Source: Escherichia phage AV126
Sequence record: OR352956.1
Reading direction: 5' to 3' (one strand)
Length of the DNA: 64,000 nt
This document shows, one piece after another, positions 1 through 64,000 of the stretch. Each line of letters opens with the position of its first letter. Positions within the stretch are counted from its first letter, which is position 1. The notes beneath the pieces are model-generated. The model saw nothing but the letters and a program-made list of their open reading frames with translations, was not told where the DNA came from and ran no database searches. The position numbers and the translations under genes are program-made.

Positions 1-2
1 CA

Positions 3-548
3 GGTGGTATTGGAGCTATTGTAGGGACAACTGGCAAAGTTTATTACTTAGAGCCTAACCCTAGCCGAAACATTGATGGGATGCATTTCCCAACAGGGAA
101 GGAGTTTGACAAAGGGGATATGATAGTCAAAGCGGATAATACGTTCTTCCTTGTAACAACAAGTGGGGCATACATTCCAGATATCCCAGCTTTCGGTATT
201 CGAGCTACACAGGCAGGAGATACCTTCCTGACACAGAACTTGACTCCTAACGGGACAGCAACAAACGCTTCTTGGTTGTATCACTATCCTCTGTCAGCAG
301 GAACACGTATCCGTATTCCTGGTGCTGGTGTAGGTGGAGCAGATTTGGACACAGTTATTACTCGTGCACCTTATCAAGATAATGATACGTGGACTAACCC
401 AGTTAAAATAGACATTGCAGATCCAATTGTAACGCCTACGAGTGCTGGAGTTAGAATCAAAACCATACCTAACGATTCTAGTAATGTTTCTGTAGGTAAT
501 ACTGCGGTTATTCGCCCAACACCAGTGGTAGATGTGCCAACAACCTAA
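3..548 (+). CDS. structural/tail-associated protein, C-terminal part (5' end lies outside window)
   Basis: Frame open from window edge to stop at 546-548; Thr/Asn/Ser/Gly-rich sequence immediately upstream of fibre genes. Confidence 0.5.
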   Translation, partial: GGIGAIVGTTGKVYYLEPNPSRNIDGMHFPTGKEFDKGDMIVKADNTFFLVTTSGAYIPDIPAFGIRATQAGDTFLTQNLTPNGTATNASWLYHYPLSAGTRIRIPGAGVGGADLDTVITRAPYQDNDTWTNPVKIDIADPIVTPTSAGVRIKTIPNDSSNVSVGNTAVIRPTPVVDVPTT

Positions 549-556
549 TGGAAATA

Positions 557-585
557 GAGAGGGGGGATTCCCCCCTCTTCTTCCA
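557..585 (+). terminator. hairpin GAGGGGGG-att-CCCCCCTC followed by TCTTCC
   Basis: GC stem-loop just after stop codon; weak T tract. Confidence 0.45.
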
Positions 586-614
586 ATAGAATGGTCTAAT
601 AATAGGAGAGATAA

Positions 615-2639
615 ATGAATTTAACAAGACCTAATAGTGCGATAGCCGATCTGGTAGAAGCTACTTATCGAAAACGTCGCAGTTTTGAGGCAGGTTTTAC
701 ATTACGTAATTCCCGTGAAGTTTTGCTGTTAGCGGCAGAAGGGAATTATTACCAATGGAAAGGAACTTTTCCTAAAGTAGTTCCAGCAAACTCTACGCCA
801 GCCACCACAGGCGGTATTTCTTCCCTTGCATGGCAAAGTGTTGGGACCGCTGATGATATAGCAATTATCAATGCCAAGTTTACGGCAATGCAGCAACAGA
901 TTGATGATCTGTCGGAAACAATACCTGAAGCTGGTAAATCGGCTTATCAGATCGCACTTGATAATGGTTTTGTTGGAACAGAAGCACAATGGCTTGCTTC
1001 TTTGAAAGGGGATACTGGTGCTCAACTTAATATTAAAGGATCGTTAGCAAGCACTAGTGAACTACCATCTACAGGTAACGTTGCAGGGGATGGTTATATC
1101 GTAGGCGATGTGATTTACGCTTGGGACGGTTCTGTTTGGAAACTTATTTCTTCTCTTGGACCAGAAGGGAAATCAGCTTACGAGGTATGGTTGGCAGATG
1201 GTAATACAGGATCTGTTTATGACTTTCTTGCCTCTATAAAAGGTGATAAAGGAGACGTTGGTCCTACAGGTCCACAGGGTGCACCTGGTGTCAACGCTAA
1301 TGGTTTTGATTACCGTGGAGATTTGCCTTCTACAAGTAACTTACCACAACCTAACTCTGAAAACGTAAGCCAAGCTTATTCTATTAATGGTAATCTTTAT
1401 GTCTCTAATGGGACAGCTTGGGTCAACATGGGTAATATTGTTGGTCCTCAAGGTCCACAAGGTGAGGCAGGTAAAGACGGTCTAGATGGAACAGATGGAG
1501 ACGAAGGGAAATCTGCATATCAAAGTTGGCTGGACGCTGGTAATGAAGGGACAGAAGTAGATTTTATTGCCTCGCTTAAAGGTCCAAAAGGAGACAAGGG
1601 AGAGCAAGGAGAACGAGGACCACAAGGCGAATTAGGTCCACAAGGACCAGTGGGTGCAACAGGATCAGGTTTAGAGATTATCGGGGTTCTGAACAGCGAA
1701 GCTGAACTTCCTCCGACTGGAGAAGTAGGTGACGCATATAAAATTAATAATGATTTGTATGTTTGGGTTCAAGATGCTACGGAATGGATGAATGTTGGTA
1801 GTCTTGGAGGAACATCAATTACAGCTAAAGGTCATGTTCCGAACAGTGAAGCTCTACCTGTTTACAATAACTATGGTGATGCCTACTTAACTGAAGACAC
1901 TAGTAATCTTTACATCTATACCTACGATCAAGACACCAATTCCGCATCTTTTGTTGACATGGGAAGTATTAAAGGCGACAAAGGTGAAAAAGGGGATAAA
2001 GGAGATAAGGGTGATCCTGGAACAAACGGAACCAACGGTACTGATGGGACCAACGGTAAGGACGGCGCACAGTGGTTTGTAGCAACAACTAATCCAGTCG
2101 CAGGAGACGGTGTTATCAATGATTACGCCTTCAATACTACCACTGGAGCAGTGTTTAAGAAAACAGATTCTTCTACGTGGACACTTATAGGAACTCTTCC
2201 TAGTATACCAGAAGCCCCTCAAGACGGCTTGACGTATGGTCGTTCTGATGGAAACTGGATCGAAATATCAGGATCAGATCCTACGGAAGCTATAACACCA
2301 ACTAGAGTTACAGCAGGTTTCATGGAACTTGAAACAACTACTACCAACTCTGGAGCATCTTGGACTCCTTCTGGAACTTCCAATATGTATGTTGTTACAG
2401 TAACTGACGCTCTGACAGTTGGAGCATGGCCTGGTGTCACTGGCTCTACAAAACCTAAAGCGTTTTCAGCAATGATTTATTTGATTCAAGATACAACGGG
2501 ACACACGGTTACACTAGATGCGTCTTATGGAGCACTAAATGATACAGAAATAGCAACTACTGCTAACGCAGTAACAATTTTGCAATTAACGTATCCTGGT
2601 GTGGGTGATATCGTGGACATGGTTGTTGTAACACGATAA
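615..2639 (+). CDS. tail fibre protein with collagen-like Gly-X-Y repeats
   Basis: 674 aa; runs such as GDKGDVGPTGPQGAPG and GDKGEKGDKGDKGDPGTNGTNGTDGTNGKDG; four internal ~60-aa repeats; RBS AGGAGAG before ATG. Confidence 0.75.
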   Translation: MNLTRPNSAIADLVEATYRKRRSFEAGFTLRNSREVLLLAAEGNYYQWKGTFPKVVPANSTPATTGGISSLAWQSVGTADDIAIINAKFTAMQQQIDDLSETIPEAGKSAYQIALDNGFVGTEAQWLASLKGDTGAQLNIKGSLASTSELPSTGNVAGDGYIVGDVIYAWDGSVWKLISSLGPEGKSAYEVWLADGNTGSVYDFLASIKGDKGDVGPTGPQGAPGVNANGFDYRGDLPSTSNLPQPNSENVSQAYSINGNLYVSNGTAWVNMGNIVGPQGPQGEAGKDGLDGTDGDEGKSAYQSWLDAGNEGTEVDFIASLKGPKGDKGEQGERGPQGELGPQGPVGATGSGLEIIGVLNSEAELPPTGEVGDAYKINNDLYVWVQDATEWMNVGSLGGTSITAKGHVPNSEALPVYNNYGDAYLTEDTSNLYIYTYDQDTNSASFVDMGSIKGDKGEKGDKGDKGDPGTNGTNGTDGTNGKDGAQWFVATTNPVAGDGVINDYAFNTTTGAVFKKTDSSTWTLIGTLPSIPEAPQDGLTYGRSDGNWIEISGSDPTEAITPTRVTAGFMELETTTTNSGASWTPSGTSNMYVVTVTDALTVGAWPGVTGSTKPKAFSAMIYLIQDTTGHTVTLDASYGALNDTEIATTANAVTILQLTYPGVGDIVDMVVVTR

Positions 2640-2641
2640 CA

Positions 2642-2668
2642 GAAGCCCCGAAAGGGGCTTTCTTTTTA
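2642..2668 (+). terminator. rho-independent terminator between the two fibre genes
   Basis: GAAGCCCC-gaaa-GGGGCTT followed by TCTTTTTAT. Confidence 0.7.
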
Positions 2669-2680
2669 TGGAGGGTTTAA

Positions 2681-5353
2681 ATGTTTCCAATTCCAATATT
2701 TACTATTATGACCAGCACTGGTGTCGTTCCTCTGCCAGCAGGTATTGTTAAAAAAGTAATCACTTTAGATTACCCAGATAATGCTGGTAATTCTAATAGC
2801 AGTTTAGCAATTTTGCTTAATGATGGCAGATTGTTTACTCAAGGCGCAAACCTTTTTGGTGAGATTGCAGATGGAACTCGTAGTGCACGATTCAATAATT
2901 TCCACTTAGCTTCTACTGTAGTAGCGGATGTGTTTACCGCAGATCGTTGTTTTGTTATTAAAACTAACAGTGGGGGATGGCAATATTCAGGATTGACAGC
3001 AGGGTTAGTAGGATCTATAGCAGCAGGTGGGACGGATGCATGTGTAACTACTTGGACCAGCTTTCCATCTGTAATAACAGGGACTATCTCTTTAGCCAAT
3101 CTTAAAGAGGTTAAGGGAGGATATAACAACACTCTCTGGTTAATGAATAGTGGTGTTCTTTATGGATCGGGTCAAAACACAGTAGGCAGTTTAGGTGCAA
3201 GTACTACTAACGAAGTTTCTACTCCTCGTCAGATAACAAGTGCAGCAGTTGCTTTTGATGCAGGTTACAACCAATGCTCTTATGTCAACAATGTGGGAAC
3301 CTTGCGTGTTTGTGGAGCCAGCAAAGGTTTAGCAGGTAACAATAACACAACAAAAGCTTTTGTAAATGCTACGATATCCACTACTGAAACAGTGTATGTC
3401 AAAGATTACATCAATACCGTTTCCCAGACAATAGTTGTAGGAGATACCTCCGGCGGCACGGGTACAGTAAACTACTTATATGTTAGGTCTAATACAGAAA
3501 CAACCTACACTAAACTGGATACCTTTGCAGCAGGTTTCTCAACATGGAAGTTTCCACCAAGCCGCCACTCTTTTTTCGTTGGGATCAATAATTCCTTGTG
3601 GGCTATTGGTAAGAACTACACTGCAAACTTAGGTTTGGGGTATGATTCTGCGAGCGGAGATCCACTTCAAGTGGGAAAACCAGTTAAACCTGAAGGAGTG
3701 GGTTCCTGGGATATAAACAAGCTCACAAGCGTTCATACGCTGAATATGGATGTTACTAACCAATTAGGTTATCAAGGAACCTTTTTCGTTTATAATGGAG
3801 ATATGTATTATTCCGGTATTTGGAAAGATGGGAAAGCCTCGTATCTGTTCAATAGTGGTCTAAACTATAATAAATTCACACCAATAGCAAGCTCCGTGAT
3901 TACGGGTGATATTCTGGCAACTGGCTTAACTACAGATTCTTTAGGAATTTGTATTGTAGGTGGAACTAAACAGTTGACACATTCTGTTAGCCCAGAAGGA
4001 GGTAAACTTTTCAATATTAAATACACTTCTTCTGCCCCTGCAAACATGACAATATCATCTACTGGTTTAATGACTTTCCATGCAGAAGGTGGTTTTGATG
4101 CAGGTATGACAGCCTTAAACGCTGAAGGAACAACTTTATCAGATACCTCTGGAGGATATGCTTCAACATTGAGTGTTTACACCCCTAGCTTATCTGCGAT
4201 GGATGTAGGAACAACACAAACAATGGTAGCAGAAATAACGCCAACAGGAGCAGCAAGCTTACCTGGTATGGTTGTTGAGTATACAACTACAGATCCTAAT
4301 GTTGCTACAGTAGATCCTACAACTGGTGTAATAACTGGTGTTGGTGATGGTGGTTGTAGAATTGGTTGCACAGCTACGTATCAAGGTGTTGTTACCGCTT
4401 CTGATAGTTCTTATTTAACGGTGAACGCTGTTGCGGGAAAGGAGTTAGCTCCATCTCCGAGTAGTAGTCTAACGGTTCTAAACGGATATTTCAACCACTC
4501 GGCAGATGGGGCAATTACGTTCCCAATTTTATCGGGTACTGTCACACCAGCTAACTTTGTAGTTAAGGTGGATGACGTTGTAATACCTTCAAATAAAGTA
4601 ATATTTAGAAATAAAGCTTTCTCTACAGTGGATAGTTATCCAGCAGGAGAATATAGACTGGCTATTGAATTTGCAAGTGCTTCAGTAGTGAATAGTGTTG
4701 ATGTGTCTATGGAAGCAAATCCAGATCTTTTAGAATTATGGGGCGGCAACAGAATTGGTTATTCTACAAGCCCAGCCTCACAATTCTTAAAAGGTTGTGC
4801 TAACTTAAGACGAATAACTTCTGATTGTTTTAGTAACACATCTTACACCGGAACATCTATAAGTGGTATCTTCTCTGGCTGTACAAGTTTGACAGCTATC
4901 CCTGAAGGATTATTCAGTGATGCTTTATTTCCTTCAATGACAACAATGTCAAGCACGTTTGAAGGTTGTACATCTTTAACATCTATTCCTTCAGATTTAT
5001 TTAAGAATCTATCAAAAGTTACAAGATATTCTTACACCTTTAAAGATTGCACCTCTCTTGCAGAAGTTCCAGCAGGAATGTTTGATAATATTCCAACGAA
5101 AGTGACCTCTTTAACAGCTACATTCCAAGGTTGTTTAGGACTTACAGATTTTAATAAGATCTTTAATGACAACCCAGGGTTAACTGTTTGTGGTAAACGT
5201 GGAGCATTATCTTCTTTCTTTAGTGGATGCACAAATCTTACAGGAACAGGAACAACATTAACAAATACATTAGGCGGAGTAGCTAATAGTTACCTATTCA
5301 GGTATTGCACAAAACTTTCGGATTATAACAACATTCCTTCCGGTTATAAATAA
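2681..5353 (+). CDS. tail fibre/spike protein with Ig-like (Big_2-like) domain and C-terminal BspA-type leucine-rich repeats
   Basis: 890 aa; Ig-like segment PTGAASLPGMVVEYTTTDPNVATVDPTTGVITGVGDGG; repeated FxGCTSLTxIP units near C-terminus. Confidence 0.7.
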   Translation: MFPIPIFTIMTSTGVVPLPAGIVKKVITLDYPDNAGNSNSSLAILLNDGRLFTQGANLFGEIADGTRSARFNNFHLASTVVADVFTADRCFVIKTNSGGWQYSGLTAGLVGSIAAGGTDACVTTWTSFPSVITGTISLANLKEVKGGYNNTLWLMNSGVLYGSGQNTVGSLGASTTNEVSTPRQITSAAVAFDAGYNQCSYVNNVGTLRVCGASKGLAGNNNTTKAFVNATISTTETVYVKDYINTVSQTIVVGDTSGGTGTVNYLYVRSNTETTYTKLDTFAAGFSTWKFPPSRHSFFVGINNSLWAIGKNYTANLGLGYDSASGDPLQVGKPVKPEGVGSWDINKLTSVHTLNMDVTNQLGYQGTFFVYNGDMYYSGIWKDGKASYLFNSGLNYNKFTPIASSVITGDILATGLTTDSLGICIVGGTKQLTHSVSPEGGKLFNIKYTSSAPANMTISSTGLMTFHAEGGFDAGMTALNAEGTTLSDTSGGYASTLSVYTPSLSAMDVGTTQTMVAEITPTGAASLPGMVVEYTTTDPNVATVDPTTGVITGVGDGGCRIGCTATYQGVVTASDSSYLTVNAVAGKELAPSPSSSLTVLNGYFNHSADGAITFPILSGTVTPANFVVKVDDVVIPSNKVIFRNKAFSTVDSYPAGEYRLAIEFASASVVNSVDVSMEANPDLLELWGGNRIGYSTSPASQFLKGCANLRRITSDCFSNTSYTGTSISGIFSGCTSLTAIPEGLFSDALFPSMTTMSSTFEGCTSLTSIPSDLFKNLSKVTRYSYTFKDCTSLAEVPAGMFDNIPTKVTSLTATFQGCLGLTDFNKIFNDNPGLTVCGKRGALSSFFSGCTNLTGTGTTLTNTLGGVANSYLFRYCTKLSDYNNIPSGYK

Positions 5354-5384
5354 GAAAAGGAGCCATTTGGCTCCTTTCTTTTAT
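5354..5384. terminator. bidirectional terminator between convergent genes
   Basis: AAGGAGCC-attt-GGCTCCTT flanked by A run on one side and T run on the other. Confidence 0.7.
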
Positions 5385-5409
5385 AAAAACTCTTTATAAA
5401 TCAATAAGA

Positions 5410-6297
5410 TCAGAACGGAATATCATCATCGAAGTCCATCGGAGGTTCTTCTTGATTACTTGGAGTTGGTTCTGGTTGTGGTTCAGGCTTTTTAACTTCT
5501 TTCTTCTCTTCTTTCTTAGGTTGTTCTGCGGAACCACGAATGGCAGCAGCAACTTTATCAGACAGAGCTAGAACTTTACGAGCAGAATCAATCAGATCTT
5601 CTACAGATACAGTCTTAATGGTATGGTCTTTACAAGCATTGAGGATAGCGTGACCAACAGATGCCCCAAGATCATAATCATTAATATCAACGCCACGAGA
5701 TTCAGCAATTTCAGATTTCAGCGTGACAGTTGCAGATTGAACAACCCCAGCGATATCGAAAGCATCGCCTTTAACACCATTACGAATCAGTTCCAGTGCA
5801 CCATTTACTGCGTGACCAGTTTCCAGACCTACAGTATCACGTTTTTTATAGGACTGTTTAGGAGCAGCATCGTTGGAACCTTTATTGCCAGAAGATTTGT
5901 TAGACTTCTGAACACCATCGGTAGACAATACTGTAATACGAGATTTTTTAGTATTGTAGTAAGTTTTACCGCCTTTATTATCAACGCGATCAATATCAAT
6001 ACTTACTTCTACACCTTTTTCAATAGTGATCCAGTTATCACCTTCTTTAACTTGCAGGTTTTCATAACCTTCTTTCAGTTCAATGTCACCAAGAGAAATC
6101 CAAACACCTTTCTCATCTGGTTTAGCACCTTTCTCTTTCAGAACAAGAGAAGCTCGGTGAGTTGAAACAATCGTTTTTCCTTCCCAATGAAAAGTTTTAG
6201 GTTCAGCGAATTTATCCAGTTTAACGTAGTCTACGATACCAGTTGCATAAGTTACGGTTTTGCCTTTACGATCAGTTTCAGTATTAATTACGGACAT
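5410..6297 (-). CDS. ssb: single-stranded DNA-binding-like protein with bacterial SSB C-terminal tail
   Basis: 295 aa ending EEPPMDFDDDIPF, matching the E. coli SSB C-terminal tip; Lys-rich linker; adjacent to replication genes. Confidence 0.6.
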   Translation of the reverse strand: MSVINTETDRKGKTVTYATGIVDYVKLDKFAEPKTFHWEGKTIVSTHRASLVLKEKGAKPDEKGVWISLGDIELKEGYENLQVKEGDNWITIEKGVEVSIDIDRVDNKGGKTYYNTKKSRITVLSTDGVQKSNKSSGNKGSNDAAPKQSYKKRDTVGLETGHAVNGALELIRNGVKGDAFDIAGVVQSATVTLKSEIAESRGVDINDYDLGASVGHAILNACKDHTIKTVSVEDLIDSARKVLALSDKVAAAIRGSAEQPKKEEKKEVKKPEPQPEPTPSNQEEPPMDFDDDIPF

Positions 6298-6313
6298 TAT
6301 TATCTCCTCTACA

Positions 6314-6706
6314 TTACATTAATTTTGCACAGAAAGAGCGGAGTCTTTCCATATCATCTTGCTCTAACAGGTATTTACCTTTACCTATTCCAACTCCAAT
6401 TTCACCATTAGGAAAATGAACTATTTGCACTGGGAAACCTCCGAGTTTAATTGTGGCAGCTTTGCCTTCTTCGTCTATAACGTTTCGGATTGTATCTTGC
6501 AGTGAAATGAATTCTTTGTTTGTAACAGTGGTTTCAATTATTTCAGATGTTTCAACACGAGCAGTTAGCTTCTTGTTTCCACCTTGAATAACCAAAATTT
6601 GAAAATAAAAAGAGTTGTCAAGACCTACAACATTTTTCTCAACTAGTGTTAAACTGGTATAATTTCCATAAACAGTTTCAACAGCTATCTTAGAACGTTC
6701 AGTCAT
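6314..6706 (-). CDS. hypothetical protein
   Basis: 130-aa ORF packed in minus-strand operon. Confidence 0.45.
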   Translation of the reverse strand: MTERSKIAVETVYGNYTSLTLVEKNVVGLDNSFYFQILVIQGGNKKLTARVETSEIIETTVTNKEFISLQDTIRNVIDEEGKAATIKLGGFPVQIVHFPNGEIGVGIGKGKYLLEQDDMERLRSFCAKLM

Positions 6707-6751
6707 TGAATGCTATCCTATCATAAAATGTTTAATATTGTCAAGCTTTAA

Positions 6752-7348
6752 TTACCAAGGAATATCATCTTCTTCTTCCGATTTGGTATCTACTTGAGGC
6801 GGACGTGGAACATTAACCTCTTTAACAAAGCGAAGATATGGGAAACGCGTAGCGATTTTAATAACATGTTTGGCATCTTCTCTAACATCTTTGTGCAAGA
6901 AGCAGATCCCTGTTTCCAAAGTTGTTTCAAAATCTTTAGAGTAATAACAATCCTTTCCATCAAATGCAGCCTGGCAGATGGACAGATCAAACTCATTCAG
7001 AAAGGTTGTCATTACATTTGGGTCCATAATCATAAGGTTGCAAAGCTGACCATCACGTTCAAATTCAAAAACGTGTTTAAGACCAGTAACACCCTCGTAG
7101 TTATCCGAAGCCTCTTTGTTTCCTAGTTTACGAATATTAGTTCCCATCAAAGCAGATGCAATCAAGTCTTGTATTTGCTCTTCTGATCGATGTGCAGGAA
7201 GAGACGTGTAAAAATCCAGATCACGTCCAGCAATATCAAGAATACGCCAATCACGAACAGCACCGCCAGCCAAGACAGAATTAGGATCAGCGATCTTTAA
7301 TACGGTAAGAATTTCTTTGGCAATATTGATTTGTTTTGATTTAGTCAT
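6752..7348 (-). CDS. nucleotidyltransferase-fold protein with SSB-tail-like C-terminus
   Basis: 198 aa; GGAVRD...LDIAGRDLDF resembles Pol-beta superfamily GS/DxD head; C-terminus EEEDDIPW. Confidence 0.5.
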   Translation of the reverse strand: MTKSKQINIAKEILTVLKIADPNSVLAGGAVRDWRILDIAGRDLDFYTSLPAHRSEEQIQDLIASALMGTNIRKLGNKEASDNYEGVTGLKHVFEFERDGQLCNLMIMDPNVMTTFLNEFDLSICQAAFDGKDCYYSKDFETTLETGICFLHKDVREDAKHVIKIATRFPYLRFVKEVNVPRPPQVDTKSEEEDDIPW

Positions 7349-7559
7349 TGATACGCTCCACAGTTACTTTAACAATATCGTCCATATTAATCTCATCTCC
7401 CAAGACTTCAATAACACCTTCCTCATAAAGTCGAGCACATTCTTCCCATACTTCTGCTTCCGTCATTCCACCTTCAATCTTATTTGCAAGACCTTTAATA
7501 ACATCTTCATTTTGTTCATCAATAAGAATTGAAACATTAAAGCTCACTAGTTTACGCAT
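7341..7559 (-). CDS. hypothetical protein
   Basis: 72-aa ORF, overlaps upstream stop by 8 nt. Confidence 0.4.
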   Translation of the reverse strand: MRKLVSFNVSILIDEQNEDVIKGLANKIEGGMTEAEVWEECARLYEEGVIEVLGDEINMDDIVKVTVERIND

Positions 7560-7569
7560 TGTTTTCTCC

Positions 7570-7737
7570 TTATACCTCTAAATGGAAAGTTTCTTTAGAT
7601 ACAAAATCGTATCCACCTTTTTCAAGCCAGTCATTGTAAACCTCATCGGCTTGAGACTCTATCATAAAATACCGAGTGGTAACTTCGTCTCCGACAATAC
7701 GCACAATTTTATAGCAAATCATGATACCATTTCCCAT
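7570..7737 (-). CDS. hypothetical small protein
   Basis: 55-aa ORF not in track; ATG shares one base with upstream TAA (TAATG). Confidence 0.3.
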   Translation of the reverse strand: MGNGIMICYKIVRIVGDEVTTRYFMIESQADEVYNDWLEKGGYDFVSKETFHLEV

Positions 7738-7928
7738 TAATCTTCCTCCAGATCAATTTCATTATAGCAATGTATGCAGTAGCCATCGTTGTGCATATGC
7801 TGTTCATAAGACATATCTTTACCACAAGACCAACAACGAATATCACCATCGTCCCATTCACGTTCTTCTTCGCCTTCAAATGCATCTGGTAGGTAAGGCA
7901 TACCAAGACAATGTAAATCGTAATGCAT
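7737..7928 (-). CDS. small zinc-ribbon protein
   Basis: Start re-set to ATG after RBS AGGAGGAG; CWSC...CIHC four-Cys pattern; track ORF extended into polymerase 3' end. Confidence 0.45.
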   Translation of the reverse strand: MHYDLHCLGMPYLPDAFEGEEEREWDDGDIRCWSCGKDMSYEQHMHNDGYCIHCYNEIDLEED

Positions 7929-7935
7929 ATCTCCT

Positions 7936-7960
7936 CCTATAAAGGGGCAGAAGCCCCTTA
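7936..7960 (-). terminator. hairpin after polymerase gene
   Basis: AAGGGGC-agaa-GCCCCTT then TTTAT on minus strand. Confidence 0.5.
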
Positions 7961-7977
7961 TAAAACAATATGTTAGA

Positions 7978-10900
7978 TCAATGACAGGATGCCCAGGAAT
8001 TACCCACGTCATATCCGGCAGTAAGCTGAACATTAAGATTGTAAAATTCTCCAGCCTTAGTAACAGCTAAAGCAGCAAGTTCACCTGCCCGACTATAGGC
8101 TGTAAACCATCCACCTTTGGGAGATTCATGAATGTTAGCCCAAATTTGCCCTGTCTCTTTTTCCTTATTATGCTTCCATTCTTCAACTTTAGCAAGGCAT
8201 TCTTTATCAATTTTCTTTTGTTCTTCAGGATCGTCTACTTTCTTCCAACCTAATGATTCAGGTGAAAACCATTTAAATTCTACAAGGCTACGAGAAACTT
8301 CAAGCTGGGCTTCATCGTGATATGCAATCATTTGTTGCACGAAGTCTTTATTCTTCCAGTCATCTTTAAAGAAGTCAACACTTAGCCCTTCTTCTTCGAT
8401 CATGTCGTCATAAATAACCATTGCACGTTTAGCACAGATAACCCCACCACTTTGGAACAGAGAGTTAAGAATCGCGTGAGCAGAACGAGTAGGAACCTTA
8501 CGACCGTCAATACCCAAAACATACTGTTTACCAGTCTTAACCCAGAAATCGTTTAAACGTTCTTTAAGACGCGCCAGTGGGAATGCAGCTTCCCAGAAAG
8601 CATCGAACACCAGTTGCCCTGTGTATTTATCGCTACCAATTGTTTTAGCAACCTTGTCTGCTTGAGCGCCGTACGTGCAGTTACCTGTCAACGTGATAAA
8701 ACCATTCTGACGCATAACAAAAGATTCATTCTTGGTTGAGATACAGAATACATCTGTTACTCGTGAAAAAGCTTTTGTCAACCTCTGTCCTGAAATAGTT
8801 TGTCCGTTATTGATTGCCAACGTTAACATGCCATCTTTTTGAACAGAACCATACGCAATATTACCTGTCATATTGATAGCCAAAGAAACAGCGTCGCTAA
8901 TCTTACCTTTCTTTTGACGGATAACAAGACTGCCGTTTGGACGCTTATGACCATCTGCCATCCAGAATGCCTCTAAGAATGCTTCCAACACAGCTTGACC
9001 TTGATTAGCAATTAATGTAGACCAGTCCACTTCGTGCTTATTTTGACCCACTTCAACGCCACATTTAGTCAAAAATTCCCTAAACTGACTCTTATTAGGA
9101 CGTAATGAATGCATCGTTCCAGATACATACTCGTCAAATGTGAAGATATCTCCCACAGCCTCACGTGCTTCTTCTAAGAATTTTTTCTCATCTTGATCTA
9201 CCGTGACTGTAATACCCATTACTTTATTTCTGGCTTTGCTAGACCACTTATAGTAGCCATCCGAAAGAAGCCAGCCTAAGAAACGACCTTCTTCCACTGT
9301 TAGAGTAGACACCACACCAGATCGCCCTGCTGCAATTATGTTTGACTCCGAGTTTAAATCCTCTGTAGATCTACGCTCCACTTGCATATACTTAACATTG
9401 TTACCATCTGATCGCATAGTTTTTCTCTGTGCGTTAATCCACATATGATCGTTAGTAACTTCTACTTTGAACCACTTGTTACCGAGAGAGACAACTTCTG
9501 CATCGTTATAGTCCCACAGCTTAAGAATAGGGGTATATTCGTAAAGAGCGGTGTGAGTATTATAAGATAAAACTTCATCCCCTACAAAAAGATCTTTACG
9601 TTTCTTCCAACCCGTTCTTGTTAACACTTCCGTATTATCTACAGGTACACAACCGTATTTAACGCTCTTAGCAGGACCACGTTCAAACTTACGTCCAATA
9701 ATATCAGTAATATGTTTTGCCATCATAGTATGCACATCGTTTGGTTTTTCTAACAGAAGTGCATTACAGTAAGCATGATCAGGATTATCATATCTCCACG
9801 TATAATGCGACTCAATCTTCGCCTCTAATGAATCAAAGTCATAACCAATCTGGAAGTATTTAGGAACCTCTACACCAAACAGGTTACGCATCTGCCATCC
9901 AAACAAAGAGGTAACACGAGGAATATTGGCTACAGACCTATGCTTCATACGAGAGGTTGCTGCATCGCATGTAGCCGCTGGCGTAGGTATACGTCCATCT
10001 GCACGAACTGCTGCCAAGAAACCTTTGTTGTATTCTTGATCTTCTTCGTCTTCTTCCCAATCAGCACCGCCACCTAAAATAGAGTTCCTACGATGCTTAT
10101 ACGTTAAGTATTCTACAATCTGTGTAGCATAAGGAAACTTCTCACCCAAAGCTTGCAGGTTAGGACAAATTTCTTTTTCCTGACCTTTGGTAAAACATGG
10201 GTTAGTCAATACTTTAAGACCGCGACCTTTACCTTTTGCTATACGCTCTTGAATCTTCCTTTCCAAGGTTTCCGGTGTGCACTCCAGATGATCACAACGG
10301 TCCTGACAAAAATTAGAAGATAGAGTTTGCTCAACGTAAGCTCGAATACCTTTCTGAAGTTCTTCCTCACTCTTTTTAATCTTGGTGCCAGATTTAAGAG
10401 TCAAATCTTTATCTTTATATTCCGATGGTACCCAACCTAATCCTACAAGCCAGTTTTTAATATGGGTTGTATCGTTTAATGTTGCAGGGATGTGAGGATC
10501 ACATAAAGGCTCATCTGCTGCAACTGGCAGTTTCCACTCTTTCCCCAACATAACTAACCACCAATCTCCATCCCTCTCTTCCAAATGACCATCATGTTTC
10601 TTAGCAAAATTGATCATATGGTTAGTTGGCTCTAAGTTCTTTTTAATTTGCAACTTAGGTGGAATAAAAGCCTTAAGATAGCCTTTTGTTGCTGGTTTAG
10701 GTGGCAAAATAGGCTCAACGAGTAAACGAAGACGCTCCATTTCTGCATCCAAAAAAGCAAGGTTCTCTTCTGCTTGCTTCATGTTAAAAGCAAACCCACG
10801 GTGTTCCTGGCGCGTGATAATGTCTGCTACACGTTGTTCAAGTTCAAATGGACCTTCCCATTTATCATAATCCCCCCATTCTTCCATGAGGTAATTATAT

Positions 10901-11547
10901 ACACTTGTGTTGGCTTTGTTATCATAGATACAGTAATAAAGCATATCCGCAGCAAAAGTCTTAAATCGATCTTCTTCTGGAATCTCTTTACGGAAATCTA
11001 TTTTTACATCCCCACCTGCCTTTCGAGAAAGTGCTGCCAAACTATGTCCTGATTTGCCCTCAATCTTTCGATCTGGGTTTAACACTTTACTCAAAATCAA
11101 GGAGTCAATAAGTTTTACCTTATTTTTGCCCCACGTATTATATTTAACACTGTAATCTAATCCATAAAACAGTTTTGTAGCCAACCAGTCGTAGTTGATA
11201 CCGTTGTGAGCCACAGCCATTTCAACCAGATATTCAGGCTTGTCTTTAAAATAACCTTCATGATTAATAAAGTCTGGGAAATCTTTTAGTTGAAAATGCG
11301 TGTAATCTTGCGCCACATACTCTTTAAGAACATATGTGTATTTACCATCTGACTCTTCATAAGGACGCCCATCAAAGATGTATTTAGGGCCATCGTGGAA
11401 AGCTACTATTTCTCCTGTTTCATGGTTCTCTAAGACAATACAGTGCATTTGAAATGTGTCTTTGAGACGATAAGGACTAGCTAAATAATCAATAGTGTCA
11501 TTATTCAACAATCCGTTTGCTTCAATATCCCATGTAAACTTACTCAC
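7978..11547 (-). CDS. family A DNA polymerase (T7 gp5-like, 3'-5' exonuclease domain) interrupted by an intein
   Basis: 1189 aa; N-terminal DIEANGL and VAHNGINYD exo motifs like T7; motif B RGPAKSVKYG/CTYGAQ split by a 324-aa insertion. Confidence 0.9.
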   Translation of the reverse strand: MSKFTWDIEANGLLNNDTIDYLASPYRLKDTFQMHCIVLENHETGEIVAFHDGPKYIFDGRPYEESDGKYTYVLKEYVAQDYTHFQLKDFPDFINHEGYFKDKPEYLVEMAVAHNGINYDWLATKLFYGLDYSVKYNTWGKNKVKLIDSLILSKVLNPDRKIEGKSGHSLAALSRKAGGDVKIDFRKEIPEEDRFKTFAADMLYYCIYDNKANTSVYNYLMEEWGDYDKWEGPFELEQRVADIITRQEHRGFAFNMKQAEENLAFLDAEMERLRLLVEPILPPKPATKGYLKAFIPPKLQIKKNLEPTNHMINFAKKHDGHLEERDGDWWLVMLGKEWKLPVAADEPLCDPHIPATLNDTTHIKNWLVGLGWVPSEYKDKDLTLKSGTKIKKSEEELQKGIRAYVEQTLSSNFCQDRCDHLECTPETLERKIQERIAKGKGRGLKVLTNPCFTKGQEKEICPNLQALGEKFPYATQIVEYLTYKHRRNSILGGGADWEEDEEDQEYNKGFLAAVRADGRIPTPAATCDAATSRMKHRSVANIPRVTSLFGWQMRNLFGVEVPKYFQIGYDFDSLEAKIESHYTWRYDNPDHAYCNALLLEKPNDVHTMMAKHITDIIGRKFERGPAKSVKYGCVPVDNTEVLTRTGWKKRKDLFVGDEVLSYNTHTALYEYTPILKLWDYNDAEVVSLGNKWFKVEVTNDHMWINAQRKTMRSDGNNVKYMQVERRSTEDLNSESNIIAAGRSGVVSTLTVEEGRFLGWLLSDGYYKWSSKARNKVMGITVTVDQDEKKFLEEAREAVGDIFTFDEYVSGTMHSLRPNKSQFREFLTKCGVEVGQNKHEVDWSTLIANQGQAVLEAFLEAFWMADGHKRPNGSLVIRQKKGKISDAVSLAINMTGNIAYGSVQKDGMLTLAINNGQTISGQRLTKAFSRVTDVFCISTKNESFVMRQNGFITLTGNCTYGAQADKVAKTIGSDKYTGQLVFDAFWEAAFPLARLKERLNDFWVKTGKQYVLGIDGRKVPTRSAHAILNSLFQSGGVICAKRAMVIYDDMIEEEGLSVDFFKDDWKNKDFVQQMIAYHDEAQLEVSRSLVEFKWFSPESLGWKKVDDPEEQKKIDKECLAKVEEWKHNKEKETGQIWANIHESPKGGWFTAYSRAGELAALAVTKAGEFYNLNVQLTAGYDVGNSWASCH
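8680..9651 (-). mobile_element. intein with LAGLIDADG homing endonuclease, inserted in polymerase motif B
   Basis: Begins CVPVDNTEV (block A), TNDH (block B), LGWLLSDGY and LEAFWMADGH (LAGLIDADG pair), ends NGFITLTGN with +1 Cys. Confidence 0.8.
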
Positions 11548-12341
11548 TATTCCTCCTTTCTAATGTTCTCCAGAACCCACTGAAGTTCTTTTAAACTTAA
11601 ACTTCTTACTCCCGCAGTTTTACTAGCTTCAGTTTTAAGTAACGGGTAAGCCTCAATGATACGTGTTTTAAGATCAGAAGTCAAGGCTTTTAAAAAATAG
11701 GTAGATGCTTCAGATAAAGAATCTTCTTCTGTTAGCACTTTACCTGCGCTTGCTCCGGCTCTCCTAACGGCTATGTCGTAGTCTTTGCTGTTACCTAATA
11801 CGAACAGTCGATTCTCTCCTAAAACAACGGGAGAACGCTTCTGGCTGCGTTTAATCCATATCTGGAATACACAAGGAACATCCCAAGGTTCTCCATGAAG
11901 AATAAAAGATCCTTTGGGACACTCTTCTTCGTGAAGAAGATGCATATAAGGATTTAGTTTGTGTGCAAAAAAGATTTTTTGAAATGTGCGAGGCAAGATA
12001 AAACAAATACCACCTTCGTTATCCAACATTTCAGCACAATGGTTAAAGAACTTAATGGCAAGACTAGCATTTTTTCCAAATGGAGGATTACCGACAAAAG
12101 CAGTTACACTACCAACAGACTCAACAGATTGAGCTAAAAAATCTGCCTCAATACAATCTTCAAACTTAGGGTCAATATCAAAAGAAGTTATGTTTTTAAA
12201 ACAAGAAGAGAAAGCTCCTTCTCCCGCAGATGGTTCTACGTAGTTAGCTTCCTCTCCAAAAATTTCTTTGATCTTATCACATAAGAACCCCGCATAAGCG
12301 GGGTTAGTGTAATATTGATCAAGTGTGTTCAACTTGCTCAA
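11547..12341 (-). CDS. DNA N6-adenine methyltransferase (putative)
   Basis: 264 aa; EPSAGEGAF (SAM-binding) and VGNPPFGK (NPPF catalytic motif). Confidence 0.6.
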   Translation of the reverse strand: MSKLNTLDQYYTNPAYAGFLCDKIKEIFGEEANYVEPSAGEGAFSSCFKNITSFDIDPKFEDCIEADFLAQSVESVGSVTAFVGNPPFGKNASLAIKFFNHCAEMLDNEGGICFILPRTFQKIFFAHKLNPYMHLLHEEECPKGSFILHGEPWDVPCVFQIWIKRSQKRSPVVLGENRLFVLGNSKDYDIAVRRAGASAGKVLTEEDSLSEASTYFLKALTSDLKTRIIEAYPLLKTEASKTAGVRSLSLKELQWVLENIRKEE

Positions 12342-12350
12342 TAGTCCTCC

Positions 12351-12782
12351 TTAGTTGTTAGCGAACTCAATAGTGAGGTCAACTTTACCATCATCAGAAA
12401 TAACCATGTTTTTGGTATTTTTAAAGATGATATCTACTTTACCTTCGCTTACACGACAGAATGCAACACCATCTGCAACTTTATCAATATAATATTTGTA
12501 AGAAAGAATACCCACTTTACTACGACCAGCACCTTTTGTGAAAGAAGGGCTTACATCGAAACGGAAACCTTTAGAAGAAACAACACGGTAAGAACGTCCA
12601 GTTGGGATATGTTCAATAACAGAGACATTGTTCTCAACAACTTTTACAGCAAACTCTTCAGGATGATCCTCAACAATCATGTGTGGGATGGCAAATGCCA
12701 ACGCTTGTTTGTGTTTAATAACACCAGCACCCAGAGCACCAGCAGCTTTAACTTTTGCATTCAGATCGATTGTCATACGCAT
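12351..12782 (-). CDS. hypothetical protein
   Basis: 143-aa ORF with RBS AGAGGAGAAG; own promoter upstream. Confidence 0.5.
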   Translation of the reverse strand: MRMTIDLNAKVKAAGALGAGVIKHKQALAFAIPHMIVEDHPEEFAVKVVENNVSVIEHIPTGRSYRVVSSKGFRFDVSPSFTKGAGRSKVGILSYKYYIDKVADGVAFCRVSEGKVDIIFKNTKNMVISDDGKVDLTIEFANN

Positions 12783-12815
12783 TTTTACTTCTCCTCTTGT
12801 TTGGTTGATGAGACA

Positions 12816-12844
12816 AGTATAAGTCCCTTCCGTAAAGTTGTCAA
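12816..12844 (-). promoter_or_regulatory. sigma70-type promoter
   Basis: TTGACA, 17-nt spacer, TATACT on minus strand just downstream of terminator. Confidence 0.5.
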
Positions 12845-12851
12845 CAGGTAT

Positions 12852-12876
12852 TTTTAATAAAAGGGCCGAAGCCCTT
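12852..12876 (-). terminator. rho-independent terminator after primase-helicase
   Basis: AAGGGC-ttcg-GCCCTT then TTTATTAAAAA on minus strand. Confidence 0.65.
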
Positions 12877-14653
12877 AATAGTTGCTATCCGTAGGCAAAT
12901 TAGCAGGATTGTTGAAATACTGCTCTTTGTCATGCAGAGTTGCAGTTCTAATGTCATAGTAAAACTGCCCTGCCGGACCAGTTTCCGAGAACTCACGGTT
13001 TTTTAGGATAAAGCAATGAGTCGTATTGCGTTCTACAGGGTCTTCAGCGGCTTTATCTCGTTCCAAAGCCAAGGTAATACCAGCACCTTTAGCCAAGAAA
13101 CTACTACCCATTGCATCGTCCTCTGTTAAGTGTTCATTGCCACCATTAGCCGACTTCTTAACGTGTGAGATGACGATAATGGTTATAGCATACTCTTTCA
13201 TGATGCGCTTCAACCATGTTGCTAACTCTTCCTGGGCTTGAACATCCATACCAGAAAGCAAATCAGAATAAGGGTCGATAACAAGAATTGTTACTCCAAA
13301 ATAGATGATCATCTCCAAAACTTTTTCTTTGATAGACTCCACATCTGCTCCACGATCATCACACACATAAAAACGTGGTGATCCATCTTCTCTTTCGTAA
13401 AAATCTAGGATTTTTTCTTTATTCTCTTCCAAGATTTGAAATTTCTCTTCCGGTGTTTTCCTGTGTAGAGGAATATGCAGGAACGAGGACAACAGGTTAC
13501 GAGAATATTTCTTATAAGTTGCTTCCAAGGACAGAATACCTAGGGTATGTTCTGGGTGCGCAACAATAATATGTTTGGTGATCTCGTTCACCATCAAAGT
13601 TTTACCGATACTGGTCTTTGCCAGGATAACTGTAATCTCTTCCTCTACTAAACCACCACCCAGCATATTTGCAGCAACACGCATAAAAGGAGGCAAGGTA
13701 ATCATCTTGGATTCCAAGCATTCTAATGCAGCTTCATACAAGACATTAGAAGCATAAACACCTGCTGGGGTGTATAGACGAGCACTCCAAAAAGCTTTTA
13801 CGAAATCTTTTGCACGACCTTCTTCCAGATACTGATTGGCATCCTTAAGATCCATCTGCATACGGTAGACTTTGTTACGAGGCAGCACCTTAACAATATT
13901 TTCAAATGCCTCGTTACCTGCTTTGTCGTTATCCATGCAAACAATAATCTTCTTAAATTTTTCAAAGAAAGGATATTGTGCCTGAACTTGTTTATACATA
14001 CTGGTTTCACCAGTTGTGCCACTTACTACGGCTGGAAGCTCATATTTACTGTCCAAGTTTTCAGATAGCATTTGATAAGCTGCCAGAGCATCGTGTTCAC
14101 CACCTGTAATTACAACAGTATGAGAACGATCTGCAAAACGAATTTGTCCAAAAAGATCTACATCTTTACCTACTTGACCAATAGGTTTACTGAAATCTTT
14201 AGGATGAATACGACGCTTAAAACCAACCAATTCTTTACCGATGGTAGTTGGATATAAACAACTTTCTACTACCATCTGATCTCCTTCCTGACGGTATTCA
14301 TAACGAACACCATAGAAAGATGAAACTTTTTCTTTAATGCCTCGATAACCACGTGGGTTGGTTGATGTTTCTTGAACAATTTTACGATGAATCTGTTTAT
14401 TAAATTCCGAACCCACAATCTCCTCCTCTTCTTCTAAAACTTCACCATTTTCTCGTAACCATTCTACGCTAGGAATAGTGTATTCACACGCAAAGCACTT
14501 AGCACCTTTATGCTCTCCATTAGAATCTAATCCATAAACCATCAGGTTATTACGAGAGCGATCCTTGCCATTTTTCATGCAGCGCGGACAACCTGTATGT
14601 CCTTCCTTGCTAAGATCAACATCAAATCCATATTTAGTTATAATGTGCGACAC
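12875..14653 (-). CDS. bifunctional DNA primase-helicase (T7 gp4-like)
   Basis: 592 aa; N-terminal Cys4 zinc ribbon (CPRC...CFAC), TOPRIM-like GGEHD and DNDKAG, helicase Walker A TSIGKT. Confidence 0.85.
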   Translation of the reverse strand: MSHIITKYGFDVDLSKEGHTGCPRCMKNGKDRSRNNLMVYGLDSNGEHKGAKCFACEYTIPSVEWLRENGEVLEEEEEIVGSEFNKQIHRKIVQETSTNPRGYRGIKEKVSSFYGVRYEYRQEGDQMVVESCLYPTTIGKELVGFKRRIHPKDFSKPIGQVGKDVDLFGQIRFADRSHTVVITGGEHDALAAYQMLSENLDSKYELPAVVSGTTGETSMYKQVQAQYPFFEKFKKIIVCMDNDKAGNEAFENIVKVLPRNKVYRMQMDLKDANQYLEEGRAKDFVKAFWSARLYTPAGVYASNVLYEAALECLESKMITLPPFMRVAANMLGGGLVEEEITVILAKTSIGKTLMVNEITKHIIVAHPEHTLGILSLEATYKKYSRNLLSSFLHIPLHRKTPEEKFQILEENKEKILDFYEREDGSPRFYVCDDRGADVESIKEKVLEMIIYFGVTILVIDPYSDLLSGMDVQAQEELATWLKRIMKEYAITIIVISHVKKSANGGNEHLTEDDAMGSSFLAKGAGITLALERDKAAEDPVERNTTHCFILKNREFSETGPAGQFYYDIRTATLHDKEQYFNNPANLPTDSNY

Positions 14654-14665
14654 TTTGTTCTCCTG

Positions 14666-14944
14666 TTAAAATGGTTCGTTAGTCTCCATCATATATTCTG
14701 CTTCTAGTTCTTCCATGTGCTTTCTAAATTGGAAAGCAATTTCTGCTACAGTTACATTTAAATCTTTTTCAAAAACTTCTGTAGATCCTTCATAAAAACG
14801 AATACCGTCAATTAAAAGCCCTCCGTGGTAATCCCAATCGCTTTCACGAGAAAGTGGATTAGGTTCTTCATAATAGTAATCCACCTCCACGACCAAGGCT
14901 TTCCCGTTACGAGCGGTGTATTCAAAATCAAAAGTGTTAATCAT
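14666..14944 (-). CDS. hypothetical protein
   Basis: 92-aa ORF in operon. Confidence 0.45.
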   Translation of the reverse strand: MINTFDFEYTARNGKALVVEVDYYYEEPNPLSRESDWDYHGGLLIDGIRFYEGSTEVFEKDLNVTVAEIAFQFRKHMEELEAEYMMETNEPF

Positions 14945-15888
14945 TATAACTCCTCAAATAAAAGCCTACGACGCTCATTCAACACATCAATGTGATAATG
15001 AGTCCTGACATACTTAGCTAATGCTAATCCTTTCTCCATGCAAACATCGGGAGCACTTAATAAGTATTCCGTAATATCTTTCCACTCGGAAGGTGTTTCA
15101 GCAAAGAATAACAAATCTTTAAACTCTTGTGTATGATAATTCTCACGAGGAGAGCAGATTAAAGGTAAACCCTTAGCACCTGCCTCAAGAATTTTAAGAT
15201 TGCTTTTTGCATTATTAAACACGTTATCGATCAATGGTGCAAGACTGATTTGATGACCATCGTAAGATTCCATGTAGTTGGCATATGGTCTTACACCTTC
15301 ATAAACACAAGTTGGTGCTACATTTTCCCTGATTAAAGACCATTCACGACTACTTAAAACTTCAGAATCCCTACGAAAACCACATATTGTAAGATCTTTA
15401 CCAAAATCGGGCAAGATAGCCAAATCTTGTTTATGTGTTTCACTTCCAGCCCAGACTAATGGAGTTTTGGAGTAGCGATCACGGGTCAACACAAATTGAC
15501 CTTCATCGTAAGGAAGTCCATTAGGGATTATGTGCACATTATCATTGTATTGTGAAAGTTCAACTTGCAAGGCAGGTGTCGTAGTTGTAACAAGATCACT
15601 GTGCTCTAAAAACCATTTTAAATGTTCACGAATACCTGATTCAAAAATACCTTCTAACATGTGTCCTTTTGGAATAACTAAAGAGTCATCCAAATCCATA
15701 ACCATTTTAAAGCCTAGGTTTTTAAGGGCTAAAAAGCCCTCTTTACCTTTTGTTGGCACTCCGTTAAAAACGAAAACGTTGTGTTTAGGTTGTGAAGAGA
15801 ACTGCCTTGAGTAAGGCAGCACTACCCTATGGAAATCGCAGACACTATAATTGATTCCGTTACGATTGTCAAGAATTATTTGTCCCAT
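14944..15888 (-). CDS. glycosyltransferase, GT-B fold (group 1-like)
   Basis: 314 aa; C-terminal SNLKILEAGAKGLPLICS resembles GT1/GT4 donor-binding motif; paralog of next gene. Confidence 0.5.
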   Translation of the reverse strand: MGQIILDNRNGINYSVCDFHRVVLPYSRQFSSQPKHNVFVFNGVPTKGKEGFLALKNLGFKMVMDLDDSLVIPKGHMLEGIFESGIREHLKWFLEHSDLVTTTTPALQVELSQYNDNVHIIPNGLPYDEGQFVLTRDRYSKTPLVWAGSETHKQDLAILPDFGKDLTICGFRRDSEVLSSREWSLIRENVAPTCVYEGVRPYANYMESYDGHQISLAPLIDNVFNNAKSNLKILEAGAKGLPLICSPRENYHTQEFKDLLFFAETPSEWKDITEYLLSAPDVCMEKGLALAKYVRTHYHIDVLNERRRLLFEEL

Positions 15889-15895
15889 ACTTCAC

Positions 15896-16843
15896 CTACA
15901 AACTTTCAATAACCTGGCGTCGCAACTCGTTTGCATCTGCCAGATTATAATGTGTTCGAACATGTTCAGCCAAGAACAAGCCACGATCTTCCCGATAATT
16001 TGGATTGCGAAGAAGCTTAACAATTTCGTAATGCCATTCTGCTTTATTCTCTGCGTAAGCAACAGCGCGAGCATCTACAGGGTTAAAATAAGGTAATACC
16101 TTAGAACAAACAATTGGAATACCTTTTGCTCCAGCTTCCAGGATTTTGAGATTGCTTTTACAATTATTAAAATCATTATCTACCAAAGGAGCTATAGCAA
16201 TAGCATGACTTTCGTAAACACTCATGTAATTATCTAAATCTTTTACAGCGGCTTTATATTTGGCATTTGGTAAATTTCTGCGAATCTTAATCCACTCTTG
16301 TCCCGTGATGCTTTGTGATGCTTCATATCCCGCAATAGTAAGAAGTTCATCATCGAAAGTATTAGAGACTAGTCGTAAGTCTGGTTCGTGACTAGCACCG
16401 CCAGCCCATACAACAGGGGTACCGGATGAACGATCATTTGACAAAGTGAATTGTCCGCTATCAAAAGGAAGTGCATTTCGGATCACAACAACATTCCTAT
16501 TTAAGTGACGGATCTTATATGCCAAATATTCCGTAGTCACAATAACCACATCAGCAAGCTTAACCATAGCTACAATAGCATGAGTGTTTGACTCGTATAG
16601 ACTTGCTAAATAATGTTCTGGATTAAGTTGGTAAAAATCATCTAAGTCTACAACAACCTTAACACCTTGACGTTTCAAAGATAAAACGTATTCTGCACCT
16701 TTAGAGTGGATACGGTTAAACACAACAACATCTTTCTTAGGTTGAATATTATTGTTGTTAAATGGTATAACAATACGATGATAGTCACAACCGCTGTGAG
16801 GTTTTGCATCAATTTTTAGTTTAGACCATTTTTTATTTGACAT
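15896..16843 (-). CDS. glycosyltransferase, GT-B fold, paralog
   Basis: 315 aa; SNLKILEAGAKGIPIVCS; collinear similarity to 14944-15888. Confidence 0.5.
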   Translation of the reverse strand: MSNKKWSKLKIDAKPHSGCDYHRIVIPFNNNNIQPKKDVVVFNRIHSKGAEYVLSLKRQGVKVVVDLDDFYQLNPEHYLASLYESNTHAIVAMVKLADVVIVTTEYLAYKIRHLNRNVVVIRNALPFDSGQFTLSNDRSSGTPVVWAGGASHEPDLRLVSNTFDDELLTIAGYEASQSITGQEWIKIRRNLPNAKYKAAVKDLDNYMSVYESHAIAIAPLVDNDFNNCKSNLKILEAGAKGIPIVCSKVLPYFNPVDARAVAYAENKAEWHYEIVKLLRNPNYREDRGLFLAEHVRTHYNLADANELRRQVIESL

Positions 16844-17516
16844 GTGCTAGTGCCTCCTCATAGGAAATTCGGATTTTCCCATTTTTAATATCCTCTAAAG
16901 ATGCTTTATATTCTTCCCAGTTAATCCCAATAGCAGCCTCTTTCTCTTCTTTTGTCAGGTTAGCAAAAGGCATAGGATTGTTTCCAAAAACATCGTCTGG
17001 GTGGATATAAGCCATGATACGAAGTGGACAAGGTGTTGCCTGAATACCATGATTCAAACCAGCAGCTTGCAAACGGTGTCCCCATTCAGCATCTTCAAAA
17101 CCATAACCGTGAGTGTAAGGACGGAAATAACCCATCTTCTCAACAACGGAACGAGAATACATTGCAAATTGACACATTGCAAGTTCCCAGAGAATAACTT
17201 CTCCTTTGCTTCCAACAACTTTATCTTTGAAATACTCCGGCATACCAAAGAAATCCCATCCTCCAGAGACAGCTTGATCTACAAAGTATGTTTCCCATCC
17301 CTCCATGACTGGGTAGCAATCATCGTCAAAAATAAACCAATAATCATAACCTTCTTCATAAAACTGGTGCATAAGTTCATTCCTGGCATAAGCTACACCT
17401 TTACGATCTGGATCGTTGAATACTCGAAAATCTGCACGTGGATCTGTTACAAGGTAGTCTTTAAGTGGACGGACACCTACAGTGATAACACCCACTCCGA
17501 TTTTAATATTTTCCAT
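16833..17516 (-). CDS. glycosyltransferase, GT-A fold (family 2-like)
   Basis: 227 aa; DxD-type FIFDDDCYP and GYGFEDAEWGHRL resembling GT2 motif. Confidence 0.55.
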   Translation of the reverse strand: MENIKIGVGVITVGVRPLKDYLVTDPRADFRVFNDPDRKGVAYARNELMHQFYEEGYDYWFIFDDDCYPVMEGWETYFVDQAVSGGWDFFGMPEYFKDKVVGSKGEVILWELAMCQFAMYSRSVVEKMGYFRPYTHGYGFEDAEWGHRLQAAGLNHGIQATPCPLRIMAYIHPDDVFGNNPMPFANLTKEEKEAAIGINWEEYKASLEDIKNGKIRISYEEALAHVK

Positions 17517-17524
17517 TTTCTCTC

Positions 17525-18088
17525 CTAAATAGTTTTACTGTGATCGTGACAGTGTAATAAATGATGTATAGACCGTTGAGGATTTGTTTGACCTAATCTG
17601 TAAATGTGAAACAGATACATTCCCCGCATCAATCCTAACCTCTTTCCTTTTTCATGTAAAGTGCGAGAGAAAATTAAGTCGAATTGGATAGATTTTTCTT
17701 CGAAAGGAATTTCGTTCCACAACGATTTTCTAAAAAGCAAAAAGAAACCTGCCAGAGGTGTTCCGAAAGGAACTTCTTCAACACTCACTTTATGATATTC
17801 TCTTGCAATCTTAGCATATTCTATATGGTTTAGAATATCTGGATCATCGTTAATTTGGTTAGAGAAAAGCTGATAACCACTACCTAACCTGTTACAAGTT
17901 GCACCTATTACATCAAAAGGTGGGTTTGAAATAACAAGCTCTTCAAGCATAGATGGTTGATCAGGCAGGAGGAACATTGTATCGGTATCTCTTAAGCACA
18001 CCCAACTATCATCTGGAAGAACGGCAATAGCTTCATTGATAGCCTTGCCGATATTTCCTGTCAGATAGGGAGTAATATAATAAATCAT
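17525..18088 (-). CDS. putative GT-A-like glycosyltransferase
   Basis: 187 aa; CLRDTDTMF DxD-like motif; adjacent to GT cluster. Confidence 0.35.
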   Translation of the reverse strand: MIYYITPYLTGNIGKAINEAIAVLPDDSWVCLRDTDTMFLLPDQPSMLEELVISNPPFDVIGATCNRLGSGYQLFSNQINDDPDILNHIEYAKIAREYHKVSVEEVPFGTPLAGFFLLFRKSLWNEIPFEEKSIQFDLIFSRTLHEKGKRLGLMRGMYLFHIYRLGQTNPQRSIHHLLHCHDHSKTI

Positions 18089-18104
18089 TCTCCCCTCCGT
18101 TATA

Positions 18105-18296
18105 TTAACTGTCAGCTACAATCCCACGTTTAATCATTTCTTGTTGGATTTGGATGACACGATCTCGTGCTTCCATATATTCTTTAAAAGATTCTTGGAG
18201 ATGGTCACGAGCTACATCCCGTAGTTTAATCAGTTTGTCGTTTGTCACTTCTTGAAGAGAGATTTCGCCAGTTTCATTGGTCCCAAGCGTTTTCAT
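18105..18296 (-). CDS. hypothetical small protein
   Basis: 63-aa ORF. Confidence 0.4.
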   Translation of the reverse strand: MKTLGTNETGEISLQEVTNDKLIKLRDVARDHLQESFKEYMEARDRVIQIQQEMIKRGIVADS

Positions 18297-18504
18297 TTAC
18301 AACCTCCTTAATAGCTACTGCACAGTTCTTACAAATACATTGACCTTTGTTCTTAGAAATTTCAATGTAAGGTTCATTTTCGTTTTCTCTGCGTCGTGAA
18401 TCGTATATTACAGTATTGAAGCAGACAACGCAAATGTTTTTAATAACGACATATTTTTGCACTTTTTGCTTAGTGCGAAAATTGACTTCAATGACTTCTC
18501 CCAT
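18274..18504 (-). CDS. small zinc-ribbon protein
   Basis: Start re-set to ATG after RBS GGGGAG (ATGA overlap with upstream stop); CVVC...CKNC. Confidence 0.4.
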   Translation of the reverse strand: MGEVIEVNFRTKQKVQKYVVIKNICVVCFNTVIYDSRRRENENEPYIEISKNKGQCICKNCAVAIKEVVNENAWDQ

Positions 18505-18788
18505 CAGTGAATCTCCCCTAAAATGTTGTTTTGAGACATTACTGCGGAGCATTCTACAGCATCATGAGTCCTTGCAAAACGCTCCCACAGCACAGCATCT
18601 ACTTTAAGAACCATACAAGGATAAATACTGTCGTTGATCATATCAATGCTATATTTATCTACATCCTTTTCATCTTCCATAAACAAAGTAGCGTATGCTT
18701 CCAAATGTTTACGGGTGTAGTATACGTCCTCTTCGGTAAGACCGACAACCAGGTAACTTGCTACAACAACAGTATTATCTTCTTGCAT
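18504..18788 (-). CDS. hypothetical protein
   Basis: Start re-set to ATG after RBS AGGGGAG, one base downstream of SleB-like stop. Confidence 0.4.
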   Translation of the reverse strand: MQEDNTVVVASYLVVGLTEEDVYYTRKHLEAYATLFMEDEKDVDKYSIDMINDSIYPCMVLKVDAVLWERFARTHDAVECSAVMSQNNILGEIH

Positions 18789-18789
18789 T

Positions 18790-19311
18790 TTAACTCCCCT
18801 TTGGTAGATAGAAACCATGCACTTTATCTCGATAAACAAGACGCATATCACGCTCCCAGTGTGTCCTTATATTCCGTTTCTTGAAGTATAGAGCACCTTT
18901 AGTAACATCTAAAACAGACCGCAATTCAGGAAAATGTTTCTCTAAATAAAGTAAACGTTCCGCTATTGCTTTTGCTTCCTGCCACTTATCTTTTTCTGTT
19001 ACGTTAAAAGTTTTCGCATATGAGAATTGCCCTTTCTGGAACAAGACTCCTCTGACTGTGTTAGGGAAGTATGTATCATTTCTTCTGTTGATTACTACAT
19101 TCCCAACGGCATTCATTCCTTTTTTACCCAGACCTCGACCTTCTGCGTAAATTGCACAAGCTAATAGAATTTTATCATTATATTGCTTTGTACATTTGTG
19201 AACTACTTTAGCAGTTTTTACGTTTGCAGCTTCGGCTTTCGCCACAACAGGTGTAAATGTAAAAGCAGTTAAGGATAGTAACGCAACTGTTACAAAGTTT
19301 TTTATCAGCAA
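18790..19311 (-). CDS. secreted cell-wall hydrolase, SleB/Hydrolase_2-like
   Basis: 173 aa; N-terminal signal peptide; AIYAEGRG...GMNAVGNVVINR motif; TTG start with RBS AAAAGGAGG. Confidence 0.6.
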   Translation of the reverse strand: MLIKNFVTVALLSLTAFTFTPVVAKAEAANVKTAKVVHKCTKQYNDKILLACAIYAEGRGLGKKGMNAVGNVVINRRNDTYFPNTVRGVLFQKGQFSYAKTFNVTEKDKWQEAKAIAERLLYLEKHFPELRSVLDVTKGALYFKKRNIRTHWERDMRLVYRDKVHGFYLPKGS

Positions 19312-19363
19312 ATTTTGCCTCCTTTTTAAGTTAACGAACTTCTAGTATAACACGATAGAGGCT

Positions 19364-19383
19364 TTATTGCAAGAGGGGGATTT
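19364..19383 (-). terminator. terminator-like hairpin after terD
   Basis: GAGGGGGA-gaaa-TCCCCCTC; no strong U tract. Confidence 0.35.
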
Positions 19384-19410
19384 CTCCCCCTCAAAATCAT
19401 TTGTTAATTA

Positions 19411-20013
19411 TTATGGACATTCATACCATTCTTTTTTACCACCGAAGGCCATCACCACATCGCAAATATCCAGACCAGCTTTACCTACACCATATGCTTT
19501 CAGTTTCCATTCCCCATCTTCACGAACCAAGGAAGCCACGTGGCAGATTGTGTTGCCAGCTACTTCAGGAGCTAGGAAGTCAAAATCCAGAATTTCCACA
19601 TTGCGCTCGGAGTCGAAGATTTTAAGCATACCTTCAGAAGCATGACCAAAACGTTTCAGACCTGTATCATCATCAATGGTCAGAACAAAGGCAATCTCTT
19701 GTGCATCAGGAGAGATTTTAGCCAGAGTAATATCAATCTGCTCCATGCTGCCAGTCCCATCACGAACATCGTCACCAGCGAAGGTAGAACGTTCAGGATC
19801 AAACTTGTTAGCATAGCAAACCAGATGACGTGCAGACAGCATTTCAGGATTGCCAGCGGCATTGTGACGACAAACCAGTGCACTTACATCCAGATCCAGT
19901 TTAGAATCAGATTTCCAAGAGAATTCCAGGCGCAGTTCTTTCAGAGCCGGAGCAACTTTCTTCAGGGAAATTTTTTCGCTAGAGCCTTTTTTCAGGGAAA
20001 TTTTATCATTCAT
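19411..20013 (-). CDS. terD: TerD-family stress protein
   Basis: 200 aa; DLDVSAL, GDDVRDGTGS, IDITL, EIAFVLTI, DGEWKLKAYG track E. coli TerD. Confidence 0.8.
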   Translation of the reverse strand: MNDKISLKKGSSEKISLKKVAPALKELRLEFSWKSDSKLDLDVSALVCRHNAAGNPEMLSARHLVCYANKFDPERSTFAGDDVRDGTGSMEQIDITLAKISPDAQEIAFVLTIDDDTGLKRFGHASEGMLKIFDSERNVEILDFDFLAPEVAGNTICHVASLVREDGEWKLKAYGVGKAGLDICDVVMAFGGKKEWYECP

Positions 20014-20028
20014 CTTTTGTCTCCTCTA

Positions 20029-20298
20029 TTATTTAAGTGTAATACCAGTTACAGTCAATTCTACTTCCAAAAGCTTAGATGTGTTTTGGATTGCTACTAA
20101 TTGTGCATGATGGTTTAGTTCTACAGCAGAATAATCATTTTCCCCATCATCTACTTTTAAATAAACAATAACTTCACTAAGGTCTAAACCATTTTCGTCA
20201 AATGCATTTTCATAGACGAAAGTATCTCCTACATCCAAATCTTTAATGGTAAGGCATCGTTTATTTACTTTTTGCTCATCAATTTCGAAGTTTAACAC
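20029..20298 (-). CDS. hypothetical protein, paralog family A
   Basis: 89 aa; LDVGDTFVY...TVTGITLK similar to 21320-21598 product. Confidence 0.45.
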   Translation of the reverse strand: MLNFEIDEQKVNKRCLTIKDLDVGDTFVYENAFDENGLDLSEVIVYLKVDDGENDYSAVELNHHAQLVAIQNTSKLLEVELTVTGITLK

Positions 20299-20527
20299 TT
20301 CTTCCTCCTAATGTTATCTCCGGTTTGTATATACGAAGAATTATAGCATTTTCATTTTCTTTGTCAACCCATTCTTCATAATCGGGCCATACATGAATCT
20401 CTACTCTACTTACAATATTTTCCATCCGCACAGTCCCAATGAAATATTCTTTGAGACTGCGCATAATGAAAGCTTCTCTCTCGCGCCAATAATTTTCTAC
20501 GACTTGAGAGGCAAGCTCGTCGATCAT
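20279..20527 (-). CDS. hypothetical protein
   Basis: 82-aa ORF, ATGA-type overlap with upstream gene. Confidence 0.4.
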   Translation of the reverse strand: MIDELASQVVENYWREREAFIMRSLKEYFIGTVRMENIVSRVEIHVWPDYEEWVDKENENAIILRIYKPEITLGGRSVKLRN

Positions 20528-21318
20528 TTTTTAGCACCTACCTTAACAACCCACTCTCCGAACTCTTCAGATAAGAGTTTGTCATAAAGCTCTGAATCTG
20601 TCAAGTCTAAATCTTTAATGCCAATAAAACCAACATTGTCATAAGCATTTGCCAGTTCTTTCAGGAAGCTGAACTTCTCATTACCAACGCCAACCATGAA
20701 CCAATAGATAGGCTTATTCTTATTCTCTTCAATAAGACGACGAACAGCACTAGGATCACCATTCTCACCATCTGTCTGGAAGAATACAACACCAGGAGTA
20801 ACGTCAGCACCTGGTTCAGATACAGCTACAACTTTTTCACGCTCTACAGATACTGTTTCAGTTTTACCCAGCAGACGATTAAAGAAGCCTTTCTTTGGAG
20901 CCTCCTCTTGTACCACTTGTTTAGTGGTAACATATTTGGTAACAGTGCCAAAATACTCATCGTAGATATCTGCCATTACAGGGGCGTAATTTGTTCCACC
21001 TCCGATACGAACATTACGCATACATTTACCAACATAGTCATCGTAAACGTCTGCTGTTGCTGGAGTAAGCTCTTGAGAACTCGTATTGAAGGCCCACATG
21101 TCAATTTGTTCATTATCGTCGAACAGCATACCAAAAGGAAGCAGTTTGCCTACAAAATCACTCACTACCCCACGAGTATATAGACCATGCATACTACCAG
21201 AAATATCTAGAGCACATGCTACACGAAGAACAATCTTACCTTCATTCAGGTTCTTATTCTTTTTCAGAGAGAAAGCAAGGTTTTCTTGACGTTTTTTCAG
21301 GCTGATTTTCTCGGACAT
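20524..21318 (-). CDS. von Willebrand factor A domain protein (TerY-like)
   Basis: 264 aa; MIDAS DISGSM, GGGTNYAP, TDGENGD; N-terminal ISLKK like TerD. Confidence 0.65.
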   Translation of the reverse strand: MSEKISLKKRQENLAFSLKKNKNLNEGKIVLRVACALDISGSMHGLYTRGVVSDFVGKLLPFGMLFDDNEQIDMWAFNTSSQELTPATADVYDDYVGKCMRNVRIGGGTNYAPVMADIYDEYFGTVTKYVTTKQVVQEEAPKKGFFNRLLGKTETVSVEREKVVAVSEPGADVTPGVVFFQTDGENGDPSAVRRLIEENKNKPIYWFMVGVGNEKFSFLKELANAYDNVGFIGIKDLDLTDSELYDKLLSEEFGEWVVKVGAKK

Positions 21319-21319
21319 A

Positions 21320-21598
21320 TTATTTCTCCTTCTTAAGTGTAATATTGGTAACTTCTAAATCTACTTCCACCATATTTGTATCTGGTGGGATGCAATGAGT
21401 ATAGCCTCGTTGTGCTAGTGATCCATTAATACAGATCGCACTGTTTGTGGAATTTTTAATGAACACCAAGTTACGGTAGGTATCCAACCCTGCGTCTTCA
21501 TAGGCATCATAATACATGAATGTGTCCCCTATGCCAAGGTCTTCGAAAGCAATAGGTAAATCCTGACACTTTTCTTCTTGAATATTGAATCTAAACAC
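21320..21598 (-). CDS. hypothetical protein, paralog family A
   Basis: Probable GTG start after RBS GAGGAGG; LGIGDTFMY...EVTNITLK; track ORF extended to 21664. Confidence 0.4.
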   Translation of the reverse strand: MFRFNIQEEKCQDLPIAFEDLGIGDTFMYYDAYEDAGLDTYRNLVFIKNSTNSAICINGSLAQRGYTHCIPPDTNMVEVDLEVTNITLKKEK

Positions 21599-22154
21599 GC
21601 ATACCTCCTCTACCAATTTTGAAGCCCAAATCGTAAGCTTCCTTAGTGATCTTTTGTAACTCACTTATAGGAAGTGTTACAAGAGGATCATCTTCTTCAA
21701 TTTCCATCTTGTCATCTTCTGTTTCAATGAGAGTATTATGCACTTTGTGATAAGGGTTGTCAACACGTTTAAACTTATTCTTTTCTGTGCTGAAAAAACA
21801 ATCTGGATCTTCTTCACCATCACCCCAACCTTGGTTAGGATCTCCGTCAGATTGTTCTGTAGGGATTTCACCTGTAAAATACTCTTCCAGCACCATAGCG
21901 ATACCGTCCCTTGGATTCGAGGAATGCATTAAATCACAAACCTTACCCCAATCCATAGCCCATTCGAACCGTTCACGAACGCCATTTTCATTCTCCTTTC
22001 CAGAGAAAACACAACCATAACTATCATAGTTGCCATACATCTCTTCAATAACAACACCATCCTTCAAAAGAAAGAGATAGCAAGGTGATCCGTCGAAAGA
22101 AGTAGAAAGGGCAGCTTTGCCCGATTCCTTACACAAAAAGCTAAAACAACCCAT
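21591..22154 (-). CDS. hypothetical protein
   Basis: 187-aa ORF, acidic C-terminal half. Confidence 0.45.
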   Translation of the reverse strand: MGCFSFLCKESGKAALSTSFDGSPCYLFLLKDGVVIEEMYGNYDSYGCVFSGKENENGVRERFEWAMDWGKVCDLMHSSNPRDGIAMVLEEYFTGEIPTEQSDGDPNQGWGDGEEDPDCFFSTEKNKFKRVDNPYHKVHNTLIETEDDKMEIEEDDPLVTLPISELQKITKEAYDLGFKIGRGGMRV

Positions 22155-22351
22155 TACAAACCCTCCTTCAGATTATCAAGAGCTACAGTGGTTTCACAAA
22201 ATTCTCCATATGCTTTATGATGTTCTAGAAAAGCTTCAGGTCCACCCCAATCATTATCGTGTGTATTCCAACCATCAATAAAAGCATCTTCAATGATTGT
22301 GATCAGTTCCTGTCGAGTCAACGTAATGGTATCAGGTTTTGGATTATGCAT
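22154..22351 (-). CDS. hypothetical small protein
   Basis: 65-aa ORF. Confidence 0.4.
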   Translation of the reverse strand: MHNPKPDTITLTRQELITIIEDAFIDGWNTHDNDWGGPEAFLEHHKAYGEFCETTVALDNLKEGL

Positions 22352-22517
22352 CTTCTTTCTCCTCTAAAATATGAAACCCATAGCTACAATAGTCCTGAAA
22401 GGTTTCGTGTGCAAGATCTTCTATATCCTCTTGAGACATATCATCTTCAATTTCGATATCCACAACCTCATTGCATCCACACCAAGCAGTTTCAATATTC
22501 ACTCGTAAAGTTTTCAT
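22344..22517 (-). CDS. hypothetical small protein
   Basis: 57-aa ORF not in track; ATGA overlap with upstream stop. Confidence 0.3.
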   Translation of the reverse strand: MKTLRVNIETAWCGCNEVVDIEIEDDMSQEDIEDLAHETFQDYCSYGFHILEEKEDA

Positions 22518-22720
22518 TCTTCTTCCTCATTAAATTCCACATCAGAAATAACTTTAAATCTACCAAAGTTACGACAACCTTCATAGATATATCCATCACG
22601 ACAAGCTGCAAAAATATCTGGAGTTTGTAGCTGGGTCATTGGGGCAAAGCGTTTCTCTTCGTCATAACGAACACCTATTTCTCCAGCTTGTTCGTCAAGC
22701 ATGTATACACGGATTCTCAT
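22514..22720 (-). CDS. hypothetical small protein
   Basis: 68-aa ORF. Confidence 0.4.
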   Translation of the reverse strand: MRIRVYMLDEQAGEIGVRYDEEKRFAPMTQLQTPDIFAACRDGYIYEGCRNFGRFKVISDVEFNEEEE

Positions 22721-23829
22721 TTACCCAACCCCTTCTTAACAGCGTCAACCATCCCATCTTCGAGAGATTGAACTTCATTGATGTAATCAACACGGGCAGC
22801 ACGGGCTTCCGTATTGATGCGGTTAGTTTCTTCCAACATTTTAACCAAGTTTTCCTGATCGTGACGCAGAGTTTCAATATCCAACACTTGACGGTTAGCC
22901 AGTGCTGCTGCTTCGATCTGATTCTGTGTGGCAAGATCGCTACCCAGTTTAATTGCCAGGTTAAATTCATCAAGAACGTTATTCTGTGTCTCTGCGGCTT
23001 TCATTTGACGTAAGCTTTCAATATACATTGAGAAGTTAGCAGAGTAAGCAGGAATAACATTATTTACTATGTTACGCGCAGATCGCATTAAGCTTGCAGA
23101 AACTTTTTGCATACCTTGCACACGTGGTCCCATTTGGACACACAGTAGGCGCAATGCTTTTAAATCCGCAATACGAATCTCCAGAAGATCCAAGGTATCT
23201 CGGATCGCTTGTCGCTGTTCTACCGCATCTTCTGGAAGAGCAGCCAAAGCTTGTTCTTCTTTTTCATAGGTCGCTGTTAGAAGCTGCATATCTCGGTTCA
23301 AACTTGCAGCATATTGTCCAATAGCTTGATGTAGCTTTTCAAGGTATACCAAAGAATCTTCTTCTTTGCGAATATCCATTTGAAGGTTCTTTACCAACTC
23401 TTCAATACGGTTATTAACATTATCAAACTCCCCAAACAGGTCTTCTTTCATACCCATAACTTTTTTAATGAGTTTAGTAATACCCTTGCTTTGTTTAATA
23501 GAGTTTGGATCAAGTTGTTTTGCCTGTTTAATCAAAGCTGTGAGTCGTTCACTCATCTGATCGCCTTGATTACTACGTTGATGTTTTAATACCTCAGCAT
23601 TCAAGGAACGCAAGGTTGTTCCTGCCTCTGCCCCAATCTCTTCGATCTCTTGTCGGGTCATAGAAGGCAAAACTGGAACTTCTTGCGGTGCCGCTGGTGC
23701 ATAAACAGGACTGGCATCTAACACGCTTGGAGCGAATACAGATTTACTTGCATCTGTTGTTGCAGCGAATACACTCATTTCAGACTTCTTCTGACCACCA
23801 GTAGCTGCTTTTAAAAATGGACTTGTCAT
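22717..23829 (-). CDS. TelA-like (toxic anion resistance family) protein, putative
   Basis: 370 aa, mostly helical/coiled-coil; assignment rests on size and Ter neighbourhood, not a verified motif. Confidence 0.4.
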   Translation of the reverse strand: MTSPFLKAATGGQKKSEMSVFAATTDASKSVFAPSVLDASPVYAPAAPQEVPVLPSMTRQEIEEIGAEAGTTLRSLNAEVLKHQRSNQGDQMSERLTALIKQAKQLDPNSIKQSKGITKLIKKVMGMKEDLFGEFDNVNNRIEELVKNLQMDIRKEEDSLVYLEKLHQAIGQYAASLNRDMQLLTATYEKEEQALAALPEDAVEQRQAIRDTLDLLEIRIADLKALRLLCVQMGPRVQGMQKVSASLMRSARNIVNNVIPAYSANFSMYIESLRQMKAAETQNNVLDEFNLAIKLGSDLATQNQIEAAALANRQVLDIETLRHDQENLVKMLEETNRINTEARAARVDYINEVQSLEDGMVDAVKKGLGK

Positions 23830-24416
23830 TCTTCATTCTCCTCTTCTGCATCTCTTATATATGGTGAAACACCGTACTCTTTAGCTACTTTAACCCAATC
23901 ATCCCATTTATATAACCATAATTTTCCTTCAGTTCCTTCTTTATCTGATTTCAACCACATGTTAGGTTGCTTGCCTGGGTACATGCGATTAGGTTTACGA
24001 TTATAACCTCTAACACATCTTGTCGCAAACCTATCTACCAGAACAAGAACATATTTATATTCGTGGTTCAACGGCTCTTTGGAAGTGGCTTTAGGATTAG
24101 CCCCTAATTCTGCTGCCAGTTTTTGCCAATGAGCACCGTGCCTACTAAACTTACCCATACAACCATCAATAGCATGAGCAATTTCGTGCTTCATTGTATC
24201 CACGATCATATCTCTTGTGGAGTTCTTATGCAAGTGCCAATTTACAACAACAATTTTATCTCGGTAGTTGCACCAACCGAAAGAGTTATTCACTTTGTTT
24301 CTAACACAAGCTTTATATCCTGCTTCACGTAACATGTTGTAGTAAACAGGAAAATCTTCTTTTATTTCCTGCATCACTTCCCACCACAAGAGTTGCAAGT
24401 CTCTCTCGGTATGCAT
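23826..24416 (-). CDS. SprT-like zinc metalloprotease
   Basis: 196 aa; HEIAH (HExxH) preceded by WCNYRDKIVVVNW. Confidence 0.5.
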   Translation of the reverse strand: MHTERDLQLLWWEVMQEIKEDFPVYYNMLREAGYKACVRNKVNNSFGWCNYRDKIVVVNWHLHKNSTRDMIVDTMKHEIAHAIDGCMGKFSRHGAHWQKLAAELGANPKATSKEPLNHEYKYVLVLVDRFATRCVRGYNRKPNRMYPGKQPNMWLKSDKEGTEGKLWLYKWDDWVKVAKEYGVSPYIRDAEEENEE

Positions 24417-24419
24417 AAC

Positions 24420-25013
24420 TTACACCTTAAAAGCGAAATGCGTGGTCGTGGCTTCAAAATCAGGGCCAGATAAACTTGCACTGAAATCTGAAATATTTGT
24501 AATTAAAAAGCTTTTATGCATACCTAACACAGCCACGCTTTCAATATCTTCTACTAACATTTCAATCATGTTAGAAACATGGCTGAACGTATAGTTTTGT
24601 TTTTTGATGGTGTAGAAAGAAAGACTCCCACCTGCTGTATAAGATACCTCTTCAAAATCTTTAATCGTATATTGTGTGCCATCAGTAAAGAAAATGGTAG
24701 CTTTATTAGTAGCACGTTTCTTGTTTTTTGGTCCTTTTTTACGTTTACTGCGAGTAGGCAAACCGTTTGGAAATACCGTAGCTACAAATTCTTCAGGAGA
24801 AACCTCCTTACCGAAATCATAACCGTAAGAAACAGCGTCTATAAACTCGTCGTCTTCATTTTTAAAATAATGAAAATAGGGCCAATTTGAGAGATTATCG
24901 AGCATCTTATGCTCATCCACAGCAGAGAACGTATCCCTCAAAGCACGTGTGATTTGCAAAGCATTAGGCAAACTTTTAACACCTGTAATGGAAGTACGAA
25001 TAGAAATTGTCAT
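24420..25013 (-). CDS. hypothetical protein
   Basis: 197-aa ORF. Confidence 0.45.
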   Translation of the reverse strand: MTISIRTSITGVKSLPNALQITRALRDTFSAVDEHKMLDNLSNWPYFHYFKNEDDEFIDAVSYGYDFGKEVSPEEFVATVFPNGLPTRSKRKKGPKNKKRATNKATIFFTDGTQYTIKDFEEVSYTAGGSLSFYTIKKQNYTFSHVSNMIEMLVEDIESVAVLGMHKSFLITNISDFSASLSGPDFEATTTHFAFKV

Positions 25014-25027
25014 TGTTTTTCTCCTTA

Positions 25028-25465
25028 TTAACGTCGCTTGCTACGAGATGAACTCTTTTTACTTAAAGGGCTATTGTAAGATTTACGAGTTGTATAGCTA
25101 CTATTTGTTTTAAAAGTTTGTCTCGGCTTTTCATAAGTTTTTATCTCTTGTTTAGGCTTACCATAAAAATTAGTTTTCGGCTTAGGTGTATTATAATGCT
25201 TATTAATAATCGTTCTGTTATCGTTATAATCTCCACTGCTACGATTACTACCGCCACTCATCATATGCCCTAACAACATACCTGTAGCAAACTCACCAAC
25301 ACCGCTACTACTAGAACCGCCACCATTGTTGATAATAGTTGTATCTCCGTCAGATCCTTGTTGAGCGTATTGTTGAGGAGGTTGTTGGTATTGTGCAGGA
25401 TTTGTTTCATCCTCGCAAGCTGTTAAAAAGATACAACCAATTAAAATCAGGGCTAGTTTTTTCAT
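25028..25465 (-). CDS. lipoprotein
   Basis: Start re-set to MKKLALILIGCIFLTAC (lipobox LTAC) after RBS GAGGAAAG; Gln/Pro/Gly-rich mature part. Confidence 0.55.
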   Translation of the reverse strand: MKKLALILIGCIFLTACEDETNPAQYQQPPQQYAQQGSDGDTTIINNGGGSSSSGVGEFATGMLLGHMMSGGSNRSSGDYNDNRTIINKHYNTPKPKTNFYGKPKQEIKTYEKPRQTFKTNSSYTTRKSYNSPLSKKSSSRSKRR

Positions 25466-25652
25466 ATTTGCTTTCCTCGTTTTGGCTATTAATACATCTG
25501 TGTTTGAAATCTCCAGAGAAGCAATAAAGTTGCTCTCCATCTCGGTATAAACTCACTTTACTGCCGTTGATTACGCTTGTCAATACAAAAATTACAACAA
25601 ACAACCCTATTGCAAAACAGATATTTTCAAACACAACCAACAAGTATTTCAT
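25407..25652 (-). CDS. small membrane protein
   Basis: 81 aa, hydrophobic N-terminal helix; ATGA overlap with upstream stop. Confidence 0.4.
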   Translation of the reverse strand: MKYLLVVFENICFAIGLFVVIFVLTSVINGSKVSLYRDGEQLYCFSGDFKHRCINSQNEESKYEKTSPDFNWLYLFNSLRG

Positions 25653-25999
25653 TTTAAAAATACCTCATCATCAGTTTCATTATCCCAGAAGAACAAATCC
25701 CAACCATTTGGATCGTTCCATTTGGCTGCTGGAGAAGTCCATATTTGTTCGATATCAATATTCAAAACTTCACCGTTTCGTTTTGAAACAGCTTTAGTTA
25801 ATTCCCAACGAGATACAGGCTCTACTTCTCCTGAACCACTTCCACAACAAGCTACAACATTAGGAGGCAAATTAATTGGATCTTTGGTCACAATCATAAC
25901 GCTTACCCCAGGGTAAACTTTTGAAAGATAGTCTGAAATGTAATCCACATCACCAGATAAATCCCAAACAAGTTCTTGAATTTCATCAAAATTATTCAT
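25649..25999 (-). CDS. hypothetical protein
   Basis: 116-aa ORF, RBS AGGAGAG. Confidence 0.5.
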   Translation of the reverse strand: MNNFDEIQELVWDLSGDVDYISDYLSKVYPGVSVMIVTKDPINLPPNVVACCGSGSGEVEPVSRWELTKAVSKRNGEVLNIDIEQIWTSPAAKWNDPNGWDLFFWDNETDDEVFLK

Positions 26000-26010
26000 A
26001 AGTCTCTCCT

Positions 26011-26035
26011 ATAAAATAGCCTCCCGAAGGAGGCT
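26011..26035 (-). terminator. hairpin after terC
   Basis: AGCCTCC-ttcg-GGAGGCT then ATTTTAT on minus strand. Confidence 0.5.
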
Positions 26036-26041
26036 CATCTA

Positions 26042-27016
26042 TTAAACAGCAGCTTCTTCTTTTTCAGGGAAGATAAAGCTTGCAATAACACCAAGAGCTA
26101 ATGTGCCTAGAACAATCATCAGACTTACGTTAGGGGAAATATCATGCGGGAGGAATGACCATTTGGCATGAAGTGTTTCACCGAACGGGTGATACATAAG
26201 TTTAGCACCAACAAACACCAGAACCACAGCAACAGCTTTCTCTAAGTGAACCAGATATTTCACAGCTACACTTAACACAAAGAAAAGTGCACGTAAACCA
26301 AGAACAGCCATCAGCATTGCAGAATAAACTAGCAGAGGTTCTTGTGTCACCCCGATCACAGCCGGAACTGAATCAAAAGAGAAGACAATATCTGTAAGCT
26401 CAATAACAAACACACAAAGAAGAGCAGGAGTTGCATATTTAATACCATTCTTAATGGTAATGAACTTTTCACCATCCAGTGCATTGTGCACAGGCAGAAC
26501 TTTACCTACTAAACGAACAGCCCAATGCTTAGAGTAATCAATATCCTCTTCTTCGTCACCACCTTTGATGATAGCCACGGCAGACCAGGCTACAATCAAA
26601 CCGAACAACACTTGGACCGACCAATGAAGGTTAAACAAAGCGGTGCCTGCTGCAACAAAAATACCTCGGAAGACAATGGCTCCTGCAATCCCCCAAAGTA
26701 AAATCTTATGTTGGAGATGTGTGCTCTTAATTCCAAAGCTTGCAAAAATTGCCATGAACACCATCAGGTTATCTACAGAAAGACTCTTTTCCAACACATA
26801 ACCACTTAGGAAAAGCGCGGCAAACTCTTTACCATGTTCTACCCAAATGAATGCGTAATATCCTAAAGCTAAAGCAATCCAAAAAACAGACCAAAGCAAA
26901 GCAGATTTAATTCCAATTTCTTTATTCTCTTTATGACCAAAGAAATCGATACCAATAGACAATGCCAAAATACCAACTAAAACAACTACATCAATAATTG
27001 GGAAACCGAGTTGCAT
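26042..27016 (-). CDS. terC: TerC-family integral membrane protein
   Basis: 324 aa, multi-pass; EKSLSVDNLMVF and SFDSVPAVIGVT motifs. Confidence 0.8.
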   Translation of the reverse strand: MQLGFPIIDVVVLVGILALSIGIDFFGHKENKEIGIKSALLWSVFWIALALGYYAFIWVEHGKEFAALFLSGYVLEKSLSVDNLMVFMAIFASFGIKSTHLQHKILLWGIAGAIVFRGIFVAAGTALFNLHWSVQVLFGLIVAWSAVAIIKGGDEEEDIDYSKHWAVRLVGKVLPVHNALDGEKFITIKNGIKYATPALLCVFVIELTDIVFSFDSVPAVIGVTQEPLLVYSAMLMAVLGLRALFFVLSVAVKYLVHLEKAVAVVLVFVGAKLMYHPFGETLHAKWSFLPHDISPNVSLMIVLGTLALGVIASFIFPEKEEAAV

Positions 27017-27033
27017 TCTTTTCTCCTCTCTTT

Positions 27034-27092
27034 GCGGGGAACTATTCCCCGCTTCATGTGATATATCTTACTCTTTTTAAGAACTATGTCAA
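27034..27092 (-). promoter_or_regulatory. promoter plus 5' hairpin cassette driving terC
   Basis: Minus strand TTGACA, 16 nt, TAAGAT, then GCGGGGAA-tag-TTCCCCGC and RBS; same design as island cassettes. Confidence 0.6.
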
Positions 27093-27095
27093 CAC

Positions 27096-27317
27096 TTATT
27101 TTGTTGAATGAGAGGAAAAGATTCCTCGTAATACAGCCAGAATAAACGAAACACAAACCACGGTCCAGAAGGTTACTGGGACAGTGATATCTGCATGACC
27201 CATAACTTCAGCAACATAGTTGTAAGCCAGCAACAGTAACCAAGCTGGAATCAAACTAAGCATAAAAGCAATAACAAAAAAGCTTACCACTGCAACAATA
27301 CCTGCAAAAACACCCAT
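27096..27317 (-). CDS. small membrane protein
   Basis: 73 aa, two hydrophobic helices. Confidence 0.45.
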   Translation of the reverse strand: MGVFAGIVAVVSFFVIAFMLSLIPAWLLLLAYNYVAEVMGHADITVPVTFWTVVCVSFILAVLRGIFSSHSTK

Positions 27318-27329
27318 ACTAATCTCCTC

Positions 27330-27815
27330 TTAAAGTTTATAAATAGTCACATCGTGACCAGCTTTTACTAAAGTTTCTTTGATCATGACTTCAATGATAG
27401 CCCAATTACCTCCAGCATGACCTGCACCTATCATAGGTAGACCAATCTTATGTGCTGGCTGATCTCCTTTATCGTAATTGTGTAAGTCCATTGCCATAGC
27501 TGCAAGAGCATCATACAGCGCATCATAATCTAGTTGACGACCTTTACTATTGTATCCATAACGATACTGTCCATAAAGGTTGTATACCATAGGGTTAGGA
27601 TAATCTTCTGGTTCCCCTAAACTAAAAGAACCAAGCTTTTTCTGGTTTCCTGCTCCTGTAGCTAAATCTGCTTCGTATGCATATGGAAACGCATATTTTA
27701 TTTGTGGGGCAATGCCTGCCCCCATATTACACATACAGTTGCAACAATGAGCAATAACAGTTACTTCACCTGCTTTAGCGGCATCAATAAGATTACCTGT
27801 TTTCATTTTAAGCAT
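27330..27815 (-). CDS. macro-domain protein (ADP-ribose binding/hydrolase)
   Basis: Start re-set to ATG after RBS AAGGAG; VIAHCCNCMCNMGAGIA resembles macro VNAAN...GGGV motif. Confidence 0.7.
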   Translation of the reverse strand: MLKMKTGNLIDAAKAGEVTVIAHCCNCMCNMGAGIAPQIKYAFPYAYEADLATGAGNQKKLGSFSLGEPEDYPNPMVYNLYGQYRYGYNSKGRQLDYDALYDALAAMAMDLHNYDKGDQPAHKIGLPMIGAGHAGGNWAIIEVMIKETLVKAGHDVTIYKL

Positions 27816-27828
27816 TTTTAGCTCCTTA

Positions 27829-28656
27829 TTACAGAATGTGTTGTTTTGTGTAACGATCCAAGAATTCAAAGTTTTCAGCATACTTTGCAATCCGATTGTA
27901 GCCTTCAGCTAAACAGCCGAAGAAAAGTTGTTCCACATAGTAGTGTGGCAATTGGCTAAGAATGATTTTGAAGTCTTCATGATTTTGGCCCATAAGATAC
28001 TTAATAGGACGAACAAGGCACTGTGCATCACGTTCTTCATTAATCATTTTAACAAACGCTTCTGGTGTATTAATGTAGTTAAAATTCAGTTTAGCTTCAG
28101 TATCTGCTTGATTACCTTCGTATTTTGCAAAATACAAGAAGTAAACATCATTTTTAACTTGATTTTCATCAAGAATCTCAATCAGTTTGTCTTCATGCGT
28201 TCCGGTGATATTTACATCATCAATGAACACCAACTTCTTATCACCCCAGAATTCTTTGTTGCAGTAGAATGTATCCCCATCAATAAGTTTCTTACGACTA
28301 GCTTTATCCAAGAAGCCATAATCGTTAATATAACTAACTTTACGATGAATAATATCCAGTTCTGCTGAACGACCTTGATCATATTGTGCTTGCAACATAT
28401 TAAAGTAATTAATAAAATGATCTGTCATCATTGTTGCAGCATTATGCACATGGTTATAAGGAGAAGGAATGATAACAAATTGTTCCCCAATATGTTTCAT
28501 TGCCACTTGAGCAAAAAACTGAAGTGCCAATTCTTTACCCATACGACGCGCAGCTTGGTTACTGCCAAATTTCAATTTTGAATAATCTTTGATATCAAAA
28601 GTAGCAGTTTCCAGGTCATCAAATTTATTTGCAAAAATTTGAGTTTGATTACGCAT
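27829..28656 (-). CDS. phosphoribosyltransferase-domain protein
   Basis: 275 aa; KKLVFIDDVNITGTHE matches type I PRTase PRPP-binding motif. Confidence 0.55.
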   Translation of the reverse strand: MRNQTQIFANKFDDLETATFDIKDYSKLKFGSNQAARRMGKELALQFFAQVAMKHIGEQFVIIPSPYNHVHNAATMMTDHFINYFNMLQAQYDQGRSAELDIIHRKVSYINDYGFLDKASRKKLIDGDTFYCNKEFWGDKKLVFIDDVNITGTHEDKLIEILDENQVKNDVYFLYFAKYEGNQADTEAKLNFNYINTPEAFVKMINEERDAQCLVRPIKYLMGQNHEDFKIILSQLPHYYVEQLFFGCLAEGYNRIAKYAENFEFLDRYTKQHIL

Positions 28657-29305
28657 TTACAATTTCTCCTCTTTTAAGTTTCTCTAGTAAGTCGTTAGGG
28701 TTCTTAATATGACAGAAGTTAATCCCTATGTCAACACATTTTCCATCAAATTCTTCGCTGTCCCCAACATGTAAAATCTCTTCAGCCTTCAAAGGAATGC
28801 TTGAATATGTGGCGGTCCTAACAAAGAATCTAGGATCTGGTTTACACAACAGATGTTCGTCTGAAAAATGCATAAATTCAAAACAATTCCAACTGTCAAA
28901 CATACAAGCACGACGCAAAATATCCCCAGATATAAAATTAGTATTGCTTTTAATACTAAGATCATATTTACCAGACAAGTATAGCAAACAAACTGGCAAA
29001 TCTAAAGCAATATGTGGAGGAAATTTAAGAAACCATTGCTCACACTCAAAACGCATTTGTGCAGATTCTACAGGGGTTAAACCTATCTTTCTTCCCAACA
29101 TATTCCATGCATATGCTACACCTTCTGCACACCCATTTAGTGCAGCATTATCCATAATTTCTTTGGCATCTTTATAGGCTTCTTTTGCGGCACGTTCAGA
29201 CATTCTACCATATGTGGCAATAGTGTGCGTACGTGCATCTGCATAGTTTTGATTGGCAGAAATAAGAGTATTCCATACATCAAAAGAGATATGTTTTATT
29301 GTCAT
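28649..29305 (-). CDS. HAD-superfamily hydrolase (putative)
   Basis: Start re-set to MTIKHISFDVWNTL (HAD motif I-like); C-terminal HVGDSEEFD (motif IV-like). Confidence 0.5.
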   Translation of the reverse strand: MTIKHISFDVWNTLISANQNYADARTHTIATYGRMSERAAKEAYKDAKEIMDNAALNGCAEGVAYAWNMLGRKIGLTPVESAQMRFECEQWFLKFPPHIALDLPVCLLYLSGKYDLSIKSNTNFISGDILRRACMFDSWNCFEFMHFSDEHLLCKPDPRFFVRTATYSSIPLKAEEILHVGDSEEFDGKCVDIGINFCHIKNPNDLLEKLKRGEIVNA

Positions 29306-29306
29306 A

Positions 29307-29912
29307 TTAGGCCCACCATGCATCAAGATTTAAGTTACTATCTACCACAACTTGTTCTATGTGGTAGCCTTTTATCTGTATCCCACTGTTTAAGAGCATA
29401 TCATATGCTTCATTGAAACGCAACTTATCTTCTGCGGAATATAAGCGAGCATTATAAAATCGGTAATCAATTTCTTCAACATTAGAAGAAATACGGAAGA
29501 AGTTTGTTTCTACTTCAGGATCACTTGCTGAAGTCTTAATGTGAACTTCTCCATAATTTTCTTTACTTAGATCCATGAAAAGAACACAGGCAACATGTTT
29601 AAACATTCGTTCCAGTTTGTAACGAACAACATTGAAACCTGCATTCTCAAGTTTCTCTACACATTGCAACATTAACGTAGTGTCGAGATCGCTTTGATAC
29701 TTTGTTAACATACGATCACGTTGAGACTTTGTATCCCGATGTAAATCAATTGTTGTGCATTTGGCACCAATGATCTTAGCTGCTTTCATCAACTCTTCAG
29801 AACTAACGTTAGATAAAGTAAGATGAAAATGGGCTTTCCACACTTTTTTAGCAGGAATGCCAAAAGATTTATCCCCGCTATTTGGCATGTTAACTACTAC
29901 ACTATGTTGCAT
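29307..29912 (-). CDS. hypothetical protein
   Basis: 201-aa ORF; HFHLTL is a possible H-x-T-x motif, unverified. Confidence 0.45.
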   Translation of the reverse strand: MQHSVVVNMPNSGDKSFGIPAKKVWKAHFHLTLSNVSSEELMKAAKIIGAKCTTIDLHRDTKSQRDRMLTKYQSDLDTTLMLQCVEKLENAGFNVVRYKLERMFKHVACVLFMDLSKENYGEVHIKTSASDPEVETNFFRISSNVEEIDYRFYNARLYSAEDKLRFNEAYDMLLNSGIQIKGYHIEQVVVDSNLNLDAWWA

Positions 29913-29927
29913 TACTTATCTCCTCAC

Positions 29928-30119
29928 TTAAAATGGAAGTCTTTGAAGTTCATCTCCTCCGATATCAAGTAATTTAGCAACATCTCGATCAGAAAGCAAC
30001 TCTTTTCTTTGTAAAATATCTACAAGGGTTGCAAGAATATCCTTAACGTCCCGATCACTGTTCTTCAAAAGTTCTCCTGCCGTCCCTACCCTATCTCCTA
30101 CAGCAAAATATGTAACCAT
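29928..30119 (-). CDS. hypothetical small protein downstream of nrdG
   Basis: Start re-set to ATG after RBS AGGAGG; 63 aa. Confidence 0.4.
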   Translation of the reverse strand: MVTYFAVGDRVGTAGELLKNSDRDVKDILATLVDILQRKELLSDRDVAKLLDIGGDELQRLPF

Positions 30120-30132
30120 AAAACCTCCTAAG

Positions 30133-30603
30133 TTAATCTGATTGCCAACCACTTGCCGTTTTGGTCCATAATCTTTGATTATCTGACCCTCTGAAAGGTT
30201 TTGTAGTTGGATTGTTTATTTCATACTTTCCGTCTACAATAATGTCAACAAGATTTTTAATATACAAAGGCACTTCCTCAAAAGTATATCCTGTATACAC
30301 CATTATATCTTTGCTTGACCCATAAACGTCTCTAACCTTTTCTATAAGGTTTTTAACATTGTAAATATTCTGCGGATCTAATGGCTCTCCTCCTAAAATT
30401 GTTAAACCTTTTACAAACGGTCTTGACAAATCTTTTAAAACTTGCTCTACATTTTCGTGAGTGAACGGTTTCCCATAAGAATAAGACCAGGCTTTTTGGT
30501 TAAAACAGCCACGACAACCGTGGCTACAACCACTAACCCAGAGGGAGCACCTAACTCCCTCACCATTAATAAGATCTACAGGTTCATATCCTGCAAAATT
30601 CAA
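30133..30603 (-). CDS. nrdG: anaerobic ribonucleotide reductase activating protein (radical SAM)
   Basis: 156 aa; CSHGCRGC; N-terminus collinear with E. coli NrdG. Confidence 0.9.
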   Translation of the reverse strand: MNFAGYEPVDLINGEGVRCSLWVSGCSHGCRGCFNQKAWSYSYGKPFTHENVEQVLKDLSRPFVKGLTILGGEPLDPQNIYNVKNLIEKVRDVYGSSKDIMVYTGYTFEEVPLYIKNLVDIIVDGKYEINNPTTKPFRGSDNQRLWTKTASGWQSD

Positions 30604-32414
30604 AGATGTTTCTCCCTTTGCAAAACTTCCTGCATTTTACCTTTGTTGTAAGGCCGTGAATTAGGGGCAGAAAGATACCCTGATACACGTCTAACTACAG
30701 AAATAGTTTCTTCTTCATGGTTGCCACAATCAGGACACTCAAACCCTTTAGCCGTTGCCTTAAATTCTCCATGAAAACCACACTTAAAGCATTGATCCAC
30801 GGGCTGATTAATACCAAAATAGTGAATATGTTCATAAGCGTAGTCTACTAAAGTCTCCAAAGCTTCTAAGTTATTCTTTAAGTTTGGTGTTTCGACATAA
30901 CTTATGTTACCACCATTGCTAATCTGTGCAAAACCTGCTTCATAATCCCATTTTTCAAAAGGATTTGTTACCAACCAAACAGGTTGATGAAAAGAGTTAG
31001 TAAGATAGTCTCTTTCTACCAAACCTGGGTATTTTTCATTTAAAGCTGTTGCAAACTTATAGCACAAAGATTCTGCTGGAGTTCCATAGAGACTAAACGC
31101 CAGGTTAGATCGTTCTTTAAACACAGCACACACATCTTTCATATGTTGCAGAATGTTTTTACCAAGTTCCTTTTTATCTTTTTCTTCTGGATAAAGGATT
31201 TCCAAAGCTTCGGCAAGACCTACATAACCAATACTAATAGAAGCATAACCACCTTCAAACAAAACACCAATTTCATCATTGGCATTTAAACGCGCTAAAG
31301 CCCCTTCCATGAAAAGAATAGGGTTTTCAGATGCTTTGGTATGTCTGATACGGTTTACACGTAGCATGTGAGCATCGTAGGCTATCTCCATATGTTTATT
31401 AAGAAGATCGGTGAAAGATTCTCCTTTACTTCTCGCTTCCGCAGCAATCAGTGGCAAATTGATAGAAACTACTCCAAGGTTGAATCGTCCATCATATTTT
31501 TCTCCTTGTTCGGTGGCATAGTACGACAAAAAGGAACGACAACCCATACTCGTAACAGTACCATCTGCTGATCCCGTAACTTCTTTGTTCAAAGGAACAG
31601 AAATAAAGTCTGGATAAATACGATCAGCACAACATGCCAAAGCTTGTTGCTTAAGGTCATAGTTAGGATCACTAGGTTTCATGTTAACACCTTCTTGTAA
31701 AAAGAAAATAACTTTAGGGAATACAGGCGTTACATGATCTTTGCCTAGACCATTACTATGCACTTTAAGATAGTTAGCTGTGATCATTCTGCCAAAAACA
31801 GAGGTATCCAGACCCATACTGATTGTAATAAAAGGAGATTGTCCATTTACACTCATTAAAGTATTAACCTGATACAAGAGAGTTTGCATAGCATCATATA
31901 CATCTTGTTCGGTCATTTCCAGGGCTTCTTTCCTTGCATAACAGCCGTAGCGACGTTTGGTTATCTCCATGTTTTTAAGGAAACTAGCTTCAACATAAGG
32001 ACTAAGACCTTTATCAATGTGCGCACACGTTTGACCTCCATACTGACTGGAGGCAACAGCTTGAATGATTTGAGTTAGCACTGTAGTAGCTACCCCAATA
32101 GATTTTGGTTTTTCTATCTGTGCGGCTCCGATCTTAAAACCATTCTCTAACATATCTTGATAATTAACAAGACAACAGTTTGTAAGAGGAGAGAGCAGAT
32201 AATCCAAGTCGTGAATATGCCCAAAACCTTCTGTATGCCATTCTGACAAGTTTTTTGGCAGTATCTGTGTCATTGCCATATGTTTGCTTAAAATCCCCGC
32301 CAAGAGATCCCTATGCGTGTTAACGAGGTGGGAAGGTTTGTTTGCATTCTCTCTAGTGTATGTTTCTGAAGTGCGATCTAAAAAAGAAAAAACATCTTGG
32401 TACAAATCTTTCAT
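30600..32414 (-). CDS. nrdD: anaerobic ribonucleoside-triphosphate reductase
   Basis: 604 aa; C-terminal Zn ribbon CFKC...CPDC and glycyl-radical RVSGYL; ATGA overlap with nrdG. Confidence 0.9.
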   Translation of the reverse strand: MKDLYQDVFSFLDRTSETYTRENANKPSHLVNTHRDLLAGILSKHMAMTQILPKNLSEWHTEGFGHIHDLDYLLSPLTNCCLVNYQDMLENGFKIGAAQIEKPKSIGVATTVLTQIIQAVASSQYGGQTCAHIDKGLSPYVEASFLKNMEITKRRYGCYARKEALEMTEQDVYDAMQTLLYQVNTLMSVNGQSPFITISMGLDTSVFGRMITANYLKVHSNGLGKDHVTPVFPKVIFFLQEGVNMKPSDPNYDLKQQALACCADRIYPDFISVPLNKEVTGSADGTVTSMGCRSFLSYYATEQGEKYDGRFNLGVVSINLPLIAAEARSKGESFTDLLNKHMEIAYDAHMLRVNRIRHTKASENPILFMEGALARLNANDEIGVLFEGGYASISIGYVGLAEALEILYPEEKDKKELGKNILQHMKDVCAVFKERSNLAFSLYGTPAESLCYKFATALNEKYPGLVERDYLTNSFHQPVWLVTNPFEKWDYEAGFAQISNGGNISYVETPNLKNNLEALETLVDYAYEHIHYFGINQPVDQCFKCGFHGEFKATAKGFECPDCGNHEEETISVVRRVSGYLSAPNSRPYNKGKMQEVLQREKHL

Positions 32415-32479
32415 TATTAATCCTTATTTTGTGAGTAGAACTATTATTCTACCTCTTCCAACCGAAAAAAGCTTTGAGG

Positions 32480-32512
32480 AAAATCAAAAAAGGCGCAAAG
32501 TGCGCCTTTAAG
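32480..32512 (-). terminator. rho-independent terminator
   Basis: AAAGGCGCA-ctt-TGCGCCTTT then TTTTTGATTTT on minus strand. Confidence 0.7.
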
Positions 32513-32514
32513 TT

Positions 32515-33864
32515 TTATCGTTTGGAGAGGAATTGTCTTCCCATGATCTTACCGTTCTTTACAGCGGTCCCATCATGTCCATTATAATCCCAAGTTCCAT
32601 CGATATTACGCAAGAAGCTATCACGAACAGTGTAGGCTTTACCGTTCTCTACTTTACTTTCTTCCACAATGATCGCCATAACAAGCTTATTTTCAATTTC
32701 GGTAGTAACCGATTCTTTGATACCTTCTGTAACTTCACGATCATATTGGATATAAACTCGCTCCTCAGTCACTTGCACGTCTACCACATTTTTAAATGTG
32801 TAGGTCTGTTGTGTAGTGTAGAGGACACGAACGACACTCTTCTTACCTACTGGCGGCTTCTGACGACGCTTGCGGTAACGTGGAGACGGGTTAAGTTTAA
32901 TATAGCCTACAATATCTGATCCATCCCCAGAGTGGCTCCAATAAAGTGTCTCTGCCAACAAACCTTTTCCTTGGTCCCCATTTCGAAAAAGAACATCAAC
33001 AGGACCATCACAAGGGCGTTTACCTCCAATGTGGGCTTGGTATTTTGCTGTTCTTGGGAGAACAAAATATTCTTCAATCTGCCATTCACTATCGTATTTC
33101 TCCCATTCAAAGTGGTTGGCTTTGCATACTTCTAAAACACCATTTTTGTAACGGACTTGAACAAAGTCCTCACAAGGTTGAATACCTGTATTAGGAATAT
33201 AGGTAGGCTCTGTGTCTTCTGGTTCAAAAGTCTCTTTTTGTTGTTCCACATCTTCCACTTTTCTTACATGTTTAGTATAAAACATATCTTTAAACTCCTG
33301 TGCTTCAACCTCGACTGCAAATTCATGTTCTCTGACAGCCGGAGGCACAAGGCTTCCACACTCAAGATGTAGAGCATCCAGACCTGCCATTTTATCGTAA
33401 AAGATAACTTTTCGATACTTCTTACCGTCTTCTGGAATAGCAGGGTCTACTCGTTTAAGACGGGAAGCATCGCTTTTAGTCCAAAAACTCTTCCCTGTTG
33501 TATTATTGAAAGTAGTAATCATTTCTCCAATTTCTTCTTCAGAAAGGTTACTAGTGTCTGTGTAAACATCTTCAATTTTTAGCATTTTAGTTTTCTTAAA
33601 AATTAAATCTAGCATTGCATCTCCTGTAAAACGTAGTTCATTATCTCCTACTGTCGGCTCTCCAGTAAATTCATCGGTCCCGACTGTGTGACAGACGTAT
33701 GGAAAATTTGTGCAACCGTGTAAAAGAGCATATTGTCCTGTAAGTTTAGGATCTGTCTCTTTAGTCCAACCATATGCAATCTCAATAGCTTTGCAAAGCT
33801 TATCGAACAAGCCCCGATTGTTTGCCGCTGTTACCAAATCTTGCTTATGTGCATATACATTCAT
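32515..33864 (-). CDS. hypothetical protein
   Basis: 449-aa ORF, no motif recognised. Confidence 0.5.
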   Translation of the reverse strand: MNVYAHKQDLVTAANNRGLFDKLCKAIEIAYGWTKETDPKLTGQYALLHGCTNFPYVCHTVGTDEFTGEPTVGDNELRFTGDAMLDLIFKKTKMLKIEDVYTDTSNLSEEEIGEMITTFNNTTGKSFWTKSDASRLKRVDPAIPEDGKKYRKVIFYDKMAGLDALHLECGSLVPPAVREHEFAVEVEAQEFKDMFYTKHVRKVEDVEQQKETFEPEDTEPTYIPNTGIQPCEDFVQVRYKNGVLEVCKANHFEWEKYDSEWQIEEYFVLPRTAKYQAHIGGKRPCDGPVDVLFRNGDQGKGLLAETLYWSHSGDGSDIVGYIKLNPSPRYRKRRQKPPVGKKSVVRVLYTTQQTYTFKNVVDVQVTEERVYIQYDREVTEGIKESVTTEIENKLVMAIIVEESKVENGKAYTVRDSFLRNIDGTWDYNGHDGTAVKNGKIMGRQFLSKR

Positions 33865-34415
33865 AATAACCCTCCTCGTTTTATTGCAATAGATGCCCTA
33901 GGCTCTGCGATACCAGTGGCGTATAAATATGGATGACCTTGTGGAGAAGTTCTCATCCCAAACGAACCTAATTCTAACCCATACATATCCTCCACGTCAA
34001 GACCAATATCTGTCTCTATGATTTGAGTTTGAACTTTGTAATACGTCCAAAAGAAATAGCGCATAGTTTCGGCATATTCTTTGACGGACGCTCCTGGATA
34101 AAACTCAATAATTTCCAACTTTAAGAAAATGTTAAAGTGAGCATCATCCAACTCTTCTTCTGTTCGGTAGCAAGGTGTTAGAGCCATATAAGGATGATCT
34201 GTTGAAAATTCAAACCCATCTTTCTCCATCTGGAGGAAAGACTGCTCTGCACTGGCTACGTAGAACTTACCATTAGGATGCCCCAAGGGGCGATCCTCTT
34301 TACCTTCTGGTAATGTATATGCAAGGATATCCGCATCTACAAGATAAGGGACTTCCAACATCTCCGCAAATCGCCCGTAGTAATCAATAGCTTGAGCAAT
34401 AACAGCTACGTTCAT
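33861..34415 (-). CDS. hypothetical protein
   Basis: 184-aa ORF, ATGA-type overlap. Confidence 0.5.
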   Translation of the reverse strand: MNVAVIAQAIDYYGRFAEMLEVPYLVDADILAYTLPEGKEDRPLGHPNGKFYVASAEQSFLQMEKDGFEFSTDHPYMALTPCYRTEEELDDAHFNIFLKLEIIEFYPGASVKEYAETMRYFFWTYYKVQTQIIETDIGLDVEDMYGLELGSFGMRTSPQGHPYLYATGIAEPRASIAIKRGGLL

Positions 34416-34663
34416 GATCTTCCTCCTGTGCGGAAAGCGCGTTTAGTAATGTTGGACATAATGATTAAATCTTGTAAAGTCATATCTGGGAACTGTTGTT
34501 CTAAAACTCCCTCAACAGCCCCTATAATATCTGATAATTCCACAAGTTGCATTATTTTGCAATCCTGTTCAACAGCATCAAAAAGTTCTTCTACTTCCTC
34601 TTTAATCTTTTCTATGCTGCCATAAGGTTGTTTCTTAATGTCTGTTATGTGATACCCCGCCAT
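34412..34663 (-). CDS. hypothetical small protein (possibly MazG-like NTP pyrophosphatase fold)
   Basis: 83 aa, Glu-rich helical; tentative. Confidence 0.35.
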   Translation of the reverse strand: MAGYHITDIKKQPYGSIEKIKEEVEELFDAVEQDCKIMQLVELSDIIGAVEGVLEQQFPDMTLQDLIIMSNITKRAFRTGGRS

Positions 34664-36256
34664 TTAACGATCCTCTCTGATTTGATTAATCTTACGAGCA
34701 AGGGCAGCTATAAGCTTATCTTCTTCAGATACAGGAGCCGTGCTCTTACCTAAACGATGCATGTCTAAAATCTCTTGAACAGTCCGGTTCCATTGCAGAC
34801 ATTTAATACAACGTGTATGTGCAACATACAGAAGATTTCGTTCTGATTCTTCAAGACCTACCCACTCACCCTTCTTATCATAATTAGAAGGGAAGTCATT
34901 TGCAACAATAACCTGATCCCATTCCAAACCTTTTGATTTGTGGGCTGTAGTTAAAGTAACTTTAGCCGTTGGAGAGTTACGGTGCATACGTAAAGTGTAT
35001 GCAATATTATTAGCTTTACCAGAAACAACGATGTTTAAAAGTCGTTTTGCATCAGGATCTGATTCTGCACACTCTACAAATTCTTCCCAAGAAGTGTAAG
35101 GGAGAACTGTCTCATGCTTAACTTTGTCCAAATCACCTCTACGTAAAGCATTAACACTATCAACCATAGAAATGAAATCTTTGGTATCTACGTTAATAAT
35201 AATCTCTTCTCCGTTAGCGATTCGGTCCATAGCTTCGAGCAACAAAGTCAAATTCTTACGGAAAATAATAGTGTAAGGTTTACTATAATCTACCACATCA
35301 GAATGAAAACTTCCAGTGACAGTATCATAACCTTTGCCTACCAACGGATGCTTCAGAGGTGAGCGATCAGAAAGGATCGCATTAGCAATGTCCGCAACTT
35401 TAGGACCAAAGCGAAAACAAGCTGTCAGAGGCAACTCAACCCCATATGTAGCTGTTTGCTTCATCATGTTCTGGCTTCCACGGAACTGATAAATACTCTG
35501 AAATTCATCACCCACAACAACAATACGTTTAGCCGATTTAGCATTGCGAAGGATAGACAGGAATGCAGGGTTAACATCCTGGAATTCATCTCCAAAAATA
35601 ATATCGTATCCTAAGTCTTCTTTGCTCAATTCAAAGAGTTTCACATAGGTGTCATGAGTCATAATGGTTTCTGATTTAGGATCAATACGCTCACGCCAAA
35701 GTTGCTTCGCATATTTAACAACTTCATTAATAAGTTTTTGTTCGTTGATGTTTTTACGTTTTAAGTCTGACATGTGCACTTTAGGAAAATGTTTATGTCC
35801 GATATGTTCATCGTCAGAAAACTCATATTTAGCTAAAGTTTGTTTTACCATTAACCCGATCATTGCACGAGTCAGTAGCACTTTACCATTCTTATCGATC
35901 AAGTTCTGAATCTTGAATTTCTTGGCAATCTCACTACCAGTGCCAGCTACGTTAACATATTGACCTTCTGGACGAGATAATTTGTGTCGAAGGTTTTGTG
36001 GAAGACGCTGGTAACAGATAGAATGTAGCGTTCGGCACATAACATTGGGCGGCATTTTACGTCGAGCTTCCTCTGCCATACTTTTGTTAAATGCTAAGTA
36101 TAGAATACTATCATTTGTGCCATTAGCCAACATATACAGCGTTGACGTTTTACCTGATCCAGATTTAGCTTGAATTGTAACGAAACGATTTTCTTGATAC
36201 CCACTTTCAATAGCGTATTGTTCATCGGTAGGTGTAAAACTCAATTGTGTAGACAC
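34664..36256 (-). CDS. superfamily 1 DNA helicase (UvrD/Dda-like)
   Basis: 530 aa; Walker A AKSGSGKT; TLHSICYQ; C-terminal TTAHKSKGLEWD. Confidence 0.75.
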   Translation of the reverse strand: MSTQLSFTPTDEQYAIESGYQENRFVTIQAKSGSGKTSTLYMLANGTNDSILYLAFNKSMAEEARRKMPPNVMCRTLHSICYQRLPQNLRHKLSRPEGQYVNVAGTGSEIAKKFKIQNLIDKNGKVLLTRAMIGLMVKQTLAKYEFSDDEHIGHKHFPKVHMSDLKRKNINEQKLINEVVKYAKQLWRERIDPKSETIMTHDTYVKLFELSKEDLGYDIIFGDEFQDVNPAFLSILRNAKSAKRIVVVGDEFQSIYQFRGSQNMMKQTATYGVELPLTACFRFGPKVADIANAILSDRSPLKHPLVGKGYDTVTGSFHSDVVDYSKPYTIIFRKNLTLLLEAMDRIANGEEIIINVDTKDFISMVDSVNALRRGDLDKVKHETVLPYTSWEEFVECAESDPDAKRLLNIVVSGKANNIAYTLRMHRNSPTAKVTLTTAHKSKGLEWDQVIVANDFPSNYDKKGEWVGLEESERNLLYVAHTRCIKCLQWNRTVQEILDMHRLGKSTAPVSEEDKLIAALARKINQIREDR

Positions 36257-36270
36257 GTATTTCTCCTCTC

Positions 36271-36786
36271 TTAATAAAAACTCTTGACAATCCTCATCAT
36301 TTCCTTAGCTCTGCTGGCGTAAGGTTCTTTTAGATTAGGTGGCAAATGTGCATTAATGTATCCCATTTGTTTTTCCCATGTCCACTTATCTTTAAATCTT
36401 GGCATGGTGTCTCCTGCTAAACTGTTTTCTTTTCGTGTTTGAATAATCCAATTACATGGAAAATGCACACCACCTTTACGGAAGGGAATATAATGTCCCA
36501 ATGTGAATGCCTTATTGTTCTTTAAACGTCCAGCTAAATTAAGATTAACAATAAGACTACGAAACACGTAGTATTGATAAAGATTGTCAACAGTATATAC
36601 AGAGTAGTATGCTCTAAGTGCATTATCTCTACTAAGATTACCAACATCCAAACTGCACCAGTTTAAATTACTTGGATCGTAGTTGTGATTATCAATCCAT
36701 TCTTCTCTTTCCTCAAATTCTGCATTAACAGCAGACTGCCCTGCTGTAGATACAAAAAGAGAATTTGCATCAAAGAACATACTCAC
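36271..36786 (-). CDS. hypothetical protein
   Basis: 171-aa ORF. Confidence 0.5.
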   Translation of the reverse strand: MSMFFDANSLFVSTAGQSAVNAEFEEREEWIDNHNYDPSNLNWCSLDVGNLSRDNALRAYYSVYTVDNLYQYYVFRSLIVNLNLAGRLKNNKAFTLGHYIPFRKGGVHFPCNWIIQTRKENSLAGDTMPRFKDKWTWEKQMGYINAHLPPNLKEPYASRAKEMMRIVKSFY

Positions 36787-36793
36787 TCCCCCT

Positions 36794-37147
36794 TTAGTTT
36801 ACATCGTTTAGAGCATTACCAATCTTTAAGATAATAACATCGTTAAGAGCTTCTTCTCCATTAAGGCCAGAGAAAGCAGGAGTAACGAAAGTTACCATAT
36901 AATAATGGTCTTCTTGTAGGATTGCGATAACGCCGTCTAGTTTAACATCTCCTGTGAAACGAAAAACTTTCAACTTTTGTTCTAAAGGAAGATCTCCTTC
37001 AACATTTAAAACCATATCTCCGACACCAAACTTTTCTGCCCCGATGTAGATGTAAGCTTGGTCCTCTTTTTTATGATAATACAATGTTGCTTGTTTGTCT
37101 TGTAGTGTTGTGATACCAAACACATCTACATCAATAATATTTTTCAA
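36794..37147 (-). CDS. hypothetical protein
   Basis: 117-aa ORF. Confidence 0.5.
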   Translation of the reverse strand: MKNIIDVDVFGITTLQDKQATLYYHKKEDQAYIYIGAEKFGVGDMVLNVEGDLPLEQKLKVFRFTGDVKLDGVIAILQEDHYYMVTFVTPAFSGLNGEEALNDVIILKIGNALNDVN

Positions 37148-37260
37148 AAAATTCTCCTCTTATTTTGTGTTGACCTTATTTCACATTAACCTGTGGGATA
37201 CAGAGTTGCGAGATCTGTTTAGAACCTTACCAATCCCTGCATGACTACACCCTTCACTAT

Positions 37261-37623
37261 TTAACCTAAACACATACGTGCGATCAGACCCTGGATGAGT
37301 TTATCTGCTTCTTCACGATCATAGTCGGTATCTTCTATACCACCATCTTCGTCACGATAAACTTTACCTTCCAGGTACCCAGCATCGATCAAACCAATAA
37401 TCAAATCAAACTGCCAGCAAGAGTTACCGAAAGGGCGTTTTCCACTGAAACTGTCTTCTTCTTCCCAAAGTGTAGAGAGCAGTCGTCTGAAATATTCACG
37501 CACAGTAACAGTTCCAAGATCATCGTCTTCAAAAACAACATCTAAAGCATCTGGTTCAGCTTTCTCTACAACAGGCACATAACGTTGACCATTAATAACA
37601 ACATCTACAATCGTTTCTCTCAT
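37261..37623 (-). CDS. hypothetical protein
   Basis: 120-aa ORF. Confidence 0.5.
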   Translation of the reverse strand: MRETIVDVVINGQRYVPVVEKAEPDALDVVFEDDDLGTVTVREYFRRLLSTLWEEEDSFSGKRPFGNSCWQFDLIIGLIDAGYLEGKVYRDEDGGIEDTDYDREEADKLIQGLIARMCLG

Positions 37624-37982
37624 TTTTCCTCCTTCTTGTATTCTAAGAACATGTCAACTTCATAAGCTGTCCGTTCATCAAATTTGCTAGGATCTACTAA
37701 AATAAAAAGTTGTTTATTTATATCTTGAAACTCTTTTACTACAATGTAAAGGTGTTTCTTACAAGAGAAGCCTGTTGCTTGATAAGCATCACCCCAATCA
37801 TCCACACCTTTTAATGTTTCTACATACTTACATTTTATTTTATCTTTACCGTCTTGGTAAAGTGCTTCACCTCCGAACCATGTGAAGAATTTAGTGCGAT
37901 CTGCCCCAACCTTAAAGCCGTCACGAGCAAAAACACCAGCAGAGGCTAATAACAGCAAGGCAAACAGCACTTTTCTCATCAC
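37620..37982 (-). CDS. secreted hypothetical protein
   Basis: 120 aa with N-terminal signal peptide MMRKVLFALLLLASAGVFA. Confidence 0.5.
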   Translation of the reverse strand: MMRKVLFALLLLASAGVFARDGFKVGADRTKFFTWFGGEALYQDGKDKIKCKYVETLKGVDDWGDAYQATGFSCKKHLYIVVKEFQDINKQLFILVDPSKFDERTAYEVDMFLEYKKEEK

Positions 37983-38287
37983 ATCTCCTCGTCGGACTTC
38001 AAGGCTTTAGAGAATACTACATTAAACATTTCACCGCAACCATTATTAACATAATACATGATGTAATTATCATCTTCGTCTACAGGCGCACGATACTCCA
38101 GTTCATAACTATACAAATTAGAATTACTTGTGCAACCTTGTGGATACCAAAAGTAAAGTTCACCACAAGATTCTACCCATTTAAGACCAGTCCGATCTTC
38201 AAATACTAATGTAGATGGATTTTCTGAATCTTTTACAGCTTCTTCGTAATACTGGTGCACCGTAACTGCTAATGATAATGTACTCAT
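37979..38287 (-). CDS. hypothetical protein
   Basis: Start re-set to ATG (TGATG overlap with upstream stop). Confidence 0.45.
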   Translation of the reverse strand: MSTLSLAVTVHQYYEEAVKDSENPSTLVFEDRTGLKWVESCGELYFWYPQGCTSNSNLYSYELEYRAPVDEDDNYIMYYVNNGCGEMFNVVFSKALKSDEEM

Positions 38288-38460
38288 CACGCCTCCAAAT
38301 AGTGTTTACAAATGACAAAACGCCATGTTTGTTTGTAGTAGTCTCTTTTTTCAAGAGCCTCTTTGTAAGAGGGTATACGTTGCGACAGAAGCGTCCATTC
38401 ACAATCTGCACCCATTCTTCCATAAAGCGCGTAACGGATGTTACTTTGTTTATCTCCCAT
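38287..38460 (-). CDS. hypothetical small protein
   Basis: 57-aa ORF not in track; strong RBS AAGGAGG 5 nt before ATG. Confidence 0.45.
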   Translation of the reverse strand: MGDKQSNIRYALYGRMGADCEWTLLSQRIPSYKEALEKRDYYKQTWRFVICKHYLEA

Positions 38461-38503
38461 AAATGCCTCCTTAATCTTGTTTACAAGTATACCCTCTAAT
38501 TAG

Positions 38504-38701
38504 TTACACTTTTTCCCAAGTACCAAAAGCACAGGAAGGGTAGATTCCAACTTGAGGGTTTCCGTTATCATCTTTGAAAGTAAAACTGTTGTTGTCTTTA
38601 TCAAGAACTGTAGAATAAATCTTACCAACAGTAACGCAGTTGGAAGCTTGACCCAGTTCAGTGAGAGTAAGACATTTCATTTTCTGTTTCTTTGTAGCCA
38701 T
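38504..38701 (-). CDS. hypothetical small protein
   Basis: 65-aa ORF. Confidence 0.45.
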   Translation of the reverse strand: MATKKQKMKCLTLTELGQASNCVTVGKIYSTVLDKDNNSFTFKDDNGNPQVGIYPSCAFGTWEKV

Positions 38702-38783
38702 TTATAAAATCTCCTTAGTAAGTGAATCTTTATTCTACACAAAGAGCTTTGCACATGTCAAGTAACTCTTTGTCAGATTAGTC

Positions 38784-39053
38784 TTAATGATTAGTGATGT
38801 TGATGACAATCTTAGTTTCAACCTTAGCCCAACAGTAGTCTGCTTCATTAAAACGACTAGTCACAATGTATTCTCCTGCACGAGAACCTGTTAAGCACAC
38901 TGCACCTGTATCTGTAGCTAAGTAGTAGTCCCGTTCTTGTTCACTTACTTCTGAATCGTAGTAGTAGAAAACAGACATAGGTTCAATTTCATCTAAACGA
39001 TATAATTTTGGAACAGGGGATTTCTCGATAAACTCGATAGAAGTCTTACTCAT
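38784..39053 (-). CDS. hypothetical protein
   Basis: 89-aa ORF. Confidence 0.45.
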   Translation of the reverse strand: MSKTSIEFIEKSPVPKLYRLDEIEPMSVFYYYDSEVSEQERDYYLATDTGAVCLTGSRAGEYIVTSRFNEADYCWAKVETKIVINITNH

Positions 39054-39286
39054 TTGTTTTCTCCTAGATCTAAACTAATTAAGAAGTCACGAAGGATGAT
39101 CATTTGTTCTGTAGATAATGATAATACACCTTCTCCATAAATATCACCAGACCATTCAGCAGTTAGATCTAGTGTACCAGTACCAGGAAACCAATCAACA
39201 GTGATCTGATTACCATTAGAGTCAGGTAGTATTTCACTGACTAACATAACACACTCTCCTATTATTGTTCTTGATCTTACGATCAT
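39050..39286 (-). CDS. hypothetical protein
   Basis: 78-aa ORF; inverted repeat spans its start region. Confidence 0.45.
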   Translation of the reverse strand: MIVRSRTIIGECVMLVSEILPDSNGNQITVDWFPGTGTLDLTAEWSGDIYGEGVLSLSTEQMIILRDFLISLDLGENK

Positions 39287-39417
39287 CTACCGATAAGAAC
39301 AAGTACTTAAATCTCTGTTCTTCGAACATCTAACGATAGAGATTAATCTATTACATAATCTATACTCGCTATCGCTCGACCCTTCGGGGTTAGGGTAGCA
39401 TATTTTTTGAAAAAAAG

Positions 39418-39741
39418 TCAACACTTATTTTTGGTAAGTAGAGAAATCAATTGTTCACCTGCTTCTGGTGCATATAGTGCTTTAGTATCGAAGTCAAAGA
39501 AGTGAGTGACCCCTGTTACTTTGGATGCCTGAATAGATAATCGTGCAAGCTTAAGCAGATTATCCATTTCCGCAATCTTTGCACGAAATACTGCACGTGT
39601 AGCGTCAAAAGCTGCATGTGGCATGTATTTACGATTTAGACTACTACGTTTAAATTTACGATAATCTGCAATGATCTTGTTACGTTCTTTGTTCAAGTGC
39701 TTTACCAGTGCAGTGTATACATGTGGTTCTTTGTTAGCCAT
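39418..39741 (-). CDS. hypothetical protein
   Basis: Start re-set to MANKEPH after RBS GAGGAG. Confidence 0.45.
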   Translation of the reverse strand: MANKEPHVYTALVKHLNKERNKIIADYRKFKRSSLNRKYMPHAAFDATRAVFRAKIAEMDNLLKLARLSIQASKVTGVTHFFDFDTKALYAPEAGEQLISLLTKNKC

Positions 39742-39946
39742 TGTTAATCTCCTCTTCATATGTTGGTAGTGCATGGTATGCGATCACAGGTGCCAAGTCA
39801 AAATAAAAATGACCATTGATAACAGCTATCGTGCCATTGCGTGTTTTGTTAACTTCACAGAATCCTTTCTTGCCGTTTGCCATGATTACAAGCCACTCTC
39901 CGATAGGAACATCCTCGGTACCAGATACTTTAATCCATCCACTCAC
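39734..39946 (-). CDS. hypothetical small protein
   Basis: 70-aa ORF. Confidence 0.45.
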   Translation of the reverse strand: MSGWIKVSGTEDVPIGEWLVIMANGKKGFCEVNKTRNGTIAVINGHFYFDLAPVIAYHALPTYEEEINNG

Positions 39947-40200
39947 TTTACTTCCCCTTTGTAATCGGACACTATACCAGGTCTTACTTTTGCCTTAAGA
40001 TGTTTCAACTCTGCCATAGGAGTTGCCACTTGTATAGGGTTAACTTCAACCTCGTAGATAGTATACTCATAACCCGCATACTTCCCGATGGAATGCAGGT
40101 ATTTGATAGCATGTTCAGGTGAATCTGCTTCAACATACCCCAAATCTTTTGTAGTGCGGCCTTCACAGTCGCCTTCTGTAGTTACGTGATAAAGTGTCAT
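39943..40200 (-). CDS. hypothetical protein
   Basis: 85-aa ORF. Confidence 0.45.
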   Translation of the reverse strand: MTLYHVTTEGDCEGRTTKDLGYVEADSPEHAIKYLHSIGKYAGYEYTIYEVEVNPIQVATPMAELKHLKAKVRPGIVSDYKGEVK

Positions 40201-40520
40201 AAAACCTCCTTCTTGTTGGCTGCTTCAATCATAGCGTTAAGAGTCTCCATACCGCTTTCAACTGCTTGAGCAATCTCTTGGAACACAGACTTCTTAAAGA
40301 TGTATAAAGACCCTGCCTGTAAGCGTTGCACACAACATAAGATCGCTTGGTGATCCATCAGGAAGTCGCCGTAGGCTGAATCAATCTTACCTGTAATTGG
40401 GTTGTCTCGTGAGCGAGGATCGTATTCTAATGTGATATGCGTTACACCAGGTAAAGTAACAAACTGACAACGGATGTTGACACGTGGTGTAATTGACACG
40501 CTAAACAGGCTGTTTGACAT
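40197..40520 (-). CDS. hypothetical protein
   Basis: 107-aa ORF, RBS GAGGAGG. Confidence 0.45.
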   Translation of the reverse strand: MSNSLFSVSITPRVNIRCQFVTLPGVTHITLEYDPRSRDNPITGKIDSAYGDFLMDHQAILCCVQRLQAGSLYIFKKSVFQEIAQAVESGMETLNAMIEAANKKEVL

Positions 40521-40667
40521 TTAAACCTCCTCGTAGTAAGGTAAAGCTTTAATCAATTGTTCTGAAGCGCCATTCTCTATCCATGTAGCCCCGTTGTCAA
40601 GAGAAACATACCCTTTCTTATCGATAAATTTACGGAGACAACCAGTGAACTTGTTTTTGTAGATCAT
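40521..40667 (-). CDS. hypothetical small protein
   Basis: 48-aa ORF not in track; ATGA overlap with upstream stop. Confidence 0.35.
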   Translation of the reverse strand: MIYKNKFTGCLRKFIDKKGYVSLDNGATWIENGASEQLIKALPYYEEV

Positions 40668-41107
40668 TTCTTCTTTCCTTTCTTTAATTTGTTGTGACCT
40701 TTACCCTTATAAAGCTTGTGATTACGAGCAGACGGGTTATTTTGGTTATCCAGTCGGCTAATAGGTGTCTTCCAAAGATTCCCTGCTACAAAAGAGGCTG
40801 CCACAAGTTCTTCCAGGTATACAAAATCCAAAGCAGGTATCTTTGTTTCCCTTATCTCGCGTTCTACATTAGACAACACGCCTTCTTCCTTACTGTCTTC
40901 TTTTTCAATTACAGACCAACCCTCTTCCTGCCAAGCTTCCCCTCTGAACCAAGTTTCCATGTTATAACCTTGTTCGTCGAGAATAACACCATCTCGCATC
41001 TCAAACCATTCGCCACCACAAAAATGGCGGTGCTCAACACGTCTACCTTCCTTCATTGCTTCTTTAGCTTCGGGCCAAGTCAGTTTGATGTTTTGGATGT
41101 TTTGCAT
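40664..41107 (-). CDS. hypothetical protein
   Basis: 147 aa, Lys-rich C-terminus; first gene after divergent promoter. Confidence 0.5.
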   Translation of the reverse strand: MQNIQNIKLTWPEAKEAMKEGRRVEHRHFCGGEWFEMRDGVILDEQGYNMETWFRGEAWQEEGWSVIEKEDSKEEGVLSNVEREIRETKIPALDFVYLEELVAASFVAGNLWKTPISRLDNQNNPSARNHKLYKGKGHNKLKKGKKK

Positions 41108-41137
41108 TTGTTTTCTCCTTTTGTTTGGTAGGAGTTG

Positions 41138-41165
41138 ATCTTAACAAGATTAAAAAGTATGTCAA
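41138..41165 (-). promoter_or_regulatory. sigma70-type promoter for minus-strand block
   Basis: TTGACA, 16 nt, TAAGAT on minus strand. Confidence 0.55.
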
Positions 41166-41168
41166 TAC

Positions 41169-41196
41169 TTGATCTGAAATTATTTTCAGGTATCAT
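41169..41196 (+). promoter_or_regulatory. sigma70-type promoter for plus-strand block
   Basis: TTGATC, 16 nt, TATCAT; back-to-back with minus promoter. Confidence 0.45.
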
Positions 41197-41221
41197 GTAT
41201 GAACATTAACAAGAGAGGTAG

Positions 41222-41515
41222 ATGATGAACATTACTTTAGCAACTAAGAATATTTCTGAAACAATTAACGGTTTTGGTGTTATTGTAGCCTTGCACGGTA
41301 ACAACGAGAAATGGTTGGCTTCTTTTGAAGAGGATCGTCAACACAACATCATTTTAGACGCTCCTATAAAAGTTATGCATATACTTGGTGAAAACAAAGT
41401 GCTCACTTCCTCCCGTTCAAAGGAACAAATTACAAACGAATTAGTAAAACTGCTTGACAATGTTCTTAACATGTTTGATAATGCACCCATCGATACAAAA
41501 CGTGTCTTAATGTGA
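41222..41515 (+). CDS. hypothetical protein
   Basis: 97-aa ORF. Confidence 0.5.
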   Translation: MMNITLATKNISETINGFGVIVALHGNNEKWLASFEEDRQHNIILDAPIKVMHILGENKVLTSSRSKEQITNELVKLLDNVLNMFDNAPIDTKRVLM

Positions 41516-41527
41516 GAGGAGAACAAA

Positions 41528-41815
41528 ATGTACTATTCACAAGACGAAGCAGCAAACATTAAACTGGCAGTGGGCGATCTTATTGTGTCACCTAACTACC
41601 ATTGGGATAACACAGACTTGGTTGAAGTAGTAACCCATGTTGGAGTTGAAGGTATTGTGCTCTACACACTAGGTGGAGGTGTTGTTGGGGAAATGGAACG
41701 TTATACAACGACCAAGAAACTGGTAAGCTCTTATCGCATGTTTTTACACCAAGGTTCTGAAGAGTATACAGCTTTCTTGTCGAAATTAGATGCAGATCGG
41801 GAGAATGCACGATGA
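41528..41815 (+). CDS. hypothetical protein
   Basis: 95-aa ORF, RBS GAGGAG. Confidence 0.5.
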   Translation: MYYSQDEAANIKLAVGDLIVSPNYHWDNTDLVEVVTHVGVEGIVLYTLGGGVVGEMERYTTTKKLVSSYRMFLHQGSEEYTAFLSKLDADRENAR

Positions 41816-42168
41816 AAATTGTACACGATGAAATTCAAATAGAAGAAAGTGACCTGATGGATTTGGATGCAGCTTTGGGGAAGGTAATCTATGCAGGAAT
41901 TAAAGCCTTCCGTGAGAAGGCAAACAATAGCACGTTTGTCATGATCCCCACTAAACTGATGCGTGTTTTGTATCCAAATAGAAGTGCGCCGTATACAGAT
42001 GAAGAAGAGGAGACAGGTAGAAGAGAGTGGTTAAATATTTTAGAAAAGATGGAGAATGCTTTTATTGATAGTGGTAATCCAGAAATCGTGTATGCTGAAG
42101 ATCAAAGGAAGGCACGGTTAGAGGGCCGTCTTTTATTCGCTAGTTATTTTGATAATCTTTGGAGCTAA
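41812..42168 (+). CDS. hypothetical protein
   Basis: 118-aa ORF, ATGA overlap. Confidence 0.5.
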   Translation: MKIVHDEIQIEESDLMDLDAALGKVIYAGIKAFREKANNSTFVMIPTKLMRVLYPNRSAPYTDEEEETGRREWLNILEKMENAFIDSGNPEIVYAEDQRKARLEGRLLFASYFDNLWS

Positions 42169-42170
42169 AT

Positions 42171-42347
42171 ATGTCTGAATTCTTCACAATGGCTTTCTTA
42201 GGGATCTATCTGATTATTAGTGCTGTTGGCTTAATCATGTCTCTAATAGAGGAAATGGGAATTAAGTGGAATTGTGCATTCGGTATAGCTCTTATGCTCA
42301 CTCCAGTTTGGATTTACATTTGCAAATCGGTTGAACTAATTGGTTAA
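42171..42347 (+). CDS. small membrane protein
   Basis: Start re-set to MSEFFTMAF; hydrophobic. Confidence 0.45.
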   Translation: MSEFFTMAFLGIYLIISAVGLIMSLIEEMGIKWNCAFGIALMLTPVWIYICKSVELIG

Positions 42348-42357
42348 TGGAGGTAAT

Positions 42358-42696
42358 ATGTTTAGTAAAGAAATGAGAGAGGTGATCGCTACTCTGGTAG
42401 TTGATCATGGTGTTGAAGTTGAGCGTCACGTTTGGAAAGATGAGCCTCCTTTCTTTGATTTGGCATCACGGGCTAAAAGTCACATGTATCTCCTTGAAGA
42501 TGATAAGGATTTTATTCTGCGTATGCGTTATGATCGAGAGTTTAGAATTCCTCTTGACACAGATCCTGATGATGTAGTATTGTGGTTGGCAGAGCATTTC
42601 GCATTTAACGCTCTACATGGAAGAAGTTTTGGTAATGAACGTTGGGATACCATTTGTCGTAAACATAATATTGAACCAGAATACGGGAGTATGTAA
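42358..42696 (+). CDS. hypothetical protein
   Basis: Start re-set to MFSKEMREV after RBS GGAGG. Confidence 0.5.
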   Translation: MFSKEMREVIATLVVDHGVEVERHVWKDEPPFFDLASRAKSHMYLLEDDKDFILRMRYDREFRIPLDTDPDDVVLWLAEHFAFNALHGRSFGNERWDTICRKHNIEPEYGSM

Positions 42697-42947
42697 TGTT
42701 AAGCGTTAAGCCTAAGATGATCAGTGAAGACCAGAAAGATTTCATTTACAAGTGTGGACGAATCTGGAGAGAGTATACCAAGGGTAACGAGGTCGTGGTG
42801 GTTACTGAACACCAGATTGAAATCTCTGATCTTTTCGGTGATTATTTGCAAGTGATCAAATTAGGCATTGACAGAGGTTTGGTGCAGGTGTTAACATTAT
42901 CCCAAGTTGAAGCAGAACACTTAGACAAAATCATTGTCGAGTTCTAA
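42696..42947 (+). CDS. hypothetical protein
   Basis: 83-aa ORF. Confidence 0.5.
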   Translation: MLSVKPKMISEDQKDFIYKCGRIWREYTKGNEVVVVTEHQIEISDLFGDYLQVIKLGIDRGLVQVLTLSQVEAEHLDKIIVEF

Positions 42948-42960
42948 GAGGAGAAAGAAT

Positions 42961-43125
42961 ATGATCTCTTTAGAATCAATAGCTTTTAAGAAGGGGTATA
43001 CCGCAGGGTTCAAGTTTGGTATGTTTAATAAAGTAAATCCATATTGTCCAATGACACACAAAAAGGAATTCGAAGAATGGGAAGATGGATTTTCTAAAGG
43101 CTATCAGGCAAAAGGTTGGTTGTAA
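42961..43125 (+). CDS. hypothetical small protein
   Basis: Start re-set to MISLESIAF after RBS AGAGGAG. Confidence 0.45.
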   Translation: MISLESIAFKKGYTAGFKFGMFNKVNPYCPMTHKKEFEEWEDGFSKGYQAKGWL

Positions 43126-43134
43126 GGAGAGAAT

Positions 43135-43299
43135 ATGATTTTAAACTTCATCATCAACTTGTGTTTGACATTGGGATTACTCTGTGCAATAGTATCCCCT
43201 CTGGTTGGTGAATATTGTTCTGAACTGGCGATGTTTATAGTTCTTGGTGCGGCTATTGCTAATATGTTTGTCGCTGCGATTTGTATGTTGTGGGAATAG
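43135..43299 (+). CDS. small membrane protein
   Basis: 54-aa ORF not in track; RBS AAGGAGAG; two hydrophobic helices. Confidence 0.35.
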   Translation: MILNFIINLCLTLGLLCAIVSPLVGEYCSELAMFIVLGAAIANMFVAAICMLWE

Positions 43300-43310
43300 G
43301 AGGGAAGTTT

Positions 43311-43667
43311 ATGAAAAAATTAATCTTAGCCACATTGCTGGCTACCGTAAGCTTCACCACTTACGCTCAAAAATTTGTAGCAGTTAAAACGGATATTGGT
43401 AAAGATGTTGTGATCACAGGCAACAAGTTTTACTATACACCTGGGAATGGTGTTCTAGAAGAGTGCAAAGATGTTGAGGCATATACAGGAAAAGAAGATA
43501 ACACGGAACGTCCTTTTTATTCGATTATAGCTACTTGCAAAAATGAAATAGTAGCTATTAAACAATACAAAGATGCCCCTGGAGGAGAATACTTATTAGT
43601 CAAGAATATTAAGAGTGAAAAAACTGCAAAGTTTACAGTAATTATTTTAAAAGGAGAAACGTTCTAA
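43311..43667 (+). CDS. secreted hypothetical protein
   Basis: Start re-set to MKKLILATLLATVSFTTYA signal peptide. Confidence 0.5.
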   Translation: MKKLILATLLATVSFTTYAQKFVAVKTDIGKDVVITGNKFYYTPGNGVLEECKDVEAYTGKEDNTERPFYSIIATCKNEIVAIKQYKDAPGGEYLLVKNIKSEKTAKFTVIILKGETF

Positions 43668-44806
43668 TGAAATACACTATTTTTGGAGATGTAGCGGTTG
43701 TAAATAAGGAATATGGCGTTGAAGCTAATAAACTTCCTGCTGGAGTTTGGGTTGTCAACTGCGATCCGCACGGTAACTACTCTTTAGTGCGTGGCGAAAG
43801 TTTCTCTCTTCCGAACACTCTTTATGGGGAAACTAAAGACCGCGCCGCACATGTTATTAAAACATTTGCTCGTCGTAGTAAAGAAGGTAAAAATACTGGG
43901 GTGTTACTGACAGGGACAAAAGGCAGTGGTAAGACGATGTTAGCTAAACTGATTAGCATGTCTCTAATGTCCACAGAAGGTTTAGGTATTCCAACCATTT
44001 TGGTTACACAGCCTTACACAGATGCTGGCTTCTTAGAATTTATGAGTAAAATTACAGATCGTGCTGTTGTTTTATTTGACGAATTTGATAAAGTGTACGC
44101 TAAGAAAGAAGATCAGGAAGCACTGTTGACCTTGTTGGATGGAACAGGAAGTGGGAATAAACTTTACATCCTCACTAAAAATAGTGGTTATATCTCGGAA
44201 TATTTTGTAAACCGTCCTAGTCGTATCTACTACAGTTTCAATTACGATAAACTGTCTAGTGAAACTATGTTAGATTACTTGGATAAGAACTTGGTAAATA
44301 AAAAGCACGTAGATAACTTCCAACGTTTATGGGATGTTAGCACAGAGTTGTCTTTCGATGTTATTCAAGGCATTGTAGAAGAATTGAATTTCTATCCAAA
44401 AATGACTTTTAAAGAATGTCTTGAAATGATGGGTATTTCTTTAGGGAACGATGCTAAATGGAATGTGGCTTCTATCGTAGCTAATGGCAAAACCTTGAAG
44501 GTGAATTGGATCAATAACTGGCACGACTTCACCCCTACTAAGTTTTTGTCGGGTGCTTGTTCCCTGAACATCTATCTACAAAGTTTGAAAGATGATGAAG
44601 TGGAAGCAATGGAAACCAACAGTTATGTTATCCTGGATGAAGATGGTGATCCACATATTGATCTATGTGCAACGGCTGATGGTCTAACTTGTGATCTGAT
44701 TGAAGGTGGTAAGATTCTGGTTATGAGCACTACACCAGGAAACACTTTGCGAGTGGTGCTGGAGCCTGTAACACAACGTTCCACTACACTTGGTAGCGTG
44801 TTCTAA
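43667..44806 (+). CDS. AAA-type ATPase
   Basis: 379 aa; Walker A GTKGSGKT, Walker B VVLFDEFD. Confidence 0.6.
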   Translation: MKYTIFGDVAVVNKEYGVEANKLPAGVWVVNCDPHGNYSLVRGESFSLPNTLYGETKDRAAHVIKTFARRSKEGKNTGVLLTGTKGSGKTMLAKLISMSLMSTEGLGIPTILVTQPYTDAGFLEFMSKITDRAVVLFDEFDKVYAKKEDQEALLTLLDGTGSGNKLYILTKNSGYISEYFVNRPSRIYYSFNYDKLSSETMLDYLDKNLVNKKHVDNFQRLWDVSTELSFDVIQGIVEELNFYPKMTFKECLEMMGISLGNDAKWNVASIVANGKTLKVNWINNWHDFTPTKFLSGACSLNIYLQSLKDDEVEAMETNSYVILDEDGDPHIDLCATADGLTCDLIEGGKILVMSTTPGNTLRVVLEPVTQRSTTLGSVF

Positions 44807-44809
44807 TAA

Positions 44810-44835
44810 AGATGCCCCGCAAGGGGCATTTGTTA
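44810..44835 (+). terminator. rho-independent terminator
   Basis: ATGCCCC-gcaa-GGGGCAT then TTGTTAT. Confidence 0.55.
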
Positions 44836-44894
44836 TGGAGGGATTTTAGTTATTCTTTTGTTGTAGGCTCGCACTAATAGCTAAAGGGGGAGGT

Positions 44895-46355
44895 GTGCCA
44901 AAAATAGTCACTTGGGAACAATATAAAACAGATATAAAACAAGCTTATCAAGGTAAGTCTTGGACTGTTGTAGATTATATTGAGCCGTGGAACGGCAATA
45001 AAACTAAACTTAGATGCATCTGTGCTCTGCATGGAGAATGGAAAACAACAAGCATAAATACCGCTAAACTAGGGAGGGGTTGTCCAGAATGCGGTAGGGA
45101 GATTATAAGTAAAGCAGTATCTATAAACAAATCAAAAACCTGGGAGCAATATAAAGAAGAAGTGCAAACCGCTTACAATCAGGCAGGTAAGTTTTGGACT
45201 GTTACAGGATGGCACGGAGAATGGAAAGGATGGAATACTAAACTGGTTTGTTGTTGTGCTTTACATGGGGAGTGGAGGTCTACTTCTATATCTTCTGCGA
45301 AAAACGGGAGTGGATGCAGGAAGTGTATGGGAGAAGCAAACAGAGAAAGAACATCGATTGCATGGGAGAAACATAAAGAAGAAGTAGAAGAAGCTTATAA
45401 AGAAAAACCCTGGATTGTTAGAGGCTATGTGGAACCGTGGAACGGTTCCCGCACTAAGTTGATTTGTGAGTGTAAGGTTCATGGTCAATGGTGCACTACC
45501 ACTGTAAACAGTGCTAAACAAGGGACTGGATGCTACAGTTGTCAAAGAGAAATGACGAAACAAAGGAATACAATGGAGGATAAACAACATGTTGAAGATT
45601 TTATAAAAGCTTGTCCTGATAATGTAGAGCGTAAATATTATCGTAGCGATAGAGTAGATAGATTAGGTCGTCAGGTTTACTGGATTGTAGAATGTCCTAT
45701 ATGTGCAGAGGATGATTATTGTAAAGAAGGCTTATGCGATAATAAATTTGAGATGAAGATGAGTCATTTGAAAAGGGGTGGCCTTCCTTGCCGTTGTTCT
45801 AAATATTATCATTACACTCCTGAACAATGGGCCTACCGTATGACCAAAGCTTGCCAGGAACGAGGGGATCAATTTATAGGATTCATTGATAAGGTAAGCA
45901 ATAACAGCAAGTTTAAATATCTATGTAGGGAGCATGGAGAGCAAACGATCACACCTACCGATTATCTCAATGGGAAAGGTTGTCCAGGCTGTAAGAACAG
46001 AAATATGCAAGAATTTTACATCAATATTATTCTTGATGAGTACGGAGAAGACACGGGAGCTTACAAGTTGGGGATTGCAAAGGACAGTGATATCAGGATC
46101 AAAGGGCAGAATGCAAACAACAATTACTTTATGCGCCGTATAGCATTGTTCGATCTGCCGTCCTACCAAGCTTGCAGGGCGTTAGAGAGTAAGCTAAAGT
46201 CTAAGACTGATCAGATTCTACCGTCTATTGGCTGTGTAGAACGCTTGCACATGAAAGATGGTCATAGTGAAACCTTCCTGCGCGAGGATTTGGCTATCGT
46301 CTTAAGTGCTATCAACCAAGCAGGTGGAATAATGAGAGAGGAGGAAACATGTTAG
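44895..46355 (+). CDS. zinc-ribbon repeat protein
   Basis: 486 aa; three tandem ~70-aa units each with C-x-C...HGxW...SAK-x-G-x-GC-x2-C; probable GTG start. Confidence 0.55.
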   Translation: MPKIVTWEQYKTDIKQAYQGKSWTVVDYIEPWNGNKTKLRCICALHGEWKTTSINTAKLGRGCPECGREIISKAVSINKSKTWEQYKEEVQTAYNQAGKFWTVTGWHGEWKGWNTKLVCCCALHGEWRSTSISSAKNGSGCRKCMGEANRERTSIAWEKHKEEVEEAYKEKPWIVRGYVEPWNGSRTKLICECKVHGQWCTTTVNSAKQGTGCYSCQREMTKQRNTMEDKQHVEDFIKACPDNVERKYYRSDRVDRLGRQVYWIVECPICAEDDYCKEGLCDNKFEMKMSHLKRGGLPCRCSKYYHYTPEQWAYRMTKACQERGDQFIGFIDKVSNNSKFKYLCREHGEQTITPTDYLNGKGCPGCKNRNMQEFYINIILDEYGEDTGAYKLGIAKDSDIRIKGQNANNNYFMRRIALFDLPSYQACRALESKLKSKTDQILPSIGCVERLHMKDGHSETFLREDLAIVLSAINQAGGIMREEETC

Positions 46356-46714
46356 TTGACGTTCAAATTATGCGCAACGAAAGAATGGACTTCTTTGAAG
46401 CAGTAGAGAAACATCTGATCCGATGGGACTATGAATTTGTTCCTGCTGGATGTGGACCAGTAGAGCATTTAGCGGAAGACGACGATGTATACATGATCAT
46501 TCGTCAAGTGTACCAGACAGACCAGTGTGAAGAAACTCCCGAACTGATTTTGTTTGAGTGTAAAGATCTTGCAAAATATTTTGACTATGGCGGAAAAGAG
46601 GGTCATAATCTCTCCAGATACAATAAACGTCTACTTATCTTAGACTACATGCGGAACAACAAACACAAACTCATCGACGCAGACGCAGTTTATGGCTACT
46701 GGTGGATGGACTAA
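46349..46714 (+). CDS. hypothetical protein
   Basis: 121-aa ORF. Confidence 0.5.
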   Translation: MLVDVQIMRNERMDFFEAVEKHLIRWDYEFVPAGCGPVEHLAEDDDVYMIIRQVYQTDQCEETPELILFECKDLAKYFDYGGKEGHNLSRYNKRLLILDYMRNNKHKLIDADAVYGYWWMD

Positions 46715-46727
46715 CAAAGGAGAAACT

Positions 46728-46907
46728 ATGGCACGTTTAGCAGATCATGAAATCTTTAAACCTATTCTGAACCACTATGATGAACTTAAAGCAGTGTTGG
46801 ATTGTTATAGAGAGGATGAAGAACGTTTGGAAGTCAATCTTAAGATAGTTCTGATGAAAGCTTTTCAAGACGGGCAAGCTAAAGTTTTAGAAGGCATGAA
46901 AAAATGA
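46728..46907 (+). CDS. hypothetical small protein
   Basis: Start re-set to MARLADHEIF after RBS AAGGAGA. Confidence 0.5.
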   Translation: MARLADHEIFKPILNHYDELKAVLDCYREDEERLEVNLKIVLMKAFQDGQAKVLEGMKK

Positions 46908-47446
46908 GAATAACTGATGAATATGTATTCTTCTTTTCACATAAAGATGTGTTTAGTAATTGGTATATTGCACCCTTTACAGAAACTGAACTAGGTTACA
47001 ATGAGACTTTCTGTTGTGTTGAGCAATATATGATGTGGCGTAAGGCTTTGCTGTTCAAGGATCATGCGATTGCAGCAGCTATCCTTGATCACTCAACTAT
47101 ACGTGACAACGAGAGGAAACAAGCATACTACAAACGTATGGGTCGAGCGGTATCTGGTTTTAATAATGATATGTGGGAAGAGAACCGTGAGCGTATTGTT
47201 ATGCGAGGCTTATGCTTGAAATATGTACAGAATCCAGATTTGTATGCAGACTTACACCTTTACCAATACAAAACGTTTGTTGAAGCAAGCCCCTACGATA
47301 AGGTTTACGGAATTGGAATGGGGATGTATGAACCAGGGGTGCTAAACCCTGCTACCTGGAAAGGGCAGAATCTTTTAGGCAAATATCATAATAAACTGAT
47401 CGAAATACTTTTCCCAGACAAAATACCGCAAAGACGATATTTGTGA
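46904..47446 (+). CDS. NADAR-domain protein (YbiA-like)
   Basis: 180 aa; FSNW, VEQYMMWRKALLF, KRMGRAVSGF, VEASPYDKVYGIGMG collinear with E. coli YbiA. Confidence 0.75.
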   Translation: MRITDEYVFFFSHKDVFSNWYIAPFTETELGYNETFCCVEQYMMWRKALLFKDHAIAAAILDHSTIRDNERKQAYYKRMGRAVSGFNNDMWEENRERIVMRGLCLKYVQNPDLYADLHLYQYKTFVEASPYDKVYGIGMGMYEPGVLNPATWKGQNLLGKYHNKLIEILFPDKIPQRRYL

Positions 47447-47502
47447 TATTTTAACTTTTTTCATTTTTAGAACAAAGGTGTCACTTTGTAGCACAGAAAT
47501 AA

Positions 47503-47536
47503 GGCTCCTACAGCACCGTAGAGAGCCTGTTATTTT
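47503..47536 (+). terminator. rho-independent terminator ending plus-strand block
   Basis: GGCTCCTAC-agcacc-GTAGAGAGCC then TGTTATTTTG. Confidence 0.6.
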
Positions 47537-47685
47537 GTCCTATACAAACCCTTGTCTTTTTCAGTTTGCATCACTAGGATTCGATCTGAGTGGGTTCCTG
47601 AAGGTCTGCCAATAAGATTAAAGGTTATCTCAAATTCCCACTACCTATTATCTCAAAAATCCCTCAAATTATTTAAACTTTTTAA

Positions 47686-47870
47686 GAATTTACAAAAGTG
47701 AAAGTTGAAAACCAAAATTTAAAGTTTAGGAAAAATTATCTTAGAATGTTAGATACAAACAAAACTCAAAAGTCAAGGAAAATTTTAAAAATTTTGCGCG
47801 CCCACAGTATTTAAAGTTTTTTTGCTTTTACAAAAATGAAAGTACAAAAGCAAAATTTAAAGTTTACAAA
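47686..47870. repeat. two imperfect ~45-bp direct repeats
   Basis: TTTACAAAAGTGAAAGTTGAAAACCAAAATTTAAAGTTTA (47686) vs TTTACAAAAATGAAAGTACAAAAGCAAAATTTAAAGTTTA (47818). Confidence 0.6.
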
Positions 47871-47914
47871 AATTTATGCAGGTGGGAATGAGAAGAGTTC
47901 TCATGTGGAAATGC

Positions 47915-47993
47915 AAATGATAATGATTCGCATTTAAGTTTATAAACGAGATTGATTCTTATTCAATAAGGTAAATGATAATCATTCTCATTT
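47915..47993. promoter_or_regulatory. two Fur-box-like motifs
   Basis: AAATGATAATGATTCGCATTT (47915-47935) and AAATGATAATCATTCTCATTT (47973-47993) vs consensus GATAATGATAATCATTATC. Confidence 0.4.
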
Positions 47994-48251
47994 AGAGAAT
48001 GACGCGCAGGGGCGGTGTTTGTCTCGCGCTCCCGTGTCCCCTCGCCATGTAATAAGAATAACAGATCCAACCAGGAAAGCAAGCGATTATTTTATCTTTA
48101 CATTTCTTTACAAATATATAGCGCCCAGCCTACCGGCGATCAACCTTCCAACCAGCGCCCCTGGTATGTTAGCCCCGCCTTTACGCCGTGGGGTGGCGCT
48201 TCCTCTTCTGTATGTAAAACAGTATAAGCCCGATCCCTGGGCTTGTCAAGA

Positions 48252-48518
48252 TTATTTTTTGTTTTCTTGCCAGGATAGGACACCTAACCAAAAATGCATA
48301 TCGCCCCGCGCCGCTGGCGGGATCTTGCTTTCCCCGCCGCCACTGCAAGCCCATAAATAACCATCAGCAAACGGATCAAAATGTTCTATCTCTTCCACTT
48401 TATGATCGCCCAGGTTGAGAACGGTTTCAACCTTTAAGCCCGTTGCGCTTGCTACCTGGTGCACCGTGCCGCCTTGCCAGCCCAATGAGTGCATAAGGTG
48501 TAATGTAGTATTTGTCAT
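48252..48518 (-). CDS. hypothetical protein (uncertain)
   Basis: 88-aa ORF in GC-rich non-coding-looking stretch; weak RBS. Confidence 0.25.
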   Translation of the reverse strand: MTNTTLHLMHSLGWQGGTVHQVASATGLKVETVLNLGDHKVEEIEHFDPFADGYLWACSGGGESKIPPAARGDMHFWLGVLSWQENKK

Positions 48519-48626
48519 GGTATCGCCCTTTCTTTGATGTGCGCCCTGGTTGGCGCGGTAGAAAGATAATAGCCCTTTTCTTTATATATAGCAAGCAAAA
48601 AGAAAATAAAAAAGATTGAAAAATGG

Positions 48627-48683
48627 TTGACGTTAACCAGGCGGCGGCGTAGTATTCATCTTATAGGGCGGCAATGGTGCCGC
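48627..48683 (+). promoter_or_regulatory. promoter-hairpin cassette 1
   Basis: TTGACG, 17 nt, TAGTAT, then GGCGGCA-atgg-TGCCGC. Confidence 0.6.
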
Positions 48684-48704
48684 TCACTATTTGGAGTTAA
48701 GATC

Positions 48705-48902
48705 ATGGCAACATTGCACATTGTGGCGAAAGCTGGACAAATCAACGTAGTGGTAAACGGTTTTACTGAGTTCAGTCACCCCCAGGATGATCATGAAACG
48801 GTTTTATCTTTCATTGATTCCCTGTTAGAAATGGGAGTCATTACAGAAGACCAGCACGCTACAAAATGCAAGCGCGTTAATCAAATTGCAGGAATAGAAT
48901 AA
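48705..48902 (+). CDS. hypothetical small protein
   Basis: 65 aa from ATG after RBS GGAG; track ORF begins at the TTG of the -35 box. Confidence 0.55.
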   Translation: MATLHIVAKAGQINVVVNGFTEFSHPQDDHETVLSFIDSLLEMGVITEDQHATKCKRVNQIAGIE

Positions 48903-48908
48903 AAACTA

Positions 48909-48968
48909 TTGACAACAAACAACAACCTGATAAGATGTATCACATAGGGCGGGAAGTGGTTTCCCGCT
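48909..48968 (+). promoter_or_regulatory. promoter-hairpin cassette 2
   Basis: TTGACA, 16 nt, TAAGAT, then GGCGGGAA-gtggt-TTCCCGC. Confidence 0.65.
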
Positions 48969-48992
48969 CGTAACAGAAGAGAGATTATCATC

Positions 48993-49265
48993 ATGGCATC
49001 ATATAGCGCAACAATGATCGTAGCTGGCACAACTGGTAAACCTATGAGCGGTGGCGGATCTTTCGCTAATATCAATATTGACGGGCGTTTATCCCTGGAC
49101 GCAGCGATCGCTATTGCACGGGAAACATTTAAGAAAGAATGTAATTTCAACAAGCAAGATTATCTCGGTTTCGCTATTGAAAAAACCGCGCGCTTTGTTG
49201 ATTATAAAAGCCCGAAAATGGTTGATACTACACTAAAAGCGCAAGATGTAGCGTTTTTGCTTTAA
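48993..49265 (+). CDS. hypothetical small protein
   Basis: 90 aa; RBS AGAAGAGAG. Confidence 0.55.
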   Translation: MASYSATMIVAGTTGKPMSGGGSFANINIDGRLSLDAAIAIARETFKKECNFNKQDYLGFAIEKTARFVDYKSPKMVDTTLKAQDVAFLL

Positions 49266-49268
49266 GGC

Positions 49269-49323
49269 TTGACATTAACGAATAATTTGTTAATATGTTA
49301 CATAAAGCGGGAATAGTTCCCGC
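49269..49323 (+). promoter_or_regulatory. promoter-hairpin cassette 3
   Basis: TTGACA, 16 nt, TAATAT, then GCGGGAA-tag-TTCCCGC. Confidence 0.65.
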
Positions 49324-49341
49324 TATTTGTAAGGTGGTAGA

Positions 49342-49599
49342 ATGTTTTACATCAAATTAAAAGGTCACGTGATCGCGTTCAAAGATAACGCTTTTTACAG
49401 ATTAGCAAAATATGCGTTAATACATCCCCACTATGTTTATATAAGGGGGCGTGATGAAATAAATATCTTTGATCAAACAACATGCGAGAACATCGAGATC
49501 CGCAAGGTTGGCGTACGTGATTATCGTACATCTTTCTACCCTTGCAAGGATTCAGCAAGTCTTTTTAAAGTATGCCAATTGTTGAAAAAAGGTGGTTAA
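49342..49599 (+). CDS. hypothetical small protein
   Basis: 85 aa; RBS AAGGTGG. Confidence 0.55.
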   Translation: MFYIKLKGHVIAFKDNAFYRLAKYALIHPHYVYIRGRDEINIFDQTTCENIEIRKVGVRDYRTSFYPCKDSASLFKVCQLLKKGG

Positions 49600-49600
49600 T

Positions 49601-50158
49601 ATGGGCCGCGAATATGTGATCCAGTCTTGGGTAAAACATGAAGCAGATGATCCGCGCATCATTCCCGATCATCTTATCGATGAATCCACGGGATATAGCG
49701 GTGAGCAAATAGGTAACAGATTAGCACGTAGTAACGGCAACGTAAAAGCGCGTTATGTGCGCCCTGGCTGGCTGGCAAATGGTAACGCTGATTTATCCAG
49801 TGCGGAAGATGCAAGCGACGGCGCGAAAGATAATCCTTTGTACAAAATTGATCCGGCTTTTCGTGTCCTGGATGAATACCCCAGCAAGATAGCGGCGCTT
49901 GATGAAGCATTGGAAAGTAAGCGCATCACCTGGACCGCTTACAACATGGCAAAAAACGTACTTGATGGTAAATTGATTCAAGCTGAAAGAAAATTAGCCA
50001 AAATTGCAGCCATAGCCCAGGAGGAAGACGAGGAGACAACGGAAGAGGAAGAGTACGAAGAGATCCCGCCGTTGTTGTGTATTGATGCTTTTCCTGATTA
50101 TCAGCCGACAGAGGAAGAAAAAAGGATCGCACTAGAAAACTTTGAAAATAGTCTTTGA
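49601..50158 (+). CDS. hypothetical protein with acidic C-terminal region
   Basis: Start re-set to MGREYVIQ after RBS AAAGGTGG; EEDEETTEEEEYEE. Confidence 0.5.
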   Translation: MGREYVIQSWVKHEADDPRIIPDHLIDESTGYSGEQIGNRLARSNGNVKARYVRPGWLANGNADLSSAEDASDGAKDNPLYKIDPAFRVLDEYPSKIAALDEALESKRITWTAYNMAKNVLDGKLIQAERKLAKIAAIAQEEDEETTEEEEYEEIPPLLCIDAFPDYQPTEEEKRIALENFENSL

Positions 50159-50211
50159 CATATCGCCGCCACTGGCATAATATTTACCACGTAGGGCGGC
50201 AATGGTGCCGC
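50155..50211 (+). promoter_or_regulatory. promoter-hairpin cassette 4
   Basis: TTGACA, 17 nt, TAATAT, then GGCGGCA-atgg-TGCCGC. Confidence 0.65.
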
Positions 50212-50240
50212 TCATAGTGAAATTATACAGGAGGTTTACA

Positions 50241-50336
50241 ATGATTAATAAAGAAAATAGCTTGACGGTTGGAACGATTAACGCTATCATTTTCGCCGTT
50301 CCATTTTGGGTTGTAGTAGCGGCTATTATTTTCTAA
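50241..50336 (+). CDS. small hydrophobic peptide
   Basis: 31-aa ORF not in track; RBS AGGAGG. Confidence 0.4.
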   Translation: MINKENSLTVGTINAIIFAVPFWVVVAAIIF

Positions 50337-50345
50337 AAAATATTC

Positions 50346-50406
50346 TTGACAACGTTTTTTAATCTGATAAGATGTATCACATAGGGCGGCGGAATACTTC
50401 CCCGCC
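50346..50406 (+). promoter_or_regulatory. promoter-hairpin cassette 5
   Basis: TTGACA, 16 nt, TAAGAT, then GGCGGCGGAA-tac-TTCCCCGCC (imperfect). Confidence 0.6.
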
Positions 50407-50427
50407 AAAACAAAAAAGGGTAACACA

Positions 50428-50790
50428 ATGAGCAAGCAAATCAATACTATCATGTTTAATCTGGTATCTTTCCGCGATGATATGAAAAATTTACCACGTG
50501 AAACGGTTGATATTCATGTTTCAGCTTATCGCGCCCTTATTGATATGTTACCGCTAAAACGTGATCAACATGCCGCTAATATGATGCTTAATGCTATGCT
50601 TAAAAAGATGATTCAAACGGATCTTACTCTGGCATATGAGTATCAAGGGCGCTTATATGCTACTTACAACAAAGCGGTACCTGGTCTGGGAAGTACCGAA
50701 GAGTTGCACGGCTTAAACCTGGATCAGAACACTTGGGATAGTATGCGCCGCGTTATGGTATGGGCCGAAAGCGGTAAAATTTACGAATAA
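50428..50790 (+). CDS. hypothetical protein
   Basis: 120-aa ORF. Confidence 0.55.
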   Translation: MSKQINTIMFNLVSFRDDMKNLPRETVDIHVSAYRALIDMLPLKRDQHAANMMLNAMLKKMIQTDLTLAYEYQGRLYATYNKAVPGLGSTEELHGLNLDQNTWDSMRRVMVWAESGKIYE

Positions 50791-50796
50791 AAACGG

Positions 50797-50856
50797 TTGA
50801 CACTGTTTAAAATGCTGGTATAGTTTATCACATAGGGCGGGAAGTGGTTTCCCGCC
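50797..50856 (+). promoter_or_regulatory. promoter-hairpin cassette 6
   Basis: TTGACA, 16 nt, TATAGT, then GGCGGGAA-gtggt-TTCCCGCC. Confidence 0.65.
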
Positions 50857-50878
50857 AACAATGAAAAAGGTTATCATC

Positions 50879-51244
50879 ATGGCTATTAATATTAATGTTT
50901 CCGCTTATGCTACCCTGGCTAACACGGCTAAAATTGAATTATCCAGCATTGAGGCGGTGCATATTAGCGCCCGTCGCTGGTTTCAACAGTCCTACGGTAA
51001 CACGTATTTTTCTTTAATGGTTGACGTTGAGATCGGCGGTAAACTGATCGAGGTGGTTAACGTTCCGTTTCAATATGGCTATGGTGATCATTTTGATACC
51101 GTCGCCCTGGAAGAATTTAGCAAGGTTATCAACCTTGAGGGCAAGGAATTTTCACGCGGCGCGTATCTTTCCCGTTTTTGCCGTGACAATGGGATCACTG
51201 TATACAGTCATGCAAGCGATGTTAAACGTAAAAAAGATCTATAA
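50879..51244 (+). CDS. hypothetical protein
   Basis: Start re-set to MAININVSAY by analogy with sibling cassettes. Confidence 0.5.
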   Translation: MAININVSAYATLANTAKIELSSIEAVHISARRWFQQSYGNTYFSLMVDVEIGGKLIEVVNVPFQYGYGDHFDTVALEEFSKVINLEGKEFSRGAYLSRFCRDNGITVYSHASDVKRKKDL

Positions 51245-51250
51245 AAAGCA

Positions 51251-51309
51251 TTGACAGCACGAATAAAAAGAGTAAACTGTATTACATAGAGAGCGGGAAC
51301 ACTTCCCGC
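51251..51309 (+). promoter_or_regulatory. promoter-hairpin cassette 7
   Basis: TTGACA, 16 nt, TAAACT, then GCGGGAA-cac-TTCCCGC. Confidence 0.65.
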
Positions 51310-51333
51310 CTCACTGAAAAAGAGAGAAAAATC

Positions 51334-51573
51334 ATGGCTAAATCTAAAATGTACAACGGTCACAAAAACAAAACTCATTGGAATGTAAGCCTGTGGATTA
51401 ATAACGATGAGGGATTGTATCGGTTTGCATTGGGATTGATCAATGAGTGCGGTAATAAAGATCAGGCGGCTGATTTAATGTGCTACCGTTTGAAACAGGA
51501 TGGAATCACTACAACGCCAGACGGCTTTAAGTATAGTAAAACTGCAATCCGCGCCGCTATGGTTGGAATGTAA
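51334..51573 (+). CDS. hypothetical small protein
   Basis: 79 aa; RBS AAAGAGAGA. Confidence 0.55.
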   Translation: MAKSKMYNGHKNKTHWNVSLWINNDEGLYRFALGLINECGNKDQAADLMCYRLKQDGITTTPDGFKYSKTAIRAAMVGM

Positions 51574-51582
51574 TAAAAACAG

Positions 51583-51642
51583 TTGACAACGTTTAAAATT
51601 AGTGTAAGATGTATCACATAGGGCGGGAAGTGGTTTCCCGCC
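51583..51642 (+). promoter_or_regulatory. promoter-hairpin cassette 8
   Basis: TTGACA, 16 nt, TAAGAT, then GGCGGGAA-gtggt-TTCCCGCC. Confidence 0.65.
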
Positions 51643-51664
51643 AACAACAGAGAGATTAAAGATT

Positions 51665-51892
51665 ATGGCTATCAATATTGTTCGTGTATCCGGCACCGTT
51701 GGCAGTTCCCAGGTTGTAGCAGTTGTAACAAACAAAAAGATTAATGATGTATGTGAGATCTTGAATAAGTGGGCTATTGCTAATTTTGGGGAATATGCAA
51801 GCGTTGAGTACATCGAATCCTACCAGGTGCCGACCATCAGCCTAACCGATCTCAACGTTGATCGCCTGTTATGCCTGGATGAATTAATCTGA
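51665..51892 (+). CDS. hypothetical small protein
   Basis: 75 aa; N-terminus MAINIV resembles 50879 gene. Confidence 0.55.
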   Translation: MAINIVRVSGTVGSSQVVAVVTNKKINDVCEILNKWAIANFGEYASVEYIESYQVPTISLTDLNVDRLLCLDELI

Positions 51893-51901
51893 AAAAGATT
51901 G

Positions 51902-51957
51902 TTGACACGGGAAAGAAAAAGAGTAAACTGTATTACGTAGGGCGGCAATAGTGCCGC
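51902..51957 (+). promoter_or_regulatory. promoter-hairpin cassette 9
   Basis: TTGACA, 16 nt, TAAACT, then GGCGGCA-ata-GTGCCGC. Confidence 0.65.
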
Positions 51958-51982
51958 TCACAACAGAAGAGAGATTATCACG

Positions 51983-52198
51983 ATGGCTAATATCCGTACA
52001 CTGTTAAAAAATGCAAGTCAAGTTTTATTTTCAGATGACGAGTATTTCAACAAAGACATTACAGGCGTGAAAAATTTAAAAGACGTGAAGGATGTTATCG
52101 GTATCCGTGGATCTTTACGTAAAGGTGATATATACGGTAACAAGGTGCAATATAAACTGTCAAAAGATTATGATTTTACTTTGACAATTATTTCATAA
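51983..52198 (+). CDS. hypothetical small protein
   Basis: 71-aa ORF. Confidence 0.55.
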   Translation: MANIRTLLKNASQVLFSDDEYFNKDITGVKNLKDVKDVIGIRGSLRKGDIYGNKVQYKLSKDYDFTLTIIS

Positions 52199-52204
52199 AA
52201 CCGC

Positions 52205-52266
52205 TTGCAATCTTAATAAAATAAAGTAAACTGTATTACATCAAGGCGGCGGAATGGTCCACCGCC
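52205..52266 (+). promoter_or_regulatory. promoter-hairpin cassette 10
   Basis: TTGCAA, 16 nt, TAAACT, then GGCGGCGGA-atgg-TCCACCGCC. Confidence 0.6.
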
Positions 52267-52290
52267 TAACAAAGAGAAGAGGAAAATATT

Positions 52291-52458
52291 ATGATCACTT
52301 TCGCTACCCGTGAAGCCGCTCGCAACGTTGCCCGTAAAGTTAACGCCGCCAACCTGGGCGCTACACTTAAAGCCCCGGTAAAAGATGCATCAGGCGCGTG
52401 GATCTTCCCTGGTCTGCGTCACGCTGATAAGCTAGGCACTTTAAGCCTTAAAAAATAA
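52291..52458 (+). CDS. hypothetical small basic protein
   Basis: 55-aa ORF not in track; RBS AGAGGA. Confidence 0.45.
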   Translation: MITFATREAARNVARKVNAANLGATLKAPVKDASGAWIFPGLRHADKLGTLSLKK

Positions 52459-52461
52459 TCG

Positions 52462-52500
52462 TTGACTTTTCGTTATAGCGCCTTATAATGGGCGCTATAG
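52462..52500 (+). promoter_or_regulatory. promoter with palindrome over the -10 box
   Basis: TTGACT, 16 nt, TATAAT lying in the loop of ATAGCGCC-N8-GGCGCTAT. Confidence 0.55.
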
Positions 52501-52532
52501 AGAAGAGAAACCACTACTAACAAGGAAACATC

Positions 52533-52754
52533 ATGATCACTTTCGCTATTGTCGCCGTTGTCGCTGGTCAGGTTTACGTAAACGAGACATTTACTACAGA
52601 AGACAAGGCCGCAGGAGATATAACCGCCGTTTACAACGAGTGCAAGGCAGTAGAAAGGATGTTAGCGCCTTGTATGCTAATGAGTGAACGCCAGGACGGG
52701 ATAACAGTATTTACTAACATTGAAACAGGGTACCAAATGGTAGTAACAAAATAA
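52533..52754 (+). CDS. hypothetical small protein
   Basis: 73-aa ORF. Confidence 0.55.
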   Translation: MITFAIVAVVAGQVYVNETFTTEDKAAGDITAVYNECKAVERMLAPCMLMSERQDGITVFTNIETGYQMVVTK

Positions 52755-52757
52755 AGC

Positions 52758-52814
52758 TTGACACGGATTTAATTTTCAGTAAACTGTTACACGTAGGGCG
52801 GGAATAGTTCCCGC
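52758..52814 (+). promoter_or_regulatory. promoter-hairpin cassette 11
   Basis: TTGACA, 16 nt, TAAACT, then GCGGGAA-tag-TTCCCGC. Confidence 0.65.
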
Positions 52815-52833
52815 TCAAAAAGAGAGAAAGACT

Positions 52834-53187
52834 ATGAAAGCACAAAATGCAATTAAAGAGTACATCCTTGCCGCTATCGATTTTAATGATTACGGTATTA
52901 CAACCGAAAAAGAGAAGATCGCGGAATTGATGCGCCGTTTTAATTCCGAGTACTGGTACCCTGATAACCAATCACGTTTTAATTATAGTATTGTTAAAGC
53001 ACTTGCATCATGGTTACAAGGTTTGCCATCAGATATCAATATCGCTTTCGAATATTGGGAAATTGATCGCCTGTTAACATCCTGGGGATACATTAAAGAG
53101 AATAGCCGCGATGATAAAATCCAACGAGAAAGGGAAAATTATTGGCTTTATATTGCAGGCGTGATCCTTGCTTGCTCTTATGAATGA
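52834..53187 (+). CDS. hypothetical protein
   Basis: 117-aa ORF. Confidence 0.55.
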   Translation: MKAQNAIKEYILAAIDFNDYGITTEKEKIAELMRRFNSEYWYPDNQSRFNYSIVKALASWLQGLPSDINIAFEYWEIDRLLTSWGYIKENSRDDKIQRERENYWLYIAGVILACSYE

Positions 53188-53193
53188 TAAACC

Positions 53194-53246
53194 TTGACAA
53201 TTTTACAAAACAGTTTAAATTAACAATATAGCGGCAATGGTGCCGC
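53194..53246 (+). promoter_or_regulatory. promoter-hairpin cassette 12
   Basis: TTGACA, 16 nt, TAAATT, then GCGGCA-atgg-TGCCGC. Confidence 0.6.
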
Positions 53247-53266
53247 TCATATGAAGAGGAAACAAA

Positions 53267-53413
53267 ATGAATACATCTAATCGCGCAGAAAAAATTCAAT
53301 CTTCCAAGATCCGCAAGGCCTGGAACGAGGAAGTGATCCGCAAAGGCGACAAGCGTAATAAAACAAAGCGCGGGAAGAGTGACAAATATAATTGGATGGA
53401 TTTAGAGGATTAA
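53267..53413 (+). CDS. small basic protein
   Basis: 48-aa Lys/Arg-rich ORF not in track; RBS GAGGAAAC. Confidence 0.4.
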   Translation: MNTSNRAEKIQSSKIRKAWNEEVIRKGDKRNKTKRGKSDKYNWMDLED

Positions 53414-53419
53414 CATAAC

Positions 53420-53447
53420 AAGGGCGCACCAAGCGCCCTTTCTTTTT
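53420..53447 (+). terminator. rho-independent terminator
   Basis: AAGGGCGC-acca-AGCGCCCTT then TCTTTTT. Confidence 0.7.
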
Positions 53448-53468
53448 ACATGTAGAGGATAAACAAAA

Positions 53469-53654
53469 ATGACTTTAAACGAGCTTAAAACAGCGTACAG
53501 CGCAACATTAAAAATAGCCGTGCGTTACCGTGACGAATACGGTTTTATTGCGCAGGGCGTGATCCTGGGCTTTTCTGACGATGGTTTGATCTATGTTGAT
53601 GCACATTATAACAAGGTTAAACCGGAAAACGTTATTAGCATAAAATATCTTTAA
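53469..53654 (+). CDS. hypothetical small protein
   Basis: 61 aa; RBS GAGGA. Confidence 0.5.
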   Translation: MTLNELKTAYSATLKIAVRYRDEYGFIAQGVILGFSDDGLIYVDAHYNKVKPENVISIKYL

Positions 53655-53660
53655 AAACGG

Positions 53661-53720
53661 TTGACACCATAACCGGACCTGTTAAACTGTATTACATCAG
53701 GCGGGGAATAGTTCCCCACC
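53661..53720 (+). promoter_or_regulatory. promoter-hairpin cassette 13
   Basis: TTGACA, 16 nt, TAAACT, then GGCGGGGAA-tag-TTCCCCACC. Confidence 0.6.
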
Positions 53721-53739
53721 ATACAAAAAGGTAAATATT

Positions 53740-53946
53740 ATGATCACCGCAAAACAAGAAAAAATCATTATCGACGTTGCAGCCGTTGCCGCTATCGCTA
53801 TTATTGGATCTTATTATGATACCCGTTTCCCGTCGGCTATGCATGAGGTCGCCGCCGTTGCATCAGTTGGCGTACTGTTTTACGTTGGTAAACGCTATTT
53901 ATCACCAATGATTAACAAGCTGACACCGTGGAAAAATAAAGGTTGA
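53740..53946 (+). CDS. small membrane protein
   Basis: 68 aa, hydrophobic core AAVAAIAIIG. Confidence 0.5.
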   Translation: MITAKQEKIIIDVAAVAAIAIIGSYYDTRFPSAMHEVAAVASVGVLFYVGKRYLSPMINKLTPWKNKG

Positions 53947-53997
53947 TCCTGTTTTACATTGTGTTATAGTTATCGTGTAGGGCGGCAATGGTGCCGC
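53943..53997 (+). promoter_or_regulatory. promoter-hairpin cassette 14
   Basis: TTGATC, 16 nt, TATAGT, then GGCGGCA-atgg-TGCCGC. Confidence 0.6.
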
Positions 53998-54017
53998 GCC
54001 CCTTTGAGGATGCAATC

Positions 54018-54302
54018 ATGAGTAAAGCTAACACCGTGCTAATGTTTTCCCTGATTAATGATCTCGCTTACTTGTCCAACATGACGCAGGAGGGTAACAC
54101 ATTAACGGCAACATTCACCAATAAGCTTGACCGAGTGATCATCGTCTCACTGAAAACAGTTAGTAAAGGCTTTTACTCGTTAGCTTATCATTGTATCACT
54201 GACACCGACGAGACAAGCCAGGACTATAGCGCCCCTTTCCCTGAATCAATGGCACGGGAGATCATCGCCGCCGTTGTAAATGATGGTTTGTTTACTGCAT
54301 AA
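54018..54302 (+). CDS. hypothetical small protein
   Basis: Start re-set to MSKANTVL; track start is the ATG inside the hairpin loop. Confidence 0.5.
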   Translation: MSKANTVLMFSLINDLAYLSNMTQEGNTLTATFTNKLDRVIIVSLKTVSKGFYSLAYHCITDTDETSQDYSAPFPESMAREIIAAVVNDGLFTA

Positions 54303-54319
54303 ATAATTTAGAAAAAGGC

Positions 54320-54376
54320 TTGCAATCATTTTGAGATAGTGTATATTTAATTCATAGGGCGGCGGGAATAGTTCCC
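54320..54376 (+). promoter_or_regulatory. promoter-hairpin cassette 15
   Basis: TTGCAA, 16 nt, TATATT, then GGGCGGCGGGAA-tag-TTCCC. Confidence 0.55.
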
Positions 54377-54399
54377 AAAGCAAACGAGAGGATTACACG

Positions 54400-54519
54400 A
54401 TGAGCAAGTACACAGTAGAATACACGGTAGAGAATCCGGCAGTATCCGAAGGTAAAAAGATGACATTTGCCATCAGTATAATCGCTTTCGTTGTCACTAT
54501 CTTATCAATCATCTTATAA
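54400..54519 (+). CDS. small membrane peptide
   Basis: 39-aa ORF not in track; RBS GAGAGGA; C-terminal hydrophobic helix. Confidence 0.4.
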   Translation: MSKYTVEYTVENPAVSEGKKMTFAISIIAFVVTILSIIL

Positions 54520-54529
54520 GGTACACACC

Positions 54530-54691
54530 ATGAAAATAGCAGACATTATCAAAGAGATCGCCCTTGCCACTGGTATCGAGATCGAGGAAGTGATCGCGCT
54601 CAATCTTACAGAAAACGATTTGCGCAACTATGAAGCGGAAAGCGTGAAAGCAAGTGGCGCGGTCCTGGCATATAATCCGGCTAACAAATAG
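54530..54691 (+). CDS. hypothetical small protein
   Basis: Start re-set to MKIADIIKE; 53 aa. Confidence 0.4.
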   Translation: MKIADIIKEIALATGIEIEEVIALNLTENDLRNYEAESVKASGAVLAYNPANK

Positions 54692-54692
54692 T

Positions 54693-54750
54693 TTGACAAG
54701 CTGAATCAACCTGATAAGATGTATGACATAGGGGCGACAAGCGCCCCGCC
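54693..54750 (+). promoter_or_regulatory. promoter-hairpin cassette 16
   Basis: TTGACA, 16 nt, TAAGAT, then GGGGCG-acaa-GCGCCCC. Confidence 0.65.
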
Positions 54751-54771
54751 TAACAGAAGAGAGAAAAAATC

Positions 54772-55050
54772 ATGACCATCACCAAATTATCTACCGAAGA
54801 GATCACCAACATTCTGACTACTAATCTGCAAGATTGGAAGCGTGAAGCCGATTTGCAAGCGGTTTGCAAGCTGAATGTAGAGTTAACAGAAAGCGACATT
54901 GACGCCATTATTAACCCTGATTTCTATGATGCTATTCATGATGATTCTATTATCCTTGAAACACTATTAGATAATACTTGGATCAATCCCGATTTGGCAG
55001 CTTATGACCGTAGCGCCTTTATCACTATCCACAATATCTATAACCGTTAA
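54772..55050 (+). CDS. hypothetical small protein
   Basis: 92-aa ORF. Confidence 0.55.
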   Translation: MTITKLSTEEITNILTTNLQDWKREADLQAVCKLNVELTESDIDAIINPDFYDAIHDDSIILETLLDNTWINPDLAAYDRSAFITIHNIYNR

Positions 55051-55060
55051 GGGGCGTAGC

Positions 55061-55171
55061 ATGAATCCGAGAGATATGCAATCATGGAAAGGGTGCGACG
55101 ATCTAAGCGCCTTGCGCAATAAGTCAAGCCGTAACCTTAGACGGTTGGAAGCAAAGAAAAAGAAAAAATAG
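55061..55171 (+). CDS. small basic peptide (uncertain)
   Basis: 36-aa ORF not in track; Lys-rich tail. Confidence 0.3.
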   Translation: MNPRDMQSWKGCDDLSALRNKSSRNLRRLEAKKKKK

Positions 55172-55172
55172 T

Positions 55173-55228
55173 TTGACAAGTCGGCTTAGTCTGGTAATAT
55201 GTATCTTGTAGGGCGGCAATGGTGCCGC
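55173..55228 (+). promoter_or_regulatory. promoter-hairpin cassette 17
   Basis: TTGACA, 16 nt, TAATAT, then GGCGGCA-atgg-TGCCGC. Confidence 0.65.
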
Positions 55229-55249
55229 TCACAAGAAGAGAGAAAAATC

Positions 55250-55534
55250 ATGGAAATCACAAAAAGCCTAACTAATTATGCAGCACGTCGCGGATTATGT
55301 TTAACCGTTGAAAACTTAGGGAAAGAAGACTTTTTGTGTTTTTGGGAGCTTGAAAATGATTGCGAGTGGATGTTTTCCTATTCTATCTGCGAAGATCAAA
55401 ACGGTTGTTTGTTAACCTGGCGCGGTAATATCTATTTACCGGAAGAAATTAAAGAAGAGTTACCAGGTACAATCATGACAGAGAGACAGCTTAAGGAAGT
55501 GATCAATTTTGTAGGGCAAAACATTAAAAAATAA
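55250..55534 (+). CDS. hypothetical small protein
   Basis: Start re-set to MEITKSL; 94 aa, Cys/Trp-rich. Confidence 0.5.
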   Translation: MEITKSLTNYAARRGLCLTVENLGKEDFLCFWELENDCEWMFSYSICEDQNGCLLTWRGNIYLPEEIKEELPGTIMTERQLKEVINFVGQNIKK

Positions 55535-55535
55535 T

Positions 55536-55597
55536 TTGACAGCACGCAAACAACGTAGTAAAGTTTACCACATAGGGCGGCGGAATGGTCCACCGCT
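55536..55597 (+). promoter_or_regulatory. promoter-hairpin cassette 18
   Basis: TTGACA, 17 nt, TAAAGT, then GGCGGCGGA-atgg-TCCACCGC. Confidence 0.6.
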
Positions 55598-55619
55598 CAC
55601 AACAGAAGAGAAACAAATC

Positions 55620-55790
55620 ATGATCCCGACTATGTTTTATGTATCGCGCAAAGGTCACAATATTTTTTGGTCTGAAGATTTAAATGAAGCCATGACGTTT
55701 GCCCGTGATCGTGTTGCTATCGGTGGCGTTAACATCACCGTAACCGATGAAAATGGCATTGAATACTATAACGGCGACGATGAAGAGTAA
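55620..55790 (+). CDS. hypothetical small protein
   Basis: Start re-set to MIPTMFYVSRKG; 56 aa. Confidence 0.5.
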   Translation: MIPTMFYVSRKGHNIFWSEDLNEAMTFARDRVAIGGVNITVTDENGIEYYNGDDEE

Positions 55791-55856
55791 TTAATAAGGC
55801 GGGGAATACTTCCCGCCACGCAGTGAATTTTCCGTTTGGGAAGTAAAAAATAAATC

Positions 55857-55918
55857 TTGACGATAATTTGTTATCTGATAGAATGTATTTCGTAGGGCGG
55901 GGCAATAAGGCAACGCCC
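55857..55918 (+). promoter_or_regulatory. promoter-hairpin cassette 19
   Basis: TTGACG, 16 nt, TAGAAT, then imperfect GC hairpin GGGCGGGGCAATAAGGCAACGCCC. Confidence 0.5.
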
Positions 55919-55936
55919 ATTAATGAGGGTAGAATC

Positions 55937-56041
55937 ATGTTAGAGAAAATTTTCACGGTTGCAGTAGTTGGCCTGGCGTTATCGGTTGGAGTGGTTGCAA
56001 CTATGGCTAATATGATCCTATCTTCCCACGGTATCGGCTAA
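55937..56041 (+). CDS. small membrane peptide
   Basis: 34-aa ORF not in track; RBS GAGGG; hydrophobic. Confidence 0.4.
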   Translation: MLEKIFTVAVVGLALSVGVVATMANMILSSHGIG

Positions 56042-56051
56042 GGTGAAACAA

Positions 56052-56267
56052 ATGATCACGAATAAGACAGGTAAAACGGAATTTTTACGCGGCTTGCAAG
56101 TTGGTAAACCTGAGATCTGGCATTGTACTAAATCCGCGCATAATGAAATGAAAGATTTTACCGCTACTTTACAACGTGTTAAAATATCTATCACACAGAA
56201 AAAAGCCTTGTTAGTAGTAGAAAACGAGATCCCGCAAACTATTATTATTGTCGAGCGTACAGCATGA
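56052..56267 (+). CDS. hypothetical small protein
   Basis: Start re-set to ATG after RBS AAGGTG. Confidence 0.5.
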   Translation: MITNKTGKTEFLRGLQVGKPEIWHCTKSAHNEMKDFTATLQRVKISITQKKALLVVENEIPQTIIIVERTA

Positions 56268-56650
56268 AAACAGAAATCATTATTGAAATCATCAACGGTT
56301 ATAAAGAAGCCTTTATTTTTGCTGAATCAGCAAGGGATCATGAAGGTAATTTTATTGAAAACTTAGACGATTATGATTTTTCTCCTAGCGCGGACGAACG
56401 GATCGCCCAGGATGTAACAGCCTTTATTAATGCTAATCTTGCCGCTATCTCTGAGGCAATGAGCGACGGCGCAACAGCCAACCAGATCGGGAATGATTTA
56501 CATTTTACCCGTAACGGTCACGGCGTAGGCTTTTGGGATCGCCCTGAAATATACACCACTAACACGGCGAACCGCCTAACCAATGCAGCTAAGTTTATGC
56601 CGAACGTGTCGGCTTACATTGGTGAAGATAATTTGATTTATATTGAATAA
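56264..56650 (+). CDS. hypothetical protein
   Basis: 128 aa; ATGA overlap with upstream gene. Confidence 0.55.
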   Translation: MKTEIIIEIINGYKEAFIFAESARDHEGNFIENLDDYDFSPSADERIAQDVTAFINANLAAISEAMSDGATANQIGNDLHFTRNGHGVGFWDRPEIYTTNTANRLTNAAKFMPNVSAYIGEDNLIYIE

Positions 56651-56656
56651 AAAGTA

Positions 56657-56713
56657 TTGACACAGATCGCCAGTGTGCTAATATTTACCACGTAGGGCGG
56701 CAATGGTGCCGCC
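56657..56713 (+). promoter_or_regulatory. promoter-hairpin cassette 20
   Basis: TTGACA, 16 nt, TAATAT, then GGCGGCA-atgg-TGCCGCC. Confidence 0.65.
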
Positions 56714-56731
56714 GATAATGAGGAAAGTAAA

Positions 56732-57031
56732 ATGGAAACTATCGCTATTGTTACCGTAGAAAAACTGGTTGTTGGTGATGTATTCGCGTTAATGGTGCCT
56801 AACAGCAGCAAGCTGGGCGCTTATGAAGTAATGGATCATAAAAATGAATCATTTGGCGACGGTTGCACAATGGCGGTAAAATCTTTAAAGGATGGAATCA
56901 TCCGCCAGGCTAACTGGCACAAAGGGAATCAAGTCGGTTTAATATCAGCTAATTTCTTGCCAGAAGAGCAAACGTTAGACCAACTATCAGGCGGTAAGAC
57001 GTTAGCCGAACTACTGGAAACAGCGATCTAA
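56732..57031 (+). CDS. hypothetical protein
   Basis: 99-aa ORF; RBS GAGGAAAG. Confidence 0.55.
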   Translation: METIAIVTVEKLVVGDVFALMVPNSSKLGAYEVMDHKNESFGDGCTMAVKSLKDGIIRQANWHKGNQVGLISANFLPEEQTLDQLSGGKTLAELLETAI

Positions 57032-57075
57032 TCAACAAAGGGGCGGCAACGCCCCACATCAGAAAGGAAAAGATT

Positions 57076-57312
57076 ATGAGTATTGCAACAGTATTAAACG
57101 CCGTTAAAACCGCTGAATCATCCGGCTTGCATGTTGAGCTTATAGATCAACCAGGTGGCGATCTCCTTGTCCAGGTTTACCCGCCGAAAGTAGGGGATGA
57201 TTATTATTGGGCTTATTCTGATACGTTCGAACAAGTAGACACGAAAGCGATCACGGCTTTTATTTTAAAAGCTATTGAAGAAAATAACTTTCATCATAAC
57301 ATCAATCAATAA
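57076..57312 (+). CDS. hypothetical small protein
   Basis: 78 aa; preceded by promoterless hairpin GGGGCG-gcaa-CGCCCC. Confidence 0.55.
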   Translation: MSIATVLNAVKTAESSGLHVELIDQPGGDLLVQVYPPKVGDDYYWAYSDTFEQVDTKAITAFILKAIEENNFHHNINQ

Positions 57313-57366
57313 ACCATAAGCGGGGCGGTAACGCCCCATTAAACGCAATAGGAAGAGGATAGACGC

Positions 57367-57657
57367 ATGAAAAAGATGATCGCAGTAGTTGCCCTGGTTG
57401 TTGGTATTAACGCGCCTGTACTGGCTAATGAGTTGCCAGAATCCATCACGCTAACCGATATCAACGCAATAAACCGGATCGGCGTTAATTATCGCCTATG
57501 CCTTGCCGCTAAAACTTTCCAGGACGGCACGACAGAATACCACGGATTCGAGGGTATCCGCTGCGGTGAGCTTGCACGCGACCTTAAGGAAGATCCAGAC
57601 CTTGAGGCCATACCGATGACCGTAAACGGTAAAGCTTACGTAAACCGCCAACAATGA
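57367..57657 (+). CDS. secreted small protein
   Basis: 96 aa; signal peptide MKKMIAVVALVVGINAPVLA. Confidence 0.55.
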   Translation: MKKMIAVVALVVGINAPVLANELPESITLTDINAINRIGVNYRLCLAAKTFQDGTTEYHGFEGIRCGELARDLKEDPDLEAIPMTVNGKAYVNRQQ

Positions 57658-57788
57658 GAAAGATAATCATCACAATGGGGATCGTAGTAGCAACGCTGGC
57701 GCTTATCCCCTTCATGGTTGAACATGTGCTGATCAGTGTTGTCCTTGTAGTCAGTGACCTATTGGAAACGGTTGGCAACTGGTTTTAA
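57654..57788 (+). CDS. small membrane peptide
   Basis: 44-aa ORF not in track; ATGA overlap; hydrophobic. Confidence 0.4.
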   Translation: MRKIIITMGIVVATLALIPFMVEHVLISVVLVVSDLLETVGNWF

Positions 57789-57797
57789 GATAAATAA

Positions 57798-57825
57798 ACA
57801 GGGCTTGTTTTTGTCCTGTTTTTTG
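57798..57825 (+). terminator. rho-independent terminator
   Basis: ACAGGGC-ttgtttttgt-CCTGT then TTTTTTG. Confidence 0.65.
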
Positions 57826-57963
57826 TTATACTTATTGAACGGGCGGCACTTGGGAGCAGGTGAAGATAATCACCGGAAGATCCCGCTATATATCGATAGC
57901 TAATACCTATCAAACAACAAAACATCAAAGAGATAAACTATCAAATCTTTACAATCCTACCTA

Positions 57964-58024
57964 TTGACACCGGATCACGCTTACATTATTATTTATCACG
58001 TAGGGCGAGCAATACAGCAAGCCC
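57964..58024 (+). promoter_or_regulatory. promoter-hairpin cassette 21
   Basis: TTGACA, 17 nt, TATTAT, then GGGCGAGCAA-tac-AGCAAGCCC. Confidence 0.55.
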
Positions 58025-58041
58025 ACAAAGAGGAAAAGAAG

Positions 58042-58410
58042 ATGAGCAAATCAGCAATTAAAGCAGTTGAAAAAGCGCAAGAAGTGATCGCAACGTCAAC
58101 CACTGGCGCAAAGGTTAATCTCGTTGGTTATCTGACAGATGAAGCTATCCGTAAAAATTGGCGTAATGCTGATTTACTGGCTTGCTTATTGATTAATAGT
58201 GTCGCTAATGCTTTCCAGTGTGAAACAGCCGAGAGCCTGGAGGAAAACTTGTTTGATAATATGGATCAAGCCATTGAAACCTATATACAATCAAACCTGG
58301 ATAGCTGGAACAGTAAGACATGGCCTGACAGCTTACGCGATACAACTGATCAACTGATCCGCCTTGCCCTGATGGTTGAACGCGATAACGTTCACAACCG
58401 CACAAAGTAA
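58042..58410 (+). CDS. hypothetical protein
   Basis: Start re-set to MSKSAIKAV after RBS AGAGGAAAAG. Confidence 0.55.
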   Translation: MSKSAIKAVEKAQEVIATSTTGAKVNLVGYLTDEAIRKNWRNADLLACLLINSVANAFQCETAESLEENLFDNMDQAIETYIQSNLDSWNSKTWPDSLRDTTDQLIRLALMVERDNVHNRTK

Positions 58411-58468
58411 GATTATACAAGGGGCGCACTAAGCGCCCTTTAACGTAAAGAAATGTAAATAATGCGCT

Positions 58469-58505
58469 ATCCCCTATTGACAGGGGATCGGCGTTATATT
58501 ATATT
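58469..58505 (+). promoter_or_regulatory. promoter with palindrome over the -35 box
   Basis: ATCCCCT-attgac-AGGGGAT enclosing TTGACA; 17 nt; TATATT; no downstream GC hairpin. Confidence 0.5.
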
Positions 58506-58550
58506 TAACTCACTGGCAGCAAACAACGAAACGAAACAAAGGACAACACC

Positions 58551-58970
58551 ATGAACATTAAATCAAATAATCCAGCTTACTCCTTCGATAACGCTTTTTG
58601 TCACGGTAGCGCCGCCAAAGGCTTCGAAATCGATGGTAAATTGGTTATCGTGAACGTTGACGGGGAAGAGGTTGCAGTGTATCCGGTAAACGATGTTAAA
58701 AGCCGTTTACAATGCCGCATGGATGTTACCGCATATCAGCTTGATCCGGTCCGTGTAGTTGCCCTGGTATTAGAGGAAGAGATCAAAGCAATGCATCACA
58801 GTAATAAGTTTATTGGTGACGCGCAGGATAATATGAACGTTTGCCGCCATAAAGTTAATGAAGCATTGAAAGAATATGGTTTTAAGGATCTGATGATCAA
58901 ACGTGATGAAAAATTCCGCTTTCGTAATGACCTGGCAAACCGGATCTACTCAATCTATGAAGCGTTATAA
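58551..58970 (+). CDS. hypothetical protein
   Basis: 139-aa ORF. Confidence 0.55.
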   Translation: MNIKSNNPAYSFDNAFCHGSAAKGFEIDGKLVIVNVDGEEVAVYPVNDVKSRLQCRMDVTAYQLDPVRVVALVLEEEIKAMHHSNKFIGDAQDNMNVCRHKVNEALKEYGFKDLMIKRDEKFRFRNDLANRIYSIYEAL

Positions 58971-58984
58971 TCGACAACAAAACA

Positions 58985-59012
58985 AGGGGCGCACCAAGCG
59001 CCCTTTCTTTTT
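58985..59012 (+). terminator. rho-independent terminator closing the island
   Basis: AAGGGGCGC-acca-AGCGCCCTT then TCTTTTTG. Confidence 0.75.
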
Positions 59013-59217
59013 GCCTGAACAATGTTGATAGCTTTCGCCTATGAAAAACCGACACAGAACAAAACTGAATAAATCGCGGTATCGAGCTAATCAACCATCA
59101 AACGAATAACCATACATCCCAGGGCAACAGGCTGTTAGAGAGCTATTTAGAGCGGTTAAAATCGATCTACAACCAACAACAAACCATCAAAAACACCCTT
59201 TTACCTCCTTTCTAGTG

Positions 59218-59237
59218 CAATGATAACCATTATCATC
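59218..59237. promoter_or_regulatory. Fur-box-like motif
   Basis: CAATGATAACCATTATCATC; 14 of 15 core positions match ATGATAATCATTATC. Confidence 0.4.
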
Positions 59238-59989
59238 TACCCATGATTATCTATGCAATATAAGCGCATAATTATAATGTTGATAATAGTTCGCAACAAC
59301 TAACCAACAAACAACATAAAACAATAAGCAAACTAATCATAATCAAAGGAATAATAGCAAGATGATTGATAACGACAAACAATCAAACCATGATGAATAC
59401 TAAGCAAGATAACGATAACACGACAAAACAACCAACTAACGAACAATAACAAACGAAACCATTAAAAGATCAACTATTAGCAAAATAGTGTCTATTGCCA
59501 TAATAGTGACTGAATGAAATCATTACAAAACGAATCATTCCAAGGATCATCATTAGCACGCTACGCCGGACACGTAGCGAGCTAATAATAAGCCAACTAC
59601 ACCCCAACAATCATAACCATCGGTGACGGTTATTTCTTGTTACTGCGTAGCTTGCAATAATTGCAAGCGTAATGACGCTTACACTTATTGCGCTGGCTTA
59701 TTATTAGCATTATATGTAATTACCAAGATCATAACATTAGCGCAATAACAATAATCATTACAATAATTACATAAGGAAACAATTAGCATAGCAATAATTA
59801 TGGGGGCAATGGGAGGATGATTATCATCATTCCGATACATTGCACACTATGCACATAATAAGATAAAAAGCAATAATCTTGGGGGCGAAATGTTACCGCC
59901 ACAGGCGGGAATGTTGAGCATCTTCTCTTAAACGTAAATAAAATCAGAAAATTCTTGATTTATTTTAGTTTTTATGTTAATAAACGTTT

Positions 59990-60010
59990 AAATAATAATC
60001 ATTCTCATAT
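59990..60010. promoter_or_regulatory. Fur-box-like motif (weaker)
   Basis: AAATAATAATCATTCTCATAT shares ATAATCATTCTCAT with 47973 site. Confidence 0.3.
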
Positions 60011-60167
60011 AAATAATAGTCTGCTTGTCATGAGCGGGATTAGTTGACATTGTTCCGTCATATGATGAAGTTGCCAAGCCATTGATAAATAAGTGTTTGT
60101 GTGATTTATAATCAAGTGGCCCACCTTGTCGCTACGTTGGCATGAGCCTTGCATAAGTCATTGAATA

Positions 60168-60190
60168 CGAATGATAATTATTCTCATTCG
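60168..60190. promoter_or_regulatory. Fur-box-like motif
   Basis: GAATGATAATTATTCTCATTCGC. Confidence 0.35.
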
Positions 60191-60529
60191 CATGATATTT
60201 GGGAATTGTCGCTGCGTGGACCTGACGGCCCGAAAATTCGCGTTAAGCACTTCTTACGTATGCGCCATGATTTTTGCCATATCATATTGATTCTATTAGA
60301 TATTCTTGCCATGATTGCCATGAAACAGGGTGTCCCGAAATAATCTCTCCCCGTAGATATTTTGGGTTACTTTTTATACAAGAGTGGGGTGTCAAAAATA
60401 ATCGGTATATATGGGATAATTGATAGGAATCCCCTATGATAATTCGATTGTAATTCCCTAAGATTGATCGTATGATGTTGGTGATTGATGATTGCCATGA
60501 AAGATGGCTAACGATGAGAGGAGATTATC

Positions 60530-60898
60530 ATGCAAGAGAGTAAAAATATTCCGTTGAGCAGTGCAGCATTGATTCAATTCTACAAAGCATGGATGGCTGA
60601 TCACTACAGCATGGATCGCACGGAGAATGGACTGTGTTTATGTATTCATCATTTTGTGCGATCTCATCTTATGAAAGATGTGGAGAATCCCCGATGGTAT
60701 GCCGACATAATAGATAGCTTGTTGTTTGAGATGCGTGCTCAGTTCAAAGACGCTGGCATTGATACGTGCGCACCCTTCAACACTGGATATGCGGATTACT
60801 TGATTGAAGTGGAAGATAAAATGTGTCACCTGAATCCACTTCGCATTCAGTGGGTGAAAGATCGCATTGAAGATGCAAATAATGCTTGCATTGAATAA
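60530..60898 (+). CDS. hypothetical protein
   Basis: 122 aa; RBS GAGAGGAG. Confidence 0.55.
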   Translation: MQESKNIPLSSAALIQFYKAWMADHYSMDRTENGLCLCIHHFVRSHLMKDVENPRWYADIIDSLLFEMRAQFKDAGIDTCAPFNTGYADYLIEVEDKMCHLNPLRIQWVKDRIEDANNACIE

Positions 60899-60968
60899 AA
60901 ATGTCTGTATGATGTTTGTATAAGATATGCAATACCGCGCATAACAAACAGCTAATGAGGAGATTGGA

Positions 60969-61199
60969 ATGCATAGCATGAAACGCATGAAAATTCGTAT
61001 TGAGAATGATGGTGGTTATAAAGGATTGGCACATGCAAAATTTCCACTTGTGCTGGAAGCTACGGTGGAATACAGTGGGCTTGCTCATGTGCGATTCTCG
61101 AAGATGATGGAAGTGCAGGAATGGTTTTGGGACGAGATAGATGCACGAGAAGGAGAAGATTATGTTTTCTTTCCTCACGAATATGAAATTATCTATTAA
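60969..61199 (+). CDS. hypothetical small protein
   Basis: 76 aa; RBS AGGAGA. Confidence 0.5.
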   Translation: MHSMKRMKIRIENDGGYKGLAHAKFPLVLEATVEYSGLAHVRFSKMMEVQEWFWDEIDAREGEDYVFFPHEYEIIY

Positions 61200-61211
61200 G
61201 GGTTGTGTGCA

Positions 61212-61451
61212 ATGATCACACCACAACAGAATGAAGCAGCAATGGATCTTCTTGATAGTTTGTATTTCGATAATTGGTACTCTGAATGTGAATGGATGAA
61301 TGTGCAAACTCTGAAAGAGAAGACAAAAGCGTTGATTACAGTAGATCAATTTCTTGCAGAGACGGAAAGAATGAATTATGATATGGCATCTCGCGCACGA
61401 CGCGTTTCCATTTTCAATAAAATGTTAGCATTATGGGGAGGTAGAAAATGA
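61212..61451 (+). CDS. hypothetical small protein
   Basis: Start re-set from TTG to first ATG. Confidence 0.45.
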   Translation: MITPQQNEAAMDLLDSLYFDNWYSECEWMNVQTLKEKTKALITVDQFLAETERMNYDMASRARRVSIFNKMLALWGGRK

Positions 61452-61909
61452 GACAACCATCTATACTGGAAGCGCATGTGCAGTGTGTTGTAGATTATGT
61501 CAAAGAACACTCAAGTTTATTAAATGTAACCTGTGCAGTGCAAAATGATGTAGGTATTGTCTGTGTGCAACATATCTTATCTGAAACTCGTTATGAAGTG
61601 TTTCGTGCCACGTTGTTTGGATGTGATCGGGTGCATGTAAACTTCCTGGACTCCAATTATCGTTATGCTTTAGAAAATATTGATGACTATCTTCCTTGCT
61701 CTCCGACAGGATATGTAATGGTAACAGCAAACGAAGTAACACCGAGCAACAGTGAACGGGAAGCTTTGTTACGGAAGAAAATACGCCAACTGCAAGTGTT
61801 GAATGAAATGCAAGAAGAGATTGAAAAAGAACTAAAAGAAGATTTTGGTATACTTCCAAAAGACGCTTTGAAATGGTATGATGAACTAGGAGGAGAAAGT
61901 TATGAATAA
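61448..61909 (+). CDS. hypothetical protein
   Basis: 153 aa; ATGA overlap. Confidence 0.5.
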   Translation: MRQPSILEAHVQCVVDYVKEHSSLLNVTCAVQNDVGIVCVQHILSETRYEVFRATLFGCDRVHVNFLDSNYRYALENIDDYLPCSPTGYVMVTANEVTPSNSEREALLRKKIRQLQVLNEMQEEIEKELKEDFGILPKDALKWYDELGGESYE

Positions 61910-62096
61910 AGGAACCACTGTATATTTAGTGACTAAGAACACCCCATGTTGGAATCAGTGCACAACGACTCCATATAAAATCTGTGCAACACTGGAACTA
62001 GCACAACGTGCAGAAGCAGAAGTTGACGCTATGCATTACAGTTATGGGGAGATCATTCCTTTCACTCTGGAACAAGAAGGAGCATACAATGTTTAA
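61902..62096 (+). CDS. hypothetical small protein
   Basis: 64 aa; RBS GGAGGAG. Confidence 0.5.
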   Translation: MNKGTTVYLVTKNTPCWNQCTTTPYKICATLELAQRAEAEVDAMHYSYGEIIPFTLEQEGAYNV

Positions 62097-62547
62097 AGAA
62101 GGCCATGTCTACCGTTTCCAGGATGAGGATTATATGCGACTGTATTCTACCTTTGATAAAGGTATTGCGACTATCATTGGAGAGAATTTTTTCGAGGTGT
62201 TGAGCACTGATACGAATGGTAATATCTTGTCAATGGTTGTAATAGGTATGAGAGATGGTATTATCACTGCTGGTGATGGGGATCGTTACATAATCAATTC
62301 TGCTCATATAGATTATTTTGTTGACGGTGGTGTTCGTGGTGGTCGTGGAAAACCCCAAGAAGAACCTGTTGATACAACAAAAGAAGAGTGGTATGTTGTA
62401 ATGACTGATGACACATGTATTTCTGGATTTGAAAGTTATGAAGAAGCTTTGAAAGAAGCAGCAGAGCATAAAATGGCTAATCCTACAGAAGAGGTTGAAG
62501 TTTATAAACGTTTGGTTGTTGCTACCATCGGCGTATCTTTTGTTTAA
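62089..62547 (+). CDS. hypothetical protein
   Basis: Start re-set to MFKEGHVYRF after RBS AAGGAG. Confidence 0.5.
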   Translation: MFKEGHVYRFQDEDYMRLYSTFDKGIATIIGENFFEVLSTDTNGNILSMVVIGMRDGIITAGDGDRYIINSAHIDYFVDGGVRGGRGKPQEEPVDTTKEEWYVVMTDDTCISGFESYEEALKEAAEHKMANPTEEVEVYKRLVVATIGVSFV

Positions 62548-62559
62548 AAGGAGAATGTT

Positions 62560-62997
62560 ATGTTTAAAGTTAATGCTGTTTACTGTTTCAAAAGTAAAGC
62601 TGCATGTGAAGCTTTCTCTATGATCTCTGATGAAAATTTCAAAATGGCAGCTTTGATTGAAGGGTCTTGTTTCCGCGTCGAAGATGTTAGTGAATCAGGG
62701 TCTGTTTGCTCATTGACTTTATTGGACAGCGGGGATATTATTGAAGCTGGACAGTATCCGTTCAGAAGTTGGGAGATATTGTTAGCTCGCGGAGAGCGTA
62801 ACTTTTTTATGTGCGTGTCTGCGGGGGAAGTTGTGAAAGAAACTAAGGATGTTTCTGTTTACAATTCTGAATTTATAAGTTATAGTGAGTATCAACATCT
62901 GGAAGGCATTGTTGGTCACTTGTTATCTCTGATTGACATTGAATGTGACTTGCCTGAATCATTGAAAGAAGAGTTGAAAGCATTAGATCTGTTATAA
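62560..62997 (+). CDS. hypothetical protein
   Basis: 145 aa; RBS AAGGAGA. Confidence 0.55.
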   Translation: MFKVNAVYCFKSKAACEAFSMISDENFKMAALIEGSCFRVEDVSESGSVCSLTLLDSGDIIEAGQYPFRSWEILLARGERNFFMCVSAGEVVKETKDVSVYNSEFISYSEYQHLEGIVGHLLSLIDIECDLPESLKEELKALDLL

Positions 62998-63024
62998 TGT
63001 TTCGCACAACGAAAGGAGAATAAG

Positions 63025-63324
63025 ATGAATCTGACCGAACAGTTACGCCGTATTGCAAAAGAAGCTTCCTTCAACTTCCCTGTTGAAGAAGTGATCGAGA
63101 CATGTTTTGCTGAAGCACGAGCGGGAAACTCTTCAAGAAATTTCACGCCATCTGATTTTGGTCTGGATAACTCCCCTACCCACCCAGGGGAGATCTACAA
63201 TCAGGTGAAGTGGATGGATGAAGCAGTAGCAATTCTTCGTGAGCGTGGGCTTATTGTTTATAAAGAAATGGATCTGAACGGGGCATACGAGTGGATCACT
63301 ATTGATTGGTCGGAGGTGAAATAA
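63025..63324 (+). CDS. hypothetical protein
   Basis: 99 aa; RBS AAGGAGA. Confidence 0.55.
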   Translation: MNLTEQLRRIAKEASFNFPVEEVIETCFAEARAGNSSRNFTPSDFGLDNSPTHPGEIYNQVKWMDEAVAILRERGLIVYKEMDLNGAYEWITIDWSEVK

Positions 63325-63533
63325 TGGTTACTATCACATTGACAGTTACACAAGAGCAAGCAGAAGAATTACGTGATGCACTGGCATATATGGGACGCGC
63401 TTATTATATGCCTCATAAATCTCAAGATGTTTTTGCTACAGCCGTTGAGAAAGCTTTAAACAAATACCGAGAAACTCATGCCGTTCCTAAAGTATCAGCA
63501 GAAGAGTTTGGCACTTGGCACGAAGTTCACTGA
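63324..63533 (+). CDS. hypothetical small protein
   Basis: Start re-set to MVTITLTV after RBS GGAGGTG. Confidence 0.5.
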   Translation: MVTITLTVTQEQAEELRDALAYMGRAYYMPHKSQDVFATAVEKALNKYRETHAVPKVSAEEFGTWHEVH

Positions 63534-63543
63534 GGAGGTTTCG

Positions 63544-63777
63544 ATGAAAGGTAACAAGATGAAAGTTAGTCAAGTGCCGAGCGCATACACTTTGTGGCTT
63601 GCGCGAGCGTTACACCAGACGATCAAAAACCCTAAGAAGCCAATGAAGAGCGGGAAGAAGTTTATGTCTAAGGGCAAAACAACCTTTGGCTTCACTCGTA
63701 TGTCTGTTAAGATGAAAAGACTGGGATACAAGCCAAACTACGCTCGTTACCCTTCCGAATACAACTGGTTTGACTAA
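63544..63777 (+). CDS. small basic protein
   Basis: Start re-set to MKGNKMKV after RBS GAGGAGG. Confidence 0.5.
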   Translation: MKGNKMKVSQVPSAYTLWLARALHQTIKNPKKPMKSGKKFMSKGKTTFGFTRMSVKMKRLGYKPNYARYPSEYNWFD

Positions 63778-63790
63778 AAGGAGAAAGATT

Positions 63791-63967
63791 ATGGCTACTT
63801 TTCAACAATTGAAAGATGTTTCACGTTTAGTAAGAAAAATCCGAGAAGCAGACGCTGCTGTGCGGAATGCACTAACACCAGCAGAGCGTGAAGATCTTGA
63901 AGAGGAGGTGAAAACAGCCGAGAATGCTTTTGCTGCGTATCTTTCAACACTGTACACAGGAGGTTAA
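63791..63967 (+). CDS. hypothetical small protein
   Basis: Start re-set to MATFQQL after RBS AAGGAGAAAG. Confidence 0.5.
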   Translation: MATFQQLKDVSRLVRKIREADAAVRNALTPAEREDLEEEVKTAENAFAAYLSTLYTGG

Positions 63968-64000
63968 ATGTCAGAAGAACTTAAAGAATTTTATCAGGCA
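63968..64000 (+). CDS. hypothetical protein, N-terminal fragment (runs off window)
   Basis: ATG after RBS GGAGG; open to window end. Confidence 0.35.
   Translation, partial: MSEELKEFYQA

Follow-up and report, generated by a model that had tools for sequence, protein, structure and literature searches.

In phage T7 the early promoters are found at the left end of the genome, and a repeat of a few hundred base pairs, single-copy in the concatemer, is found in two copies in the virion. For the Stephanstirmvirinae, it has been stated that the genomes end in direct terminal repeats: the repeat of Schickermooser was given as 328 bp by Korf et al. (PMC6563267), that of BME3 was determined as 342 bp by PhageTerm (PMC12210895), and a direct terminal repeat is also covered by PMC12695924. 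In the phi92 (Justusliebigvirus) record, FR775895.2, the two copies are annotated as DTR-L (1–343) and DTR-R (148270–148612). In phage T5, the untranslated 'injection stop signal' region of the terminal repeat has 8 DnaA boxes (Davison, bioRxiv 10.1101/866236). As far as we found, the literature and records for phi92 and Schickermooser annotate the repeat alone; the motif GTTR|AGC at its boundaries appears not to have been annotated, and the structured element and the cluster of Fur-like boxes reported here both appear to be undescribed. Our literature search returned no description of the region studied here, of Fur boxes in these phages or of a transcriptome for the subfamily.

We analysed a window of 64,000 nt from Escherichia phage AV126 (OR352956.1), which by its sequence is a Phapecoctavirus, a phAPEC8-like myovirus; at least 55 Phapecoctavirus records share 92–98 % identity with it over positions 59000–60550. 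The original prediction had singled out 1.5 kb of this window (59030–60529) as containing no credible ORF, and this holds between the terminator at 58984–59006 and the ATG at 60530. No ORF exceeds 65 aa, the longest (64–65 aa) having a TTG start, and the phAPEC8, ESCO13 and TSP7_1 records have zero CDS annotated in the homologous stretch. Small coding ORFs were considered and rejected, as those of the region gave no Pfam match above the cut-off and the indels between genera were not multiples of three; a 9-codon ORF on the minus strand near 59205, with a strong Shine–Dalgarno sequence upstream, was likewise discarded since relatives do not have it. Searches for known RNAs gave no match, be it with the tRNA scan, with Rfam 15 at gathering thresholds over the whole window or with Rfam 15 at E ≤ 1 over 47000–61000.

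The GC content of the region is locally low (0.346). Its plus strand had been described as dominated by A and C, which we found to be accurate for about 59050–59560 but not for the remainder of the region: 59620–59900 is unskewed in composition and 59880–60529 leans towards T and G. An A/C run quoted in the same description is present, albeit one base off, with the true reading being ...ACCAACAAACAAC.... The reported abundance of GATAA/ATAAT units was borne out, as hexamers of this type are enriched in the region (AATAAT, 14 observed vs 2.0 expected; AATCAT, 12 vs 1.8; in addition, ATAATTA, 7 vs 0.26). The region is a composite of at least four parts and not a single element (Table 1).

Table 1. 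Features of the non-coding region of AV126 and its borders (positions refer to the 64,000 nt window)
Feature	Position	Strand	Remarks
Intrinsic terminator of last right-end gene (58551–58970)	58984–59006	+	GGGGCGC-accaa-GCGCCC, then T-run
TTGATAG-N7-CTATGA box, copy 1	59025–59044	+	Copy 2 at 60420–60439
A/C-rich, G-poor right-end unique non-coding DNA	59050–59560	+	Minus strand G/U-rich, C-poor
Fur-box-like palindrome AATGATAACCATTATCATC	59216–59237	.	15/19 matches to E. coli Fur consensus
Five-helix structured element	59546–59714	-	Covers both previously noted hairpins and 15 nt perfect arms (59581–59595/59694–59708)
Variable spacer	59715–59916	.	ATTAGC repeats; weaker Fur-like site (59813–59831); GC hairpin (59896–59908)
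Direct terminal repeat, 329 bp	59917–60245	.	GTTR|AGC at both boundaries
Candidate sigma-70 promoter TTGATT-17-TAATAA	59955–59983	+	Towards left-end genes; spotted by eye in alignment
Fur-box-like palindrome AATAATAATCATTCTCAT	59988–60009	.	Inside repeat, just downstream of candidate promoter
Fur-box-like palindrome GAATGATAATTATTCTCATTC	60167–60191	.	Inside repeat; kept in all lineages
Left-end leader, 284 nt	60246–60529	+	First left-end gene ATG at 60530

Genome ends and the direct terminal repeat

Among the candidates put forward for this region, a packaging or genome-end structure proved to be the correct one, as both the termini of this phage group and its 329 bp direct terminal repeat map within it. 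The linear record of Schickermooser opens and closes with the same 329 nt, which map to 59917–60245; the record ends 1223 nt past the homologue of the gene at 58551–58970 and starts 613 nt ahead of the homologue of the gene at 60530. At least ten further independent records begin or end exactly at the repeat unit (Mt1B1_P17, BI-EHEC, WPEC1/2/4/6, Ro121lw and three NWU phages), and positions 59917–60245 share 97–99 % identity with both terminal units of the Schickermooser, Mt1B1_P17, BI-EHEC and WPEC records. Additionally, the boundaries of the annotated phi92 repeats are homologous to those of the window repeat, with the contexts TGTTG|AGC and CGCGTTA|AGCAC common to both. The gene order around the repeat, which is flanked by the last right-end gene on one side and the first left-end gene on the other, matches both Schickermooser and phi92. 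By sequence and position, 59917–60245 corresponds to the short direct terminal repeat of the Stephanstirmvirinae. We consider it very probable that the 1.5 kb as a whole is the joint at which the right physical end of a linear, terminally redundant Phapecoctavirus genome meets the left one, as seen in a circularised or collapsed assembly; the repeat would be single-copy in the window because both ends were collapsed onto each other. For the AV126 genome itself, we infer the termini by homology at 97–99 % identity.

From left to right, the proposed layout would begin with the last right-end gene's terminator, followed by ~910 nt of unique non-coding DNA of the right end (holding the A/C-rich, G-poor stretch, one Fur-like box and the minus-strand five-helix element), the 329 bp direct terminal repeat and the 284 nt leader ahead of the first left-end gene. 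Replicative concatemers would contain one repeat per genome unit; cleavage by a packaging nuclease would then take place at the two GTTR|AGC sites, which lie 329 bp apart, with duplication of the repeat such that both ends of the virion DNA carry it, as in the T7-type model, from which the cutting and duplication steps are proposed by analogy.

The terminator, which is annotated in phAPEC8 and Schickermooser, keeps its stem and T-run across genera. The TTGATAG-N7-CTATGA box is found in two exact copies in the 64 kb window and nowhere else in it (0.13 expected at ≤ 1 mismatch); both copies are kept in phi92-like and Klebsiella relatives, and the second (60420–60439) is located in the leader, which also holds 24 nt direct repeats (60415–60464). 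The spacer displays large indels among lineages, and there is a mosaic breakpoint near 59720. The region has 7 copies of ATTAGC, against an expectation of 1.0. The GC hairpin of the spacer, 8 nt from the putative cut site, occupies the same position in every lineage but differs in sequence between them. Furthermore, the repeat would carry an early promoter reading into the left-end genes, for which we infer only a candidate sigma-70 promoter (59955–59983): its -35 TTGATT and 17 nt spacing are found in four lineages with TAATAA, TATAGA, TATGCG or TAAGAA as the -10 element, and it scores under the 9-of-12 threshold of our promoter scan.

Fur-box-like palindromes

Palindromes resembling the Fur consensus of E. 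coli are strongly over-represented in this sequence and conserved in position between genera. Six loci with at least 14/19 matches to that consensus were detected vs 0.23 expected (0/1000 shuffles), and for the box pattern the window has 8 occurrences where 0.22 are expected. The best match is 15/19 in the region and 16/19 in a second non-coding region. phi92, cardinal, KP13-26 and phiWec179 show the same enrichment at the orthologous positions, matching at up to 17/19. At the level of individual sites, the box at 59216–59237 is kept at the homologous position in 5/5 lineages aligned, whilst the box at 59988–60009 is invariant between the window and phiWec179/188/PsgM04F, where the surrounding repeat is only about 65–70 % identical. 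The phi92 homologue of the latter has 17/19 matches, as does the phiWec179 version of the box at 60167–60191, GATAATGATAATTATTCTC. The box at 59988 lies just after the conserved TTGATT-17-TAnnnn candidate, at which the promoter scan gives no strong site. Matching to the consensus is known to be a weak predictor of Fur binding (PMC2189734).

The operator-like palindromes in the repeat may be bound by host Fur, the chances of which we judge to be evenly balanced, or by a phage repressor of similar specificity. In the second case they would be the operators of a phage-encoded protein, for example one acting in an early-to-middle switch, with host Fur uninvolved; we regard this as a serious contender, if somewhat short of an even chance. 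It draws on the phage consensus, AATGAKAAT-N-ATTMTCATT, with a steady GAGAA/TTCTC half-site preference, whereby the phage boxes consistently favour ATTCTCATT over the Fur consensus ATTATCATT, as well as on the concentration of the eight copies in two large stretches of non-coding DNA within the early gene block, with 4/8 copies spaced exactly 29 bp. However, GAGAAT variants are also present in genuine Fur sites, such as that of the aerobactin promoter, the orthologous sites of relatives match the E. coli Fur consensus at 16–17/19, and no candidate phage repressor was identified. If it is host Fur that binds, this would be a rare example of a virulent phage in which the genome ends or early promoters are coupled to the iron sensing of the host.

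Right-end non-coding DNA and its structured element

The A/C-rich stretch (A 45 %, C 21–23 %, G 10.5 %) contains the most A+C-rich 400 nt of the window (0.675 vs a mean of 0.511, z about 4.4; C/G = 2.0). Its poverty in G (5–11 % G) is common to phi92, cardinal and KP13-26, whereas A/C-richness as such is not. The near-identity of this stretch with that of phiWec179/188/PsgM04F was rejected as a sign of selection, because identity is just as high (about 95 %) in the upstream genes, and only to the right of ~59720 does it fall to about 65 %, indicating a mosaic block. A period of ~120–130 nt (~128 nt) in the CAACAA blocks (repeat families D1 and D4) was rejected as low-complexity similarity, since three aligned units had 55 % column identity and Tandem Repeats Finder reported no long period.

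It is conceivable that the plus strand of 59050–59560 serves as a Rho-loading (rut-like) backup terminator or insulator, by which right-end read-through would be stopped before the genome end and, in concatemers, before the left-end early genes. The established hallmark of Rho-dependent terminators is RNA that is rich in C, poor in G and unstructured, which the C/G ratio of 2.0 over 400 nt and the 10.5 % G would fit; moreover, the C > G bias and low G are features conserved across genera, and the stretch is untranslated and directly follows the intrinsic terminator. Nevertheless, the agreement with the rut pattern (untranslated for ≥ 80 nt, C well above G, little structure) is one of composition alone, and the same composition fits a Rho-resistant RNA from the minus strand equally well. 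We therefore hold this function, which is compatible with the main explanation, to be doubtful.

To the right of this stretch lies the five-helix element. The 8+1+8 palindrome of the original prediction does exist (CTTGCAATAATTGCAAG), but at 59651–59667 instead of 59648–59664; similarly, the hairpin CGCTACG-ccggaca-CGTAGCG is real, although it occupies 59559–59579 and not about 59560–59585. Conservation of the element extends to three clades; its minus strand forms 53 pairs, with 632/632 pair cells canonical, compensatory changes at 15 pairs and 0/500 shuffles doing equally well. Sixty-one G·U cells of the minus strand correspond to A·C mismatches on the plus strand, a one-sided pattern that comprises 11 pair positions and may in part be inflated by the local C > G compositional bias; overall, the paired fraction of cells is 100 % for the minus strand, 90.3 % for the plus strand and ≤ 52 % in slid controls. 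The minimum free energy is -77.8 kcal/mol (z -8.6) for the minus strand vs -57.9 (z -6.4) for the plus strand. In metagenome variants whole hairpins are swapped with the pairing kept. A covariance model recovers one copy of the element from the window, and a tentative rV5-like homologue scores 29 bits; the element is always within a few hundred nucleotides of the terminal repeat, at the right end. These alignments show selection for base pairing in the element, and specifically in its minus-strand sequence. Having a conserved, compensatory and one-stranded structure, it qualifies on this comparative basis as a structured non-coding RNA, and the fully canonical minus strand, set against 61 A·C mismatches on the plus strand, points to a candidate minus-strand RNA.

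On balance, we lean slightly towards leftward transcription of 59546–59714 from the minus strand into a functional structured RNA, with end processing or packaging, priming, or regulation as candidate roles; the low-C sequence downstream of the element would make such an untranslated transcript a poor substrate for Rho. A search of 15 lineages gave no consistently conserved minus-strand sigma-70 promoter upstream of the element, with some lineages having a TAnAAT-like hexamer directly abutting helix 1. No intrinsic terminator was found after the element on the minus strand, and the minus-strand U-run at the bidirectional terminator is lacking in phi92. With regard to the fold, the palindrome GCTTGCAAT-N-ATTGCAAGC can alternatively fold into a local hairpin in competition with helix 2, and upon re-alignment with three metagenomic sequences RNAalifold picked this hairpin over helix 2.

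The element might instead function as folded minus-strand ssDNA, in the form of an initiation or priming signal or of an end-processing/packaging intermediate. The strand-specific pairing is as compatible with G·T as with G·U, a transcript is not delimited by a clear promoter or terminator, the right-end terminal repeat is never more than a few hundred nucleotides away, and there is precedent in the orientation-specific structured ssDNA signals that occur in plasmids and ssDNA phages. However, no obvious step would expose the minus strand here, given that right-end 5' resection and lagging-strand gaps would, by reasoning, expose the plus strand; in addition, the ~10 % of wobble pairs, three of them invariant, are more typical of RNA helices, and we regard the ssDNA function as unlikely. 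Combining the minus-strand RNA with binding by host Fur, we tentatively propose, as a possibility that falls well below an even chance, that the Stephanstirmvirinae, and possibly the rV5-like Vequintavirinae, carry an undescribed ~170 nt minus-strand structured RNA a few hundred bases inside the right end and that the repeat and its flanks recruit host Fur. Were both parts true, early transcription or end processing/packaging would be tied to a dedicated RNA and to host iron status.

The A/C-rich plus strand had also been suggested to give rise to an RNA that sponges a chaperone, which would be unstructured, A-rich and bound by the distal face of Hfq in the manner of CrcZ. The stretch is indeed an extreme compositional outlier with many AAC/AAN triplets in 59160–59470, and the window has A-rich ARN/AANAANAA motifs; these motifs, however, are not conserved in the phi92-like or Klebsiella homologues, where the stretch is A/T-rich and merely G-poor. 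Further points against it are the strong, conserved plus-strand terminator immediately upstream, the absence of a good plus-strand promoter from 59007–59300, and the unremarkable nature of the phiWec-type identity, with flanking genes of the mosaic block being equally similar. The sole secondary structure with evidence of selection belongs to the opposite (minus) strand, and we consider a sponge very unlikely. Finally, a replication origin, likewise suggested before, is very improbable: although the region is AT-rich, non-coding and long, with many short repeats and inverted repeats that an initiator could bind and the local dip in GC, and although the terminal non-coding region of T5 has DnaA boxes reminiscent of oriC (bioRxiv 10.1101/866236), DnaA boxes are at chance (one such 9-mer in the region; 23 in the window vs 21.4 expected), an iteron family with regular spacing is absent now that the ~128 nt 'repeat' has failed on alignment, the cumulative GC skew reaches its minimum near 41 kb, at the gene-strand switch, with no inflection in the region, and the non-coding status is already accounted for by the genome termini that map there.

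Implications and comparison with known systems

Many Phapecoctavirus genomes have been deposited in circularly permuted form or with an excess of annotated small hypothetical proteins at this site, an example being ETEC-TG with 8 CDS; recognising the collapsed ends would provide a natural start coordinate, 59917, and allow spurious genes to be removed. Broad-host-range coliphages of this group sit in phage-therapy collections, with their packaging signals and early regulation uncharacterised. For these, the shared putative cut-site motif, the strand-specific five-helix element with its unusually clean covariation and the conserved Fur-like array offer testable handles.

The closest counterparts are the repeats of phi92 and Schickermooser, which are homologous in sequence, have their boundaries at homologous GTTR|AGC positions and present no essential difference from the window repeat. 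The order of parts is also the same, running from the last gene and its terminator through ~1 kb of non-coding DNA, the repeat and a leader of 0.3–0.6 kb to the first gene. With the T7-type concatemer junction the locus shares a short repeat adjoined, on the right-end side, by conserved non-coding sequence and hairpins. Unlike that junction, to which it has no sequence relationship, it belongs to a myovirus using host RNA polymerase, and its boundaries share a putative cut-site motif, with no involvement of a T7 RNA polymerase pause signal. In comparison with the Fur box of E. coli (GATAATGATAATCATTATC), the palindromes are alike in being 19 bp, A/T-rich and built of GATAAT-type hexamers (14–15/19 matches here and 16–17/19 in relatives), and in being clustered with at least one site just downstream of a promoter-like site; they differ in that the candidate sites occur in a virulent phage, inside a terminal repeat and with a systematic preference for TTCTC half-sites.

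A roughly 170 nt structured RNA (a candidate in our case) near one end of a linear phage genome recalls the pRNA of phi29. The likeness would be a positional analogy only, as there is no Rfam match to pRNA, and both the phage type and the packaging system differ (terminase and repeat here vs the terminal protein of phi29). Lastly, T5 resembles AV126 in having a large untranslated genome-end region that is rich in repeats and palindromes and carries a conserved array of sites for a host protein, which are predicted sites here. The T5 repeat is 10 kb in length, with DnaA boxes and two-step injection, whereas that of the window is 329 bp with Fur-like boxes; if Fur does bind these, the array would parallel the DnaA-box array proposed for the terminal region of T5.

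Genome ends and the terminal repeat

The non-coding region at 59030-60529 is a genuine feature. The main explanation for it, a pair of genome ends carrying a short direct terminal repeat, has been described before in this group of phages; of the three candidates in the original prediction, a genome-end structure therefore proved right, whilst the other two were not borne out. A sequence search with 59000-60550 matched 75 phage records, nearly all of them Phapecoctavirus (phAPEC8-like myoviruses of ∼150 kb, subfamily Stephanstirmvirinae), with 55 covering at least 80 % at 92–98 % identity. No gene is annotated over the homologous stretch in phAPEC8, ESCO13 or TSP7_1, and the predicted lack of a credible ORF was confirmed, as the longest are of 64–65 aa, with TTG starts and without Pfam support; small ORFs in the terminal non-coding region were rejected as unsupported. 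Several deposited genomes, including OR786310.1 (ETEC-TG) and PV659873.1 (WPEC1), have four to eight small 'hypothetical proteins' annotated over the homologous region, which probably represent over-annotation. Additionally, TTGATAG-N7-CTATGA occurs exactly twice in the 64 kb, flanking the entire terminal non-coding region on both sides, and both copies are kept across genera.

For Schickermooser (Phapecoctavirus), a 328-bp terminal repeat was reported by Korf et al. (PMC6563267). The first 329 nt of its linear record equal the last 329 nt, and both map to 59917-60245; the record starts 613 nt ahead of the homolog of the 60530 gene and ends 1223 nt past that of the 139-aa gene. The same 329-bp unit forms the exact start or end of records from several laboratories (Mt1B1_P17, BI-EHEC, WPEC1/2/4/6, Ro121lw and three NWU phages), with two copies where both ends were deposited. 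The phi92 record, from the sister genus, has a 343-bp direct terminal repeat annotated on the left and on the right in the architecture seen here, the repeat of BME3 is 342 bp by PhageTerm, and direct terminal repeats are given as the genome ends of Stephanstirmvirinae in a 2025 paper. Repeat and end mapping in these related records indicates that the region is the assembly's view of two genome ends joined together (see table), from which we infer, by homology, the termini of AV126 itself.

The repeat boundaries of phi92 and Schickermooser, determined independently, fall at homologous positions, and all four read GTTR/AGC (slash, boundary; left, ...TGTTG/AGC...; right, ...CGCGTTA/AGCAC...). 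Genomes ending in short, exact repeats generally arise from concatemers with one repeat per unit, which in the T7-type model are cut at both repeat boundaries, the repeat then being duplicated. The ends of AV126 would be formed in this manner, and the motif common to both ends would fit a single nuclease specificity acting twice. A short GC hairpin (59896-59908), preceded by GGGGGCGAA, sits 8 nt to the left of the left cut site and is kept in position with a lineage-specific sequence (stems CCGCC/GGCGG in the window, ATCGC/GCGAT in phAPEC8 and GCCCAC/GTGGGC in Klebsiella-type phages); the packaging nuclease may recognise this hairpin as part of its target site.

Features of the terminal region and of the second non-coding region
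Feature	Position	Details
139-aa gene, last right-end gene	58551-58970	left neighbour
Terminator	58984-59006	follows the 139-aa gene
TTGATAG-N7-CTATGA, two copies	59025-59044 and 60420-60439	same orientation
Right-end unique DNA		910 nt, left of repeat
Structured element	59546-59714	169 nt, minus strand
Terminal repeat, collapsed to one copy	59917-60245	329 bp
Left-end leader		284 nt, right of repeat, before 60530 gene
First left-end gene	starts 60530	right neighbour
75-nt direct repeats	47665 and 47803	81 % identical
Four Fur-like palindromes	47887, 47916, 47945, 47974	exactly 29 bp apart, span 47887-47992
GC-rich stretch	48000-48400	after the four palindromes

A five-helix element on the minus strand

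The two hairpins quoted in the original prediction exist (59559-59579 and 59651-59667), and both are parts of one element that is conserved across Phapecoctavirus, Justusliebigvirus, several metagenomic contigs and the Stephanstirmvirinae that infect Klebsiella. Covariation was tested with 12 distinct aligned sequences, using 500 column shuffles and, as a control, partners slid by 1–3 columns. On the minus strand the consensus comprises five helices with 53 pairs, in which all 632 of 632 cells are canonical and 15 pairs changed on both sides; no shuffle (0/500) reached any of five measures, and sliding the partners reduced pairing to 23–52 %. In some lineages entire hairpins have been swapped with pairing kept (ATAACCATC/GATGGTTAT, ATTACTATT/AATAGTAAT, GGAATAATC/GATTATCC and GTGACTATT/AATAGTCAC). 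An invariant palindrome, GCTTGCAAT-N-ATTGCAAGC, could form a local hairpin in competition with helix 2.

In the plus-strand reading, wobble pairs are absent from these helices and 61 cells are A·C or C·A mismatches; these cells belong to 11 pair positions and are all G·U on the minus strand, a polarity that a local excess of C over G could favour somewhat. Folding energy is −77.8 kcal/mol (z −8.6) for the minus strand versus −57.9 (z −6.4) for the plus strand. Since one-sided mismatches of a single polarity would not be tolerated in a duplex, cruciform or protein-binding palindrome, these forms were rejected, and the pattern argues that the functional form is a single strand of minus-strand sequence. 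We lean slightly towards reading this strand as RNA, the main alternative, minus-strand ssDNA, being improbable; no conserved promoter or intrinsic terminator bounding an element transcript was found. Rfam holds no family matching the element, and in the window a covariance model derived from the alignment detects a single copy.

The model also gives a tentative full-length, minus-strand match (29 bits) in the rV5-like Vequintavirus Pr121LW, located in right-end non-coding DNA without BLAST homology to the window. The 139-aa gene has 90–93 % protein identity in rV5-like Vequintavirus, a different subfamily, where it is again the last gene, followed by non-coding DNA of >2 kb at the ends of the record.

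Composition of the right end

The predicted CA-rich plus strand applies to ∼59050-59560 (A 45 %, C 21–23 %, G 10.5 %), which has the highest A+C content of any 400-nt stretch in the window (z ∼4.4), but not to the remaining kilobase, which is not so skewed; the GATAA/ATAAT units are real, being 5- to 25-fold enriched over the rest of the window. Plus-strand G-poverty (5–11 % G, with C more than twice G) is common across genera, and the A-rich triplet pattern is not shared. The composition fits a Rho-loading zone that would back up the conserved terminator and insulate the genome end from read-through. It also fits an untranslated minus-strand transcript running on from the structured element, Rho-resistant because it is C-poor, and the two readings are compatible. 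A plus-strand RNA sponging a chaperone is given low weight, and a replication origin was rejected as unsupported.

A sharp mosaic breakpoint lies at ∼59720: phiWec179/188 and PsgM04F are ∼95 % identical to the window over 57800-59720 and ∼65 % identical to its right, through the repeat and left-end genes. The right-end module appears to move between phages as a single block. Near-identity of the A/C-rich stretch in these phages was rejected as a sign of special constraint, because neighbouring genes are equally similar.

Fur-like boxes

Scanning 59007-60529 with the Escherichia coli Fur consensus (at least 14/19 matches; 1000 dinucleotide shuffles) identified six loci against 0.23 expected (0/1000 shuffles), two of them inside the repeat. 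Phi92, cardinal, KP13-26 and phiWec179 are likewise enriched in such loci at the aligned positions of their orthologous regions, where matches reach 17/19. The phage box consensus AATGAKAAT-N-ATTMTCATT has eight copies in the window (0.22 expected), four of which are the 29-bp-spaced palindromes of the second non-coding region (see table). The boxes at 59991 and 60170 stand out as conservation islands, whereas the repeat elsewhere is only ∼65–70 % identical between lineages; a conserved promoter-like TTGATT-17-TAnnnn, facing the left-end genes, is found just upstream of the box at 59988. Matching to the consensus is by itself known to predict Fur binding poorly (PMC2189734), and we consider host Fur and a phage repressor about equally probable as the binder.

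The early gene block has a second long non-coding region, 47447-48620, whose conservation extends to 146 phage records, among them those of Justusliebigvirus and of Salmonella and Serratia phages. In phAPEC8 (280-299 and 1695-1714), annotated 'promoters determined with PHIRE' are copies of a GC hairpin, GTAGGGCGGCAATGGTGCCGC, that closely precedes ribosome-binding sites; they resemble RNA stem-loops with a role in processing or stability more than they do promoters.

As far as we could find, novelty is confined to the cut-site motif common to the two boundaries of the repeat, the five-helix element of the minus strand, whose covariation is very clean, and the conserved group of Fur-like operators within the repeat and next to it, to all of which we ascribe putative functions. 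For the Fur-like boxes, the closest analogy is the DnaA-box array that T5 carries in its untranslated terminal region (bioRxiv 10.1101/866236).
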